Source: Vicugna vicugna
Taxonomy: Eukaryota
Assembly (NCBI GenBank): GCA_013265495.1
Contig: MU062233.1
Span: forward strand, 7,842,554 to 7,906,553
Direction of reading: 5' to 3'
Length of the DNA stretch: 64,000 nucleotides
How positions within the stretch are numbered: position 1 is the first letter of the stretch; every line of letters begins with the position of its first letter. This document shows, one piece after another, positions 1-64,000 of this stretch. Made by a program: the position numbers and the translations under genes. Below the pieces are notes generated by a model. That model was not told where the DNA came from, searched no databases, and saw only the letters and a program-made list of their open reading frames with translations.

Positions 1-100
1 ATTTTAGAGGAGGAAACTAAGATTCAAAGAGATTAAGCAGTTTGCTCCAGGTCACACAGCAGGTATATGTCTGTATTGGGATTCCAACCCAAGTAGTTTG
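1..100 (-). mobile_element. MIR fragment
   Basis: ATTTTAGAGGAGGAAACTAAGATTCAAAGAGATTAAG..TTTGCTCCAGGTCACACAGC (MIR core). Confidence 0.65.
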
Positions 101-2089
101 ATGGCAGAGCTCATTCTTAAAATGGTGTGGGGTGGGAGAAGACCAGATTTTCTCCTACGTTTTAAAGCTGCTTTTCCCCTAAGCCATCTACCTGCCCTTC
201 AAATAAGAAGAGGCCAGTTGATGGGGAGCTCAGTCTATGCCAGGGAGACTTCTGCTCCTGGGCTCTGGAATCTGTTTCTCCTGGGTGGCTCTTTGGCATG
301 TGATGACTGTGAGAGTTGCACTGGCTTCACCCTGCAGAGGCTGAGTTGGCCGCCTTCTCCCCCTCCAGAAGCAAGCTGATGAATGATCTCTGTTGCTGGA
401 TCCCCTCTGCAGTCTCTGGGGAATTCCACTCGTGCCTGTCTTGGCCTGGGAAAGCCAGGTTCCTTCTTGTTGGAGGTGGAACTGGTGACTGGATGTGGGG
501 CAGGCAGGAAAGGCCTGGGCTGCTCCTCCGTGCATGCTGAGCCCTGTGTCCCTGCCCTGGGGAGTGTGGAGCCCTGCTCCACCTCCCTCCCCACACACCC
601 AGACCTCAGGCCCAGAGCCTTTAAGGGTGTGTGCTTCTGTTTGTGGGCAGGTCCCAGCCTGGCTCGTGCCTGGGCGTCATTTTCCTTCCTGGTGGTGTAT
701 GGAAGCTTTCCTGCCGTCACCTCTAGTAGGTTTCCTGAGTGTGTTTCGCTTGGGCCAGCCCTGGGCAGTGTCCTGATCCACTCCCTGACCTTTTGATTTC
801 CTAAACTTTGAGTTCTCTCTTTACAAATAGCCTTTTTCTGGGTGTTTTAGTTTTGCTCTGTGCTCGAGCTCCCTGACGTGCCTCTGGGGTATCTGGGGAC
901 CACCAAAGCCTATGTGAGCCAAGCAGACTCTTCCCCCTCAACCCTGTCTTCCTATCTGGTGATCCTACCCCACCCCCATCCGCCACTCTCTAGTTCCTAC
1001 TGTGCTTGTTGCTGTAGGAGCAGCTCAGGTATCCTAGAAACAAGAAGAGAAACAAAGCTCAGAAAATTCTCCCAGAGGCCTAGAGGCAAAGATCAAACCA
1101 AAACAAAGTTTTCTGAAAGGAAATGAAACAGCACAGGGAGGGTGGAGTGAAGGGCGCTGTGTGTCAGGCAGAGGTGGGTTGAAGTCTCTGGGTAGAGACC
1201 CCTCAGTTTTAGTGGCTCCTGCACCTCTTCTCCAGAGCTCCCCCTTTGCTGCTGTTTCCCCACAGGAAGCCCAGCCCTCACCTGTCACATTTTAAAGCTC
1301 CCCCTGCCCTAGAAGGCCATGCTGGGCCCCAGATAGCTTCTTTGAAGCACTCAGTTTGGTTGAACCCTTGTAATTGACTTAGGCCCCTTCCCTAGCGGCT
1401 CGGTAGAGGGGCCAGGGCCTTTAGAGCCCAGCACAGCCCTTGTTGTCGCTGTGGAGCCGGTCAGTTTGGAGAATGGGTTTCTCTTGACCCCTAATGCCTG
1501 AGTGCAGGGCCTCTGTGCAGAACAGCTACTGGAGTGGGAGCTGGCCCTATCCAGCAGCCAAGCACCAAAAGGCTGGTTTAAGTAGGGAGGAGGAGGGGAA
1601 ACCCGGCTCTCCTGAGAGGGCCCTCCACTTACTCAGCCCATATTGGAATGTATGCTAAGATATCCAGCACCAAAGCTTTGAACTGTGTGTGGAGCCACGG
1701 AATCTCCTCCTGAACTGTGTTCTAGTAACATCTGAGCTGGAGGAGCACGCAGCTGCCTTCTTCCTGTCTGTGGTAAGCACTGTGTGGAGGGTTGCCAGGG
1801 AGTGTGTGGAGTTGTGGGGAGACTGGGTGGACTGGCTGAAGAGGATGCTGGGACTCGCTGTCCTGATGGCTATGAATCATACACCAGGGCACTCACAAGC
1901 ATCAGTCCTCTCAGCGCCTTTTCTCCTGGTTTCCGAACAGAGCTCACACCTGAAACCAGGGCCCCTCAGTTCTTCCCAAAACAGCTTGTTCATCGATACA
2001 GTCTGTTCATTCATCTGTTCAGCAGATACTGCTCTGGTCCAGGTAGTGTTCCAGCCACAGGGTGTACAGCAGTAGACAGACAGTGTCAC

Positions 2090-2480
2090 TCACTGCTTTT
2101 GTGAGGTTTAGGGTCAAAGAGGACAAGCAGACAGTACACATGTAAGCAAATAAATGAGCATATCAAAGAGTGGTAAGTGTTCTGAGGAGAATAAACCCGA
2201 ATGATGGAAAGGAGAGTAAGTGAGTAACTAAGAGCAGGGTGGGGTGGGGCTACTTTAAGATTGGATGGTCAGGGCTCAGTGGGTGCTAACATTTAAGCTG
2301 ATGTCTGAATGATATCAAGGAGGAATCTGCAGTGAAGAGCTGCACTTCCAGAGGGAGGAGACCTCAACAGCAAAGGTCCCAAAGAAAGGAGGAATCAGTT
2401 CATTGCTTGAGTAGCTAAACAGTGGCCATGGTGGCTAGACCATAGTGAGTGAAAGGAAGGGGGCTCAGACACTGTCTTTT
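2090..2480 (-). mobile_element. L2 fragment
   Basis: GGTAAGTGTTCTGAGGAGAATAAA...ACATTTAAGCTGATGTCTGAATGA...GCAAAGGTCCC. Confidence 0.6.
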
Positions 2481-3039
2481 GGACCTGGCTTGTCATTCTT
2501 ACAGCTCACAGAGATTCACCTCTTGTCCTGGAAGGGAATATGTTTAGAGTCCTCTGGGCAGAGAGAAGTGTAATTCTCTCTGTTAGTGTAGTGTAATTCG
2601 CTGTGTTATTCACTGGCTTATTACCACCAAGTCTTTTCTCGTGCCTTTGGGGGACAGCGCCTCATAGAGCATACTAGAAACTGAGATCACAGTGGGTCTC
2701 ATGGCCTGGCCTAAGAAAGTTATTTATTTGGAAAGCACTGGATTCCAGATATCTAAAGAGGACCACAACCAAGGATGTCCTAGGAACCATCCTAGACTCA
2801 GTATCTCTTAGAATAATTAAAGCTGTAAGATTTCCTCTTTGGGAGCGAATCTTGGGGGACAGTTTATAATTGCACACCTGAATGAGGACCCTAGCAAGTC
2901 CTGCCTGGGATACCGTAGTTTGGCTTCCTGTTCTAACTGCTGACCCTCTGGCTAGCCCTTTCCTTGTTGTTGGTGCACCAGAGTACTCGTCAAGAAGATG
3001 ACTAGGAGCACCATGCTGGTTACTTTGCACATTATTCAG

Positions 3040-3190
3040 TTCTCAAAACAATTCTGTGACATAGATATTATTATTCCTGTTTTACAGATGAGAAAACTGA
3101 GGTTCAGAGAAATTAAGGAATATGCCCAAGATCACACAGTATGTTAGCAGACAGGTCTGCCTGACCCCAGTTTTCTTGTTCTTTCCACCA
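3040..3190 (-). mobile_element. MIR
   Basis: CCTGTTTTACAGATGAGAAAACTGAGGTTCAGAGAAATTAAGG..TGCCCAAGATCACACAG. Confidence 0.8.
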
Positions 3191-3319
3191 TCACCCCACC
3201 CTCAAGTGTCAGTGAGTCCTAATAGTCTAAGGGAGAACTGTGGACCTACCCTGGGGCCTGCTACTCAGGAGGTCCCTTGGCAGTCAGGGCTTTGAGATCT
3301 GGTAGCTGGTGACTTACAG

Positions 3320-3610
3320 ATTTATTCGCTAATGTTTACTGAGTGCCTGTTTTCTAGGCCCTTGGGATGTACCAGTAAGCAAAATAAACAAATACCACCA
3401 TCATAGAGCAGTCTAGTGATGAAAACAGATCCTCTCACCCTCCCCCCTCAAAAAAGTAAATTATACGGAATATTACAAGTTGATTTATGCTTTGGAAAAA
3501 GTATAAGCAATAAGCAGTGAAAGGGAGTAGGGAATGTAGAGCTGCGGGGTTGTAATGTTAAACAGGGCTACATGGTGGCATTTGAGCAAGGCTTGAAGGA
3601 CCTTTGGTGT
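3320..3610 (-). mobile_element. L2 fragment
   Basis: ATGTTTACTGAGTGCCTG...GCATTTGAGCAAGGCTTGAAGG. Confidence 0.6.
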
Positions 3611-5394
3611 ACCTCTGTGAGTCACCTTCTGATTTTACTTGGTCTGAAAGAAATTCTGCGGTGCAGGGTTGCTGCTCAGGCCTTCTGTGTCCTGCTCCTT
3701 GTATGTGCTTCTGCATTCATTGTCCACTCAAGTCTCATTTGTTTCTGCCTTCTGGAGGATGGAGTCATAGGAGGTGGACCCTGTGGGCATGCTGGGCTCT
3801 TTGTGATGGCACTGGACCTGTCCAGGGAAGCAGCTGTCGAGGACTTGGCCCTTCCTGGTTCAGAGAAGTTCCTGGGCAGTGGGCCCAGCACCTGGCAATG
3901 GTGCTCTACCACGTGACTGCCAGGTTGAGGCCCTGAGGGCCGGAGGCCTCACTGTCTCCCTGTGAGAGTAAGCAGCCTCCCTGCACCCTGGGGTTCTGAA
4001 TTACAGGACTCAGCCAGCCTAGCCCTTGTCACATTGGGCGCTGCAGCCAGTACTGCTGCACAGACATGTGCAGATGACTGCCTGCTGGGCTGGCCAGGGT
4101 CAAGGGATGTGGAGGCCAAGGGCCAAAGTTTGATGCAAACCACACCCCACCGTCCCTTCCCCAGCAAACTGAGGAACTTGCTCAAAGGTCAAAGAAGACT
4201 GAGGAGACTCCCATATCAGTGTTTCTGAGGTCTTTTTTCTTGGGAAGACCTCAGCAAGCTGGGCACAGGAGGACCTTAGATGTCTTTGCCAGGATCTGCC
4301 TTCACTTCAGCATCTGCATTTTTGTCCTTGCAAGTGGAGCTGTGACCATGGGTTGGTCTCTTTCTTGCTCTTCCTCTGTTTAGAAGATTTCCAAATTTGA
4401 ATAATTGGAAGTAAAAATTTCAGCTGAAGGGCCTACCTCTGTGTGTTTCCCTCCTTTGCTTAACTCTCCCATGCCACAGGTGAGAATTCTCCAGGCTATA
4501 CCTGAGGGGGAGGGTTGGGAGGTGCTAGAGAAGGGAAGGGTTGCCTCATCGCCAGTCTCCATCTTTCTGTCTCCATTGACTTCCTACACACACAAGCCAC
4601 TCTCTTTCCTCCTTCTACTGTGGAGTCAAATTGAGGGGAAGCAGGAAACAGAAGACGTGTGGCCCAGCAAGACTCAGAATTTATGTGTAGTGACTTGGAA
4701 AGTTGTTTTAAGCTGTCTAATGCACTGCCCTTGAAAGGTCACCATGCAGCTTTGGGTTTAAAGGAAAACTCAAAAGCCACCATAGAGCCCTCATCACCTG
4801 CCTTTTCTGGATTTGAAATGTGACTGTCCCGAATATGCAGCATTGAGTCAGTTCAAGTCAGGTCAGCTCTCAGCCGGAGCCCTTTGCCATGGTTTATCTC
4901 GAGCTGACCTGAAAGCTAGGTAACCTGAAACCACTCAGACTGGAAGCCATTGCCAGAGAGGTGAGCCTGCAGAGGGCCTTCTTAGCAGGTCAGCACAGAG
5001 AGCGAGAGAACGTCTGTTCTCCCAAAAACTTGCTGGGCTTTTCATGATGGTGGCCTGGGGGTTATCCGTTTTCATACACTGAATAAAGTATTAAAATCTA
5101 AATGTCTAGAGCTATGAACTTTGCACTATAACTGCTATAATTTTCATGCACCCTGTTATGATTTCCAAAATTTCTGTAACCTGAATCCTTTTTCCCTCCA
5201 AGTGTCCCTGTCGTTTCTTCCTCTTCTCAGAGGCGCCCCCCCCCCCGACTCCCTGAGCATTAGGTCTGTGTGCTTCCTGCGTTTAAGTCTCTCCTCTTCC
5301 ACTTCGGTTTTCTCTACTTTCTCCCATTCACTCCACTATGCTTTTCTTAGAGCTCGGCTGCTGGAATCCTGGCTCTGTTTTGCATTAGCTGAGA

Positions 5395-5562
5395 GGCCTT
5401 GAACAATGCCTCTGAACTTGTTTCTCCATCTTAAAGTGGGGATGATTGTACCAGCATCACAAGCTTGTCATAAGGATTAGCTAATAAGACCAGACGTCTA
5501 AGGTGCTTAGCAGAGTGCCTGCTACACAGAAAATGCTTGATAAATGGTAACTCTTGTTATTG
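5395..5562 (+). mobile_element. MIR
   Basis: CTCTGAACTTGTTTCTCCATCTTAAAGTGGGGATGAT...AGAGTGCCTGCTACACAG..ATGCTTGATAAAT. Confidence 0.7.
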
Positions 5563-6029
5563 AATGGGAAGAGCAGTAGACTGGTTACTAAAGGCAGTGG
5601 AAGCCTTCGTGTTTAGAGTCCGTTGAAGCTCTTGTGTAGTGCTTGCTTTTTAGCTTAGCCAGGAGATGTCACTTCCTTCATCTTTTTATGTTTCTGTGCT
5701 GCTGTCCTAGACACTCAAGTTGGTTTCTCCCTCTCCATTTCCTCCGTCCCTTTCTTGCTACCTTCCAAGCTCATCATCTCCTAAGTGGGTGAAGATGGAG
5801 ATATTTTGTTTCCCCAAGCTTAACCCAGCTCTCCTTCCTTGGCTGCCTTCCCAGAACAAAAAATAAAGCCTCTTTTAAAGTTTTTACCATTGCTCAGATC
5901 TTAACAGGACTCACCTCCATTTTTCCAAAGGAAAAACCCGACACAGTCCTGAGCACCTTGTTCCCCACTGCCAGGAGTCTCTTTTAGCGCCCTGTCCGTG
6001 CTCCAGGAGGAGTAATAGTAATTTGCTAT

Positions 6030-6230
6030 TTGTTTGGCTCCCGCTATGTGTCAAAATTTTTTACTTAATCTCCACAGAAGTTCCAAGAGCTCAATCCTCG
6101 TGGCTTCTTTTTCACAGATAAGGTAATAGGCTGTGACTTGCCCAGCCAGGGTCGCAAAGCTGTAGATGGCAGAATGAGGACTCAAATCCTGTTCTCTGAC
6201 TCCAAAGCTCACAATGTCCTCACTGCCCCA
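6030..6230 (-). mobile_element. MIR
   Basis: TTTTCACAGATAAGG...TGACTTGCCCAG..GGGTCGCAAAGCTG...GGACTCAAATCCTG..CTGACTCCAAAGCTC. Confidence 0.65.
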
Positions 6231-6359
6231 CACTGTCTCAGAGGACCCAGCGGTCCTCAGTGCTTCCTTCCATAGAAGACAGGTGGGGTAGGCAGGAGGG
6301 AGGAGAGCTGGACCTACAGATACCTGAGCGGGACCAAGCTAGTGGACCAAGGCGGGGCG

Positions 6360-6860
6360 TTCATACATTCAATAAATGGTTCTTAAACAACCGCAATGGG
6401 CCAGACTCCACTAGGCACAGGAGACAAAGCAGTTAGTGAAGCTAGACGCACTTCTCACCCTCATGGGAGGCACAGGTCTAGTGGGAGCGGCAATCAACAA
6501 TAAATGTAAAATTGCAGTTGTGATAAATGTCATGCAAGGTTGATACAACTGTGTTATGAGATCATATACTGAGGCCATCTGACCTGAGATCGAAAGAGGA
6601 CTAAGGGTTAACTAGTTGGAAAAGGGAGAGAAGAATGTTCTAAACAGGGGAAAGGGCTCTTGCAAAGGCCTAGAGTAGGAGGAACATAGCAAGTTAAAGG
6701 GAGTGAAAGAATGTGGTTGGAGCATGGTTCGTGGTGAGGATGGAGGCTGGTCAGGCGCCACACCACCCAGTGCCTTCATGTGTACTTAAGGGCTCGGGTC
6801 ATAGAAGCTCCGCAGGGATGCTCAGCAAGAGTGACACAGTCAGATCGGAGGTGCGCACCT
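6360..6860 (-). mobile_element. L2 fragment
   Basis: TTCATACATTCAATAAATGG...CACTAGGCACAGGAGACAAAGCAG...GGGAAAGGGCTCTTGCAAAGGCCTAGAG. Confidence 0.6.
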
Positions 6861-8624
6861 ATTTGGTGTAAAGAGCAGTGGACACTGGCAGACCTATGAG
6901 TTCTGGCTCTGTTCTTTATAGGAGCCTATGTTTCTGAGCCTGAGTTTCCTCATCTCAAAATTTTGGAGGGTTGGACCAGGTGACCTTTATAGTTACCTAG
7001 CACAGTGTGCTTAATTCCTTCCATCCTTCTTTCCAGCTCTGAGTTTCTATGAATCTTACCTATTTTGGAGGAATTAGGCCCCTTGTATCTGGGCCTGCCC
7101 CTAAAGGAAGCTGGACAAGTGTGCATGGGGTGTGTGTGTGTGTGCGTGTTGGGAAAGGGGAGGAAGACTGGTGGGGTACAGAGTTTCCAAAGCCATTTAA
7201 TTTTGGTCTTATTTTTAAAAACCCTCCTGACATGGCATTCTAGAAGGGAAAGGGTGGGAGAGTGGAAGTTGGTATAAAGAAAGAAATGAGAAAGTACTGA
7301 GGAAAGGGAAGCAGAAAAGTTAGCAGATAGGAGAGAAGAAAGAAAACAGTGAAGAAGGATTTGGGGGAGGGGTTAGAGGAGAAGATGATGTGACTCCGGA
7401 ATTCCAAGGCTGTTGGTCAGCCTGGCAGCTCTGAGCATAGCTGGTATACCTCTGAGATCCCAGCATCCCCAGCAATTACCAGTGGAATTTGCATATTGAA
7501 GTGGTTTATTGAGCCTGAGATGCTGAGCACTCACCCGCAGCCTGTGCCTGCCTTCCTTTCGAATTTCTAGCAAGCAGTGGGTTTCAGGTGTGGGGGTTGC
7601 AGTGGTTTCCAGCTAAACAAGGCTGGGTCTGGGGGATGTAGCCCTCTGACAGTTCTCTCCCCGTCCCCTTATCTGGTGTAGCAGGCTCCACGCTTGCTCC
7701 TGTCAGGTAGTTACAGTGCTGATGAAGTGATGAGGCAGAAGGGCAGTGGGCCCAGGCCTGCTGACAGCCGGAGAGCCTGAGGGAGAATGCTGCTGGCCAT
7801 GGCTTCCCGCTTCCTGCCCCTGACTCCTGCTACCCGGCCTCCCCTCTGGAGCTGCCTCTGGAAATCAGTCTGATCCTGATCCCATCCAGCCTCACCTTCT
7901 GGCTGGAGAGGGTGCTCCCAGCCTTTTCTGATTGTCTTCTGGCAGTCTGGAGGGTTCTTCTTAGGCTCCTTGGGGCCAGGGATTCTCAGAGCTGGGCCCA
8001 GGGGTTCTGAGGCACTGAACAGGCTTCCCTAGGCCCTCTGAGGCTCTCCTGCCTCTCCCTCTAGGCTTGCTGAGCCTCCTTGCAGTTCTGGCCCCCTGCC
8101 TCCCACCCATTCCCTCACCTGCCATGTAGAAGGTGAGAGGGGTTGGCCCCTGCCGAGTACACACATGGGCACACACTCACATGAGGTCTTACTCCTCCTT
8201 GGAGCGCAAATACTTGATTGATGTGTGGCTCCAGCCTGGGAACTGGCTATCCATCTGTGGCCTGCTTTGCCCAAATCACGTGAGTTCTTCCTCCTGGGCC
8301 CCGTCCTGGGCTGTGCATGAGGACCGTGGGAAGGTCTGTGTCCCTGCTGCCCTTTGTGGCAGAGATAGTGCTGGTGCTTAGGGACCCGCTGGAAACAGAC
8401 TTCCAGGGAGCCCTTTAACCCTCATGCAGCTGCAGAGATAGGCCCCTGTGGGTGGTGAAAGGGAGCAAGAGGAACAGGTCTCCAGGAGAGAGCAGTCAGT
8501 TGCCCTCGGTGGCAAGCAGAGCCCCTCTGAGCTTGCTCACCTGGTCTCCTTCTGCTGGGTGACTGGAGTTCCTAGGGGAGCTGTGGTTTGGTGCTGAAGT
8601 TGGTTGTCTCACTCATCTCCCCAG

Positions 8625-11600
8625 GTGTGTGGTCGTGCTGTTCAATCCCAGGAAGCACAAACAGCACCACATCCTCAACAGTTCCAGGTAAATGGGCCTG
8701 GGCCCTTGGGGAACATCTCCTGGGGGCTGTGAGATGGGCACTGTTTGGGGTCTCTGTGGCCCTGGGTACTGGGACCTGGTTGGGCCCCAGGTCCAGATAG
8801 GGAAATACCACATATGCTGTTGATGTCCCTGGTCTTGCCTTTTGAGGAGACTGTGAGGGAGCCAGCCTGCCAGTGCCCTTTTGAGCCAGCCTCATTTCTT
8901 GCAGGAAAACCATCACCGCCCTTGCCTTCTCCCCTGACGGCAAGTACCTGGTCACTGGAGAGGTGAGTGGGGAAAGGGGGGCTGGAGTACTCTGAAGCAC
9001 ACGGGTGGCCTGGTCTCAGCAGAGGGCTACAGTCCTGGGCCTGGTTAGGGCCTCTGCCCTTCTGGCCTCCTGAACTGATGCCAGATCCCAGTTTTTGCTG
9101 TGTCTTGAAGCAGTGGTTCTGCAGCCTTAGTGGCTTACTGGGTACCAGAATCACCTGGAGGGCTTGTTAAAGTGCACGTTGCTGGGCCTACCCACAGAGT
9201 TTCTGGTTCTATAGGTCTGGAAGGGGACCCCAAAATTTGCATTTCTAACAGGTTCCCAGATCATGCTGATTCTGCTGGTTTGGGAAGCGCGCTTTGAAAA
9301 CCACTGCCTTAGAATATTCCTTATCCCCGGAGGCCCCCTGCTGGGCACAGGAGGGACACCTCTGCCATCTCAGCCTTGTACAGGGAGGCAGTGGGGGCAG
9401 AAATAGGCGTGGGTGGTAGTGGTTCTCAACCCTGGCTGCTCACCAGAATCACTCAAGGAGTTTTGAACAAAAACAGAGGTGCAAACCCTCACCGAGAGAT
9501 ATTGAACCAAATCTGGGGCTGTTTTCTCTGTTAATTGTTGTCCTGAGATATTTATCATGTTTTCTCTATTCCTTTGCCCTGTGTAGCACTCTGCTCTCAT
9601 CCGGGGGGGGGTCATTAGACTCTACCCAGGAGCTAGAGGGGTGGGGACCCCCACCCTGAAAGGCTGGAGGCTGCTATGTGCCTCTGGTCCTCACTTCCGG
9701 TTCTTTCCTCTCTGCAGAGTGGGCACATGCCAGCCGTGCGGGTTTGGGATGTAGCTGAGCACAGCCAGGTGGCAGAGCTGCAGGAGCACAAGTATGGTGT
9801 GGCTTGTGTGGCCTTCTCCCCTAGCGCCAAGTACATCGTCTCTGTGGGCTACCAACATGACATGATCGTCAATGTCTGGTCCTGGAAGGTAAGTGGGCTC
9901 AGTGGGCTAGCCTGGCAGCCTCATGGGGGTCCAGGGGCCTTCTGGGGAGCTGGGAAACTGTTGACCTCAGCCCTTCCATTCCACCCTGCTGGTCTCAGTC
10001 TCATTCTAGAAAACAATCTGAAGCAGAAAAAAGCAACTGCGCAGCCCAGCATGTTGGTAGAAAGAGGCTAGCTTTATGCCTTTGAGGATTGAATCTCTTC
10101 AACTCCTCTAGAAAGTGATTCTCCTCCCTCCCCTCTTTTTCTGGCCAGTGAATCCTGGAAAGAAACTTTTTTTTTAAGTACAAATCCTATCTAACCTTCC
10201 TCCATCCTCTGAGCCTCTTTCTTCTTGGCCCCAAGAGGCAGAACTTTGATTCTTCCTTTGGCTTTCCCTCCAGAAAAACATTGTGGTGGCCTCCAATAAA
10301 GTGTCCAGTCGGGTCACAGCAGTGTCCTTCTCTGAAGATTGCAGCTACTTTGTCACTGCAGGCAACCGGCACATCAAATTCTGGTACCTTGATGACAGCA
10401 AGACCTCAAAGGTAAGGTCCTGAGGATGGAAGTAGCCCTGGAGGCCAGGGTCTGCTCAGCCCACCCCAGGAGACCCTGCTCCCTTTGGGACCCTCTCTGC
10501 TTGCTTGGTCACCATCCATAAGTTTTGGATGAGCCAATGCTATCTGGGCCGAGGGATAGTCTCAAAGGGTAATGGAGGCTTACTGTGTCTCCTCCCTCAC
10601 TCTCCCCAGCCCATGGTGTCCAGTGGCCCCTGGGAGGATGGGTGGGCAGCAGAGATGTGTCTCCACAGGTGAATGCCACTGTGCCCCTGCTGGGCCGCTC
10701 AGGGCTGCTGGGGGAGCTGCGGAACAACCTGTTCACCGATGTGGCCTGTGGCCGAGGGAAGAAAGCGGACAGCACCTTCTGCATCACGTCCTCAGGGCTG
10801 CTGTGCGAGTTCAGTGATCGCAGGCTTTTGGATAAGTGGGTGGAGCTGAGAGTAAGTACCTCTGTACCAGTGCGGGGGTGGGGAGGCTGCCTGCGTCTCA
10901 GCTCAGGGGGAACTGATGCTGCGGCTCCATGCCGGGGGCAGGGCCCTTGTGCATGCAGCAGGGGACCCCAGAAGAAAGGAGCTCGAGGGAGCCAGAGCTT
11001 GGCCCGGCTCTAGCCCATGCAGATCTGTATAACTGCCTCCTCTCTGCTCTCTCTTTCTGTCTTTCTTTCCCCTGCTTTCCTCTTCTGCTCAGAACACAGA
11101 CAGCTTCACAGTAAGTGGTGCTAGACTCTCCTCTCTTTCTCTTGCTGCTCCTTTCTCTTTGTTGGGCTTTTCCTACTTTGCCCTCTTTGCCAAAACCTCT
11201 AGTGCCCTAGAAGGGTCCCCGACACCCATCCCCCATCTGCACGTGGCCTTGGGCCCTCTGGCCACCTGCTGCTGGAGGGCGGGGCATCTCTACATGACAG
11301 CTGAGGGGCTCAGGCCAGAGCAACTGGGCTGCTTTCCCCTCTCCCCTGCCTTGGCTGGTGTCTCCTCTTGGCAGGTGACTGTTGAGGAGGGGTTGCGCAG
11401 GTGGCCCACGCTGACCTGAGCCCCTCTGCCTGCAGACCACCGTGGCCCACTGCATCTCCGTCAGCCAAGACTACATCTTCTGTGGCTGCGCTGATGGCAC
11501 CGTGCGCCTCTTCAACCCCTGTAATCTGCACTTCCTCAGTACCCTGCCCCGGCCCCACGCCCTGGGGACAGACATTGCCAGTGTCACAGAGGCCAGGTGA

Positions 11601-14600
11601 GCTGTGTGGACCCCCTGCCCTCCATCAAAGCCTTACTCTGTGCCCAGTCTTCCTTGCCTGTGCTTCAGGGAACAAGGTGAAGAGTGTATTGATATCCCAA
11701 AGATTCTCAGAGGAACACCTCTGTACACACACAAATTTGGCTTTATTGGTACCCCGCTCACGTGGGGGACTATGGAGTGTCTTAGATGTAGGTGTTAGGA
11801 GGGGCTTACTGTAAGATTTGGGCTTGTGTTAGATGATTTTAGGAATGGTTCCAGGGACTGCAGTTTTGTTCTGGTTGGATACTGTGAGGAGGTGGGGGCA
11901 ATTCTACTATTGGACATTTAATAATTAAAGGGAGAAGGAAAGGTATGAAACTCAGCCTGTAATTGGTAAAGAAGGAGCCGTCAGTCCTGAAAGACGGGAA
12001 AGGGTGATGTTCGGTCATTTTTGTGGTTTTGCAATGATATTTTTATCTGTCTCAGACACAGTTACAGAGTGGTCTTGTTTTTGTTTTGCCCCTTCATGGC
12101 CACAGAGTTACCTTGTCTGACTTTGGCGTTCTGTGACCTTGTTTGTGTTCATCAGGAGAGACCGTGGCCCAGCAGCTTGTGCTGGGGCGGCTCCCAACTG
12201 AGAGCTGTCAGAGGCAGCTTTTTCCTCTCAAGCAACTGCTTCCAAACCTACGAGTCTGGAGCGGCTCCCATGCTCTGCTCCTTCCTTTGTGGACTGGCTT
12301 CTGTTTCCATTCCCCTCAGTCCTTCATTTCATCAACTCCTCACTCACCAGTTTGCTCNNNNNNNNNNNNNNNNNNNNNNNNNNNNNNNNNNNNNNNNNNN
12401 NNNNNNNNNNNNNNNNNNNNNNNNNNNNNNNNNNNNNNNNNNNNNNNNNNNNNNNNNNNNNNNNNNNNNNNNNNNNNNNNNNNNNNNNNNNNNNNNNNNN
12501 NNNNNNNNNNNNNNNNNNNNNNNNNNNNNNNNNNNNNNNNNNNNNNNNNNNNNGGAGTGTGGAGGTAGGTGGGCTGGCTTGACCCCAGCCTGGTTTTGGG
12601 GGAGTACCACTGCGAGGTTGGAAAGTGAGGATCCCCAAGTAGAATGTTATGTTCTGCTGCCTCCTCATTTCTCCAGCAGCATCCCTGTGTATCTGCATAT
12701 CCTCAGATGGGTCCTGAGGACGGCACTAGAATTTTAGTGCTTATACATCTCAGGCTTCTTCCAGTGTGCCCCTGTCCATCCGTAGCTTTGCCTCATCCTA
12801 GGCTGGATGATCTTGGACAAGTTATTGAACCTGACCGAGCCTCATTTCTTCAGTGGTAAAATGATGTACCTGATTTATCTAATTGTTCTAAGAATTAAAT
12901 GAAAGAATGTAAATGGGAGGCATGGAAGAATGCCTGTCCACAGTAGGTGCTTGGTTAATGTGCTTTTCCATACTGATTTGAAGAGTATCTGGTAGTTACA
13001 GCTTACTTCCTATGTAACTGACGCAGGGCTAAGCCTTGGCCAGCATCAAGCCCTTGCTCTCATTCCCTTCTATCTCCGTGGGCAGACAAGGGACTGCTCC
13101 TAACTGGAGATCTGACTTTGTTCCCTCTGCCCCTTCAGGTCTACCCCGAAGTGAAGGACAGTAACCAGGCCTGCCTGCCCCCCAGTTCCTTTATCACCTG
13201 TTCCTCCGACAACACTATCCGCCTGTGGAACACAGAGAGCTCTGGGGTGCATGGCTCCACCCTGCACCGAAACATCCTCAGCAACGTGAGCCACGGGGCC
13301 CCCGTCCACACCTAGTACCCGCATCCCCTTGCCTTTACACTTCCTTCTTAGGAACTGGGTCCCCAGCTCTTGTTTGGCTGGCCTCTGTGAGCCAAGGGTT
13401 TATGTTGTCCAGCATTCCTCTCCCCTTGCCTCTTTTCTGGGTCAGGCCTGCCTTATCCACTTCTCCTCCTGACCTGCTCCGCTAGGACCTCATTAAGATC
13501 ATCTATGTGGATGGGAACACTCAGGCCCTGCTGGACACTGAGCTGCCTGGGGGAGACAAAGCTGATGGGTCCCTGATGGATCCCCGCGTAGGCATTCGTT
13601 CTGTGTGTATCAGCCCCAACGGACAGCATCTAGCTTCAGGGGACCGTGTGGGCACACTCAGGTAAGACCAGGTCTGGAATGGGTACTGCCTGAGTTACGT
13701 GGTGCAGGCTGGGAGAGTTAGGTCCCCGAGGACACAGCTTTTGAAAAGTTTGGCTCAAAGAGATTGGAAAAAAGATATTCCTATACAAGGGAAAGACAAT
13801 TACTTTATAATGAAGAAACCCAGCAGAAAGCATCTTAATCAAGTAACCAAGCTTAGCATCCTCACATCAACATCATGAAGCCCATAATATGATGCACTAA
13901 GAAGGACATAGCACTTCTTTTGTGATATTCTTGCCAAAAATGTGTAAACTCAGTCTAGTCATGAGAAAAGTCAGACAACTCAAATTAAGGTGCTTATGAC
14001 AGGATGCCTGTGCTGATCAGTACTCTTGGTTATGAAAGGTAAGCAAAGGCTGAAGAACTGTTACAGATAGGGGACTAAAGAGAAATAACTCAATGCAGCT
14101 TGGACTCTGGATAGGATCCTGAGTCTAAAAGAAGGACATTGTGGAAAAAGTGGTAAAATTCAAGTAAAGCCTATGTAAATTTCCTGGTTCTGACAATTAA
14201 ACTGTTATGTCAGATGTTAACATTAGGGAAAGCTGGGTAAGGGAAATAGGGAAATCCTCGGTACTCATTGCACCTTTTCTCTAACCTGAAAGTTAAAAAA
14301 TAAAGATAATTTTTTAAAAAGGTCATAGGAGAAGATGTAGTAGAGGAAGCAAGGTGACTCTCTCCTCCTGCAGCCTTGCAGTGACCTCCTCCCTCCTCTC
14401 CTCATCTTTGCAGGGTGCACGAACTGCAGTCCCTAAATGAGATGCTGAGGGTGGAGGCCCATGACTCGGAAATTCTATGCCTGGAGTACTCTAAGCCGGA
14501 CACAGGTAAAGAATGGATGCCCGGTACCTAGACCAGAAAAGCACAGGGCTTCCCCAGTTCTGCTAGTGCCACTTACGTCTATCCTGGCTGTTGTATGTGG

Positions 14601-17600
14601 GACTGAAAATCCTTGGAATAATTTGGTGTCTTTGCAGGTTTGGAGGAGGACAACTCCATCCCTGCTCCATGGTCCACTTGGCTTAGGGATGTGGGACTCA
14701 GTTCCTCTTTGCTGGGCCCATATAGAGGCCTGCTCTGGGCACTCATGGGCTGATGGAGTTCTTCCAATCTCAGGTCTGAAGCTGCTAGCGTCAGCCAGCC
14801 GGGACCGGCTGATCCATGTGTTAGATGCTGGACGGGAGTACAGCCTGCAGCAGACGCTGGACGAGCACTCATCCTCCATCACTGCTGTCAAGTTTGCAGG
14901 TAGGGGAAGGGCAGTTGAGATACATTCTGCCACCTACCACTGACATCTCCCCCGCCACCCACTGCCACCTGCCTCCCACCTCCATGAGAAGGGTGTGCCT
15001 GTCAAGGGGAGTGATGGACAGTGGCTGGCAGGCCTGGGGATGGAATATGGACTCTTAGTCCAGGGGACCTTGAGCAACCAGGCTGGCTGAGGATAGAGGG
15101 GAAGAAAAGAAAGCTTGGGTTTGGAGGGATGCATCCTGGTTTAGTTGGTAGTCCCAGCCATGTAGAGTAGCTCCACAGGGGGAAAGTATGGAGGGAAGCA
15201 GAGGAAAGGCTGGCCCCCTTGTGGTGAGAGCAGTGGGAACAGCTTGGCCCCCTTTCTCCACAGCCAGCGATGGGCAAGTCCGCATGATCAGCTGTGGAGC
15301 AGACAAGAGCATCTACTTCCGCACTGCACAGAAGGTGAGGTTGCTGGGCTTCCCTGAATGGGGCAGTGGGATTGGGGCTGGGGGGCAGAGGTCGCTACTG
15401 TTCCCCTACCTAGGGTTACAAGGAGGGAAGGGAGGCAAAAACTGGGCTTTCGGGGCCTGGTGAGGCATTTGGGCATGGGGGTCTGCCCACATGCTCCACC
15501 CCTGCAGTCTGGAGATGGCGTACAGTTTACACGGACACACCACGTGGTACGGAAGACGACCCTCTATGACATGGACGTGGAGCCCAGCTGGAAGTACACA
15601 GCCATCGGCTGCCAGGATCGAAATATTCGGTGGGCATCCCCTTCTCAGACCATCCGACCCTGAGAGGGTCAGCTCTAAGCAGCTCAGTCCCTGGGTCTGT
15701 CTTTTTGTCCGGGACTCTGTGCCCCGCTGAGCCTGCAGAATAGGTACTTGGCTTCACCCAAGAGGTGGTAGCCCCTTTGGTGTTGGGGAGCAGCTTCCAG
15801 AGAGCACAGGGCTGGGAGTGAAGCTGGCGTTGCTACCACCCGAGGGTGCTTGATTGTGACCGCCGCCTCATGTGAGTGTCATCCTTTACAGGATCTTCAA
15901 CATCAGCAGCGGGAAGCAGAAAAAGCTGTTTAAAGGGTCGCAGGGTGAGGATGGCACCCTGATTAAGGTAAGGGCCCAGCAGGCTGGGCAGTGGGCCAGA
16001 GAATGGGAGAACAGAGGGGTGCTAGGTGGAGAGGGACTGGTGCTCCCTGTCCTCTTCCAGCTGTGTGCCCCACTCCTCAGGTGCAGACAGACCCCTCAGG
16101 GATCTACATTGCTACCAGCTGTTCCGACAAGAACCTCTCCATTTTTGACTTCTCCTCAGGCGAGTGTGTGGCTACCATGTTTGGCCACTCAGGTGAGTGT
16201 AGCCCCAGCACTGGACCCCGGGAACTTTACTCTTCCTTCCTTTAGTTGCTTGGGTCCCAGCAGAGCTGTCTGTCCCTCCCCTTTAACCAGCCTTCCATCT
16301 CCACCTGGCTGGGACTTCAGGGTGGCTCATCAGCCATATTCTTTGTTCTTCACAGAGATTGTCACTGGCATGAAATTTAGTAATGACTGCAAACATCTCA
16401 TCTCTGTGTCAGGGGACAGGTGAGCAGAGGCCAGCTTCCCTGAGACACAGATTCTCCCTCTGTGCCACAAACAGACCCTGTCCCTCCCCTCTCTTCACCT
16501 CAGTGATGTCTTGGAAAGTGGGGCTGAACAGGGATATTTCTTGGCTGGGTCTGACCTGACACTGGAGGGTGGCTCTGGTCTCCTTGTCAGCCCGTGGAGA
16601 AGGGGTACTAGTGGTGTTGCCTCCCCCAGAGTCCTGCCTTCCTCCTCCCTCACCCACCTCTGTGTCTCTACCCCAGCTGCATATTTGTGTGGCGCCTGAG
16701 CTCTGAGATGACCATCAGCATGAGGCAGCGTCTGGCTGAGCTGCGCCAGCGTCAGCGAGGGGGCAGTCAGCAAGGACCGTCCTCTCCCCAAAGGACTACT
16801 GGGCCGAACCGGTGAGAACAGAGTGTGGGGTGTGGAAAAGCAGTGGGTGGACATCCAGATTGCTCGCTGTGATCTCACTGCTCACCCCACTCGCTCTGGA
16901 CCTGCCACTTGGCAGCTTTGTTTCCCAGCACCTGTTTCTCACACAAAGACCCATGATGCTGGCCTCTTCCTCTCGCTGTTCTCCTCTCCCCGTGACCTTC
17001 CTTGTCTTGGACTTAGGCACGAGGCCCCATCGATGCTTTCTCCTGGACCTGCTCTCTCATCAGACAGTGACAAGGAGGGAGAAGACGAGGGCACTGAAGA
17101 AGAAGAACTTCCAGCTCTGCCCATCCTTGGTACCAAGAAAGAGACAGGTCCGTGGAAGTGCAGTGTAGGGCCAGACACCAGTTGGTACAGTGGCTAGGTG
17201 TGCCCTTGCTGGGACTGTGGGGTGAGAACAGCATGAGCTGAGGGAACTGGAGCATCGCTGTGGCCTCTGGGCTTGCGTGTGGCGGGAACTCCAGGTTGGT
17301 TGGGCAGGAGACGCTCTCTGACTGCCTGTCTCTGTCTAGCCTTGGTGCACAGCCCAGCACTGCCCCGAAGCCTGTCCCACTGGGAGATGAGCCGGGTGAG
17401 TCACCATCATTAAAATGTTCTTCCGAGGTTACAAGAGGTAAAGGAGGGTGAAAGCAGGGCTCTCTGCACCTGGCGAGACATTTGGACACAGGGTCTGCCC
17501 ACATGCTCCACCCCTTGTGTCCAAGGGAGTTTGAGCCACTGGGCTGGTCCCAGGTTGTGGGTGACAGAGCTCAGGTGTTTCCTCCCTGTGACCAGGTAAA

Positions 17601-20600
17601 GTGGCCTGCAAGGGTCAGTCACCACTAGGGGAAGTACTCCACTTGTTTCGCTACCTGGGAGCCTGGGGGTAAATGTGAACAAAGGACGGGTTGAAGTGGG
17701 GAGTAGAAAAGGGGTCTGAGCAGAATGGTTAGAAGTAAATTTCAAGAAAGTCAAAGGGCTAAAGAGCAGAAATCTGGAGAAACCGTAGTTCTAAAGACCC
17801 AGGATAGGAGGTAAGCCCAGAACTTCTAGAATAGTTAGAGAGATGCCATAAGAGGACCAGTAACTGAGTGGTGACTTCAGGGTAGCGAGTGGTGGGGGGC
17901 AGGATAAAGGCTTTCAGAGCAAGCCCTGCGGCAGCCTGGACCCTCCCTTAGTCGGGATTGCAAGAGCCAGCACCTCTCTTTGTCAGCAGTAGTGTCATAG
18001 GATATAGTGGTGTGGTGTCCAGTGCCTTCTGACCAGGTCAGGGGGGCTCAAGCCTGGGCTATTGGTTTGCCCTTGGTGCTGTGAATGGATTGAGGCTGTC
18101 CTCAGAGTAGGGGACTTTTAGAGACTCCCAGCTTTGAGGTGTTCATGATACTAGGTGAAGACTGAGACCAGAAGGTCCTCTGGGACACGACACAGAGGGA
18201 AGCTAAGAGCGTGAACTCTGGAGCCAGACTGCTTGAGTTGTAACCTGCAGGCAGACTGTCTGTGGGACTTGGAGAAGTTACTTAAGCCCCCTGTGCTTCA
18301 GTTTTCCCATCTGTAAATTTGAAGCTAATAGTAGTACCCACTTCATAAGGTGGTTGTGAGGATTAAATGAGCTCATGTGTGTAAAGTGCCTGGCACACAG
18401 TAAATGACACGTGTTTGCTAATACTCTTGTGTGATTGTTACCGTTACTCTACTCCCACCCCCCACCCCACACCAGGCACAGGAGACGGAGGAGTTCCTGG
18501 ACCCAGCTCCTTCAGCCAACCAAAGACCCAGAAGAAGGGGGCGCTGGGCTCAGCCAGGTGTGGAGCTGAGTGTTTGCTCCATGCTGGACCTGCGGCAGCT
18601 GGAGACACTGGCCCCAAGCCCTCGGGGCCCTAGTCAGGACCCTCTGGCCATGACTCCTTCTGGTCCTGGGAAGCATGGTCAGCGGGCCTCTGAGACCTCA
18701 CATGCTAGCCAGGTGAGCCCACTTTCTCCCAGCAATCTAGAGATCTCCAAGGAGCCTCAGCCAGCCTTGTGCCAACAGCTGGGGCCTGAGCCTTCATCCA
18801 GCTATGCTTGCTCTACCTCTGTGGGACATGCGTAACCTGAATGGCAAAGACAGGTGGGGCTGGCTAAGCTGTGGTACAGTGATCGGAGTGGAGAAGCAAA
18901 GGATTGCCTTTGTCCTTGGCTGGGTTCCTTGGAGGGCTCATGATGTGAAATGGTGGCTGGAGGTTGGCAGCCCAGAGTGCTGATGTAGATCTTCCAGAAG
19001 CTCAAGAACACTTGGAGCCCAGCCTGGCTTCATGGGGTCTGACCGCAGAGTTGGAGCTTCCCTTAGAATTGGTGCCCACTGAATCCTTGCCCACCTCCAC
19101 CTCTTCTCCCAGACCCTTGCTTATGTCAGCAAACACCCTGCTGCCCTTTTGTGTGTTCCCAGAATGAAAAGCCCCCTCGGCCTCAGGCTTCCCAACCCTG
19201 TTCCTGCCCCCACCTTATCCGATTGTTGTCCCAAGAGGAAGAGGTCTTTGCCCAAGATCTGGGGCCTGCACCCATCGAAGATGGTATTGTCTACCCCGAG
19301 CCGAGTGACAGCCCCACCCTGGATACCAGGCAAGGGTCCTGCAGACCTCTAGGGCCATGCACCCCTCAGTCTTCCTTCCCTCCACATGTTCTGTACTTGG
19401 GTGGGGGACTGGCCCCGGGCACTCAGGGCTTGCCCACCACTGCACCTCTGCCTCATCCCCAGTCCTGCTCACGGGTGGGGCAGAGGGAAGGCAGGACTTA
19501 CCACTGCTCCTCCAGCTCACCAGTACTTACTGCCTCCTCTTTCCCCTGCTGGCCTTCCTGGCAGTGAGTTCCAGGTGCAGGCACCAGCCCGAGGGACCCT
19601 GGGAAGACTGTACACTGGCAGCAGGGGCTCAGAGAAGCACAGCCCTGACAGCGCCTGCTCTGTGGACTTCAGCAGCAGTCGTCTTTCCAGCCCTGAGCAC
19701 CCCAACGAAGGTGAGGCTGCAGCCCTGAGGTGGGGCCAGGACAGCGAAGGTCAGTGTGCTGAGGTGGGAGTGGAGGCTCGCGACAAGTGGGTGCAGCGTG
19801 ATGCTTCTCTCCCCTCCCCTACGTCCAGACTCTGAGAGCACGGAGCCCCTGAGTGTGGATGGCATTTCCTCAGACCTTGAAGAGCCAGCCGAGGGTGATG
19901 AGGAAGAGGAGGAAGAGGAGGGAGGCACTGGCCCCTATGGGCTGCAGGAAGGCAGCCCCCATACCCCGGACCAGGAGCAGTTTCTAAAACAGCACTTTGA
20001 GACTCTGGCCAATGGGGCTGCTCCAGGTGTGGTCAGAGGGCCATTTGGTTACTGCAATCTACCCTTCTTCCCTCCTCGCCCAGCTGAGAGGGAGGGTCTG
20101 AGGGCAGGCCGTGCCCTGGGGTTGCCTTCTGGGTGAGGCAGAATCTGGGCCAAGGGCTCACTCCCATACATGATTTCTGTCATCCTGGCAGGGGGCCCAG
20201 TCCGGGTACCAGAGCGGACAGAGTCTCAGAGCATCTCTTCACGATTCCTGTTGCAAGTGCAGACCCCCCCACTCAGGTACTCTCCCCACAGCAGCGCTTG
20301 CTTTCCTACAAGGAGCTCTGGCTCTCCTGACCTCACAGTGCTCCCAACAGGGCCAGTACTACCCCTGGGGCAGCAGGCAGCCTTCCTCTCTCCAAGGCTC
20401 TGTTTCCATGCCCAGCAGTATTTTGCACTCTAAGTTTTGGGACAGCCGGCTTGGCTGGCTTTGTGCCTGTCCTTCTCTCCTAGCGCCTCTCTAGTGTTGT
20501 GAGAGCCTCTCCCTGTCTTGGCAGGCAGGAGCCCTGAGCCTTCTCTGGGCCTCCTTCCACATTTCCTCCCTGTAGGGAACCGTCCCCATCTTCCTCAAGC

Positions 20601-23001
20601 TTGGCACTGACGTCGAGACTGGTCCAGGTGCCGCAGGCTTCTGGCAAGCAGCTGAGAGGCAATGGTGCCAATCCTCCAGGAGCACCCCCAGAGGTGGAGC
20701 CTTCCCCAGGGAAGCCTGGCCCCCAGCAGGCAGCCCCTGTGCTGTTGCCACGACGCCGTCTCAACCCAGATAGTAGCTGCGCCCCCAAGAGAGTATCCAC
20801 AGCCAGCCCCTCAGGCAGACTCCAGAAAGCCCAGTCTGTGCAGAGTCTGGTGCCACAGGGTGAGGAGCCTGGCGGGCTCAGCTCCGGGTGTGGGGGGTGT
20901 GGAACACGGGGGTGTGCTAGAGGAAGGTGGGCTCATGTAGCCCTAGGTGTCACTGTGCTTGTCAGTGGGTGTCCCTTGGTGGGTATGTATAAGGCACAGC
21001 AGCTCCTAGGGAGATGAGCCTTAGAACCTGAGACGCTGCCTCACCCCCTGACCTGTGTGTGTGTCTCTGTCTCTGCAGATGAGGCCCCTCCACCAGGCCC
21101 ATTGCTCTTACAGGAGATGGAGGTACAGAGGCACCTGCGTTCCCTACCCCAGGCTGATAGTCGTCTGTCTCAGCCCCATTCCTACCAGAACCCCACCACC
21201 AGTTCCATGGCCAAGATATCCCGCAGCATCTCTGTTGGGGAGAACCTGGGCCTGGTGGCTGAACCTCAAGCTCCTGCCCACATCCGAGTCACACCACTCA
21301 GCAAGCTGGCCCTGCCCAGCCGGGCTCACCTGGTCCTGGATATCCCAAAGCCACTGCCTGATCGTCCTACCCTGGCCACATTCTCACCTGGTACCAAGGG
21401 CCGGGCCCCTGGTGAAGCAGAACAGCCTGGTTCCCCAGTTGGCCTAGGAAAGGCTCACAATACATCTGAGAGGCCGGCCTGTTTGGGGGAGGTTGCCACT
21501 CCCAAGCCTAGGACAGAGTGCCAGGCTCAGCCTGGGCCCAACAGCCCCCATGCTCAGCAACTGCCAGTTAGCAGCCTCCTCCGAGGCCTTGAGAACTTGC
21601 AGCCCCTACCCCTTGAGAAGACTCCCAGCCCCATGGAATACACCAAGCCAGGGGCAGCCGTGAGCCGGGACTCAGGTGTGCACAGCTACCCAGCTCTCAC
21701 CTCCTGCCCCATCCTCTCTCTCCTGTCTCTGTTGGCCACTCTCTGGCTCCATCCCATTTTTGTGTGTCCAGCCTCTGGCGTCTTTCGTCCTGTCTGTTCC
21801 TGTCTGAGTCCATAAGTCACACCCCTGATGGTGAGACACTCCTGCCAACCTTCATGAGCTCCCTGTGGCCCACTTGCCCCTTCAGTGCCTTTTAGCCCCT
21901 GGGACTGGGACTGGCCCTTTCCTCTTGACCTTGTTTTCTGTGTGGTGTTCGGAGGGTGTTGGGAAGGAAGGAGGCAAGAGGAAGGGACTGAGTGCAGGTG
22001 ATGCTGGGGGTGGGGGTAGGCCTTTTTCACTCTGAGTGGCCCCTGGGTGGGGAGGACTGAAAGGGCAGCTTTGCCAGGCCTTACTGAGCTGTATCTGTCC
22101 TTCCCAGAACCAGCCATGAGCCTGGAGCAATGCGAACAACTTGTGGCAGAGCTCCAGGGCAGCGTGCGCCAGGCCGTGCGGCTCTACCACTTGGTACGTG
22201 TCAGGTACCCGCGGGCAGAAGGAAAAAGCATGTCGGTAGTGCGAGCTGAGTGTCCAGAACGTAATGATAAGGCTCTTGCATTGACGGGTGGGTGGTGCAA
22301 TTAAGAACATTCTGAGGAGGCGAGTGGGTTAGAGGTCAGGGCTCTTAAACTGAGCACATTGGTCATTTCTGGCTAAGAGCTGGAGATATCCTCAGACAGG
22401 AGGGTGGGGTGTAGAGAGCCCACGTGTCCTAGTTTGCTCAAAACCATCCCAGCTTATGTCTGTTGTCTCAGTGTAATTATTATTCAAAAATGATTTGGCT
22501 ATAGACGTAGGGGACAGTCCAGCAGAGGCCAAGAGTTGAAGAGGAATTGATGACAAGATGTAGATGGTGCCATAATCTGATGGTCACCCCCAGGGTCTGC
22601 CGCCATCCCCTGGCCTCTGGTCATACCTGCTGATCTTGGGAGCATGGAGCTCCCAGCCATGCCCACCAGGGCATGTGGCCCCTTCTTCCAGGGCAGGCTA
22701 GACCCAGTGGGGCCTCTCCCTTTTATGCAGTCCTCCGCTGTTCCTCCAGCTCATTTCTGGGCTCCTGTTGCAGGTGTCCAGCTGCAAGACACCCTCAGTG
22801 GAGCAAAGTCGCATCACCCAGCTCCTCAGAAACACCTTCTCTTCAGTGCGGCAGGAGCTTGACATCCTGGCTGGGGCCGCAGTGTCCAGCCCAGGCGGGA
22901 GCCCTGGGGCAGTGGGGGCTGAGCAGACGCAGGCCCTGCTAGAGCAATACTCAGAGCTGCTGCTTCGAGCCGTGGAGCGGCGCATGGAACGCAGACTCTG
23001 A
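8625..23001 (+). CDS. MAPKBP1: MAPKBP1 (MAPK-binding protein 1 / JNKBP1, WD40-repeat scaffold), 5'-partial spliced CDS, 29 exons
   Basis: Exons: 8625-8687, 8905-8962, 9718-9888, 10274-10411, 10669-10851, 11093-11110 (microexon), 11436-11596, ~12375-12564 (mostly in N gap), 13139-13285, 13486-13661, 14414-14505, 14774-14899, 15264-15334, 15508-15629, 15892-15967, 16081-16192, 16356-16419, 16677-16811, 17017-17147, 17340-17395, 18476-18712, 19163-19329 (GC donor), 19565-19710, 19829-20026, 20192-20276, 20576-20859, 21079-21675, 22108-22193, 22774-23001 (TGA). All exons are bounded by AG/GT(GC) and are phase-consistent. Peptides such as [55 protein letters not shown] and [21 protein letters not shown] match recalled human MAPKBP1. 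The N-terminal exons are not in the window. Confidence 0.96.
9111..9306. mobile_element. MER5A-like hAT-Charlie MITE
   Basis: Terminal inverted repeats CAGTGGTT...AACCACTG. Internal CAGAATCACCTGGAGGGCTTGTTAAA and TTTGCATTTCTAACAGGTTCCCAG are typical of MER5A. Confidence 0.8.
9418..9560. mobile_element. MER5-family hAT fragment
   Basis: AGTGGTTCTCAACCCTGGCTGC..CAGAATCAC start. Confidence 0.6.
11093..11110 (+). CDS. MAPKBP1: 18-nt MAPKBP1 microexon (NTDSFT)
   Basis: Sequence is ctgctcag|AACACAGACAGCTTCACA|gtaagt, phase 0-0, preceded by a ~60-nt pyrimidine tract. It matches the recalled human ELR-NIDSFT-TTVAHC segment. Confidence 0.85.
11770..12160. mobile_element. Possible old ERV1-class LTR fragment
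   Basis: CAGAGTGGTCTTGTTTTTGTTTTG..CATGGCCACAGAG..CCTTGTCTGA..GTTCTGTGA..TTGTTTGTGTTCATCAGGAGA resembles a recalled MER-type LTR 3' part. Family uncertain. Confidence 0.4.
12358..12553. other. Assembly gap (196 N) covering most of one MAPKBP1 exon
   Basis: Run of N. The exon 3' end (W)SVE|gtaggt is visible immediately after the gap. Confidence 0.95.
12780..12970 (+). mobile_element. MIR
   Basis: GATCTTGGACAAGTTATTGAACC..CCTCATTTCTTCAGTGGTAAAATG...CACAGTAGGTGCTTGGTTAATG. Confidence 0.7.
13775..14320 (+). mobile_element. Ancient L1 (L1MC-type) 3' UTR fragment
   Basis: A-rich segment with ATGATGCACTAAGAAGGAC, GGATCCTGAG..AAAAGAAGGACATT and GATGTTAACATTAGGGAAAGCTGGGTAAGGG, ending in an A tail. 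Confidence 0.7.
18205..18420 (+). mobile_element. MIR
   Basis: CTCTGGAGCCAGACTGC...AAGTTACTTAAGCCCCCTGTGCTTCAGTTTTCCCATCTGTAAA...GTAAAGTGCCTGGCACACAGTAAATG. Confidence 0.85.
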
Positions 23002-23955
23002 GTTCCAGAAGCCTGTCCCAAGTGAATGCTCCCCCTCTTCCAAACTGTAGCCCTTCTTCCATTCACCAAAACCTGTGGGGATGCTTGGAGTGGACAGCAG
23101 GGATCAGTGCTCAGAGGGGAAGCAGATTTCCCAGCTGCTCCTCATGGGACCCCTGTATTTATTAATTTATTTCCCTGACTGTTGCCTCACTTTCTTGGAA
23201 CTCCTGTTTCCACAGCCCTTCAAGTGGCTCATGCAGGGGTAGGTCTTGGGTGTCTTCGTCATCTTGGTGCTGTGAGGAGTAGGAGGGCAGCATGCCCCAT
23301 CTAGGGGAGAAGCTAGCCCTCTCTTCTTAGAAGCCATTTGAAATTACTGCAGGGATCAGCTCCCTGGAGTGGAGCACACACAGGGTATTCAGTGGGGTAG
23401 AGGTGAGAGGTGATCTGGTATCCATGCCCTTTAGCCAACAGCGGAGCTTTACCTCTACCTCCACTTCCCCTCCCACACCAGCTGCACTGCCCTGGCTGCC
23501 AGAGCAGGGGTTATCTGTTTCCCCCACTTCTTGGCAGTTCAGAAAGGCAGAGCCCTCTGGCCCTCCAGGGCACTCCCAGCCATCAGGAGGCTTGAGTTGG
23601 TATCAAGGCCTGAGCCCCCACATTCCACTCCCATTCCCCCTCCAAGAGGGCCCTAGCATTGTCTCTTCCTGTGCCCCCCTCTCTCTCCTGGCCGGAACTT
23701 GTGGAGCCAGCTGTGGGACATTGCTGCAGGACAGTAAAGCCCTCTGCTGGGCATACATGAAGCCCTGGCCTCCTTTCCTCAGCTCCTTGACCTTCCCTGT
23801 CCTCCAGCCCTGGTCCCCAGCAGGTTGCTGGAGGCCACCTTCTCCCTGCATCCTGAGTGATGCCTAGTCAGAAGCCTGTGTTGGAACTTCCCTCATGGTT
23901 TACAGGGCGCTAGCCCACCTTCTAAGGACCTTGGTCACAGATGAAATATATATAG

Positions 23956-23999
23956 ATGCACGCGCACACGCGCGCGCACACACACACACACGTACGTAC
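23956..23999. repeat. Compound (CG)n/(CA)n alternating purine-pyrimidine microsatellite
   Basis: ATGCACGCGCACACGCGCGCGCACACACACACACACGTACGTAC, 44 nt of perfect R/Y alternation. Confidence 0.9.
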
Positions 24000-25145
24000 C
24001 TACATTGATGCTGGCTGATGTGTGCCTGGTTTCCTCTCATGGCCTGCCCTAGCTTTACCACCTTGCTACTATCAAAGAACGTGAAAGGGGATGGAACACA
24101 CTAAACCTGAATTCTGGATTCTTGGTGTCTGCAGCCTAGCGGAGATGGCCCATAGTTTATCTGGTTTGAGTAGAAGGAGCCTCCTCAGAGGCAGTGCTGG
24201 ACACCCAGGGGTGCTCTGGATACTGGAGGTTGAAGAGAGGGAGGTGCATGGGACTGCAGCAGGGGTCAAGAGACACACTGGAGAGGTGGTAGGTGGGACA
24301 GGTAAGTGGTAGAGGTAAGGAGATAGATGATAATTAGAAGGGCAGTTTTAGAGGTGAGGAGATAGGGCACAGTGGGCAAGTAGAGTAGGACCAAGTAGTG
24401 AAGCGAAGAGTTGGGGTAAAGAATATGTGTCTCTGGGCCCCACTGCTTCCCTCTGTCTCGGGTAAGTCAGGGCAGCTCTGCCACAGCTCTAGACCACTAA
24501 AGCCCATCTTCCCATGGACAGGCCTTTGGGCCCTGCTGGCTTTACTGGTGGAGGCTTAGAAAGAAATTGGATTCTGAAGGGTGCCAGCTCTGTTGCATCA
24601 GTCTGAATGCACCTGAACAGATGAAACTTATTTCACCCTCACTTTCTCTGTTATCACCACCTGCGTCACCAAGCCGCAAAGAATCCTGGCCCAGGAACTC
24701 TCACAGCTGAGGGTGGATACCCGGCAGGGCTGCAGCTGCCCGGGTCAGATTAGAAATCCACTCACAGGGTACGCCTAACCAGCACACCAGCCACAGTCCA
24801 CCCTAAATGAGCTCAGGCCTGGCCCTCTGGGTTCTTCACCATCCTCAGCTAGTCTGTCCCTCATAGAAGGAGCTACACTCCTGCCAAGGTTTGTGAGAAG
24901 GTGGCCGCCCTTTCCCTACCCCAAGCCCAGCGTGGGGGAGGTCTTGCGCCCGTCCCCTTCTGCATGTCTGAGGCCACCGGCAACTGCCGCCCCCGTTGAG
25001 ATTTGCCCTGACCCAGTTTTGAAAGACCCTTATTTATAACTTTTATACTTTGTCCAGGCCTTGGCCCTTCCCTCCTCCCCAGGTCTCATGGGGCAGAGGC
25101 TGTTTTTTTTTAACATGTTCGTTTGTATTGATGTATGAACTCGTC

Positions 25146-25151
25146 AATAAA
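25146..25151 (+). terminator. Poly(A) signal of MAPKBP1
   Basis: Canonical AATAAA with upstream UGUA elements and a U-rich upstream region. Confidence 0.7.
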
Positions 25152-25427
25152 CACAATCATTTGCTAATTCTGGGATGCCCTGGAGTGAGCAGGCGAGAGA
25201 AGGCACGGTTTCGAGCTCGCCGCTTGGATTCAGAATCTGTCGTCATGTCGGGGCGGGGGAGGAGGCTGCTAAAGTCAGCGGTAGGAGGAGCACAAGGTGT
25301 AGGGGAGGGCTGGGAGCCTGGCGGGCTGCAGGACCGAGCCCTGGAGTGGGGCTGCGGGGAGGGCGGGGCTTCGGGGCCGGGGCGGGGTCTCAAGGAGGGA
25401 GGGGCGGGGCCTCGGGGCGGCGGCATC

Positions 25428-31365
<5,938 letters not shown>

Positions 31366-31632
31366 CAAAGCCCTGGTGAACGTCACCAAGACAACTCGTG
31401 GAAAAGGTCGTGCCTGTCCCAGGCTGGGTCAACTCTAGAGGCAACTTGGAGTCAGAGGTGCTGGCTGCTGGCCCTGCTGGGCTTAGGGTCAGCTTTGGAG
31501 GCTGGGGAGGTGGTCTGGAGGACCAGGAGGTGCCAGGCAGGTCTGGGCTCCCCTGGAGTTGGCGCATGGGTCAGCAGCCTGTGCTGGAGGGGGAACGGGG
31601 CTCCAGGTGCAGCCTCGTCTCGCGCCAGCGCC

Positions 31633-31785
31633 ATGACCTTGGGCGAGTTACTGCCTCAGAGCACTGGTGTCCTGTCTGTAAAATGGAGATAATGACGGTT
31701 CCTACCTCACGGGTGTTGAAGATGATATCTGTAAGGATGACACAGGTCTGGCACAGGGGAGGTATTCAATAAAAGGCAGCTGTGA
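31633..31785 (+). mobile_element. MIR in JMJD7 3' UTR
   Basis: TGACCTTGGGCGAGTTAC..CTGTAAAATGGAGATAATG..CCTACCTCAC...CTGGCACAG..GGTATTCAATAAA. Confidence 0.75.
31768..31773 (+). terminator. JMJD7 poly(A) signal, located inside a MIR element
   Basis: AATAAA about 400 nt after the JMJD7 stop, at the position of the MIR 3'-end CTCAATAAA motif. Confidence 0.6.
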
Positions 31786-32804
31786 TTCACTAGTGCTCAG
31801 ACTCCCTCGCAGTTGCCTGCTGTGGTCTGGTGAGGGCTGGAAGGTTTAGGTGACCTTGGTTGGGGTGAGGGTTGGGTCTAGGCTGGGGCCTGAGGACCTC
31901 TTTGCTGCCAAGACCCCTCTATCCAGGACGGCCGTTGCAGCACCCCTGGGCAGGCCGGCCTCAGGCCTGTAACTCTGGCGTGGAACTCATTGACGCAGGG
32001 CCCGTAAAGCTCTTCCTAGCTTTGCTCTGGCCTTGCTTGCTCTCCTCCGGCTGGGGCCTGGTGCCCCGAGAGTCACCCTTTTCTCTCTCACAACAAGCAC
32101 AGGAAGAAGGGGACAGAAACCCTCCTGAGGCTGCTCCCCAGATGAAGGAGTGGGTTTCTACACTCAGACTCCCGCCCTGCCCCACCCTGGCCCTGGAGAC
32201 GGAGGAGCCCCCTTGCCCAGGAGCCAACCCAGAGGCCTCCTCCCCAGCCACCCAGCTCCAAGGTGGAGGCAGCCTGGCATGCGGCTTTCAAGGGCTGTTT
32301 CCTGGAACAAGCCGCAGCCCTGCCAGGTTGTGCTGGGGCTTGGGGCGCTCCTCAGATTGGCCAAGCACTTTAGTCGGGACTGGGCAGTTCAGTCACCCTG
32401 GTACCAGGCGGTTGCGAAAGGCCCTATGCTGGGGGACACAGCTCTTAGATTTGCTGCTGCTGCTCCGGGGCCCACTCCCTGCTTCCTAGACCTCAGCAGT
32501 CCCTCCAGGGACCCCTCCAGTCTCGCGCGCAGCCTTTGACATTGAGGTCTCCTGGGGGCCCCTCTAGGTCCAGGCAGGGAGAGCAGGGCCGGGTGGGTAG
32601 GTTAGACCGAGATGGTGATGGCTGGAGAGAATATCTTCCCGTGTGTTGAGCCCCCATCATGAGGGTGTCAGTGACTCCATGTATGTTTAAGGTGTCTCAT
32701 TTCCCAGACAGGTGGTTGGTCCGGGTGTGGGTGTGGGGCTTGGCTGGAGCGGAGGTGGCTGGGAGGAACAGGGAGGAGCTTGGGACTAGCTGGGACATCC
32801 CTGG

Positions 32805-32880
32805 CTCTGGGTTAAAAAGCTGACAGTCCTCAGTCCTGCAGGCACAGCCCGTCATTCTTGCCTCCCGAGGACTCCACCCC
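32805..32880 (+). promoter_or_regulatory. Putative PLA2G4B proximal promoter / 5' UTR with TATA-like TTAAAA
   Basis: GTTAAAAAGC at 32811-32820, about 65 nt upstream of ATG GCT CTG|gtaaga. Confidence 0.35.
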
Positions 32881-35800
32881 ATGGCTCTGGTAAGATATGG
32901 TTGGGCACTGGTCCCTCTGGGGCCGGCTTAATGCTGTTTTTTAAGGGAGTCGTGAGCTTCTCCAGGCGTTTGCTGGCCTTGGACCAGGGATGGGAGCAGA
33001 AGCCCGGGAAGGGGCAGGGTCTTGGGATGAAGGGTCATCCTGAGTTCTTTCTGCCCTAGAGATGGACTCTAGGCAGAGCTCCCTGGCACCGTGGACTTGG
33101 ACCCTGAGAACTCAGGCTCCCAGCTGCTGTCCTGGGGCCCCAGAGGAAGTGGCTGCTCCAGTGTTCCTTGTGACTCAGTTGCTTCGGGTGTTGGGGCCCC
33201 AGGGCTGACACTGATGGATGAGCTTCCCCAGCTCTGCCCCTGGACTCCATCTGTCAGAGCCCTTCTGAGGCAGGGCCGAAGGCCAAAAGGAAGAATTGGT
33301 TGGAGCAGGGTCTACATCCCCATACCCAGGGTCGTGGGTTTGAATGGGGCCACCTGGGGACTATCTTTAGCCTGAACTTGTAGGACCTGGAAGATGGGAC
33401 AACCTGTGGGTGATCTGAACTGGTAACTGCCATCCTAGCCTAGCGGAGAGCCCTTTCCAGAACTGTCCCCGGGCCAGGGGTGGAGAGCACAGAAAGCAGC
33501 TCAACCAGGGGCCCTGATGTACCTCTCCGTCTGCCTCTGTAGCCTTATGTCCACACCCCTCCACCACACTGGGACCCCCCAGCCACCCAAGACCAGCCTC
33601 AAGGCTGCTTAGAAAAAGGGAGCCGGGGACGTGGAATGGCAAGAGTGAGGATACCATACCAGGAACTGGAAGCAGGGAGGTGTCGGGTGAGAGCTCCAGT
33701 CAAGCTAGCCCGGTCCAGTCCTGGCCCTGGACCTCAGGGAAGCAACGACTTCGCCTTTCTGTGCCTCTCTTTCCTTGTGGGGTTGGTCATGATAAGTAGT
33801 CCCCACGCATAGGGTGGTTGTGTGATTAAACTGAGTTACTTTACATAAAGCCCTGGACCAGAGGCGGCCCGGAGTGTTGTGTAAGTGTCGACAGGCGTCA
33901 TTAGGAGGTACTGTGGCCTCATTTTGGCTCACAGCTGGTGGGTGGAGGACAGGCCTTTGGCTGGGCAGGGCAGGTCCTTTGATTCGGGATTAGGCCTCGG
34001 GGTGTCACCCCAGCCTCCCCTGGGCCCTTGTTGCTTTGGGGCCCATCAACCTGCAGTAAGCCGATTTCTCCCTCCCTCCCTCTGCAGGCAAAGGTACCCG
34101 GGACATGCTTGCTCACCATTCGTGTCCTGCAGGCCCGTGGCCTGCCCTCCAAAGACTTAGGTGAGTGCTGGGTCCAGGGTGGGCAGTGGTTCTGCAGTGG
34201 GAAATGGAGTGGGGCAGGGCAGTGGGAAGAGGCGTCAGTAGGGCTGGGTGTGCAGGGGGTTCTTGGGGAGGGTGCTGAGAGAAGGTACCAGGTGGATCGT
34301 TGAGGTGGGGCCTGCACCTCCTGCCCCTAACCCAGCACCATTCTGTGGGTCTCTAGGTCCCCTGCTGGAAGAACATGGGCTCCGGGCAGCTGGACTGGGA
34401 AGGGCTCTTGGCCCTCACTGGGCACTTGTTCTTCTATCCCACAGTGACCCCCTCTGACTGCTATGTAACTCTGTGGCTGCCCACAGCCTCCAGCCACCAG
34501 CTTCAGACACGCACGGTCAAGAACAGTAGAAATCCCATCTGGAATCAGAGCTTTCACTTCCGAATCCACAGCCAGCTCAAGGTGGGCGGGTGTCAGCCCT
34601 GCCCCTGCTCGCTGTCCCTGTCCACCCACTGTCACCGTCCCCTCCCAGCCCCTTGTCCCCTGCCCCACCCCTCCTTCCTGCAGCGCCTTCACTCTGTTCC
34701 CCTTTCAGAACATTGTGCAACTCAAAGTCTTCGACCAGGACCTTCTGACCAAGGATGACACCCTGTTGTCAGTGCTGTTTGACGTGGGGACTTTGCGGAT
34801 GGGAGAGTCCCGGCACGAGACTTTCTCACTGAACCCTCAGGTAAGGCTGTGCGCAGGGCGGCAGGGGCCTCGGCCCTGGGAAGGGGGTGCTTTGGTGGGT
34901 AGCCAGGAACATGGCTTCTTTCTCCAATGAGTGGCCCAGGCTTCCCTGGCATCCCAGAGGCCTCTGTCAGCCAAGAGCTTCTGTCCACCAGAGAGCAGTC
35001 CTATCCTCATTGTTTTTCTTGGTCCCTCTTTGTAACTTGCTGCTTTCTCTCTCCAGGGCAAGGAGCAGCTGGAAGTTGAATTTCGGCTTCAGAGTCTGTG
35101 AGTTGGGCCAAGGGGCGGTTCCTGTGTGGGAGGGATTCCAGCGCACGCAGAGCTGACACCCTTCCTGGGAGGCACCAGGGTGGAGGAAAGCCCAGGCCTC
35201 CTTGGAGGGTGAGAACCTGAGAACCTGGACTCTTCCTAAGGGTCAGTGGGGGCTCTTTCCAGGACAGACTGTGAGCAGCTGGTCAGCAACGGCATCCTGG
35301 TGGTGAGTCTAGAACCCTCCCTCTTGCCATCCTCTCACCGTCCTCCCCGGGCCTGAACTTTGTGCCCCACCATGGGGCTCAGGGGTAGAGCTGAGTGGGG
35401 GGCCCTGGGATTTCAGTTCAAAGGGATACAACCCCAGCCTCATGATTGGTGACTCAGGGCCAAGGTAATAATATGCTGAGGAGCAAGACCCAGGGTCCTG
35501 GGAGGGTGGGGTCTCCAATAGGAGAGGGGCTCGAGTCTGAGGGGCTCTCTTCATGCCCCAGGCCCGGGAGCTCTCCTGCTTGCATGTTCGACTGGAGAAG
35601 GCAGGGGATCAGAAGGGTGAGTCCCCCACCCTCTTCTCCTTTCCAAGGGGACCCTGGAGGGAGGGGGCCTTGTACTAGCTGCCCTCAGCTCTCAGGCAGG
35701 AGCAGGGGTTGGAGGGAAAATCCACACCAGGGCTTTTCCCCGTAGTCCTCAGAGGGACTGTGGTGAGGGCTCCATCTTCCAGCCTAGGTCTGGGCCAGAC

Positions 35801-38800
35801 CTCCATCGCAGTAGAGATGGCCGCTTAGGTAAGACAGGGGCCTCTGTGGGGGCTCCCATTCCTAGCCTCTCTGCTCTGGTTCCTGTTTCCAGAGTCAGAG
35901 GGCAGAGTTCAGCTGGTGCTTCCTGGGTCCCGTGAAGGTCCGCAGGAGGCCTCGGTGGAAGCCGGCTCCTTCTGCTTCCATTGCCCGGCCTGCTGGGAGC
36001 AGGAGCTGAGTGTTTACCTGCAGGTAGTGCACGGCTTCCTCCTGGGTGCCGGAGCTGCAGGGCCCCTCCGCCTCCTTCCCAGCGCCTCCTGCCAGCCTGT
36101 CCCTCTGCTCACCCTGAGCCCCACCCCCCATCAGAATCAGGCACCTGGGAAGTGTGGAGTCGACCTGTCTCCTGTCCCCCTTCCTATTGCTTTTCTGTCA
36201 CTCCCAGGGGCCGTTGGTGAGGTCCCTGCTGGAACGGAGGGGTGGAGATTCTTAGGTCTTCTTTCATCCTCCCTGCAGGACGCCCCCCAAGAGCGTCTGA
36301 AGGTGCCCTTGAGGGCCCTGCCCTCTGGCCAAGTGGTGAGACTCGTCTTCCCTACGTCCCAGGTACTGGTCACCCAGAGAAAGAAAGACAGATGCACGGG
36401 CAAGGCTGGGCCCAGGCCCCAGGCCTTGAAGGGCTGGCCTGCTTCTCTAGCAGCTTCTGTCCTCAGGCCCTGACCTGGACAAGTGCTGGGCCAGACTCTG
36501 GGGAGGGGGTCCTCTGAGCATCCCTGCCCTCGGGCCTCAGACCTGGCCCCTGTGGAGATGGCTGGGGCCCAAGGGAACATGGGGAAGTCCTGGGACATGG
36601 CTTGGGTTGGGATGAGGGAACAGAGTGGCCAATCTTTGTGACTGGAGTGTTCATGGTTTTCAGGAGCCCCTGATGAGGGTGGAGCTGAAAAAAGAAGAAG
36701 GGTGAGAGGCTGGCTGGGCCCTGGGGAAGGTCACGGGGGACAGCAGCCAGGGCATTCAGCCTGGAGGAGCGAGGGGGATGGGCTGACTCCTAGCAGAGAT
36801 GCTCAGGGGTCGCTCCCAGGGTGAGGCATGAGGTGTGGGAGCCTCAGCAGATGAAAGCTCTTTTTGTCAACTTTTCACATGCGTTTTTGAAGCAGTCAGA
36901 GAGGTGTGTGCCTCGTCCTGTGCCTGGCACTTAGGAGGCACTTGCTAAATGTTTGGCTGGAAGAACAGGTGAAGGTGGGAGAGTGGTGAGAGGCAGACGG
37001 CAGGAAGCTGAGAGGCGCGCAGTCAAGGCCCTTCGGGAGGCAGTTGTGGACGGGCCTCTGCTAACCTTCAGGAGACAAGAGGAGCCGCCCACACGGGCCC
37101 TCCGCATGCCCGGGAGGCTAGCTTCCCACCATGAAGTGGTGGGAGCCCTGTTCCCCACCCACTTTGAAGTCATTTTTGGGTGGGTGACACACAACAGCTG
37201 AGAGGTGGAAGTGGATCAATGGTGTTGGGTCCCATCCAGGGGCCTCTGGTCACCACTCCTGGTCCTGTGCACCTGTTGTGCTGCATTGCCCAAGGGTGTC
37301 CCCACAAGGGTCTGGGTTCACCTTCTCCCATCATCCACACACGTCACACTTCAGTCAGGGCACAGGAGCAGGGCTGAGAGTTGGGGAGAGGAGGGAGAGA
37401 AGGATGGTGGTGGGCCTTTCCGGGGAGGCAGGCCCAGCTTCCCCTTCTCTGACGAGGCCGGGAGCTGCCTCACGGTCCCTTCCTTCCCACCCAGACCGAG
37501 GGAGCTGGCCGTGCGGCTGGGCTGTGAGCCCTGCGCCGAGGAGCGGGCCTTCCTGAGCAGGAGGCGGCAGGTGGTGGCCAGGGCCCTGAAGCAGGCCCTG
37601 CAGCTGGATGGAGACCTGCAGGAGGATGAGGTCTGGGGACTGGGCTGGATTGGGTGGGCATCCCCCAGTTCAGTGCTGGATGCTGGGACCGGTTGTTCCC
37701 TAACCGGACCAGAGCCGGTGCCGAGCCAGGCTTGAGCCCTGCTCTGCTTCCTGCTCACGTGCTGTTGTCAGGAGCTTGACGGCATCAAATGCAGAGCGTT
37801 ACATGAGGCACCTGCAGCTTTCAAGCTGCCTCGCGGGCTAGCTTTTCTTCTCATTGTTTCTTGATTCCTGGCCTGGTCCAGATTTTGAGACTAGGCCCAG
37901 TCTGATGGATCAGTGAGACATACAGCCTGAGGGCCACCGGCTGGTCCAGGGCAGTCCCTGGAGGTTTGGATCGACCTGGTGCATCTCCTAAGGAAATGAC
38001 CTCTCCTTGCGAGAGGGAGAGGGGTGGCCATGTGGGGGACCTGGGGGCCCAGGGGCTTCAAGAAAGCAACCACCAAACTCCTCAGGGGCTGGAGGTGAGG
38101 AGATGAGGACTGGAACTTGTCCGTTCTTCCTGGAGTTCTTAAAACCAGACAGGCCTTACCCTCGCAAGGTTACTTTTGACTAGACCCTTCTTAGGAGGCC
38201 TGACTAGAACTGGTCCCAAAAGCCGTGATCAGATCTTGACCAGCCTTAGCTATGGGTGAGCTGAGTCGCCTCTTGGCTTGCTACCTCCTCTCCTGTGGCA
38301 TGGCCTTCCATCTTCCTAAGGCCTCTCTGAGCCTGGCTGTTCTCTCTTCCAGATCCCAGTGGTAGCTGTTATGGCCACTGGTGGTGGAATCCGGGCCATG
38401 ACCTCCCTGTATGGGCAGCTGGCCGGCCTGAAGGAGCTGGGCCTCTTGGATTGCATCTCCTACATCACAGGGGCCTCTGGCTCCACCTGGTGAGCTGGCA
38501 GCAGGTCGAGTGCTGGAACCTGGGGGTGGCTAATTGGGTCTTGGCAGGAGGGTGTGGTGGTACGGCTCTCCTAGACTCCACAGGCCTCCCTGACCAACTT
38601 GGAAGGGCTGGGAGAATGCACGTGCCAGAGAGAAACGTGTTCAAGTGGACCCGGGCCCCTGGATGGTGCTTGTCAGACTCTTGTCCTAGGGTACAGAGCC
38701 CAAGGCCTATGACGGGGCCCTTGAGTGATGATCCCTCTGGCTTTGGCTTTTCCCAGGGCTTTGGCTAGCCTCTACGAGGACCCAGAGTGGTCTCAGAAGG

Positions 38801-41800
38801 ACCTGGCAGGGCCCATTGAGTCACTGAAGGCCCAGGTGACCAAGAGCAAGCTGGGCGTGCTGGCCCCCAGGCAGCTGCAGCGGTATCGGGAGGAGCTGGC
38901 TGAGCGTGCCCGCCTGGGCTACCCGAACTGCTTCACCAACCTGTGGGCCCTCATCAACGAGGCACTGTTGCACGGCGAGGTGCGGGGAGGGGTGTGGCTG
39001 GGGAGGGGATTAGGGCGGGGAGTTGTTGGGGGGCGGGTGATGGGGGGTGGCCAGCCACCAAAGGGCCAGGTCCAGGGCTGGAGAGCAGCCTTGGGCATCG
39101 GGGGTGGAAAAAGCCCTGGGAAGCCATGGCTTTTGGTTCAAATTATCTTCCCCTAGCCCCATGACCACAAACTCTCAGACCAGCGGGAGGCCCTAAGTCG
39201 TGGCCAGAACCCTCTGCCCATCTACTGTGCTCTCAACACCAAGGAACGGAACCTGACTACCTTTGAATTTGGGGGTAAGTAGCCCCAGAGCTGAGGCCCG
39301 TGCTCTTGCAGTTGGCAGGATGAGAGGTAGCTGGGCCTGTGTATGAAAGTGGGCGTCACACCTAGCACTTCTGGGCCTGGCCCCATGCTTTCCAGAGCCT
39401 GTCATCCTACTGGAGTCACTCAGCTTTGGGATGGGGCCAAGGGCCGTAGGTCCAACACTCAGGGTGCCAGCAACAAGGCTGAGCCTCCTGGTCACCAGGC
39501 TGCCTGTCACGAGGCCTGTGGTGGGTGCATTGGTGCCCAGGGTCCTCAGGTTCTGGGCCCCACGGTGAGTCCGTGTGGCCTCTTCACAGAGTGGTGCGAG
39601 TTCTCCCCCTACGAGGTCGGCTTTCCCAAGTACGGTGCCTTCATCCCCGCTGAGCTCTTTGGCTCCGAGTTCTTCATGGGGCGCCTGACAAAGCAGCTTC
39701 CTGAGTCCCGCATCTGCTTCCTGGAAGGTGAGGGGTCTGGGAGGCTGGGGAAGCTGGGGTAGTGGGGAGAATGGGCCTGAGTGGAATGGTGGGCTCTGCC
39801 TTCCCAGCTCAGTCCCTGGGTGGGTTGGGGGAGGGTCAGGTTGCAACAAAGTGGGGGACTCTCCCACTCGTGTCTCCTTCTCAGGTATCTGGAGCAACCT
39901 GTATGCAGCCAACCTCCAGGACAGCTTATATTGGTCCTCAGAGCCCAGCCAGTTCTGGGACCGCTGGGCACAGGATCAGGCCAGCCTGGGTAGGTGTCCA
40001 GGCTCCCTCACCTGGATGGGAGAGGCAGCGAGTGGAGCTGTATTTGGGGAGGAGGGGGATCTCAGGCCTTTGGGAGTCCATAGAGGCCAGACTAAAGGTC
40101 CAGGGATCCCTGTTCCTCCTTCTTGACTGCAGACAAGGAGCAGGTTCCCCTTCTGAAGATAGAAGAACCTCCCACAGTGGCTGGCAGGATAGCTGAGTTT
40201 TTCACTGACCTTCTGACGCGGCGTCCACTTGCCCAGGCCACCCACAATTTCCTGCATGGCCTCTCTTTCCACAAGGACTATTTCCACCATCCTCACTTCT
40301 CTTCCTGGAAAGGTATCTGCTTTTCTCTTCCTGGTCCCAGCTCTTCAAAGTCTTCCCATGGTCGCCTGAGCCTTGGGTCCCTGGTCCAGACATGTGCACT
40401 CTCCAACCCCTCAGCCCCAAGCCCTTTGAGCTCAGTTCCCTGGGTTGCTTGGAGCTGGAACCCTTTTTACTCTCCTTATGTTGGGGTCAGGGCCCATCCG
40501 TGAGACCTCAGGAATTGAGGTGCTGCTTTGGCAGGATTGAGCAGGAGCTGGAGGGCAGGGCCTTCTTCCCTCAGCAGCAAGGAGCTGGTGTTAGGCTGGA
40601 GGGGGCTGGTGCTCAGCACCAGTGACAGCTGCTCTCCACCCGACCCCCTACCTTTCCAGCCGCCAAGCTGGATGGCCTCCCCAATGAGCTGACACCTGCA
40701 GAGCCCTACCTTTGCCTGCTGGATGTTGGCTACCTTGTCAACACCAGCTGCCCACCCCTCCTGCGGCCCACACGGGACGTGGACCTCATCCTGTCACTGG
40801 ACTACAACCTCCATGGAGCCTTTCAGGTGGGCTGGGGGCAGGCTTGGGAGGTGGGGGGCAATCCAGAAGCATCCCGACTCCTGCCTCTGGATAGATTTGC
40901 TTAGGAGTCCGGTTTCTGGGCCAGCTTCCCTTGGGGGCTGTGACACGACCCTGTGAACGGAAGGCTGTGGAATCTGAACTCACCACCAGGGGAGTAGTGA
41001 TGGGGAAGCTGGCAGTGCTTTAAAATGTATCCTGTCTGGGTCTGCTTTGCTATCTCTGCACCCCGTTTGGTCCTGGACCTCTAGAACTCCTTGCTTTGAG
41101 TTTCTGCTGGCCCAATGAAGAATTTTGTCTCCCAACTGCAGAACCTGGGGTTTGTTAGCAGCCCAGCTTGGTTGAGCCCAGAGGAGCTGCTGTAGACAGC
41201 TACAAGGTTTAGAGCATTTTTTTAAGTCAAGTCTGGCCTGTTGGGTCCACGAGAGTCTGACTTGGCATCTGGGCACTCAGTTCCATGTCTTAGTGGCTCT
41301 CCACGTTCCATCAGCGCAGCGTGGAGGACACAGGAGCCCATGCAGGCCCATCCCACTGACACCGCCTCTGTTCGCCCTGCAGCAGCTGCAGCTCCTGGGC
41401 CAGTTCTGCCAGGAGCAGGGCATCCCGTTTCCACCCGTCTCGCCCAGCCCAGAGGAGCAGTGCCAGCCCCGGGAGTGCCACCTCTTCTCTGACCCTGCCT
41501 GCCCCGATGCCCCCGCCGTGCTGCACTTCCCGCTGGTCAATGCCTCGTTCCGGGAGCACTCGGCCCCTGGTGAGTCACTGTCCCCCACCCCCCGCCCCCA
41601 GCGGTTGCGCCCATGCCCAGGCTGCATTCTCTCCACAGGGGTCCGGCGGACAGCCGAGGAACAGGAGGCCGGGGAGGTGAACCTGTCTTCATCCGACTCC
41701 CCCTACCACTACTCGAAGGTGACCTACAGCCAGGAGGATGCAGACAAGCTGCTCCGCCTGACGCATTACAACATCTGCAACAACCAGGAGCGGCTGCTGG

Positions 41801-41859
41801 AGGCCCTGCGTGAGGCCGTGCAGCGGCGGAGGCAGCGCCTGCGGTGCCGGCCCGAGTGA
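32881..41859 (+). CDS. PLA2G4B: PLA2G4B, cytosolic phospholipase A2 beta (group IVB), complete, 20 exons, 783 aa
   Basis: Exons: 32881-32889, 34088-34160, 34445-34581, 34709-34840, 35057-35097, 35263-35302, 35562-35616, 35893-36023, 36279-36362, 36664-36701, 37495-37630, 38353-38489, 38757-38979, 39157-39274, 39590-39727, 39885-39989, 40133-40312, 40660-40826, 41383-41569, 41639-41859. Total 2352 nt. The C2 domain is present ([21 protein letters not shown]). Catalytic motifs TGGGIRA (Arg), GASGSTW (Ser) and CLLDVGY (Asp) are intact. Confidence 0.96.
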
Positions 41860-42813
41860 TGGGCGGGGAGGCTGCTGTGCCCTGGCCTGCGGCTCTAGCC
41901 TGGCCCCCATGGCCCCTGATTCGTTTTTAAGGCTCACTCTCCGGCCGCCTTGCTTCTCCAGTTGAGTCGGGGTGGAGACCATCATCGACAAGTTCCAGAG
42001 CTGCTGGGGGTTTGGACGGCACATTTGTGGTACCCGGCACCACAGCCACGGCCCTGAAGCCGACACCCTTGGGTAGGGCGAGGGTCTTAAACAGGGGCTG
42101 GACTCTCTCTCCTCAGGTTTTGGTCTCCATGCTGTGGCCAGAGAAAATGCAGAGATTCTGTGGCAGCGGGGGGAGAGCGGGGCAGGATTGGCCATATTTG
42201 TAAGAGCACAAAGGCCAGGGCCTGTGTGTGCTTTCCCTTCCTGGCTACCTTGAGTAGCTGTGCAGAGTGAAATAGAGCATTTCTTGTATTACAGAGGCTC
42301 ACACAACCATGAGGCGTTATGGAGATTACTGTCACTGCTGCCAAGAGGGACATGTATCATTCCAGGCTCTTGGTTACACATGCTGAGAACTGGTTTAGAA
42401 AACAAAACATCTCTGGCAACTTACAGAGCTGGCAAGTCAGCTTGGTTGGGCTTCCCCAGGACTGCCGTGTCTGCTCCACTCAGGCCAGAGAGGAAGCCAG
42501 TTCGGGCTGGTGGCCTTGCGTCTGCAGGCCTAGCTCTGCTCCGGGGAGCAGACTCACAGGCCATGACGGCCATCACTCCTGTCCTCCTCACCCAGGGACT
42601 CAAAGGGCTGCTGCCTGTCTCATGGTAGGGGTGTCCAGACCTGGGGCCAGAGGAGCCAAGGAAAGAGGCCAGTGATAACTTTGTGACTTCAGCAAGCTGT
42701 GACATTGGTGGGGCCTGTCTTCTAACAGGGAACTGTCTATTCCAGAAGTTGGTCCTGAGGGGCCTGGTAGCTGAGTCTCCTGGTCCCCTCAAGGGTGTCC
42801 TCACTTGCAGCCC

Positions 42814-45800
42814 TCAGGTTTGGTGCCACAGGGTTTTTGCTTCGGGGCCCAACCTGTTGGGAAAATAGGGAGGTGGAGTGAATTTAGGGCATAGCTGCTC
42901 CAGAATCTTCTAGTACTGGTGCCCTAAGCCTCCCTTGGAAAACCGCACCTGCTCCTACCATTGATGTGGGATGAGGACGCTGGGAGCTGAGAGGCACAAG
43001 TGGCCGTTACATGTGGGATGGATGGGAGATGATTGGGTCTCATGACCCCACTCACTGCATGTGTCTGCCCCGGGCATGTGGCTAGACTCTGAGCAGAATG
43101 AATGGCAGCCCTGATAACCTTAGAAGCCACTGTATCCAGGACAAGGCCTGTTCACGGAACAGCACATCATCTGAATCATAAATCGGAGCCTGTGGTCCTG
43201 CAGGAGCAGGTGGACAGTTACACCAGAGACCACAGCTGTAGCTGCGACCCGTTTTGATGTGAGTGCTCCCTCAGGTACGGGCCCGTGTGTGTGTCTCTGC
43301 GCACATCGGTGTCTGTATGTCTGTTGTGCGTGTGTGCCTCGGTGACATCCACTCCCGGCCTGTCTGGGACAGTAAGGCTCCCTTCCCCCTTGGAGCAGGG
43401 ACCTGGTCCTTGGACTGGGGAAAGCACAGGAGGATGGAGGCAAGGGTGCAAGAGGGGTCTAGCTGTCCTGTCAGCAGTGCCCCATCTTGAAGAGGAAGGA
43501 GTGGAGGAGGCCGAGGAGGGAGGTGTGTGGGGCCCCGGGCAGACTTCCTGGCATGTGCCCTTACCGTGGTCTGGCCTGGGTGGGACAGCCGCTAGGAGCC
43601 TGGTGCACTTTCCTTTACGGGGCCAGCCACCTGCGGGAGCTCCTCGGGCTGCAGGTGGCTGTCAGTGCACACGGGCATCTCCTTCAGTGAGGAGGGCAGG
43701 GGACAGCCATGGAATCTGTGGGGAAAGGGAGCCTCAGGGTCCGGACTCCGTTGCCTCTGCTGAGAGTCGGGGTGGAGGTTGGCCCCACACCGTCCAGCGT
43801 AGGTCTGGGTCCTGGGACCTTGGGCTTAGGAGGGCAGAGTCTGTGCCTGTCGTGGGGGCTCAGGACTCCCACCCACACACCCGGGTGCCCTACCTGAGCG
43901 GAGCGGCCGTGCTGGGGCCCCTTGCAGCAGCTTGCTCAGCCGGGAAGCCCAGGGGTCCGGCTCGAAGTTCTGGGCTCAGACTAGGGGCTGCAGAGCAAAG
44001 AAGAACACAGTCATCCTGGGCTGTATGCTCAGCTGCAGCCTCCCTGCCACGGCCTCAGTGTTCATGTCCTCCTCAACCTCATATGTTGAAATCCTAACCC
44101 CAAGGTGATGGTATTAGGAGGAGAGGCCTTCAGGAGGTGATCTGGTCCTGAGGGTGGAGCCCTTATAAAAGAGACCTCAGAGAGCAGCCTCCCCCCTTCC
44201 ACCCTGCAAGGACACAGCAAGAAGGCGACATCTGCAGCCTGCAGGAGGGCACTTACCAGACACCCAGCCTGCTGGCGCCTTGTCCTTGGACTTCTCAACG
44301 TCCAGAACTGTGAGAAATAAACATCTGTGGTCCTTAACCTACCCAGCCTGTGGTCTACTTGTTGCCTCAGCCCAAACAGACTAAGAGGCACCCAGAGGCA
44401 CACACCAAGCCTCGCCCCCGATGAGGGGTGCAGCCCAGGCGGGGCACACAGGGCAGGCTCCCCCAGTGCACCCGGCCTCCTGGGAGACGGAATGCTGATG
44501 GTCCCGGAAAGGCTTAGCCTGGAGGAGATTCTAAAGAAACTCGGTTCCCTTTGGGATTCTGGAAGGACAGCCTCAGGGAGCTCCCGGGGGAACAGACTGA
44601 CGCATAGAGCCAGCAACCCAGAGGGACTCCTGGGTGGGGCCCCTGAACACTCTCCACTTGGAGCCTGTCAGACCACAATGACAAGGGGCTTTTGGTCTAG
44701 GGGGTGCTGGGGTGCGTTCTGTTTCCCTCCTGGTAGAACTGGGCTTGGCTACTGTCTACAAGATACCCCAAGGGAGGTGCATTCAGAGCTGTTTTAAGAC
44801 TAGAAGGTTAGAAAAGGCCTCAGCCAGACAGAGCAGAGCCTGGGGAAGCCCACAAGGATCCTTGAAGGAAGGTCTCAGGGGAGTCAGGCTCCAAAATGGG
44901 TGAAACAGAACTAGGAGGCAGCCAGGGGGTCGAGCCTGGCCCCACCTCTGCTACTAATTAGCTTTGTGATCTTTAGTTAGTTGCTTACCCCCTCTGAGCC
45001 TTAAATTGAGAAAAGACAAGTCCTGTTTACCTCTCAGACTATAGAAGTACCAGATACGAAACTTCTGAGGATGCGTTAAACACCAGCAGCTTGGGGCCCA
45101 GGGAATCAAAGCCCCCTGCGCCCCCCCAGGCTTCCCCTGGAGCCTACCTGCCATGCTGCTCAGGGCGTGATGCTGGCTTTCAGCCTGCCCTTCAGATGGT
45201 GCTGCAAACAGGGTCTCCATCCCAGACAGCCTGCCACCCAGACAGCCATAGGTCAAAGCCTGCCTCCCAGGCAGAGGACCCTGCCTCCAGCCCCTTCAGC
45301 TGCTCTGGGGAGGCCATGCCAGCTGAGTTAGCATGTCTGGGGGCCAGCATCTCTCTCCTGACTCGGCCCTCACCTTAAGGAGGTGTCTTTTCCATCATAG
45401 TGGTCCCTTGGCCTCTCACACTGGGCTTCTGTGAGGTCAAAGGAGGCTGTGGAAGCCACGTTCTGAGGAGAGATGAGAGGCAGGGGTTACCACGGCCATC
45501 CCTGCTTTCCCCTGTGGGGCCTCTGTCCTGTGCCCGTCCGCCCACTGCCTGGTACCTCTGCCACCGCCCTCTCATCCCAGGACAGGCTCCGGCAGCTGTC
45601 CCCCAAGGCCCCATGGCAGCTGTGCCGGCGGCTCAAGCTGGGCTGTGGAGAGAAGGCGGTGAGGCCACACCAGCCTTGTCAAAGCCTGTGTCTGCAGAGG
45701 CTCCCAGGGCAGGTGCTAGGCTGGACCAAGGAGCCCACGGGGAAGCGGGAGCCAAGGAGCGACTTCCAGGGAACCCAGGAGGAGGAAGGGGGCCCACCCC

Positions 45801-46252
45801 GTCCTGGGTGAGGGCAGAAGCTGTGAAGTGGCCCCAGGGAGCCAGACTGTTGTGGCGGGGAGCGTGTCCACCACAACGCCAGGGCGCCAGGCCCTGTGCC
45901 TTCCGAGGCCTCCAGCGGTCCTGTGGAGGGAGCTGCAGCAGAAGGAATCTCTGGGCACTTACCTTCCTCCCCCGCGGCAGGAGCTGCTACTTAAGCTCCT
46001 CCGAAGATCCCTCCGTGGTGGGGGTACCCTTTGCATCCTTACCCCTACGGCCCCGGCTGCGCGCTCCAGGGAGACAGTGGTGGCCAAGGTTATGTGCGGC
46101 CCAACAGGGATGTCTGGCTGCAGGTCCCTTGTCCCAGCCAGCTGTGCTCCAGGCCACCAGCTTCCTGAGAAACTCTGCTGGAGGGAGGCTGGCCCACTGC
46201 CAACTCTCTCGGGCTGCAGCCCCTTCACCTGTTGCAGCAGCTTCTGGTCCAT
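42814..46252 (-). pseudogene. SPTBN5: Disrupted C-terminal linker / PH-domain segment of SPTBN5 (degenerate exons; stop in ancestral frame)
   Basis: Exon-equivalents: 46118-46252 (no GT after ...RDLQ), 45963-46037 (DAKGTPTTEGSSEELK*QLLPRGRK, TAG at 45987-45989), 45556-45642, 45374-45462, 45148-45230, 43894-43987, 42814-42853 (TGA). They are homologous to the recalled human DAKGTPTMEGSLEFKQHLLPGGRQ...AAPSEEQAESWWRAL region. The type 'pseudogene' refers only to this segment. Confidence 0.7.
44045..44386 (+). mobile_element. MaLR solo LTR (MLT1/MST-like)
   Basis: Diagnostic segments CATATGTTGAAATCCTAACCCCCAAGGTGATGGTATTAGG, CCTTGGACTTCTC..CCAGAACTGTGAGAAATAAA and CAGCCCAAACAGACTAAGA. Confidence 0.8.
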
Positions 46253-46607
46253 CTTGGGGAGAGGAGAAGGGGGGCAGGTCAGGGTTCCCGTGGGCTCTGT
46301 GTCCCAGCCCCTCCTCCCCACGGCGCTCCCACCCAGAGGGAGCCCCTGCCTCCTCGTTTTTCAGCTCTTCCTGCTTTGGCTCAAGAGACTTCCCTCTCGT
46401 CCCAGGCCACAGGGCGCCCTAGCTCACCAGGAGGTGGGGGTGACAGGACACCGTAGCTGGCAAGGGAAGAGCAGCGCTCTCCTGAAGGGTCAGGTGCGGG
46501 CTCAGTGCCTGCGGATAAGCCAACTCTCGGGCTAAGACCAGGATCGCTGCCACCATTGGTCCCCAGGCCCCTGCCTCCTAGGACACCCAGCTTCTGCTCA
46601 CCCTCAC

Positions 46608-49600
46608 CTTCCTCTGAAGCTGGGCAAACCTCTCTTCCTGGGCAGCCAGCAGCTTTTCAAAGTCCTGGTGTCTGCAGAGCAGCAACTCCACGTCTGCCAC
46701 TGAGTGCTGGGGAGAAGGCAGCCAGGGTGAGGCCCGGCTCCTGGGGGCACAGAGAGCCTTCCCCTCACCCTCCACAGCCTGGCCCAGGGGTCAGTGAGCA
46801 GAGGAGCCATGGGATCCGCCCTTGGTTGTGGCTGTCAGTGCAGCTGGCTAAGGGGCAGGGCCCCAGCTCACCCCGAAGTTGGGGTCCAGCAGGAGGCCCT
46901 CCCGGGAGGCCAGCCAGGCCTCGGCCTGATCCATCCCCTGCCACAGCTTCCGCAGATGCCAGCTCTCCTCACAGCGTCCCTGGCGCAGGACCCAGGCCTC
47001 CTCGAGCGCCTGCAGCCGCCCTTCCAGCTCCTGCAGACACTGGGTCACCTGGTGGGAGGGCGCCGTGGGTGGGATGCTCAGCCAGAGCGCCCGTTAGGGC
47101 GGGGCTAGAGTGCCCAGGAGAGGTGTCGGGGAAGACCCTGAGGCCTGGACCGTCCTCTTCTCTGCCCTCTCTCCCCACCTCTTTCCTGGCTTTCCCCTTC
47201 TGCTGGGGGTTCTGAAGCCCTGGGTAACTGGGCTCTGTGCCCAGCTCAGCCCCAGACTCATCTCAGTGCTCATACTTCCAAGGACATGAAGTGGCTATTG
47301 TCCACCAGCTGCTGCCCTTCCTGCCGTACATTCTGGGCTTGAAGGCAGTGCTCCTTGATGTCTCGCCCCAGCTCCTCATGCTGCTCCAGGAGCTGCTCAG
47401 CTCTAGTCACATCCCCAGCCAGCTCCTCTGAAGACACCATCACCTGCTTCTCCTGAGCCCATGCTCTGTGGGCAGGGAGTGGAAGCTGCTGTCAGGGCCA
47501 GGAGCCCTGTGGGGTGGGGAGGGGGGTGGAGCAGGGCAGGAGCTGCACAAGGGGCTGAGGACTGTAGCTCCCCAGAGAGCTGGGGTGACCCTGCAGGGGA
47601 GAGCTAAGCCAACAGCCGGGGAGGACCCACTTACAGCAGTTCCCGACAGCGTCCGAGGAAGGCGTGGCCCTGGGCAGCCTGCTCCAGCTGCTGACCCCGC
47701 TCCTGGGCCTTCACATTCAGGCTGGCCCAGGCTTTCTGCACCTCAGCCAGCTGCTTGGCCAGGCCCTCCTGAGCCTCGGGGTGTAGCTGGCCCAGCCGGC
47801 AGGCCTCAGTTGGCACCTGTGCCACCTCCTTCTCCACGGCTGTCAGTTCCCTCTGCCGCCAGAACACATGATCAGGCCTCACCCCCCGGCACCTGATGCC
47901 TGCTCCTCTTCAGGGAGCACCCAGTCCCTCTGGGGAGCTGGTTCTGCTTCCAGACTGCTCCACAACCTGGGAGGCAGGCCCTCCCGTCCCCCCGCCTTCA
48001 GGGAGGGGCTGAGACGGGCAGGCCGTGGCATGTGGATCCTCACCTCCAGGCATCTGTGCTGTTGCTGCAGGGTCTGTACCGACGACAGGCTGTGGCCACA
48101 GGCATCTCCTGCCATCAGGCTGGCCTTCTCCTGCATCCAGCCCCGGAGCTCGGCTGCCACCTGCTCAAAGCCGCGGACCTCCCGGGCTGCAGCCAGGTTC
48201 TGGGAGAGAAGGGAGGGCCTGCTCTGGCCACGGTCCTCTCTTCCTGGAGACATGGCCTCCTGGGCTACCTCCTTTTATTTTTTCCTTATTTTTCAAAATT
48301 GTTTACTTATTTTTAAATTAAAGTATAGTTGGTGTACAATATTATATAGGTTATAGGTGTACAATGTAGTAGTTTACAATTTATAAAGGTTATACTCCAT
48401 TTATACTTATTATAAAATATTGGCTATTTCTCAGTGTTGTGCAGTATATACTTGTAGCTTATTTTGTACCTAATAGTTTGTACCTCTCAGTCCCTCACCC
48501 GTGTCTTGCCCCTCTCCCCTTCCCTCTCCCCCTGGTAACCAACAAGTCCACGGGGATTGGTGACTCTTCCATGAGCACCAGGTGCAGAAAATGTCCTAGA
48601 TGTGGCAGCCACTCAGTGAATGTGTGATGTTGCTGATGACACGTGGTGGGGCCCCAGGGGACATTCTGTGAGGAGAGGGTCTTCAGTGCATACTTATGAG
48701 GAAGGCAGAGGTGGAGACTCGGAAGCAGGCGGGAATGGGTCCATGTGAGGGAGGAAGTTGGTTTGGGGGATCTGGTTGAGGAGAAGAGGGTCTGCTCAGG
48801 AGGCTGCCCAGTCAGGACTCTCAGAGACAGCCTCCCTGGGCTGCAGGCTCTGGCAGGGGCTCAGGGATCTGGGCTGCTTTTCTAGAAACAGCTCTCGCTG
48901 AGAGCTAAGGTGATAGGGGAACACTGAGGATTTCCTTGGCGTACAGATCCACTCAGAGCATGAGGATGAGACCTCACCCAGTGAGCTTGTGTGGTGAAGG
49001 AGACACCAAAGAGGCATGTGTCTTAATGAAACTGAAGCCTGCTTCAGTTTAGCTGGGGGTTTAGAGGGGGTCAGATGTTGGCCAGACATGCTCTTTCTCC
49101 CTGGAGGTGTCAACTGCACAAGGAGGAAACCAAGTTGGTACAAAGACTCAGAGGGGGCTGGAGGTGGAAGATTTTGAGCCTCTTGATCTGCTTGGCACTG
49201 GGAGTTAGAGGCAGACACCTCCCTCCACTCACCCACCCACACCCAAACCCAACTGAACTGGTGGGTCTGCTGTCCCTGGCCCAGACAGAAGGCACAGATG
49301 TCCCCACCCCTCGGCTGCCCCTGGTCTGGTCTGGAGGCACCCACCTGTGTGCGGGCTTTCAGTGCCCTGTCCAGCCTCTCCCAAGTGGCCTCAACGCGGC
49401 TCCGGTGCACTTGAATCTGGGGAGAGCACCTGGGGGCTGCTCGTTCCAAGGAGCCTGCCCGCTCCCGCAAGGCCTGCACCCTGGCCTGCCCCAGGCTCTG
49501 GACTTCCTTTCTGAAAGCATCAAACTTCTGTTCCAGCACCTGCAGGGTGTAGGGCCAGGGAGGGTCACTCTGGAGGTGTGGTATCCTGCAGCTCCCAACG

Positions 49601-52600
49601 CTGACGAAGGGCTTGGCAGAATCGGCCACTTTTGACGTCCTGAGGCTCTGCCTCAAGAACTGCAGGGATCTGCCCAGAGGCCCCCACTTCCCATCTGCTC
49701 CCCCCTCACCCTCCCTCTTTGCCCTTGTGATCCACTGTCCTCCAGGTTCACTCAGGAGTGACTCACCTTGACGGCCTCCAGGTCCTGCCCATAGTCCTGG
49801 GACTCAGCAGAGGCCACTTTGCTGGCCAGCCAGGCGTCCAGGAGCAGGGCTTCCCGCTCCAGTTGGTGGAGCTGCAGCTGCTCCCGCAGGCCTTGCCCCC
49901 TGCACTCCGCTCTCTGCAGCAGCCCCGAGTGGGCCTCCCTCACTGCGCGCATCTGGGCAAGCACCTTAGGGCTGCGGCAGGAAGGACAACCCATTAGAGC
50001 GCTTCCTCTCCAGGCTAGATCAGCCTTCTGCCTCTGTAGGGACGGGAGGGGCCCTGCCTCTCCTCCCTATTTGGTCCTGGCAACGACCCACCTTTCTGAG
50101 TTCGGCCTGCTCTCAAGGAGGGCAGCTCTCTGCTGCAGCCTCTCGATGCGAGGACTGAATGCCTCCAACTCTCTCCTGGTGGTGTCCAGCCTCCGCAGAA
50201 AGGCTTGAGTGGCCTCGGCACTCTGGCCCATCTCCTCCGTGTCCAGGACACAGCCCTGCTCTTCCAGCCAGGATTCTGCCTCCAGGAGCTGGGGTGACAA
50301 AGGGGACAGTTTTCCCTGGGTGATACCCTCCAGGGCTCTCAACTTTGAGTTCATGACCTTGAGATTTAGAGCAGTGAGTGGTTCTCAGCCTGGCTGACTG
50401 GGATCACCTGAGAGCCTCAACAACTCCCTATGCCTGGCTCTCCCCCCATAAGATTCTGATCTGGTCTGGAAGGGAGCCTGGGTAGCAATCAGCATTTCTC
50501 CAGGGTTCCAGGTAATTCTCACGTAAAGCATTGACTAAGAATCACTGGTTTAGAAGAAACAGCAAAGCAAAACCAACCCAAATCCGGGGGGCTGTTTTCT
50601 GGGAAACAAGCTGAAGGAAACGACTCAGTGGGGGTGACAGAAAACACACAGAGAGCCTGGAGCCCCAGCCGGGGGTTACCCTCCAGGCCTGCCTACACCT
50701 TGGGTGTTCTCCTGCCCGGCCCCACCTCACCCCTCACCTCTGTCAGGAACTGCTGGGCCTCCTGAGCCTCCTGCAGCCTCCGCCGCCTCTGTGCAGCCTC
50801 TGCCCGCAGGCGGCCCACGGCATCCTCCAGCTGCTGCACCCGGGCAGCCACGTCGCGGGCGGCAAAGTGCCCAGCCTGCACCAGCTTGCGCCCTGTGCCC
50901 AGCACCGCCTGGGTCAGAGCCTCGTGGCTGCTCATCTCACTCTCCAGGTTCTGCAGAGACAGGACCGGGGATGCTCCTGGGTGCTCCTCAGGGGACCCAG
51001 AGCTGTGTTTGAAACCTCGTGGGATCCCACAGACGCCCCCAAAGAGAACCTTGTCCTTGTGACCAGCAAAGAATCTAAGGCCCCAAAAGCCTTTTGGAGG
51101 CAGGAAGCTCCCAGCACCAGTGGTGGATGGAGGATGGCCCCACCCTTCCTAACGGGCCCACACCTGGTGCTTCTCCTGCAGGTGCCGCACGGTGCTCAGG
51201 CTCTGGCCGCAGTCTCGTGAGGCAGCCAGGGGCAGCTTCTCCCGCACCCAGGCCAGCTCCTCATCAGCGTCCCTGAAGAACTGCAGGAGGAGGCTCCGGG
51301 CCTCCAGGGCTGTCCTGCGCTCCCGCAGGGGCTCCCTCAGGCCCTCGAACCTGCAGCAGTGGAGGGCGGGACCAGGGTGGGGGACCCTGGTCGTCACTAT
51401 GATGGCCAGACTCTGACCCACCCTGTGCCCCTCATCATGGGCTGGCTGGGGGAGGCCCTGGGGAGATGAGTGAGGGGCAGGGAGGAGGGATGGATCTACC
51501 TCTGAAGCAGCCGCTGGAACTGCTCTTCCAAGTCTTGGGTGAGGCTGGGGCTTTCCCGCACAAAGGCCTGGGCCTGGCCCAGCAGGGCCTGTGCCCGACC
51601 AACCTGCCTGTCCACTGCTGCCTCCAGCTCTCCCTGTGCCCCTAGGAGCTCGTCCAGCCCAGGCTGGTCCAGGCCCCCGATGGGGGCCCTCAGCTTGACC
51701 TCCACGGGCTCCAGCCAGCTCTCCAGTTCCTCCACACTCCGCCGCAGACGCTGGGCCTGAGGCAGAATGTGAGGTGGGGGCATGCAGGGGAGAGGCCTAG
51801 AGCTGCATCTAGCCTGCTCTGTAGCCCACAACCTCACCTCACAGGTCTCCTGTAGCTTGACTGCCTTCCTCTGGCAGTTGGCCTGCAGCTCCTCCCAAAG
51901 CTTTCTCAGCTCCTGCAGGTGCTCCTGGATGGTCTCTGAGGCCGGGTGGCCTTCCTGCAGCAGCCTCTGCCCCTCCTATAGTCACAACATGGCACACACC
52001 TCATGGAGTCAGGACTGCTGGTATCAGGGCCCTTGTGTTGGCTCCAACTATCAGCCCCATGGCTGCAGTCTGTGTGCTAGCTGTGTGATTCTCAGGCAAG
52101 TTCCTTAACCTCTCTGAGCTCATTTTTCTTAGCCACATAATGGAGACAATAGTGGTTATTTTGTTTAAACGAGAGAAAACATTTCAAATACTTATATTAG
52201 ACTGAGGGGGCCTGGAGTCAGGGCCTACCCTTTGTAGGTGGAAGAGGGTAAATAAAAAAGGTGCTGTACTTTGACTCCTGCACCCACAGGACTTCTGGCT
52301 GGGCCCTGACTCTCCTCTGATGTCTTTCCAAGAGAGTTTTCAAAACCATCACATCAAAACACTATCTTTGAAATTCTTGAAAAGGCACCATTTTTGGAGA
52401 GGGTACCCCAGGGAAGCCTCTGTGACTCACTACCCTTTGGTGCTTAGTACAGCGTCTGTATACAGAAAGCATTCACTGAGACTTCGCCATCCACTGAGAC
52501 TTCGCCATCCACTGCTGTGGTTCAGAGCCAGTTGCCAGGGCTCTGTGGGGTTGCCCTGCTCTGGCCAGTAAGCCTGGCCCGGGCCCCCAGGGCCTCACCG

Positions 52601-55600
52601 TCTGCAGCCTTTGTTGGTGGTGTACACCCGCATCCAGCTCGGCCTGGAGATTCTGCTGCTTCCGCCACTGTGCCTGCAGCCCGGCTGGGTCCCGCCAGCC
52701 CTCTTCCAGGGCCACCAGGTTCTTCTCCCTCAGCCATGTGGCCACCTGGGCACACAGGGAGGACCAGGCTCTGCTGCCTAGGGTGCTTGTCCACCTCACC
52801 TCTGGGCTGCCCCGGGGAAGGGTGGCTTTTTCCTGGGGCAACTCCTTCCCCACCAAGCACAACCACTCCCCACTCCAACCAAGGAGAACCTCGTAGAAAT
52901 CCTGCAGGAAAGCCTGCAGCTGCCTGAGCTCCTCCAGCTGGCGGTGACGGGTCCTGGCTCGCTCCAGGAGTGCCTCTTTCCTGCCGGAAGGAGGGTGTCA
53001 GGGGCCTCAGGTCTTTTCACTGGGACCTGGAGCTGCTACGGGGATGAGTGTGCACACATACACACATGCGTGCACATGCGTGCCCTTCCAGCCCTTCTTG
53101 TGGATCAATATACCCTGAGTCTGGGCTTTCCTTTGTTTCTTTAATTTTTTTTTTTTAGGTGGGGGGAGGTAATTGGGTTTACTTATTTCGAGGAGTTACT
53201 GGGGGTTGAACCCAGGACCTCACGCAAGACCATGCATGCTAAGCATACGCTCTACCGCTTGATCTATACCCCACCCCTGGGCTTTCCTTTGAAATAGAGA
53301 CACACCCTACTTCCCCTCTTCATTAGTGCCTGTTATGGGCTGAATTGTGTCCCCGCAGATTCTTAGGTTGAAGTCCGAATCCTCAGTATGTCAGAATGTG
53401 ACTGTTTTTGAAGATAAGGTCTTTAAAGAAGTAATTAAGTTAAAATGAGGTCATTAGGTTGGGCCCTAATCTGATACAAAGGGTGTCCTTATAAGAAGGG
53501 ATAAGCACACAGGCACACACACACAGGGACAGACCGTGTGAAGGCAAGGAGTGAGGCCTCAGGAGAAACCAGCGCTGCTGACATCTTGATCTTGGGATTT
53601 CTAGCCTCCAGAATTATGAGAAATAAACTTCTCTTGTTTAAGCCACCCAGTCTGCGATATTTTGTTATGGCAGCCCTAGCAAACTAATTCAGTGTCTACA
53701 TCACTTTTTTGATCAGACACTGCTATTAGTGCGACTTCGTTGGGATGTATTTGTAAGTGTGCGTGTGTGTATATTTGTACTGATTTATATATGTGTGTAC
53801 TTCTGTACAAATATAGTAAGTCCATTGCCATATGCGCAAAAATAGACATCAGAAGTGAGATCTATTAAAGAGGAAAAGAAGTTCTAACACCCCTCACCCT
53901 CACCCCACCAGGGTGCACACACACCTCCCACCAGTGTAGCCCCGACGCTGGCGTTAGTGGGAATGCTTGTGTCCTCCTGCTGGGGCTGCCAAAGGGGGCT
54001 GGGGGCAGGGGAGATGCAGAGTCTTGATGGAATGAAAATGGCTTCAGAGGATGCCAGGAGCCTGAGAGGGAGGGGGTAGGGTGGCACTGTCCTGGGGGGC
54101 AGCCAGGTCTGCCAGGAACTACCTAAGGGGACTAGGGGGAGGGAGTGTTGACAGAGACCAGCACACCAACGTTTGCCATCTGTCAGTCAAAGACCTCAGG
54201 TAGCCAGGTGGGGTCCACCTGCAGGGAAGAGGAGGGGGTGGCCTCCAGGGCTCCAGCACAGGAGCCACAAGCATTGTGGGCCTTGGTGGGCTCTCTGGGA
54301 AGGAGGGAGACCCCTGCCAATCTGAGATCTGGCTTTTGGCCAAATATGCCTTGGTCTGAGGGGCTGGACGGGGCAGCTGAACCAGATGGGATTTTACGAG
54401 GGAAAAAGGCAGAGCTCATAGCTACGCCAGCTTCAGTTACATGAGCATAAGAAATCTGCCAAGTGACTGTCAGGCACTGCGTCAGGACATCAAGGGTCCC
54501 TTTCCCATCCTCACCACAACCCTAAGAGGCAGGTACTGTTACCCCCTCATGGTAGACATGAGACTCCATGAGAAATTTGCCACAAGTCCCACCATGGGTG
54601 GGCAGCACAGAAACTCAGCTGTCTAACGACTGTGCTCTGGTATCGCCATCCCATGAGGTCATCTCTCTCTCAGTTTCTCACTATATGCTGCTCTGTAAAA
54701 GTCCCTTTTATCTTAGCTGGGTGACCATGTGCTGTGTGACTCAGCAGGCTGACACACTGCAGGGCCAGGAGTGGTGGGGTCCTGGCATCCAACCTCAGCA
54801 CCCGGAAAATGCTGGGAGCCCAGGCTAACAGGCAGAAGAGCCGGGCAAGAGCCAGACATTCGTGCCAGCCCACCCACCACCCCTTAGCCCCAGAGCCGCT
54901 GTACCTCAGGAGCATGGCCTGGCACCGGCCCAGGGCGCCCTGGGCCTCGGGCTGTCCACCCTGGAGCAGGCTGCGGGTGGCGGCCTCCAGCGCGCTGATC
55001 TTGTCGGCCCGTGCCTCCAGCTCCCGTTCGTGCATCTTGTGCTTCCACAGCAGGGTCTCCACGTTGGCCGGGGAGTCCTGGGGATTGATGCTGTCCACAG
55101 GGCTGCCCCTCCTCCTCCCAAGCTATCTGCTTTCCCACCTAAACCATCTGATCAAACACATCCCCCGAATCCCTCCAGGCCGTATCTGGCTTTAGGGCAG
55201 TGATTCTCAACCAAGCATGGGTCAAGAGTCAGAATTTCCAGAGCAGGTGGAGCTTCTCCACATAACAGGGACACCCCCTCCTCTGCACTCCCAGTAAGGC
55301 TATGTCAGCACAGGGCGAGTCAGCCCTGATTATTCTCTGAGCGCCCTCATGGGTCAGGCCCTCCTGCCACAGAGCTTGGGACGGTGGTGGGAAAAACAAA
55401 CATCTGGGTGTAAGGAAGTAAGAAGGGCAGAGGTGAGAAGCATGTTGGGAAGGAGGCAAGAATGTGTCCAGGGCCACACACTCACCCTCCAAGCTCCCAC
55501 GGCACCTCCTGGTGCACAACCGTCACCAGTGATGGATGGGTAAGCAACTGCTTGTGGTTGAGGGCTGGGAGATGCCCTTGGCCTGGGAGCTCAGGCAGCA

Positions 55601-58600
55601 CTGTCTGCCTTGATCTCTAATGCTGCTCTTGCAAACCCTCCCTCACTCTTGCTGGGCACCTACCCCTAGACCCTCACTGGCTGGGCAGTCTTCCTGGCTG
55701 CAGAGCCAATGTTCCATCTGCTCCACAGAGCTCAGAACTAGCTGTTGAAAAAGAAAAGGAAAAAGGCAAGAGGAAGTGAGCAGAGGGTTCAGGGAGAGTG
55801 AGCCTGTTGGGGTTCCCAGTGGGGAAACCAGGCTGCTGGGGCCTGGCTTAACAGAACGAGCCCACAGCAGGAAGACTTGCAGCGCACGAGCTGAGTGGTG
55901 CGTGGTAGGTGGTGGGAAAAGCCCCTGGTACAGCAGTCTCTCTGGCTTTGGCTTTGACCAGGGGCAGTGGGTTTAGCATAGGCCTCACGGGTGGAGTTGG
56001 GATGAAGGCTGCCTACCTGCAGCTCCAAAGCCTGCTGCAGCTGGAGCTGGTGCTCCTGCCAGGCCCGTTCCAGGCTGTTCAGCTCCTGGTCTAAACCAGC
56101 CAGGGCCTGGCGGATGTCGGGGGTGGCTGGGTGCCCGGTGGCAAGCAGTTGCTGCCCGGTGCTTCGGGCCAGGCTGATGCTGTCTGTTCGGGAGTCCAGC
56201 TCGGCCTGTAAGAGGACTGGGCTCAGATCCCAGAGGCTGAGGCTCCCTGAGTGGGAGGGAAGAGGCCCAGTGGGAAGGAGGAGAGGTGGGGAAGACAGCT
56301 GAGGGGGTTAGGGTGGAAGAGGTGAAAGGCAGAGGCAGCTGATACAGAAAGAACCCAAGAGAAAATTGGGATCACAGCAAAGGGGAGGCCAGGGAGGACG
56401 TGAGATCCCAAGAAAGGCCCCGGGGCCTGGGCTGTTCACCTTGCACTCCTGCTGTTCCTGCAGCATGTGCTGGACCTCCGCAAGGCTGCGTGGGGTGCTT
56501 CGGGCATCCATGTCAGCTCGCAGCCTCTGGGCCCAGACCAGCAATTCCTGCAGCATTGCCTGCAGCTTCTGAGCTTGGTGCAAGGCATCCAGCGAGTCCT
56601 TCCTGTCCACCAGGGTCATTAGCTAGTCCCAGGGCCTCCGAGCCCCTCTTTCCCCCTGTGCCCACAGGTGCCTTCTCTCCCTGAATCCCTTCAGCCAAAG
56701 AAAGGGCCCATGGGCTGGGAATTAATATGGTGACAATACAGATGGTTATTGGAAGGACAGAGGAAGACTCTTAGGGGCAGTCTGGGGACTGGGCTGCTGC
56801 AGGGGACGGGTCCACGAGGGCAGTGAGGGAAAGAGGCCCCAGGGCTTGTACCGCTTCTGGGCCCTGCTCCGGAGCTGCCACCAGCTGTCCATCATCTCCT
56901 GCTGCTTGAGGCTGAGGCTGTGGGCTGCCCCAGGGCTTCTCTGGCAGAGACGGCCCACCTCACGCTCTAGGGGCTGTGTGGGAAGCTAGGGTCAGGGGCT
57001 GGGGCAGGGAGGCAGGTTGTGCTCAGGGGAGCCCCAGCTGCAGGAGGCCCCAGCCTGTGGTGTGCAGCTGAGTGGATCTGGCTGGCTCTTGAGGTCCTGA
57101 CCCCCACCCTGCCGCCACATGCCTGCCCAGGGTCCCACAGCGGAGGTCCCCTGGGCCCGGGCCCACCTCCGCACCCAGCTGCACACCTCCACTTGTTCCT
57201 GGATGAGGCCCATTTCCTGCTCCACCTGCTTGTGTTTCCACATCAGCCTCTGCACACCATCCAGATGTTTCCCGTAGTCCAGGGTCTGGACCAGGGTGGC
57301 CTGGAGAGGAATGGGGTGTTACCAGTGGCCTTTGCTTCAGCTCCTCCCTCATGGCAGATGGGTCACTGGCAACAGGGTTTCTGTGTGGGAAGCAAGCGCC
57401 CAGCCTGATTCCCTTCTCAGTGTCCTCCGTGGGCTGGAGCAGGACGCTGACCCTGACCAGAGGGCCCTTCCTTTTGTGAAGGGGGAAGATTCCCAGGAGG
57501 GACTTGAGCTGGAGTTAGTACCCTCCACCGGTGGTGCCTCCACATGCATTGTCTCACTTGCTCTCGTTCCTCTGCGAGGACTGTGCACGGACTGGCCTGG
57601 CTGAGGCAGGAACCAGAGGGGCGGTAGGAACAGCTGGCAAGAGCCCTTGCGTGCCCAGAACAGGGCACCACCTGCTTCCTGGGGGGCTTCTCAGGCTGCA
57701 GACCACTCTTCCACTCCGGCCTCTGCCAGCACCTAGGCCATGTTTCTCTGTGGCTGCTGACACAATCCCCGGGCAAACCTCCTGTGGGTTCTGGCCTTGC
57801 TCAGGGACAACAGAGGAAACAGTATGTGGTGGGGGGTCCTCTGGCCTCCGGACACAGTGCTTCTGAGGGAGAAAGGAGCCAGGTGGGCCAGCCTCCGAGC
57901 ATGCAATGGGGGCTTCTAGGTCCAGAGTTGACCCCGAGAGCTCCTGGAAGACCCCCTGATGGCCCCCTGGCGGGACGTGCCTCCCAGTACCCAGCTGAAG
58001 AGGAGAGGCGGATGAGGGGAGAGATGCAGAGACTCAGGCGGCACTGGCTCCCGGGCTGAACCGGCTTTTCCATCGCTTACCTTCTCCCTAATCAGCTCAG
58101 TGATGTCACCTAGCTTTTGGGACAATGCATGTATCTCCAGAGCTCCTTCAAGCTGCTGCTGGTACCGGAGCAGGTTGCCATGGAAACTGTTCCACCTGGC
58201 AGAGAGGGTGTAAGGCTGAGTCTGAGGTGGCCCTCCAGCCCGTCTCCAGCCCCGTCTCCAGCCCCTCTGCTTCCGGCTCAGAGACTGGCCTGCTGTTGAG
58301 CTGGTGTCGCCGCTGGCAGATGGTCTTGACTTGCTCGGGGTCCCGGTTCTTGAGCTGTAGTGACAAGTCGTTGATAATCCTGATGCGGGCGTCATCCACC
58401 GTGTCCTGTGGGGGGTGCAGGGTGAGGGCATTGGCAGCACCCACTCTGAGACCCTTCTCTGCACTGCAGTCAGCACTTGGAGGGTTTGCTTGGTCCCAGA
58501 AGAGCATGAGGAATAACATGTCTGGGGAGTGGAGGCAGCTGCTGCTTCAGCTGTGGACAGCCCACCCCATGCCGGGTGCAGTGAGGAAGATCCACTTGGG

Positions 58601-61600
58601 GATTGTAGCCCCAGGGCTGTCTCTAAGGCTGGAAAAAATGCTCCCCAGGTCAGGACCAGGCAGGAGGGAGAAGGCAGGCATGCACAGAGGAACAGAAGCT
58701 TTCAAAGTTGTAATGAAGCTTCTCAGGATAAGAAAAGCAAAGAATGTGTAGAAGGAAATGGTGAGTGCCAGCCCCCTGGGGTTTGGGTGTCCCCACCCCT
58801 GGGAGTCACCGGGCCTCGGCTGCCACTGCTTAGACACTGGGTGGGGCTCCTGGGTACATGGGGAGGGGGTCTGTGGCACTGGGTGGGATGGCAGGCATCC
58901 TTCCGCTGTAAAAGCATCTTGCATTGGTCTGCGTTTTCACAGCACTTCCCAATAGGTGTCTCAGACGGGGTGGGCAGGGAAGGGGGTTGCTCTCTCTTAC
59001 AGAAGCCAGAGCAGAGCTCAGAGGCTAACATGGTGAACTTATGGCACAGGCAGGACTCAAGCCCAGCTCCTCAAGTGTATCTAATGCTCTTCTTACTACG
59101 GCATCTGGCACAGTGGCTGCGAAATTCCACCATTAGCAAAGGCTATCTTAGATCAGAGCATTGCAGCTTTTAAAAAGTCATACATACTTACCTCAGGGGG
59201 TGAAGTTGGCGTGTTTAGGCTCTAACATTTGATTCTGAAACATTTACCCAATTTCTTTCCTCTATACCTTATAAGGAAAATAGATTTTTGGATTGTGTGT
59301 CTGGGGTAGGGGGGTGAGCAGGTGCTGAGGTGCTGAACGAGCAGCTGCAGTTTTTTGATTGTCCACTACGCCCAGACGTGTGTGTTCCTTATTTTAAAAT
59401 TTTGAAATAATTGCAGATGCACATGAAATTGCAAAAGTAGTACAGAGAAGTCCCATGTCGCCTTCACCCAGCTACCCACGATGGTTAACATCCTATGTAA
59501 CTGCAGTACAATATGAAAACCAGGACACTGACTTCAGTACAAATGTTAACTAAACTACAGACTTCATTCAGACTTCATCAGTTTCTACATGCACACATCT
59601 GTGTGTGTGGGTGGCATAGTTCTAGGCAGTTTTATTATATATACAGATTCGTGTAACCACCACCATCACACATACAGGCTCCCTTACCTATGAGGTAAGC
59701 AGTAGCCCCATTTTAAAGATGAAGAAACTGAGGCTCAGAGAGGTGAGGGCACCTGCCTAAGCATGTGCAGGTTGTAAGCGCAAAGCCAACACGAGAGTTC
59801 ACATCTGGCCCCAAAGCCCGTGCTCAGTCACTGCTCTGAGCTGCATTTCCCAATGCGGGGATGCACTGGCCTACCTCTCCCCAGCGGGGCCCCCTTACCC
59901 CGGCCCAGACTCCTGGCAACTTGTGGAGCTGCCTGCGGAGCTGCAGGCAGTGCTCAAGGTCCTGGCCCAGGTCGCCGATGTCCACCGTCACCTCCTGTGG
60001 AGGCCAAGTGTCTGGAAGGCTGCACTCTGAGCATCCGGGCCCAGGTGCACCCAGCCCTCAGGCACCCAGCTGCTGGGGCAGTGTAGGGGCAGGTGGAGGC
60101 TTTGGGAACTTCTTGCTGGGGCTCCCTCCTATCAGGCAGGGAGCTGCAGGCCTGGGGCTCCCTCCCCAACCTGTCAGCCCCACAGCCCCACCCTGGCTCT
60201 GTCCTTGTTCAGCTGGGTCTCACCATCTCCTGGATCCAGGCCTCTGCACCATCTACTCTCTGCAGGAATTCCAAGAAGTTCCGCTTGTCCTCTAGGTCCC
60301 GGCCCCGGAGAGCCACCGTCTGTCTCAGCTTCTCCCAGTGCTCCTGCAACTCCCGCAGCTTCTGGGAGACCTCTCCCGCCCAAGGGTGGCTTTGTGCTAG
60401 GAGAGCCTCGCCCTCCTGGGAAGAGAGGGGACACTAAGAGATCTTGCCTGTCACCCTTTCTCTTGCTTGCTTTTTCTCCCTCACAGGCTCCCAGGCCCCN
60501 NNNNNNNNNNNNNNNNNNNNNNNNNNNNNNNNNNNNNNNNNNNNNNNNNNNNNNNNNNNNNNNNNNNNCCGCCTCAGACCTTTCCCTTTGGCCTTCCTAG
60601 AGTCTTCCCTCTGGGGCAGGGTGGGGCTAAGGGCCTGGCTGTTACCTTGGCAACAGAGGTTATGACCTCTTCATGGGCCTGGACCTCAGCCTCAAAGGCC
60701 TGGTGTTTCGGCAGGTGCCTCAAGTTATCTTTCAAGTCCCCAGGAGGGACTGGCTCTTTTAGCCACTGGATTCGCTCCTGGATCCAGTCCTCAGCCTGGC
60801 AGGGGTGGGGACATGAATCTCATGATGCTGATGCTGCCTCAGTTCAGAGACATCCCCCACGCCTGCCCTCAGCCATGCCCAGGTAGCTGACTGCTGGGCT
60901 GGGCAGTGTCCGGTAAATGAGATTCAATGGTTTGAGCCCAGGAAGACACCCCCAGGCCCAGCTGGTCCCCCAGCCACAGGAAAGGGCTGAGCAGGGACCT
61001 TGGGTGGGATCTCATTTTGGAGGTACAGCTTGTCTGTCCTAGGTTCCTAGACTGCTCTGCTCCCCCTCAGCACCTATGTTCTGGCTCTTCAAGAGCTTAG
61101 GAAGCAGAGGGGTCTCCACACACAGGGTCTTCAAATCAAATGTTCTGGGCTCCAGTATGGCCTCTGGGAAAGTCATTTAACTCTCCAAACTTCAGTGTCC
61201 TTATCACAGGGCTGTGGTGAGGCCTGAATGAGCCCTTGAAGGTGAACATCATTTGCAAACTGTAAAATGTGCCCAGGTGGAAGGCACTGGGCTGGGGTGG
61301 CCGTCTGACCTGGGTGGTGGCCCTGGTGAAGGCAGCCATCAGCAGGGAGGTGTGCAGGGTGTGTCCCCGGATCTCCGCCAGCTTCTTCACCATAGCCCGG
61401 TGCTCCAGCACTGTGTGGAGCATGTCCTGCGTCCTGGGGCCCCCGAGCATCTTTGCCTGCTCACACAGAGCTGCCTCCTGTGGGCAGGGTGGTGGGACGG
61501 GGGACACAGCCCACTGTTTACCATATAGGGGAGGCTGGAGCAGGGGCTGGCCCTGAGGAAAGCCCTGCCCTCAGCCCTGCGTGACCTAGGGCTGCCCAGT

Positions 61601-64000
61601 CCTCCCAGCACTACCCGCCAGCTCCCCAGTGACCATGTGATATGCAACCAACTGGCCTCTGTGTCCCTGCAGTGTGATTCACCCCATCCCAGGCCCTCCT
61701 CTTGTACCACACGCCCAACTCTGCACAGTCAGCCCCAACCAGGCTCCCCTAGCCCCACAGGCCACCCCCAGACATAAGCTTTACCTGTGGGTTCACACCA
61801 AGCACCCTGCATACCCCATTCAGAACTCTCCAAATTTCCCAGACTCCCACCACCCACCTCTGACCACATGCAGGACTCCCCGGACCCATTACCTTCTCAT
61901 CCTGGGCCATCAGCACCTTCTGGAAGGTCTTATGCTTGCTGATCAACTTCTCCACCTCTTCCACTGAGCTCCCCAGGGCACTGGTTTTCAGGATGACCTG
62001 GATCAACCCACAGAAAAGTCAAAGGGGCCATCAGGGACTATCCAGACAACCAGCCCCCCTCCCCATTTGCAGCCGTCTGGGCTGAGGCAGTGAACAGCCC
62101 CTGGGCTCTGAATCAGGGAAAAAACCAGAAGCCCCAGGAAGCAAGAGAGCGAGTGAGGGGGAGGGGAGAGAGGGAGGAGAGGGCCCTCTAGGAGGCAGGT
62201 ATGCCTATTCCAGGATGAGGGCACCTGCCTCCCAGGCTGTGAGGATCTGGTCCAGGTGGCCGCACTTTCTGAGGAAGAGCTGCTCCTGGTGCACGGCCTG
62301 CAGCCTCTCTTGCTTTTGCTCCCAGGCCTGGAACACCTGCTCTCGCTTGTCCCTCAGGGCTCGCAGCCCTTCCTGGACCTGGGGATGGGCAGTGGGGGAA
62401 GCCTGCGCTCAGGAGAGCCACGTGGACCAGACAGAAGTGGATGCTGAGGGAAGCCTCTGAGGAGAGGCTGGTGTGGCACAGCGGGGCAGGGTGTGAGCAC
62501 AGTTGTCAGGCGCAGGCTTGGCCAGGATAGGCTGAGGGGGCACTAGACAAGGGGGCCCACCTCCTTGCCGGATGTCCCGGCAGCCAGAAGCGCCTGCTGG
62601 CCCAGCTGGGCGGCGCGCTGGTACAGCTCCTCCTGGGCCTCCAGCTCTGCCCGAAGCTGGTGGTGGGTGCTGAGCTTTAGCAGGCTGCTGCTGGGCTCCT
62701 GGGAGCTCTCCTCCACCTGCAGCTCCTGCCACATGCTGGTCACCCAAGAGGTGTAGTCCTGCACCTGGATCCCAGGGAGACAGAGGGAGAGAGTGGGGTG
62801 CAGGCTGGGATGGGCTGGGTGGCAGAGAACAAGGCTCTGAGGCACCACGACAGCCCACGTGGATCCACGCACGTACTGGAGTGGCCCCAAGGCGTCCCAG
62901 GTCAGAGCCACAGGTGAGGGCCCTGGGTCACCTGGTTCCCTTGCTGCCATCCAACTCAGTGCTCCCAGGTCCACTAAACTTCCACAGGTGCCAAGACCAG
63001 CCTCCTCCTCACCCACACCGAGACTTCTCTCCATTCTTTACTTTCACTGCCTTTCTTGCTTAGAAGTTCTTCTCCTGCCTTCCATCCCTTCCAAGTGCAC
63101 ACATTCATCTAGGGCCGAGGCCTTCTTTGCCTCATGAAGCCTTCCCTGGCCCCGACTTGACTTGTCCTCTGAATCTCCAGTTCAACACTCACAAGTGGCC
63201 TTCTACCGATTTGTGTGCAAACGCATGCTAGAGCTGGAAGAGCCTCGAAGCCTTGTCCAAAATCATTGCACAGATGAAGAAGGGTAAATGGCACAACATG
63301 TGTGCGAGAGTTTTGAAACCTCCAAGCGCTCACACACAGTGGATAACAAGCTAGGGGTAAGTGCCTTGCTCGAGCCCACGCTGCTAGGAAGTGGCAGAGC
63401 TAGGTCTCTAAATGCAAGCCTTTCTGCAGTGTCACACTTTGGGCCTTGCAGTCTACCAGGCACTGGGACATGGGGACTCCTGGGAGAGCCCAGGGCCAGG
63501 CCTGCTGTCCGCATCTGACTCTCTGGGGTGTTGGGCTTATCTCCCAGCGAGACAGGCTCCCTGATGGCAGTTGTCCCATCTTTCATAGGCTCCATGTCAT
63601 CCTTCTCTCCCCACCCACAGCTCCTAGCAGAGAGCCTAACACAGAGGTTAAAAAGATGCCTGATCCAGAGGTCACTGTCTAGGACATTTGGGTCTCCAGT
63701 TACGGGCTTTCCTGGGCTGTTTTTCTCCCAAACTTTGGCTGGGACCCCTGTCTCCTGACTGTGCTGTCACTTACCTGGCCAGGCGGTGACCTAGACCTAA
63801 GGAGTCACTGCTGGGACCCATGCTCAGCCCTCTGACCAGCCAGATGGACATCGCACGTGTCTACACTCGTCTTCCATCTGGAGCTGGAGGGCCTCATTAT
63901 TGCTTGCACACTCATGGTGCAACACAGACATGCACGCACACATACACACATGCTGCCCTGGGGAATGATGGCTCACCGCTGTGTGGAAGCGGGCCAGGAG
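46608..64000 (-). CDS. SPTBN5: SPTBN5 (spectrin beta V) spectrin-repeat rod, 5'-partial, 30 exons, frame-intact
   Basis: Minus-strand exons (plus coordinates): 63977-64000 (partial), 62561-62764, 62229-62378 (GC donor), 61893-61997, 61310-61477, 60646-60795, 60224-60415, 59899-59994, 58290-58405 (GC donor), 58081-58195, 57187-57300, 56852-56973, 56440-56602, 56017-56205, 55664-55741, 54905-55077, 52890-52980, 52599-52745, 51838-51975, 51500-51756, 51164-51350, 50738-50950, 50092-50288, 49767-49971, 49345-49539, 48044-48199, 47635-47852, 47276-47465, 46872-47048, 46608-46706. Total 4629 nt with no stop or frameshift. Spectrin-repeat peptides (e.g. FFRDADEELAWVREKLPLAASRDCGQSLSTVRHLQEKHQ) match recalled human SPTBN5. 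Confidence 0.93.
48275..48545 (-). mobile_element. L1 3' end fragment
   Basis: T-rich start, then AAGTATAGTTGGTGTACAATATTATATAGGTT...CCCCTCTCCCCTTCCCTCTCCCC.TGGTAACCA. Confidence 0.75.
50378..50548. mobile_element. MER5-family hAT MITE
   Basis: AGTGGTTCTCAGCCTGGCTG...GATTCTGATCTGGTCTGG...AAGAATCACTGG. Confidence 0.6.
52020..52200 (+). mobile_element. MIR
   Basis: CTGTGTGATTCTCAGGCAAGTTCCTTAACCTCTCTGAGCTCATTTTTC...ATAATGGAGACAATAG. Confidence 0.65.
52474..52514. repeat. 18-bp tandem duplication (CACTGAGACTTCGCCATC)x2 plus partial copy
   Basis: Two identical adjacent copies are directly visible. Confidence 0.9.
53136..53276 (-). mobile_element. tRNA-derived SINE, camelid Vic-1-like, with 15-bp TSD
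   Basis: Minus strand reads GGGGTGGGGTATAGATCAAGCGGTAGAGCGTATGCTTAGCATGC...GGTCCTGGGTTCAACCCCCAG...poly(A). A box (TAGATCAAGCGG) and B box (GGTTCAACCC) are present. TSD CTGGGCTTTCCTTTG at 53121-53135 and 53277-53291. Family name is from recall. Confidence 0.85.
53331..53691 (+). mobile_element. MaLR solo LTR (MLT1-like)
   Basis: Starts TGTTATGGGCTGAATTGTGTCCCC and ends CCCTAGCAAACTAATTCA. Internal AATAAA. Near-perfect 5-bp TSD (GTGCC / GTGTC). Confidence 0.85.
58233..58268. repeat. Short imperfect 11-12 bp tandem repeat (CTCCAGCCC[C]GT)x3
   Basis: Visible in the SPTBN5 intron next to the GC donor at 58288-58289. Confidence 0.75.
59390..59680 (-). mobile_element. Ancient L1 (L1MB/MC-type) 3' fragment
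   Basis: TTTTGAAATAATTGCAGATGCACATGAAATTGCAAAAGTAGTACAGAGAAGTCCCATG..CCTTCACCCAG. Confidence 0.7.
59680..59840 (-). mobile_element. MIR
   Basis: CCCCATTTTAAAGATGAAGAAACTGAGGCTCAGAGAGGTGAGGGCACCTGCCTAAG. Confidence 0.75.
60500..60568. other. Assembly gap (69 N), intronic in SPTBN5
   Basis: Run of N. The flanking exons join in phase 0 (..VAK|EGEALL..), so no exon appears to be missing. Confidence 0.9.

What the first reader, a model, noticed from the sequence alone, without database searches (positions are those of the whole stretch)
42814..46706. SPTBN5: intact spectrin rod but a decaying C-terminal PH module (possible lineage-specific domain loss)
Seen: 30 rod exons (4629 nt, 1543 codons) carry no stop or frameshift. 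Within about 1.1 kb of the tail (45148-46252) there is a missing donor, an in-frame TAG, three 3-nt indels relative to the recalled human sequence, and loss of both hallmark Trp residues. Established: the beta-spectrin PH domain binds phosphoinositides, and beta-V spectrin works in hair cells and photoreceptors as a cargo/motor adaptor. Inference: selection is relaxed on the PH domain only, giving a PH-less or PH-degenerate beta-V spectrin in this (probably camelid) lineage. An alternative is recent whole-gene pseudogenisation whose first hits fell in the tail.
Basis: partly seen in the sequence, partly recalled or inferred. Interest (0 to 1): 0.8.

Follow-up and report, generated by a model that had tools for sequence, protein, structure and literature searches.

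The report
Camelid beta-V spectrin with broken PH domain
This is the 3' half of a camelid SPTBN5 (beta-V spectrin) gene whose long rod is kept intact but whose C-terminal lipid-binding (PH) module was disabled long ago; similar PH decay is seen in most placental mammals, so it is an ordinary lineage example rather than a camelid peculiarity.

Summary
All are shared with Camelus ferus (about 3% neutral divergence), so they are old and not assembly errors.

A deletion of about 140-155 bp removed the intron before the first PH exon and left 5 nt (GTAAG). That exon is now fused out of frame. The surviving GTAAGG donor most likely splices past it in frame, as in both NCBI Camelus models.

The rod (1542 codons) has no indel or stop. 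About 11.6 indels and 5.7 stops would be expected under neutrality, and dN/dS is about 0.5-0.57. The gene is therefore not a pseudogene.

PH decay is not specific to camelids. Hippo and cattle killed a different PH exon. Pfam finds no PH domain in most placental orders, and the literature already describes mouse Spnb5 as lacking a bona fide PH domain. The last two PH exons still evolve under rod-like constraint.

No RNA evidence was obtained, because the single read-laying run failed. Interest is modest.

The parts
46608..62761 (-). 29 complete SPTBN5 spectrin-repeat (rod) exons, 1542 codons, with an open reading frame
   Evidence: Codon-level alignment to C. ferus P0060 residues 1427-2968 shows no gaps or stops. 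dN/dS is 0.565. There are 0 indels against 11.6 expected.
46428..46508 (-). 81-nt in-frame candidate cassette exon, included in both Camelus RefSeq models
   Evidence: Acceptor PWM score is 5.3 (9th percentile) and donor score 8.2. The stretch is not in frame in hippo or rhino.
46043..46252 (-). Exon B in its artiodactyl-extended form (210 nt, 70 codons), ending ...AAGAVG at the donor GGG|GTAAGG
   Evidence: The donor scores 9.0, the 49th percentile of 275 real SPTBN5 donors.
46112..46120 (-). Position of the primate/carnivore-type donor of exon B. It reads CAG|CCAGAC here, so there is no GT.
   Evidence: PWM score is -9.7. Hippo (CCACGTGTCC) and cattle (CCATCTGTCC) models do not use this site either.
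46038..46042 (-). GTAAG: all that remains of the 144-159-nt intron between exon B and exon C. This is the deletion junction, flanked by AGGA microhomology.
   Evidence: Five-species genomic alignment. The junction is identical in C. ferus.
45963..46037 (-). Relic of the first PH exon (exon C, strand beta-1). It is fused out of frame to exon B, carries TAG at 45989-45987 and a 3-nt insertion, and keeps the donor GTAAGT.
   Evidence: As an acceptor the fused junction scores -5.1. Both Camelus gene models skip it.
45556..45642 (-). PH exon D (87 nt), PSLSRRHSCHGALGDSCRSLSWDERAVAE. The first signature Trp is replaced by Arg (CGG, 45627-45625).
   Evidence: The acceptor scores 14.8, the 91st percentile.
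45374..45462 (-). PH exon E (89 nt), with one codon deleted relative to other mammals (KHTFSLR becomes KDTSLR)
45148..45230 (-). PH exon F (83 nt), holding the C-terminal helix. The signature Trp is replaced by Gln (CAG, 45175-45173; Arg in C. ferus). A one-codon deletion is shared with hippo and cattle.
43592..44308 (-). Post-PH tail exons G (44308-44258), H (43988-43893) and I (43714-43616, open to the stop). A TAG at 43594-43592 replaces the CAC found in other mammals.
   Evidence: The stop is shared with C. ferus. Two 1-nt indels between the two camelids lie just after it.
42804..42851 (-). Terminal coding piece used by the NCBI Camelus models (WA.KQKPCGTKPEG.K), read in a different frame from the last exon of ruminants

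Best explanation
The window holds the 3' half of a functional SPTBN5 (beta-V spectrin) gene. The animal is a camelid other than Camelus, probably a South American one.

Before the Camelus/non-Camelus split, a microhomology-flanked deletion of about 140-155 bp removed the intron in front of the first PH exon (exon C). Only GTAAG is left. Exon C can no longer be spliced as its own exon. Reading through it shifts the frame and ends in a premature stop in exon D.

The junction still forms a normal donor (GGG|GTAAGG). This donor most likely joins the strong acceptor of exon D, which skips exon C in frame. The TAG and the 3-nt insertion in exon C are then changes in what has become intron.

The encoded protein keeps its rod but has no PH fold. 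Strand beta-1 is gone, both signature Trp residues are replaced, and two codons are deleted. A further shared stop shortens the far C-terminus.

This is one local route in a general erosion of the beta-V PH domain in placental mammals. Other lineages removed other PH exons. The last two PH exons (E and F) persist under rod-like purifying selection, as a conserved tail peptide of unknown role.

Shown here: the lesions, their sharing with Camelus, the frame conservation of the rod, and the state in other mammals. Inferred: the splicing pattern and the loss of lipid binding.
For: - Lesions and their sharing with C. ferus.
- Intron deletion: hippo has a 144-nt intron and cattle a 159-nt one, against 5 nt in camelids.
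- Splice scores from 275 introns of the same gene: donor 9.0 (49th percentile), exon D acceptor 14.8 (91st percentile), fused exon C acceptor -5.1.
- Both NCBI Camelus models join ...AAGAVG to PSLSRRHSC. The C. bactrianus model is full length (3823 aa) and is not flagged low quality.
- Rod frame: 0 indels against 11.6 expected (P about 9e-6) and 0 stops against 5.7 expected (P about 0.003).
- Rod dN/dS: 0.565 pairwise (bootstrap 0.35-0.93) and 0.50 on the camelid stem (0.35-0.71).
- The 5' part of C. ferus is intact at the level of tblastn matches.
- No Pfam PH hit on the window's pieces or on the camel tail.
- Generality: and the mouse statement in bioRxiv 10.1101/2021.02.01.427491.
- E-F constraint: dN/dS 0.31-0.43 against 0.31-0.41 for the rod.
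Against: - There is no transcript evidence. Exon C skipping therefore rests on splice-site scores and gene models that may themselves be homology-driven.
- Rod constraint in camelids is weak. Exons differ by 2.1% and introns by 2.9%, and dN/dS is 0.5-0.57 against 0.31-0.41 in other pairs. Some general relaxation cannot be excluded.
- Counts for the PH exons are small, and the contrast with the rod is not significant (Fisher p = 0.11).
- The missing PH exons in many other mammals are read from predicted gene models. Only hippo and cattle were checked at the DNA level, in one assembly each.
- The 5' half of the gene in the window's own species was not seen.
Confidence: 0.7

Rival explanations
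1. One reading: a camelid-specific loss of the PH domain, caused by selection relaxed on that domain only, from an ancestor whose PH domain was working.
For: The TAG, the intron deletion, the Trp-to-Arg change in exon D and the codon deletion in exon E are found only in camelids among the genomes aligned. On the camelid stem the PH exons give dN/dS of about 1.6 against 0.50 for the rod.
Against: Hippo and cattle disabled exon D independently. Pfam finds no PH in most placental lineages. Mouse is already described as lacking a bona fide PH domain. The downstream donor and the exon F deletion are shared across artiodactyls. The stem contrast is not significant (p = 0.11). After the split the PH exons give dN/dS of 0.24.
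Confidence: 0.2
2. The whole gene is a pseudogene, or is becoming one, and the first hits happened to fall in the tail.
For: Rod dN/dS is fairly high (0.5-0.57). The exon substitution rate is close to the intron rate. No SPTBN5 protein from a non-Camelus camelid turned up in the protein searches. Spnb5 knockout mice are viable with normal outer hair cell function.
Against: The lesions are at least as old as the split from Camelus. Even so, 1542 rod codons show no indel (11.6 expected) and no stop (5.7 expected) between the two lineages. The bootstrap upper bounds of dN/dS are below 1. Camelus has a full-length 3823-aa model. The 5' exons of C. ferus are open. RNA runs hold 12-21% of the sampled words of the tail stretches searched.
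Confidence: 0.06
3. The lesions are assembly or sequencing errors.
For: None was found.
Against: Identical lesions are present in an independent assembly of another genus. The tail sequence is held at 0.92-1.00 of the sampled words by 14 DNA runs from several samples and studies.
Confidence: 0.01

Closest known systems
Human and anthropoid primate SPTBN5 (beta-V spectrin; Stabach and Morrow 2000, as cited in PMC9248767)
   Same: It is the orthologue, with the same rod exon structure. The PH-coding part is split into the same four exons (C 72, D 87, E 93, F 84 nt in colobus). In the camel locus the PLA2G4-type neighbour lies downstream.
   Different: The primate tail scores as a PH domain (PF00169, 34-41 bits) and keeps both Trp residues. 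Camelids have lost exon C, both Trp residues and two codons, and give no Pfam PH hit.
Mouse Spnb5 (bioRxiv 10.1101/2021.02.01.427491)
   Same: It is described as lacking a bona fide PH domain while the rest of the protein is kept. Expression is low. The knockout is viable with normal outer hair cell function.
   Different: The mouse lesions were not examined here. The gerbil model ends early inside the PH region, which is a different route from the camelid intron deletion.
Hippo and ruminant SPTBN5
   Same: These artiodactyl orthologues use the same extended exon B donor and share the exon F codon deletion. Pfam detects no PH domain in them.
   Different: They keep exon C and its intron but have lost exon D. 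In hippo the donor changed from GT to GA. In cattle the acceptor changed from AG to GG, there is a 4-nt deletion and the donor is deleted. Ruminants keep the C-helix Trp.
Canonical beta-spectrin PH domains (Pfam PH_9 PF15410; beta-I/II spectrin, Drosophila beta-H)
   Same: Exons D-F are recognisably homologous to strands beta-2 to beta-7 and the C-terminal helix in the alignment with ostrich and turtle beta-V.
   Different: Sauropsid beta-V scores 45 bits on PF00169 and 33 on PH_9, while the camelid tail scores nothing. From my own knowledge, not tested here: the inositol-phosphate contacts of the spectrin PH domain include the Arg-Ser-Trp of strand beta-2, which reads SRSW in ostrich, SSPW in rhino and SRRH in camelids.

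Membership tests
SPTBN5 / beta-V (heavy) spectrin orthologue | Long run of spectrin repeats, collinear with annotated SPTBN5 proteins | tested here: met
   tblastn of C. ferus SPTBN5 gives 35 collinear matches at 85-100% identity. All 38 exon blocks map without gaps. The best full-length matches of a rod exon are SPTBN5 proteins. Pfam Spectrin is found in the orthologues.
SPTBN5 / beta-V (heavy) spectrin orthologue | N-terminal tandem CH (actin-binding) domains | not testable with these tools
   The 5' half lies outside the window. In Camelus the CH-bearing 5' exons are present and open.
PH domain (Pfam PF00169 / PH_9 PF15410) | Profile match at or above the gathering score | tested here: not met
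   No PH hit at E up to 10 on ten open frames covering window 44957-46418, nor on the C. ferus tail. Positive controls: rhino 46.4 bits, ostrich 45, colobus 41.2.
PH domain (Pfam PF00169 / PH_9 PF15410) | All coding exons of the seven-strand sandwich present in frame, including strand beta-1 in exon C | tested here: not met
   Exon C is fused to exon B with 5 extra nt, carries a TAG, and has no usable acceptor. Its absence from the mRNA is inferred, not observed.
PH domain (Pfam PF00169 / PH_9 PF15410) | Near-invariant Trp in the C-terminal helix | tested here: not met
   The window has CAG (Gln) at 45175-45173 and C. ferus has CGG (Arg). TGG is kept in rhino, primates, ruminants and ostrich.
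PH domain (Pfam PF00169 / PH_9 PF15410) | Folded beta-sandwich that binds phosphoinositide | not tested
   Structure prediction was not run. An alignment made of true PH domains would thread the remnant onto the fold whatever damage it carries. A binding test needs recombinant protein.
Unitary pseudogene | Frame-disrupting mutations spread over the gene and dN/dS near 1 | tested here: not met
   There are 0 indels and 0 stops in 1542 rod codons, against 11.6 and 5.7 expected. dN/dS is 0.50-0.57 with upper bounds of 0.71-0.93. Only the 3' half of this species was seen.

The most novel reading that the evidence does not exclude
The PH domain of beta-V spectrin stopped working as a lipid-binding fold early in placental evolution. 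It has since been taken apart exon by exon, independently, in many lineages: exon C in camelids, exon D in hippo and ruminants, and C plus D in the elephant, armadillo and leaf-nosed bat models. The last two exons (E and F) are kept everywhere under the same purifying selection as the rod. That would imply a new role for this remnant that does not depend on a PH fold.
Probability: 0.35. Interest if true: 0.5.

Novelty: new member of a known kind. Interest (0 to 1): 0.3.

Why it matters
Beta-V spectrin is usually drawn with a C-terminal PH domain that anchors it to membranes, and disease and hair-cell or photoreceptor models assume this. The camelid gene, taken with the hippo, cattle and other mammalian tails compared here and the published remark on mouse, suggests that this picture holds for anthropoid primates and a few other lineages but not for most placental mammals. 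In practice:
- gene annotators should not expect an intact PH domain in SPTBN5;
- the TAG should not be used to call the camelid gene a pseudogene;
- functional results on the human PH domain may not carry over to livestock or mouse.

The near-exact intron deletion that turns an exon into intron is a neat but minor example of how a domain can be lost without breaking the reading frame.

Tried and rejected
No read-level or junction evidence was obtained.
- A search with a 216-aa camel tail piece, meant to find transcript-derived protein fragments, gave only bat proteins and a few unnamed fragments at 57-71% identity. None was camelid.
- Pfam on ten raw open frames of the tail found nothing. This says little on its own, because each PH exon is short.
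- The gibbon locus was not on record, so colobus was used as the primate.
- The 2017 PNAS paper on adaptive evolution of spectrin beta-V is not held. It is cited only through bioRxiv 10.1101/388496.
- A literature search for SPTBN5 pseudogene, gene loss or camel found nothing relevant.
- Structure prediction of the remnant was considered and dropped. With an alignment of true PH domains, AlphaFold would model the fold regardless of the lesions. Without an alignment the model would be poor for any species.
- My first estimate of about 195 nt for the deletion was corrected to about 140-155 nt from the mapped hippo and cattle introns.
- The reading 'the missing donor is a camelid lesion' was rejected. 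Hippo and cattle models also ignore that site and use the downstream donor.


Full report
**What the region is.** The minus strand of window 42.8-62.8 kb carries the 3' half of SPTBN5. A rod exon searched against 1.8 billion representative proteins found a 3755-aa fox SPTBN5. A search with that protein's tail returned SPTBN5 from about 120 vertebrates, including Camelus ferus (P0060). P0060 maps onto the window as 35 collinear matches at 85-100% identity. The C. ferus genomic locus (L001) aligns to the tail at 96.5% over 5.6 kb. Introns differ by 2.87%. The window therefore comes from a camelid of another genus, probably a South American one. In the camel locus a PLA2G4-type gene lies downstream on the other strand.

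**Check of the observation.** All items hold.
- Rod: 29 complete exon blocks, 1542 codons, align to C. ferus codon for codon without a gap or a stop.
- TAG: it lies at 45989-45987 in the frame '...TTEGSSEELK*QLLPRGRK' and is followed by a GTAAGT donor. Hippo, cattle and rhino have CAG there.
- Donor: at the place where primate and carnivore models end exon B, the window reads CAG|CCAGAC.
- Indels: exon C is 3 nt longer than in other mammals, and exons E and F are each 3 nt shorter.
- Trp residues: the Trp of strand beta-2 is now Arg (45627-45625). The Trp of the C-terminal helix is now Gln (45175-45173).
- Reality of the lesions: each one is present in C. ferus, and 14 DNA runs from several studies hold 92-100% of the sampled words of the tail. 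They are real and predate the split between the two camelid lineages.

I aligned the genomic tail of the window, C. ferus, hippo (L002), cattle (L003) and rhino (L004). I also mapped the annotated proteins onto their loci.
- In hippo and cattle, exon B runs 78 nt beyond the primate-type site to a strong donor, GGG|GT(G/A)AGG. A 144- or 159-nt intron follows, and then exon C (72 nt).
- Camelids keep that donor, but the intron is reduced to GTAAG (46042-46038).
- The deletion ends lie in AGGA on both sides, which suggests a microhomology-mediated deletion. That is why the junction still reads GTAAGG.
- Exon C is now fused to exon B with 5 extra nucleotides. Read through, the frame shifts, stays open to the exon C donor, and then meets TGA early in exon D. 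Such a transcript would be a substrate for nonsense-mediated decay.

**Likely splicing.** I built position weight matrices from 275 introns of SPTBN5 in five species.
- The GTAAGG donor scores 9.0, the 49th percentile of real donors.
- The exon D acceptor scores 14.8, the 91st percentile.
- The fused 'acceptor' of exon C scores -5.1.
- Splicing 46043->45642 is in frame: exon B is 210 nt and both junctions are in phase 0.
- Both NCBI models, C. ferus XP_032336758.1 and the full-length 3823-aa C. bactrianus XP_074222690.1, use exactly this join...AAGAVG|PSLSRRHSC.

On this reading the TAG sits in DNA that has become intron. Exon C differs at 3 of 75 positions between the two camelids, which is like the introns.

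**Further down the tail.** A second stop, TAG at 43594-43592, replaces the CAC of other mammals and is shared with C. ferus. Two 1-nt indels between the camelids follow it directly, as expected for sequence that is no longer coding. Hippo has its own TGA three codons earlier.

**Is the gene alive?**
- Between the window and C. ferus, introns carry 2.5 indel events per kb, while 5496 nt of exon carry none. For the rod, 11.6 were expected (P about 9e-6).
- About 5.7 new stops were expected in the rod and none is seen (P about 0.003).
- Rod dN/dS (Nei-Gojobori) is 0.565, bootstrap 0.35-0.93.
- On the camelid stem, inferred by parsimony with hippo and cattle as sister and rhino, lion and colobus as outgroups, rod dN/dS is 0.50 (0.35-0.71).
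- Other mammalian pairs give 0.31-0.41. Camelid constraint is therefore weak, but it is present.
- The C. ferus 5' exons are open, and the apparent split of the gene into two models is an annotation artefact. The junction at L007 9787-10039 splices normally.
- RNA runs from reproductive-tract samples hold 12-21% of the sampled words of the two tail stretches searched, which include introns. This is consistent with transcription but does not resolve splicing.

**Is PH decay specific to camelids? No.**
- Hippo's exon D has lost its donor (GT to GA). In cattle the acceptor is GG, there is a 4-nt deletion, and the 3' end with the donor is deleted. Their gene models skip exon D.
- PF00169 bit scores on tails form a gradient: rhino 46.4, ostrich 45, ground squirrel 42.9, colobus 41.2, gibbon 37.7, marmoset 34.1, lion 29.3, fruit bat 27.8, manatee 25.0, elephant seal 24.2, Hipposideros 21.7. 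There is no hit for camel, hippo, cattle, deer, fox, bear, lemur or porcupine. Sloth gives no PF00169 hit, only 13.1 bits on PH_9.
- Precomputed Pfam labels show no PH in pig, peccary, donkey, elephant, aardvark, armadillo, mole, gerbil, platypus and others. Many of those models lack one or two PH exons.
- The C-helix Trp has been lost separately in fox, bear, Hipposideros, hippo, lemur and camelids.
[quoted passage not shown] It reports viable mice with normal outer hair cell function.
- Adaptive change of spectrin beta-V on the mammalian stem, with altered subcellular location, is cited in bioRxiv 10.1101/388496.

**Selection on the PH exons.**
- On the camelid stem, exons D-F show 15 non-synonymous and 3 synonymous changes, dN/dS about 1.6 (0.68-5.5). 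The rod gives 0.50 (Fisher p = 0.11).
- Their non-synonymous rate is 3.6 times that of the rod (binomial p about 1e-4). However, this region has higher dS and dN than the rod in every lineage compared.
- After the split from Camelus the counts are 6 and 7, dN/dS 0.24 (0.05-1.05).
- Between hippo, cattle and rhino, exons E-F give 0.31-0.43, no different from the rod.
- E-F are retained in most of the placental models inspected.
- The C-terminal half of the former PH domain therefore seems to remain a constrained coding piece, although the fold cannot form.

**Verdict.** The gene has a maintained rod and a PH module disabled long ago, but this is one local version of a widespread mammalian trend that has already been noted for mouse. 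The splicing model is inferred, and transcript data are the missing piece.

Noticed in passing
window 46428-46508 (minus strand): An 81-nt in-frame stretch with AG and GT borders is included as an exon in both Camelus RefSeq models (ALSPHLTLQESAALPLPA.VSCHPHLL). Hippo and rhino have indels there that are not multiples of 3, so it may be a camelid-only cassette exon or a prediction artefact.
   Followed up: partly
window 43592-43594 (minus strand): A second stop (TAG, where other mammals have CAC) lies in the read-through of tail exon I and is shared with C. ferus. Two 1-nt indels between the camelids lie just downstream. Hippo has an independent TGA three codons earlier. The far C-terminus has therefore been truncated more than once.
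   Followed up: partly
L002 between 45277 and 45795; L003 between 46799 and 47259: Relics of PH exon D are present. In hippo the reading frame and the Trp survive but the donor is GA instead of GT. In cattle the acceptor is GG, there is a 4-nt deletion, and the exon end with its donor is deleted.
   Followed up: partly
window 51757-51837 (minus strand): An 81-nt intron between two rod exons is stop-free and in frame, so a plain ORF scan reads straight through it (159-aa open frame 51975-51499).
   Followed up: no
L007 9787-10039: The held annotation splits C. ferus SPTBN5 into a 596-aa CH-domain gene and a 3249-aa gene. The intron between them has normal splice sites and the joined reading (..SLARSR|RALLEQ..) matches hippo, so the split is an annotation artefact.
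   Followed up: yes
window 46608-62761: Exons of the rod differ from C. ferus almost as much as introns do (2.1% against 2.9%), with only a weak codon-position bias (37/25/34). Even so, there is not one indel. Selection seems to act mainly on frame and length rather than on residues.
   Followed up: partly
protein searches: No cetacean SPTBN5 protein, and no protein from a non-Camelus camelid, appeared among the hits, although hippo, pig, peccary and many ruminants did. This could reflect pseudogene calls or the limits of the search.
   Followed up: no
window 60500-60568 and 12358-12553: There are two runs of N. The first lies in an SPTBN5 intron and touches no exon. Neither was filled or looked up.
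   Followed up: no

Follow-up and report, generated by a model that had tools for sequence, protein, structure and literature searches.

An imprecise deletion of nearly one whole intron of SPTBN5 in the camelid ancestor has probably orphaned the first exon of the PH domain, which an old, conserved donor would now skip in frame. The first-pass annotation had read this locus as a compensatory boundary shift, in which a GT donor was lost and a new intronic donor arose that takes the transcript past an in-frame stop. The splice path that it predicted agrees with camel gene models and with selection on the downstream exons, but the history does not stand: the donor is old, no GT was lost, and the actual camelid change, the deletion of the intron between the donor at 46043 and the TAG-bearing exon, had been missed. 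Compared across species, the case reads as ordinary exon loss by imprecise intron deletion and not as a newly evolved rescue site. The junction 46043>45642 itself is not new, being already present in public camel gene models; what is new in camelids is the imprecise intron deletion orphaning one exon. A literature search found no work on SPTBN5 in camelids or on its PH-domain loss.

The window, by which we mean the whole 64,000-nt stretch of vicugna DNA analysed here, carries the 3' part of SPTBN5 (beta-V spectrin) on its minus strand, as identified from Pfam Spectrin matches and named homologues. The Spectrin matches fall in minus-strand open frames at ∼46600–62800, and protein searches with one exon and then with the full-length match returned proteins named spectrin beta chain, non-erythrocytic 5, the closest of which is Camelus ferus XP_032336758.1. 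DNA identity to the C. ferus SPTBN5 locus is 96.2–96.7%, with an intron mismatch of 2.8%. Lifted onto the window, the C. ferus model yields 37 stop-free exons of the same lengths, with AG and GT (twice GC) kept. We compared ten SPTBN5 loci (C. ferus, hippo, banteng, dog, black rhino, lion, the roundleaf bat Hipposideros, lemur, sloth, and colobus; Suina and Cetacea lie outside this species sample), mapping each annotated protein exactly onto its own DNA and aligning the segment from the exon that ends ...TRDLQ plus its extension (exon A) to the next exon. The first PH-domain exon is called exon B and the one after it exon C (Table 1).

Table 1. Features of SPTBN5 in the window; a caret marks the splice cut here and in the text
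Feature	Position	Strand	Basis and remarks
Spectrin-repeat rod exons of SPTBN5 and following 81-nt exon (46508-46428)	46608..62764	-	30 exons, all open, splice sites kept (lift-over, translation)
Upstream alternative donor site of other mammals; window reads CCAGAC	46112..46117	-	Alignment, colobus locus, donor scores
Exon A in its ancestral long form (210 nt, phase 0 at both ends)	46043..46252	-	C. ferus RefSeq lift, same length, AG/GT kept
Conserved donor GGG^GTAAGG, cut 46043/46042, abutting the old exon B start	46035..46045	-	Alignment, exon models, scoring
GTAAG, 5-nt intron remnant; breakpoints in AGG/AGGA microhomology	46038..46042	-	Alignment, exon models; common to C. ferus
Predicted 400-nt intron of the present gene, made up of the 5-nt remnant, dead exon B, and the old B-C intron	45643..46042	-	
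Orphaned exon B, first PH-domain exon, 75 nt	45963..46037	-	TAG, 3-nt insertion, intact donor AAG^GTAAGT
Exon C (87 nt, phase 0 at both ends), acceptor cacag^CCC	45556..45642	-	Acceptor strongest in gene, 13.9 bits (own-gene matrix)
3' coding exons after C	45462-45374, 45230-45148, 44307-44257, 43987-43894, 43715-43619, 42853-42737	-	

Several structural details of the gene and its surroundings are recorded here in their own right. Two introns start with GC on the minus strand, at 62227-62228 (GAG^GCAGGT) and 58288-58289 (CAG^GCCAGT), as they do in the C. ferus model. The 81-nt in-frame exon at 46428-46508 (minus strand; ALSPHLTLQESAALPLPA.VSCHPHLL) occurs in camel RefSeq models and is absent from the models of other species, and the exon at 46608-46706 (minus strand) has 99 nt where its counterpart in other species has 105 nt; both exons have their AG and GT in the window. 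The last exon (42737-42853, minus strand) differs by a 1-nt indel from C. ferus and C. bactrianus: the window has a tail of the ruminant type (...NPVAPNLRAASEDTLEGTRR...QDQLLE, then the stop), and the camels are frameshifted to ...WALKQKPCGTKPEGYK before their stop. In the annotation of C. ferus, SPTBN5 is divided between two models, one of 596 aa with the CH domain and one of 3249 aa, and C. bactrianus has one model of 3823 aa. Next to SPTBN5 on its 3' side, every locus compared has a gene on the opposite strand that encodes C2, cPLA2_C2, and PLA2_B domains (PLA2G4B-type), and its orthologue probably lies below ∼42000 on the plus strand of the window. Runs of N occupy 12358-12553 and 60500-60568, the second of them lying in the intron between exons 60795-60646 and 60415-60224. 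Tandem Repeats Finder reported no repeats in 44000-47000; an apparent 16-nt repeat before exon 45230 recurs in the acceptor regions of other species.

At the end of exon A, the letters are as first described. On the minus strand, CC (46117-46116) directly follows ...GAC CTG CAG, which ends at 46118; the frame then stays open for 75 nt (46117-46043, reading PDIPVGPHITLATTVSLERAAGAVG) up to GGG^GTAAGG, whose last exonic G is at 46043 and whose GT is at 46042-46041, 5 nt before the start of the 75-nt exon. A further candidate donor inside exon A, CAG^GTGAAG at 46229/46228, is present in phase 0 (8.46 bits, in frame). Exon A starts at 46252 (acceptor ccccaag^ATG), not at 46254, and encodes MDQKLLQQ...TRDLQ followed by the 25-codon extension PDIPVG...AAGAVG. 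The donor at 46043 keeps all nine consensus positions and scores 7.85 bits, rank 18 of 37, against a leave-one-out matrix of the gene's own donors.

This donor had been taken for a new site and the 25 codons before it for intron-derived sequence, and neither view survives comparison with other mammals. An orthologous donor stands at the same alignment column in seven non-camelid species: hippo (GGG^GTGAGG), banteng, dog, and lion (GGG^GTAAGG), bat (AGG^GTAAGG), sloth (GTG^GTAAGG), and colobus. Five of them use it in their models, with long-form exon A orthologues of 204 nt in hippo, 159 in banteng, 234 in dog, 228 in the Hipposideros bat, and 234 in sloth. The colobus model uses an upstream GC donor, and reading on from there gives an open 25-codon extension that ends in GGG^GTGAGG. 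Such column-for-column alignment argues that the donor is no chance match. Since donor and extension are orthologous across these species, both predate the split of the sampled placental orders, and the 25 codons are an ancestral 3' extension of exon A. This extension evolves neutrally between the window and C. ferus (1 synonymous and 5 nonsynonymous changes).

The supposed loss of a GT donor at 46117 is likewise contradicted by the outgroups. At the 46117-46116 column, C. ferus, hippo, banteng, dog, rhino, lion, bat, lemur, and sloth read CC or TC, and colobus reads GC, used by its model as a GC-AG donor; GT occurs in 0 of the 10 other species, an observation that the first-pass annotation itself had named as one that would count against its reading. 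A boundary shift by which camelids lost a GT after ...CTG CAG and compensated with a new intronic donor does give an in-frame path, and it looks right against the primate protein boundary alone (RGPQ^DAKG in the gibbon, marmoset, and colobus models), but with the downstream donor shared across seven other species, five of whose models use it, and no GT at the 46117 column in any species examined, we regard it as very improbable.

The alignments instead indicate that the placental exon ending ...TRDLQ has two alternative donors, an upstream one used by primate and some carnivore models and a downstream one, G^GT(A/G)AGG, used by artiodactyl, dog, bat, and sloth models and lying 25–34 codons beyond the first. 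The upstream site reads CC(A/G/C)G^GT in carnivores, rhino, bat, and sloth and CAG^GC in colobus. Four nucleotides 3' of the 46117 column, GT is found in dog, rhino, lion, bat, sloth, and hippo (the last with C at −1), GC in lemur, CT in banteng, and AC in both camelids, and the site scores −3 to −8 bits in the window against the own-gene donor matrix. A join from CCAG^ is out of frame with the next exon; the sole in-frame donor of the upstream area is the weak GGT^GTCCCC of lion-type models (LQPG^DAKG).

The camelid change lies in the intron behind the downstream donor. This intron measures 144 nt in hippo, 159 in banteng, 177 in dog, 124 in bat, and 159 in sloth, and in each of them it closes with a pyrimidine tract and TTTTCAG^GAT; the window and C. 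ferus have 5 nt. The junction GTA[AGG(A)]TGC fits the donor side (GTAAGGAG in banteng) as well as the acceptor side (TCAGGATG) of a bovid-like ancestor, a pattern that points to a camelid deletion of ∼140–150 bp, with 3–4 nt of microhomology, which removed the intron before the first PH-domain exon. Both introns flanking the deleted one are present with AG and GT in the window, so the deletion was not cDNA-mediated. An assembly artefact was considered and rejected, as the deletion is found in two independent assemblies; it is also disfavoured by DNA runs with the same species label, which contain 0.84–1.00 of the sampled words. Across 45960-46256 the share is 1.00 or 0.84 of 31 words, and the difference suggests one or two polymorphic sites, or close-relative individuals, within that interval.

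Exon B has a 72-nt counterpart in the models of hippo, banteng, dog, rhino, bat, lemur, sloth, and colobus, and in relatives it supplies the beta-1 strand, MEGFLELKQQ. In the window it reads DAKGTPTTEGSSEELK, then a stop, then QLLPRGRK, the TAG at 45989-45987 having replaced CAG. Its acceptor scores −8.6 bits, compared with a range of −0.26 to 13.9 for real sites (matrix from the gene's own 38 acceptors), and the sequence before it is purine-rich (pyrimidine fraction 0.35 vs a real minimum of 0.47). The CAG^CC, the GTAAG remnant, the TAG, and the 3-nt insertion are all common to the window and C. ferus, so deletion, TAG, and insertion predate the separation of the two lineages compared. TAG and deletion may have arisen in either order, and the deletion might even have been selected as a repair that forced the skipping of an exon already bearing the TAG.

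We propose the following course of events. In the camelid ancestor, before the Old World and New World lineages split, a deletion of ∼140–150 bp between AGG(A) microhomologies would have taken nearly the whole intron and left GTAAG directly before the first PH-domain exon. Having lost its pyrimidine tract and branch region, exon B would no longer be definable, and it bears the TAG besides. The intact donor at 46043 would, we infer, now pair with the next strong acceptor, at 45642, and the protein would lose the PH beta-1 strand and keep its distal tail. Because exon B is symmetrical, the frame is kept when it is skipped.

Translation bears out the frame of this path: the join 46043>45642 runs from phase 0 to phase 0, skips the TAG exon, and leaves the frame open to the end of the gene, where the stop proves to be a TAG (42739-42737, closing the last exon, 42853-42737) and not the TGA given earlier. 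Apart from the inner donor at 46229, it is the sole in-frame route. The RefSeq models XP_032336758.1 (C. ferus) and XP_074222690.1 (C. bactrianus, 3823 aa) both use this junction (...AAGAVG^PSLSRRHS...), although camel models of this kind may rest on frame-preserving prediction instead of reads. Exon C, which starts 320 nt beyond the end of exon B, encodes the same 29 residues as in C. ferus, with 2 synonymous changes. RNA runs contain ∼0.16 of the sampled words, a share that does not tell which parts are present; the 24-nt spliced junction had no exact match in metagenome contigs, where its absence says nothing about use, and a protein-fragment search for transcript fragments across the junction returned bat fragments only. 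Judged by frame, site strength, gene models, and selection on the downstream exons, 46043>45642 is very probably the productive splice path.

Changes between the window and C. ferus indicate how the two sides of this junction have evolved. The rod exons carry 33.5 synonymous and 62.5 nonsynonymous changes (omega 0.565, binomial p 0.0099). Exons C to H carry 14 synonymous and 8 nonsynonymous changes in the annotated frame (omega 0.17, p = 1.1e-4), against 2/18 and 4/16 differing codons (synonymous/nonsynonymous) in the other two frames, which contain 5–10 stops. Synonymous divergence in exons C to H is 0.12 vs 0.028 in introns, and CpG-rich exon sequence may explain part of this excess. The counts argue that exons C to H are under purifying selection in the annotated frame only; if so, they have been translated in that frame since the lineage split, and an in-frame join from the rod is required.

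This result bears on two other outcomes of the deletion. Were the donor at 46043 largely ignored, read-through would yield either NMD or a rod-only beta-V spectrin bearing a short novel tail, and the exons beyond would be relics. The computed read-through stops are TAA at 45961-45959 or TGA at 45635-45633; the latter is reached when the 5 nt are kept and exon B's donor is used (ending ...GGGSPA), confirming the frameshift predicted earlier for retention. That the PH remnant is unrecognisable to Pfam, and that PH-less beta-spectrin isoforms exist in other genes, would fit such a product, but the splice sites of exons C to H are flawless, their frame is open, and synonymous changes between the two camelid lineages are in strong excess in that frame only; moreover, the 210-nt exon is defined as before, by a donor of median strength. 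We consider read-through unlikely to be the main outcome.

The other outcome has the donor in use, mainly with a cryptic acceptor and only in a minor form with 45642. Three candidates in the 400-nt intron, named by their first exon bases, could compete with 45642 on their scores (45920, 12.7 bits; 45932, 8.9; 45803, 10.4). Before the deletion they lay too near the exon B donor for use; they are now 111–240 nt from the active donor at 46043, and a join to any of them would lead to the premature TGA at 45635-45633. Frame-0 selection on exons C to H speaks against mainly cryptic joins, the acceptor at 45642 is the strongest of the gene, and the RefSeq models avoid the cryptic sites, so that we give this outcome the same low probability as read-through.

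Decay of the whole of SPTBN5 into a unitary pseudogene in camelids, with the open frame a mere leftover, would account for a former exon with a TAG, for the vanished PH domain, for the split C. ferus models, and for the fairly high rod omega. This is the least probable of the readings considered, and we rejected it on the open frame and on omega: the 37 exons of the window, beyond which the 5' two thirds of the gene extend, have no stop and no frameshift, omega is significantly below 1, and a full-length C. bactrianus model exists. The lifted exons together contain one real indel, in the last exon, vs ∼17.5 expected at the intron rate, a depletion of ∼17-fold relative to introns. Exon loss remains the reading that we hold as likely.

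Loss of a recognisable PH domain from beta-V spectrin extends beyond camelids. Pfam PF00169 matches the C-terminus in rhino (46.8 bits), gibbon (38.1), lion (29.6), and, weakly, bat (22), and gives no match in the SPTBN5 of camel, hippo, banteng, dog, and lemur. In camelids the beta-1 exon is orphaned, and in the window the C-terminal helix reads AESQHHAL where primates have AESWWRAL, with the conserved Trp. A cluster of substitutions at 45165-45175 (minus strand, exon 45230-45148) separates AESQHHAL in the window from AESRHCTL in C. ferus, a stretch in which BLAST shows compensating gaps.

A different exon is affected in hippo and ruminants, whose models skip the 87-nt second PH exon. In hippo, the donor of this exon (within L002:45278-45794) has changed from GT to GA; in banteng (within L003:46800-47258), the acceptor AG has become GG, the donor is lost, and there are frameshifting deletions of 4 nt and 2 nt. 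Camelids, dog, rhino, bat, and lemur have retained an intact 87-nt exon. From these sequences, different symmetrical PH exons appear to have died independently in two artiodactyl branches, with the distal tail kept in frame. In an annotated short isoform of Rhinolophus ferrumequinum (256 aa), the downstream donor of exon A (...SGAVR^) is spliced straight to the third PH exon (NMAFTSTLDL...), and the 72-nt and 87-nt exons are both left out. It is conceivable, though we hold it at somewhat under even chances, that Cetartiodactyla could do without the beta-V PH domain from their base or even earlier, and that the domain was afterwards taken apart exon by exon, independently in different lineages, around a tail with a PH-independent function.

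Imprecise intron deletion has been attributed to end joining (NHEJ) with microhomology (PMC3020277, Trends Genet 2011). The camelid event resembles imprecise intron loss in that one short intron was deleted at the DNA level, with breakpoints in microhomology near the splice sites, a few nucleotides left behind, and the neighbouring introns untouched. It differs from the simple form in that the 5-nt remnant does not produce a plain exon fusion with a shifted frame: as the donor is intact, the spliceosome probably skips the downstream exon. That the result is exon loss and not a frameshift follows from the survival of the donor and the symmetry of the orphaned exon.

Within SPTBN5, other mammals have alternative donors at the same two positions, the downstream one ending an open extension of 25–34 codons in hippo, banteng, dog, bat, sloth, and colobus. 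In those species the downstream donor joins the 72-nt first PH exon. The camelid donor has to reach the exon after that one, and the upstream alternative is also gone from camelids, GT having changed to AC 4 nt 3' of the 46117 column. What happened to the 87-nt exon in hippo and banteng resembles the camelid loss in that a symmetrical PH exon was dropped, frame and tail were kept, and no Pfam PH match is left; it differs in the exon and lesions involved and in having no intron deletion.

Erythroid beta-I sigma-1 is a beta-spectrin isoform without the C-terminal PH domain. Like it, the predicted camelid beta-V product would have an intact actin-binding and repeat region and no membrane-lipid-binding PH module. 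The beta-I form, however, arises by regulated alternative 3' processing from a gene that still encodes the PH domain, whereas in camelids the genomic PH module itself is broken.

The locus also illustrates how an apparent pair of lost and new donors can arise from comparison with a human exon boundary, where alignment with outgroups reveals an ancient alternative donor. Camelid SPTBN5 offers a clean natural case of imprecise intron deletion causing exon loss. If the PH domain has indeed been dismantled exon by exon, the selected camelid tail would have a PH-independent function. The case adds to the evidence that several mammalian lineages can dispense with the PH domain of beta-V spectrin and yet keep the rod and the far C-terminal tail, and it bears on the membrane recruitment of beta-V spectrin without overturning current views.

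Follow-up and report, generated by a model that had tools for sequence, protein, structure and literature searches.

The TAG codon at positions 45989-45987 of the window (the whole 64,000-nt stretch of Vicugna vicugna DNA that was analyzed) lies in the first PH-domain exon of SPTBN5, which encodes beta-V spectrin. In the reading that we consider probable as a whole, this exon is already dead in camelids, it is skipped through the old 5′ splice site of the exon before it, the protein made has no working PH domain, and the rest of the gene is alive. What the locus appears to record is an old loss of the membrane-binding end of the protein rather than a freshly broken gene, and it would represent a lineage-specific loss of an exon and a domain of a known kind.

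The window contains the 3′ half of SPTBN5, on the minus strand. Minus-strand stop-free stretches from ~62800 down to 43600 encode spectrin repeats; one of these, used as a search query, returned full-length beta-V spectrins, and a follow-up search returned at least 105 SPTBN5 orthologues. Among 141 proteins, the best fit to the window was SPTBN5 of Camelus ferus, and the DNA identity between window positions 43000-64000 and the C. ferus locus was 96.5-96.8%. A cPLA2-family gene, which is the neighbor expected at the SPTBN5 locus, lies downstream of SPTBN5 in camel, cattle, dog, and deer. Runs of N occur at window positions 12358-12553 and 60500-60568, the latter within the SPTBN5 intron at 60645-60416, so that no exon is touched. 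Among the matches listed (at least 105 orthologues), hippo, pigs, ruminants, and camel were present and no cetacean SPTBN5 was; this may be a real absence or an effect of the listing. Human SPTBN5 has 68 exons, and its product is described as having CH domains, repeats, and a PH domain (PMC9248767). According to one review (PMC7886071, citing Cortese et al., 2017), it is by a PH domain specific for phosphoinositides that beta-V spectrin is attached to the hair-cell membrane, in the outer hair cells of the cochlea.

Translation of the minus strand from 46037 to 45963 yields DAKGTPTTEGSSEELK, the stop, and then QLLPRGRK, followed by gtaagt; coordinates, frame, and the TAG itself were exactly as given in the original prediction. 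The exon aligns with residues 1-16 of the beta-spectrin PH domain (1BTN), which bears out its description as the first PH-domain exon. In the ancestral frame of this exon, the codon orthologous to the TAG is CAG in six of six outgroups, i.e., in hippo, Bos, Cervus, Diceros, Canis, and Panthera DNA, and about 30 SPTBN5 proteins have Gln at the orthologous position, in a motif that reads LELKQQLL or EFKQHLL. The proposed CAG>TAG change at this Gln was thus correct.

The preceding exon, exon N (46043-46252, minus strand, 210 nt), encodes the linker after the last repeat and ends ...TTVSLERAAGAVG; its acceptor, CCCCAAG/ATG, is kept in the outgroups (a slash marks splice boundaries throughout). In all six outgroups the next exon is a 72-nt, phase 0-0 exon with its own preceding intron of 170-215 nt, the intron having the donor GGG/GTAAGG (GTGAGG in hippo) and the acceptor TTTTCAG/GATGCA. 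Its camelid counterpart is a 75-nt, phase 0-0 relic (45963-46037, minus strand) that once encoded strand β1 and the start of the β1-β2 loop. In three of three camelid assemblies, all that is left between ...GCC GTA GGG and GAT GCA AAG is GTAAG (46038-46042, minus strand), which alignments with the six outgroups and the two Camelus assemblies identify as a 5-nt stub of the former 170-215-nt intron. The interior of the intron, with its branch site and pyrimidine tract, has been deleted in camelids, and no usable 3′ splice site is left. A further camelid-specific change in the relic is a 3-nt insertion (GSSEELK versus GFLELK); C. ferus and Camelus bactrianus share the insertion, the stub, and the TAG with the window in identical form, and the relic as a whole differs from that of Camelus at 3 of 75 nt. 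Another description of this junction, a 19-nt deletion within an exon relative to the fox protein (a full-length orthologue), was ruled out, as outgroup DNA has an intron there.

The relic is fused to exon N with five extra bases, i.e., a +5 frameshift. The upstream frame runs through it as VRMQRVPPPRRDLRRSLSSSSCRGG with no stop, and because the 5-nt stub shifts the frame the TAG is out of frame in this read-through, being read as ..TTA AGT AGC... The read-through translation continues as ...AAGAVGVRMQRV... to a TGA at 45635-45633 (minus strand), three codons into the next exon and 77 nt upstream of the N+2/N+3 junction, which is the first stop in the shifted frame for a transcript that retains the relic. 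Reading of the TAG would require the ancestral acceptor, which camelids have deleted, and the claim that it triggers nonsense-mediated decay (NMD) or truncates the protein is therefore unsupported. The broader outcome foreseen, i.e., loss of PH function from the protein, perhaps with a share of transcripts prone to NMD, is still plausible; only the route to it through the TAG falls away. The features of the exon are those of symmetrical-exon loss: it is functional in outgroups, a splice signal has been destroyed, its length is a multiple of 3, and its flanks join in frame. As far as the sequence allows transcripts to be predicted, the TAG would be the operative stop of none of them, and it is a secondary scar in an exon that had already been lost or that was lost together with the TAG.

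The ancestral 5′ splice site of exon N, GGG/GTAAGG (46037-46045, minus strand; cleavage at 46043/46042), is present and unaltered. In Bos, Cervus, Canis, and Panthera, loci and models alike have an identical 9-mer as their donor, and the view that the site arose as a new donor in camelids was rejected on that ground. Joined to the acceptor CTCTCCACAG/CCC at 45642, it takes out both the stub and the 75-nt relic, with the frame kept and the junction translated as ...AAGAVG/PSLSRRHSC... Both Camelus RefSeq models, XP_032336758 (C. ferus) and XP_074222690 (C. bactrianus), use this skip junction, with the caveat that gene models are built to keep an open frame. With the same junction, the coding sequence in the window (62764 to 43619) comes to 5421 nt without a stop, and all of its exon lengths equal those of C. 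ferus. When transcript-derived sequence was sought with short peptides spanning the skip junction, the single match was to an unrelated genomic ORF from another species. The relic has a 5′ splice site of its own, AAG/GTAAGT (45957-45965, minus strand; cleavage at 45963/45962), which is a perfect consensus. With a donor position weight matrix (PWM) built from 33 other donors of SPTBN5, the exon N donor scored 7.73 (rank 24 of 36, and within the working range) and the relic donor 11.55, the top score of the gene in the window. As the relic donor is the stronger, site strength favors retention of the relic, and by this measure an mRNA including the relic, with its premature stop, could be the major product. 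It is likely that both productive skipping and unproductive retention occur at this locus.

The exons downstream of the relic bear on how much of the C terminus is still in use. The second PH exon (N+2, 45556-45642, minus strand) is open in the ancestral frame with its acceptor, CTCTCCACAG, intact, and has Arg at the position equivalent to Trp23. The third (N+3, 45374-45462, minus strand) has lost 3 nt in camelids, and with them the Phe of the conserved HTFSLR strand, and in the fourth (N+4, 45148-45230, minus strand) the otherwise invariant Trp of the C-terminal helix has been replaced. The helix codon (45175-45173) is CAG (Gln) in the window and CGG (Arg) in Camelus; elsewhere it is TGG in Diceros, Bos, Cervus, and Panthera, CGG in dog, and AGG in hippo, the Trp having been replaced independently. 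Three C-terminal tail exons (44307-44257, 43987-43894, and 43715-43619, minus strand) follow, open in the skip frame; in these, the window and Camelus differ by 7 synonymous and 2 non-synonymous changes. At the end of the last tail exon (window 43619-43595), camelids have GGCCCC/GTAAAG, where other species have GCAGAG and the coding sequence continues. In the camel models, splicing from that GT leads to a far-off last exon of 50 nt (window 42853-42804); unspliced, the tail frame ends 9 codons later (...VKESAPGS, then a stop). Given the GTAAAG, the camelid C terminus is unlike the long tail of other Laurasiatheria.

All six exons downstream of the relic (three PH and three tail) are open, with intact splice sites and with lengths identical in the two camelid tribes. 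In the ancestral frame they show 14 synonymous versus 8 non-synonymous differences (pN/pS 0.19, binomial P 1e-4), whereas the other two frames give pN/pS values of 1.5 and 0.9 and contain stops. This synonymous excess rests on 22 differences, of which nine are CpG transitions. The synonymous rate in the C-terminal exons, ~0.12, is four times that of introns (0.027) and four times the synonymous rate of the rod (0.03), and CpG transitions account for just part of this raised divergence. Five of the 8 non-synonymous differences between the window and Camelus fall within 45174-45153, eight codons of the former helix. The neutral probability that the 501-nt frame would have stayed open since the split is ~0.25. 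On the camelid stem, the PH remnant accumulated 2 synonymous and 12 non-synonymous changes, with a pN of 0.109 versus 0.035 in the rod, i.e., about threefold higher. Our reading of these patterns is that PH function disappeared on the camelid stem and that the frame leading to the tail probably remains in use.

For the Camelus product, whose junctions are those of the window, there was no Pfam PH match at E<=10. With a gathering score for PF00169 of 25.1 bits, the Pfam PH scores of other SPTBN5 proteins were 46.8 (rhino), 45.8 (bird), 41.7 (squirrel), 37.3 (gibbon), and 29.4 bits (lion). The raw stop-free pieces around the TAG also gave no Pfam match, because single PH exons are too short. Strand β1 is missing from any product, the relic being skipped, out of frame, or stopped one codon past the Lys8-equivalent. 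Under either splice outcome, camelid beta-V spectrin is predicted to have no working PH domain.

An unlikely alternative, yet one to be taken seriously, is that inclusion of the relic is the main outcome, in which case a 290-nt fused exon would lead to the TGA at 45635-45633 and either to NMD or to a rod-only protein without PH remnant and tail. A stop farther than 50-55 nt upstream of the last exon junction makes a transcript a candidate for NMD. The TGA, 77 nt before the next junction and with at least four junctions after it, lies beyond that distance and, on paper, is in frame in the relic-retaining isoform. Besides this placement of the stop, the alternative draws on the relic donor outscoring every other donor in the gene, on the neutral-like rate of the PH remnant on the camelid stem, and on the weakness of the open downstream frame as evidence (P ~0.25). 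It does not account for the frame-specific synonymous excess in the downstream exons between the two tribes, nor for the skip junction in both RefSeq models, and the strongly maintained rod requires a productive mRNA. We therefore prefer skipping of the relic as the source of the productive mRNA.

The original prediction had the exon spliced in as in primates, with the TAG in frame and transcripts either degraded or truncated before the PH domain. The TAG does stand in the ancestral frame at a conserved Gln, and by way of later junctions it too lies beyond the 50-55-nt distance. However, the intron that would have to precede the exon is 5 nt long and has neither acceptor, branch site, nor pyrimidine tract; the coding frame of exon N is displaced by +5 within the relic, so that the TAG is no codon there and, in contrast to the TGA of the relic-retaining isoform, is not in frame for NMD; and the position of the primate-type upstream donor reads CAG/CCAGAC, without a GT. 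Inclusion of this type is very improbable.

That the rest of the gene is alive is indicated by its rod. We aligned dog, hippo, Bos, and camel proteins to the window as guides, using a purpose-written program for spliced protein-to-genome alignment in which frameshifts, stops, and introns of any phase are permitted, and the same 30 exon boundaries, from 62764 to 46043, were recovered with the guides. Upstream of exon N these comprise 29 consecutive spectrin-repeat exons (46608-62764, minus strand), all of them open, with conserved GT/GC-AG boundaries, the exon lengths of C. ferus, and neither a stop nor a frameshift. In the ~20 kb of the gene in the window there are two lesions only, the frameshift at the stub and the TAG. 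With all four guides, GC-AG introns were placed at window 62228 (GAG/GCAGGT) and 58289 (CAG/GCCAGT); these may be genuine GC donors, or the donors may lie a few bases away. Both Camelus models have an extra 81-nt exon (ALSPHLTLQES...) at 46508-46428, between the last repeat and exon N, and in the window this exon is flanked by good GT-AG sites. Dog, hippo, and Bos proteins are without it and have a single intron at 46601-46253; the extra exon could be a cassette specific to camelids or an artefact of the modelling.

In the rod, the window differs from C. ferus by 33.5 synonymous and 62.5 non-synonymous changes (pN/pS 0.57, P 0.005), and on the camelid stem, by parsimony with four outgroup lineages, 62 synonymous and 94 non-synonymous changes (pN/pS 0.46, P 3e-6). 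With a neutral expectation taken from the intron substitution rate of 0.027 and an indel rate of 0.0024 per nt, a neutral 4629-nt rod would have acquired ~6 stops and 10 frameshifts since the tribes split, and none was observed (P ~1e-7). These figures indicate that the rod is under purifying selection. Because its pN/pS is below neutral and the expected ~6 stops and 10 frameshifts are absent, SPTBN5 is no pseudogene, at least as concerns the half that lies in the window. A unitary pseudogene has lesions spread along the gene and evolves neutrally, and the half in the window shows neither. That camelid SPTBN5 as a whole is such a pseudogene, with the TAG one of many lesions, is very improbable. 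It could appeal to the C. ferus annotation, which has SPTBN5 in two pieces, a 596-aa N-terminal product and a 3249-aa remainder. However, the split is probably a quirk of annotation or assembly, since the C. bactrianus RefSeq model (XP_074222690) is a single, full-length protein of 3823 aa with CH domains and without a low-quality flag; and splice sites as well as open frames have been kept across 29 rod exons in two tribes, with a significant synonymous excess at pN/pS values of 0.46-0.57 and a neutral probability of ~1e-7.

The camelid comparison, i.e., Camelus and one Lamini-like genome (the window), served also as the check on an erroneous call at the TAG: the codon is identical in the C. 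ferus and C. bactrianus assemblies, so that three assemblies from two camelid tribes share it, and it is therefore neither a base-call error nor a private variant and, as judged from these genomes, is old and fixed in camelids. Given the identical state in three assemblies from two tribes that are 3.3% diverged, it is almost certain that the TAG reflects neither a fault of assembly or sequencing nor a polymorphism private to one animal, explanations for which nothing speaks beyond general possibility.

The comparisons show that the interior of a ~200-nt intron before a 72-nt symmetrical exon was deleted before the camel/llama split, leaving only GTAAG, and that the CAG>TAG change and the 3-nt insertion are further lesions of the same dead exon. 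In the splicing that we propose, the productive mRNA would join the donor at 46043/46042 to the acceptor at 45642, with the relic removed in frame and the TAG intronic, and its product would have a full-length rod, a PH remnant without strand β1 and the Lys8-equivalent, and the C-terminal tail. Transcripts using the relic donor at 45963/45962 would contain the relic out of frame, stop at the TGA at 45635-45633, and be NMD candidates, and the locus probably yields a mixture of the two.

If this is right, the TAG is a fossil in a lost exon and should not be scored as a gene knockout, a call that screens counting in-frame stops would make wrongly for SPTBN5. It would also illustrate one mechanism of exon death, in which a deletion of the intron interior spares the old donor, which now skips the exon in frame. 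Camelids, together with ruminants, hippo, and dogs, where the lesions are others, would offer natural tests of the need of beta-V spectrin for a PH domain, which would bear on the anchoring of the protein in hair cells and photoreceptors. Otherwise, this is an ordinary lineage-specific change in a fast-evolving gene, and it would carry more weight if recurrent loss of the PH domain proved to be functionally meaningful.

The SPTBN5 proteins of primates, rhinoceros, squirrels, and birds are orthologous and have CH domains, 30 repeats, and a C-terminal PH domain. The camelid gene is like them in its cPLA2 neighbor, in its exon-intron structure over 30 exons, and in the order of the four PH and the tail exons. 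In primates, rhino, squirrels, and birds, PH exon 1 has its own intron and the Gln, and the proteins score 37-47 bits with Pfam PH, whereas in camelids PH exon 1 is fused, frameshifted, and stopped, and there is no PH match. Compared with a textbook NMD stop, the camelid TAG is likewise upstream of several junctions but differs in lying outside any translated frame that is allowed.

The PH domain of mouse beta-spectrin (PDB 1BTN/1MPH) offers a structural reference, with which the rhino beta-V C terminus can be aligned in full (E 4e-13). In 1BTN the counterpart of the relic exon is residues 1-16, with strand β1 (MEGFLNRKHEWEAHNK), a segment that camelids cannot translate. For Trp23 and the helix Trp of 1BTN, the camelid equivalents are Arg and Gln/Arg, respectively. 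In the inositol-phosphate complex of 1BTN, we take the ligand contacts to be Lys8, Arg21, Ser22, Trp23, Tyr69, and Lys71.

In ruminants and hippo, as in camelids, the SPTBN5 rod is intact and the PH region is eroded, without a Pfam PH match; they differ in that PH exon 2 is dead and PH exon 1 is intact, with CAG. In Bos javanicus and Cervus canadensis, the orthologues of the exon at 45642-45556 have in common a deletion of 4 nt and the loss of the acceptor (AG>GG in Bos); the 3′ end of the exon is missing in Bos and the 5′ half in Cervus. The hippo exon has kept an open frame, with its donor changed from GT to GA, and the Bos, Cervus, and hippo gene models all skip the 87-nt exon. These lesions of PH exon 2 arose independently of the camelid one. 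With Pfam PH there was no match for the hippo, Bos, and dog models. Because of these missing matches, the exon 2 lesions of ruminants and hippo, and the loss of the helix Trp in dog and hippo, PH erosion appears to be recurrent in Laurasiatheria. We suggest tentatively, as a possibility that we would not yet call probable, that beta-V spectrin has had its PH domain dismantled more than once in Laurasiatheria, each time independently, with selection on the 30-repeat rod persisting. On this view the loss hit PH exon 1 in camelids and, in separate events, PH exon 2 in ruminants and hippo, and the Trp of the C-terminal helix was replaced in canids, hippo, and camelids. Camelids would then be animals with a naturally PH-less beta-V spectrin, in which attachment to the membrane by way of the PH domain would be dispensable or would have passed to another part of the protein or to a partner.
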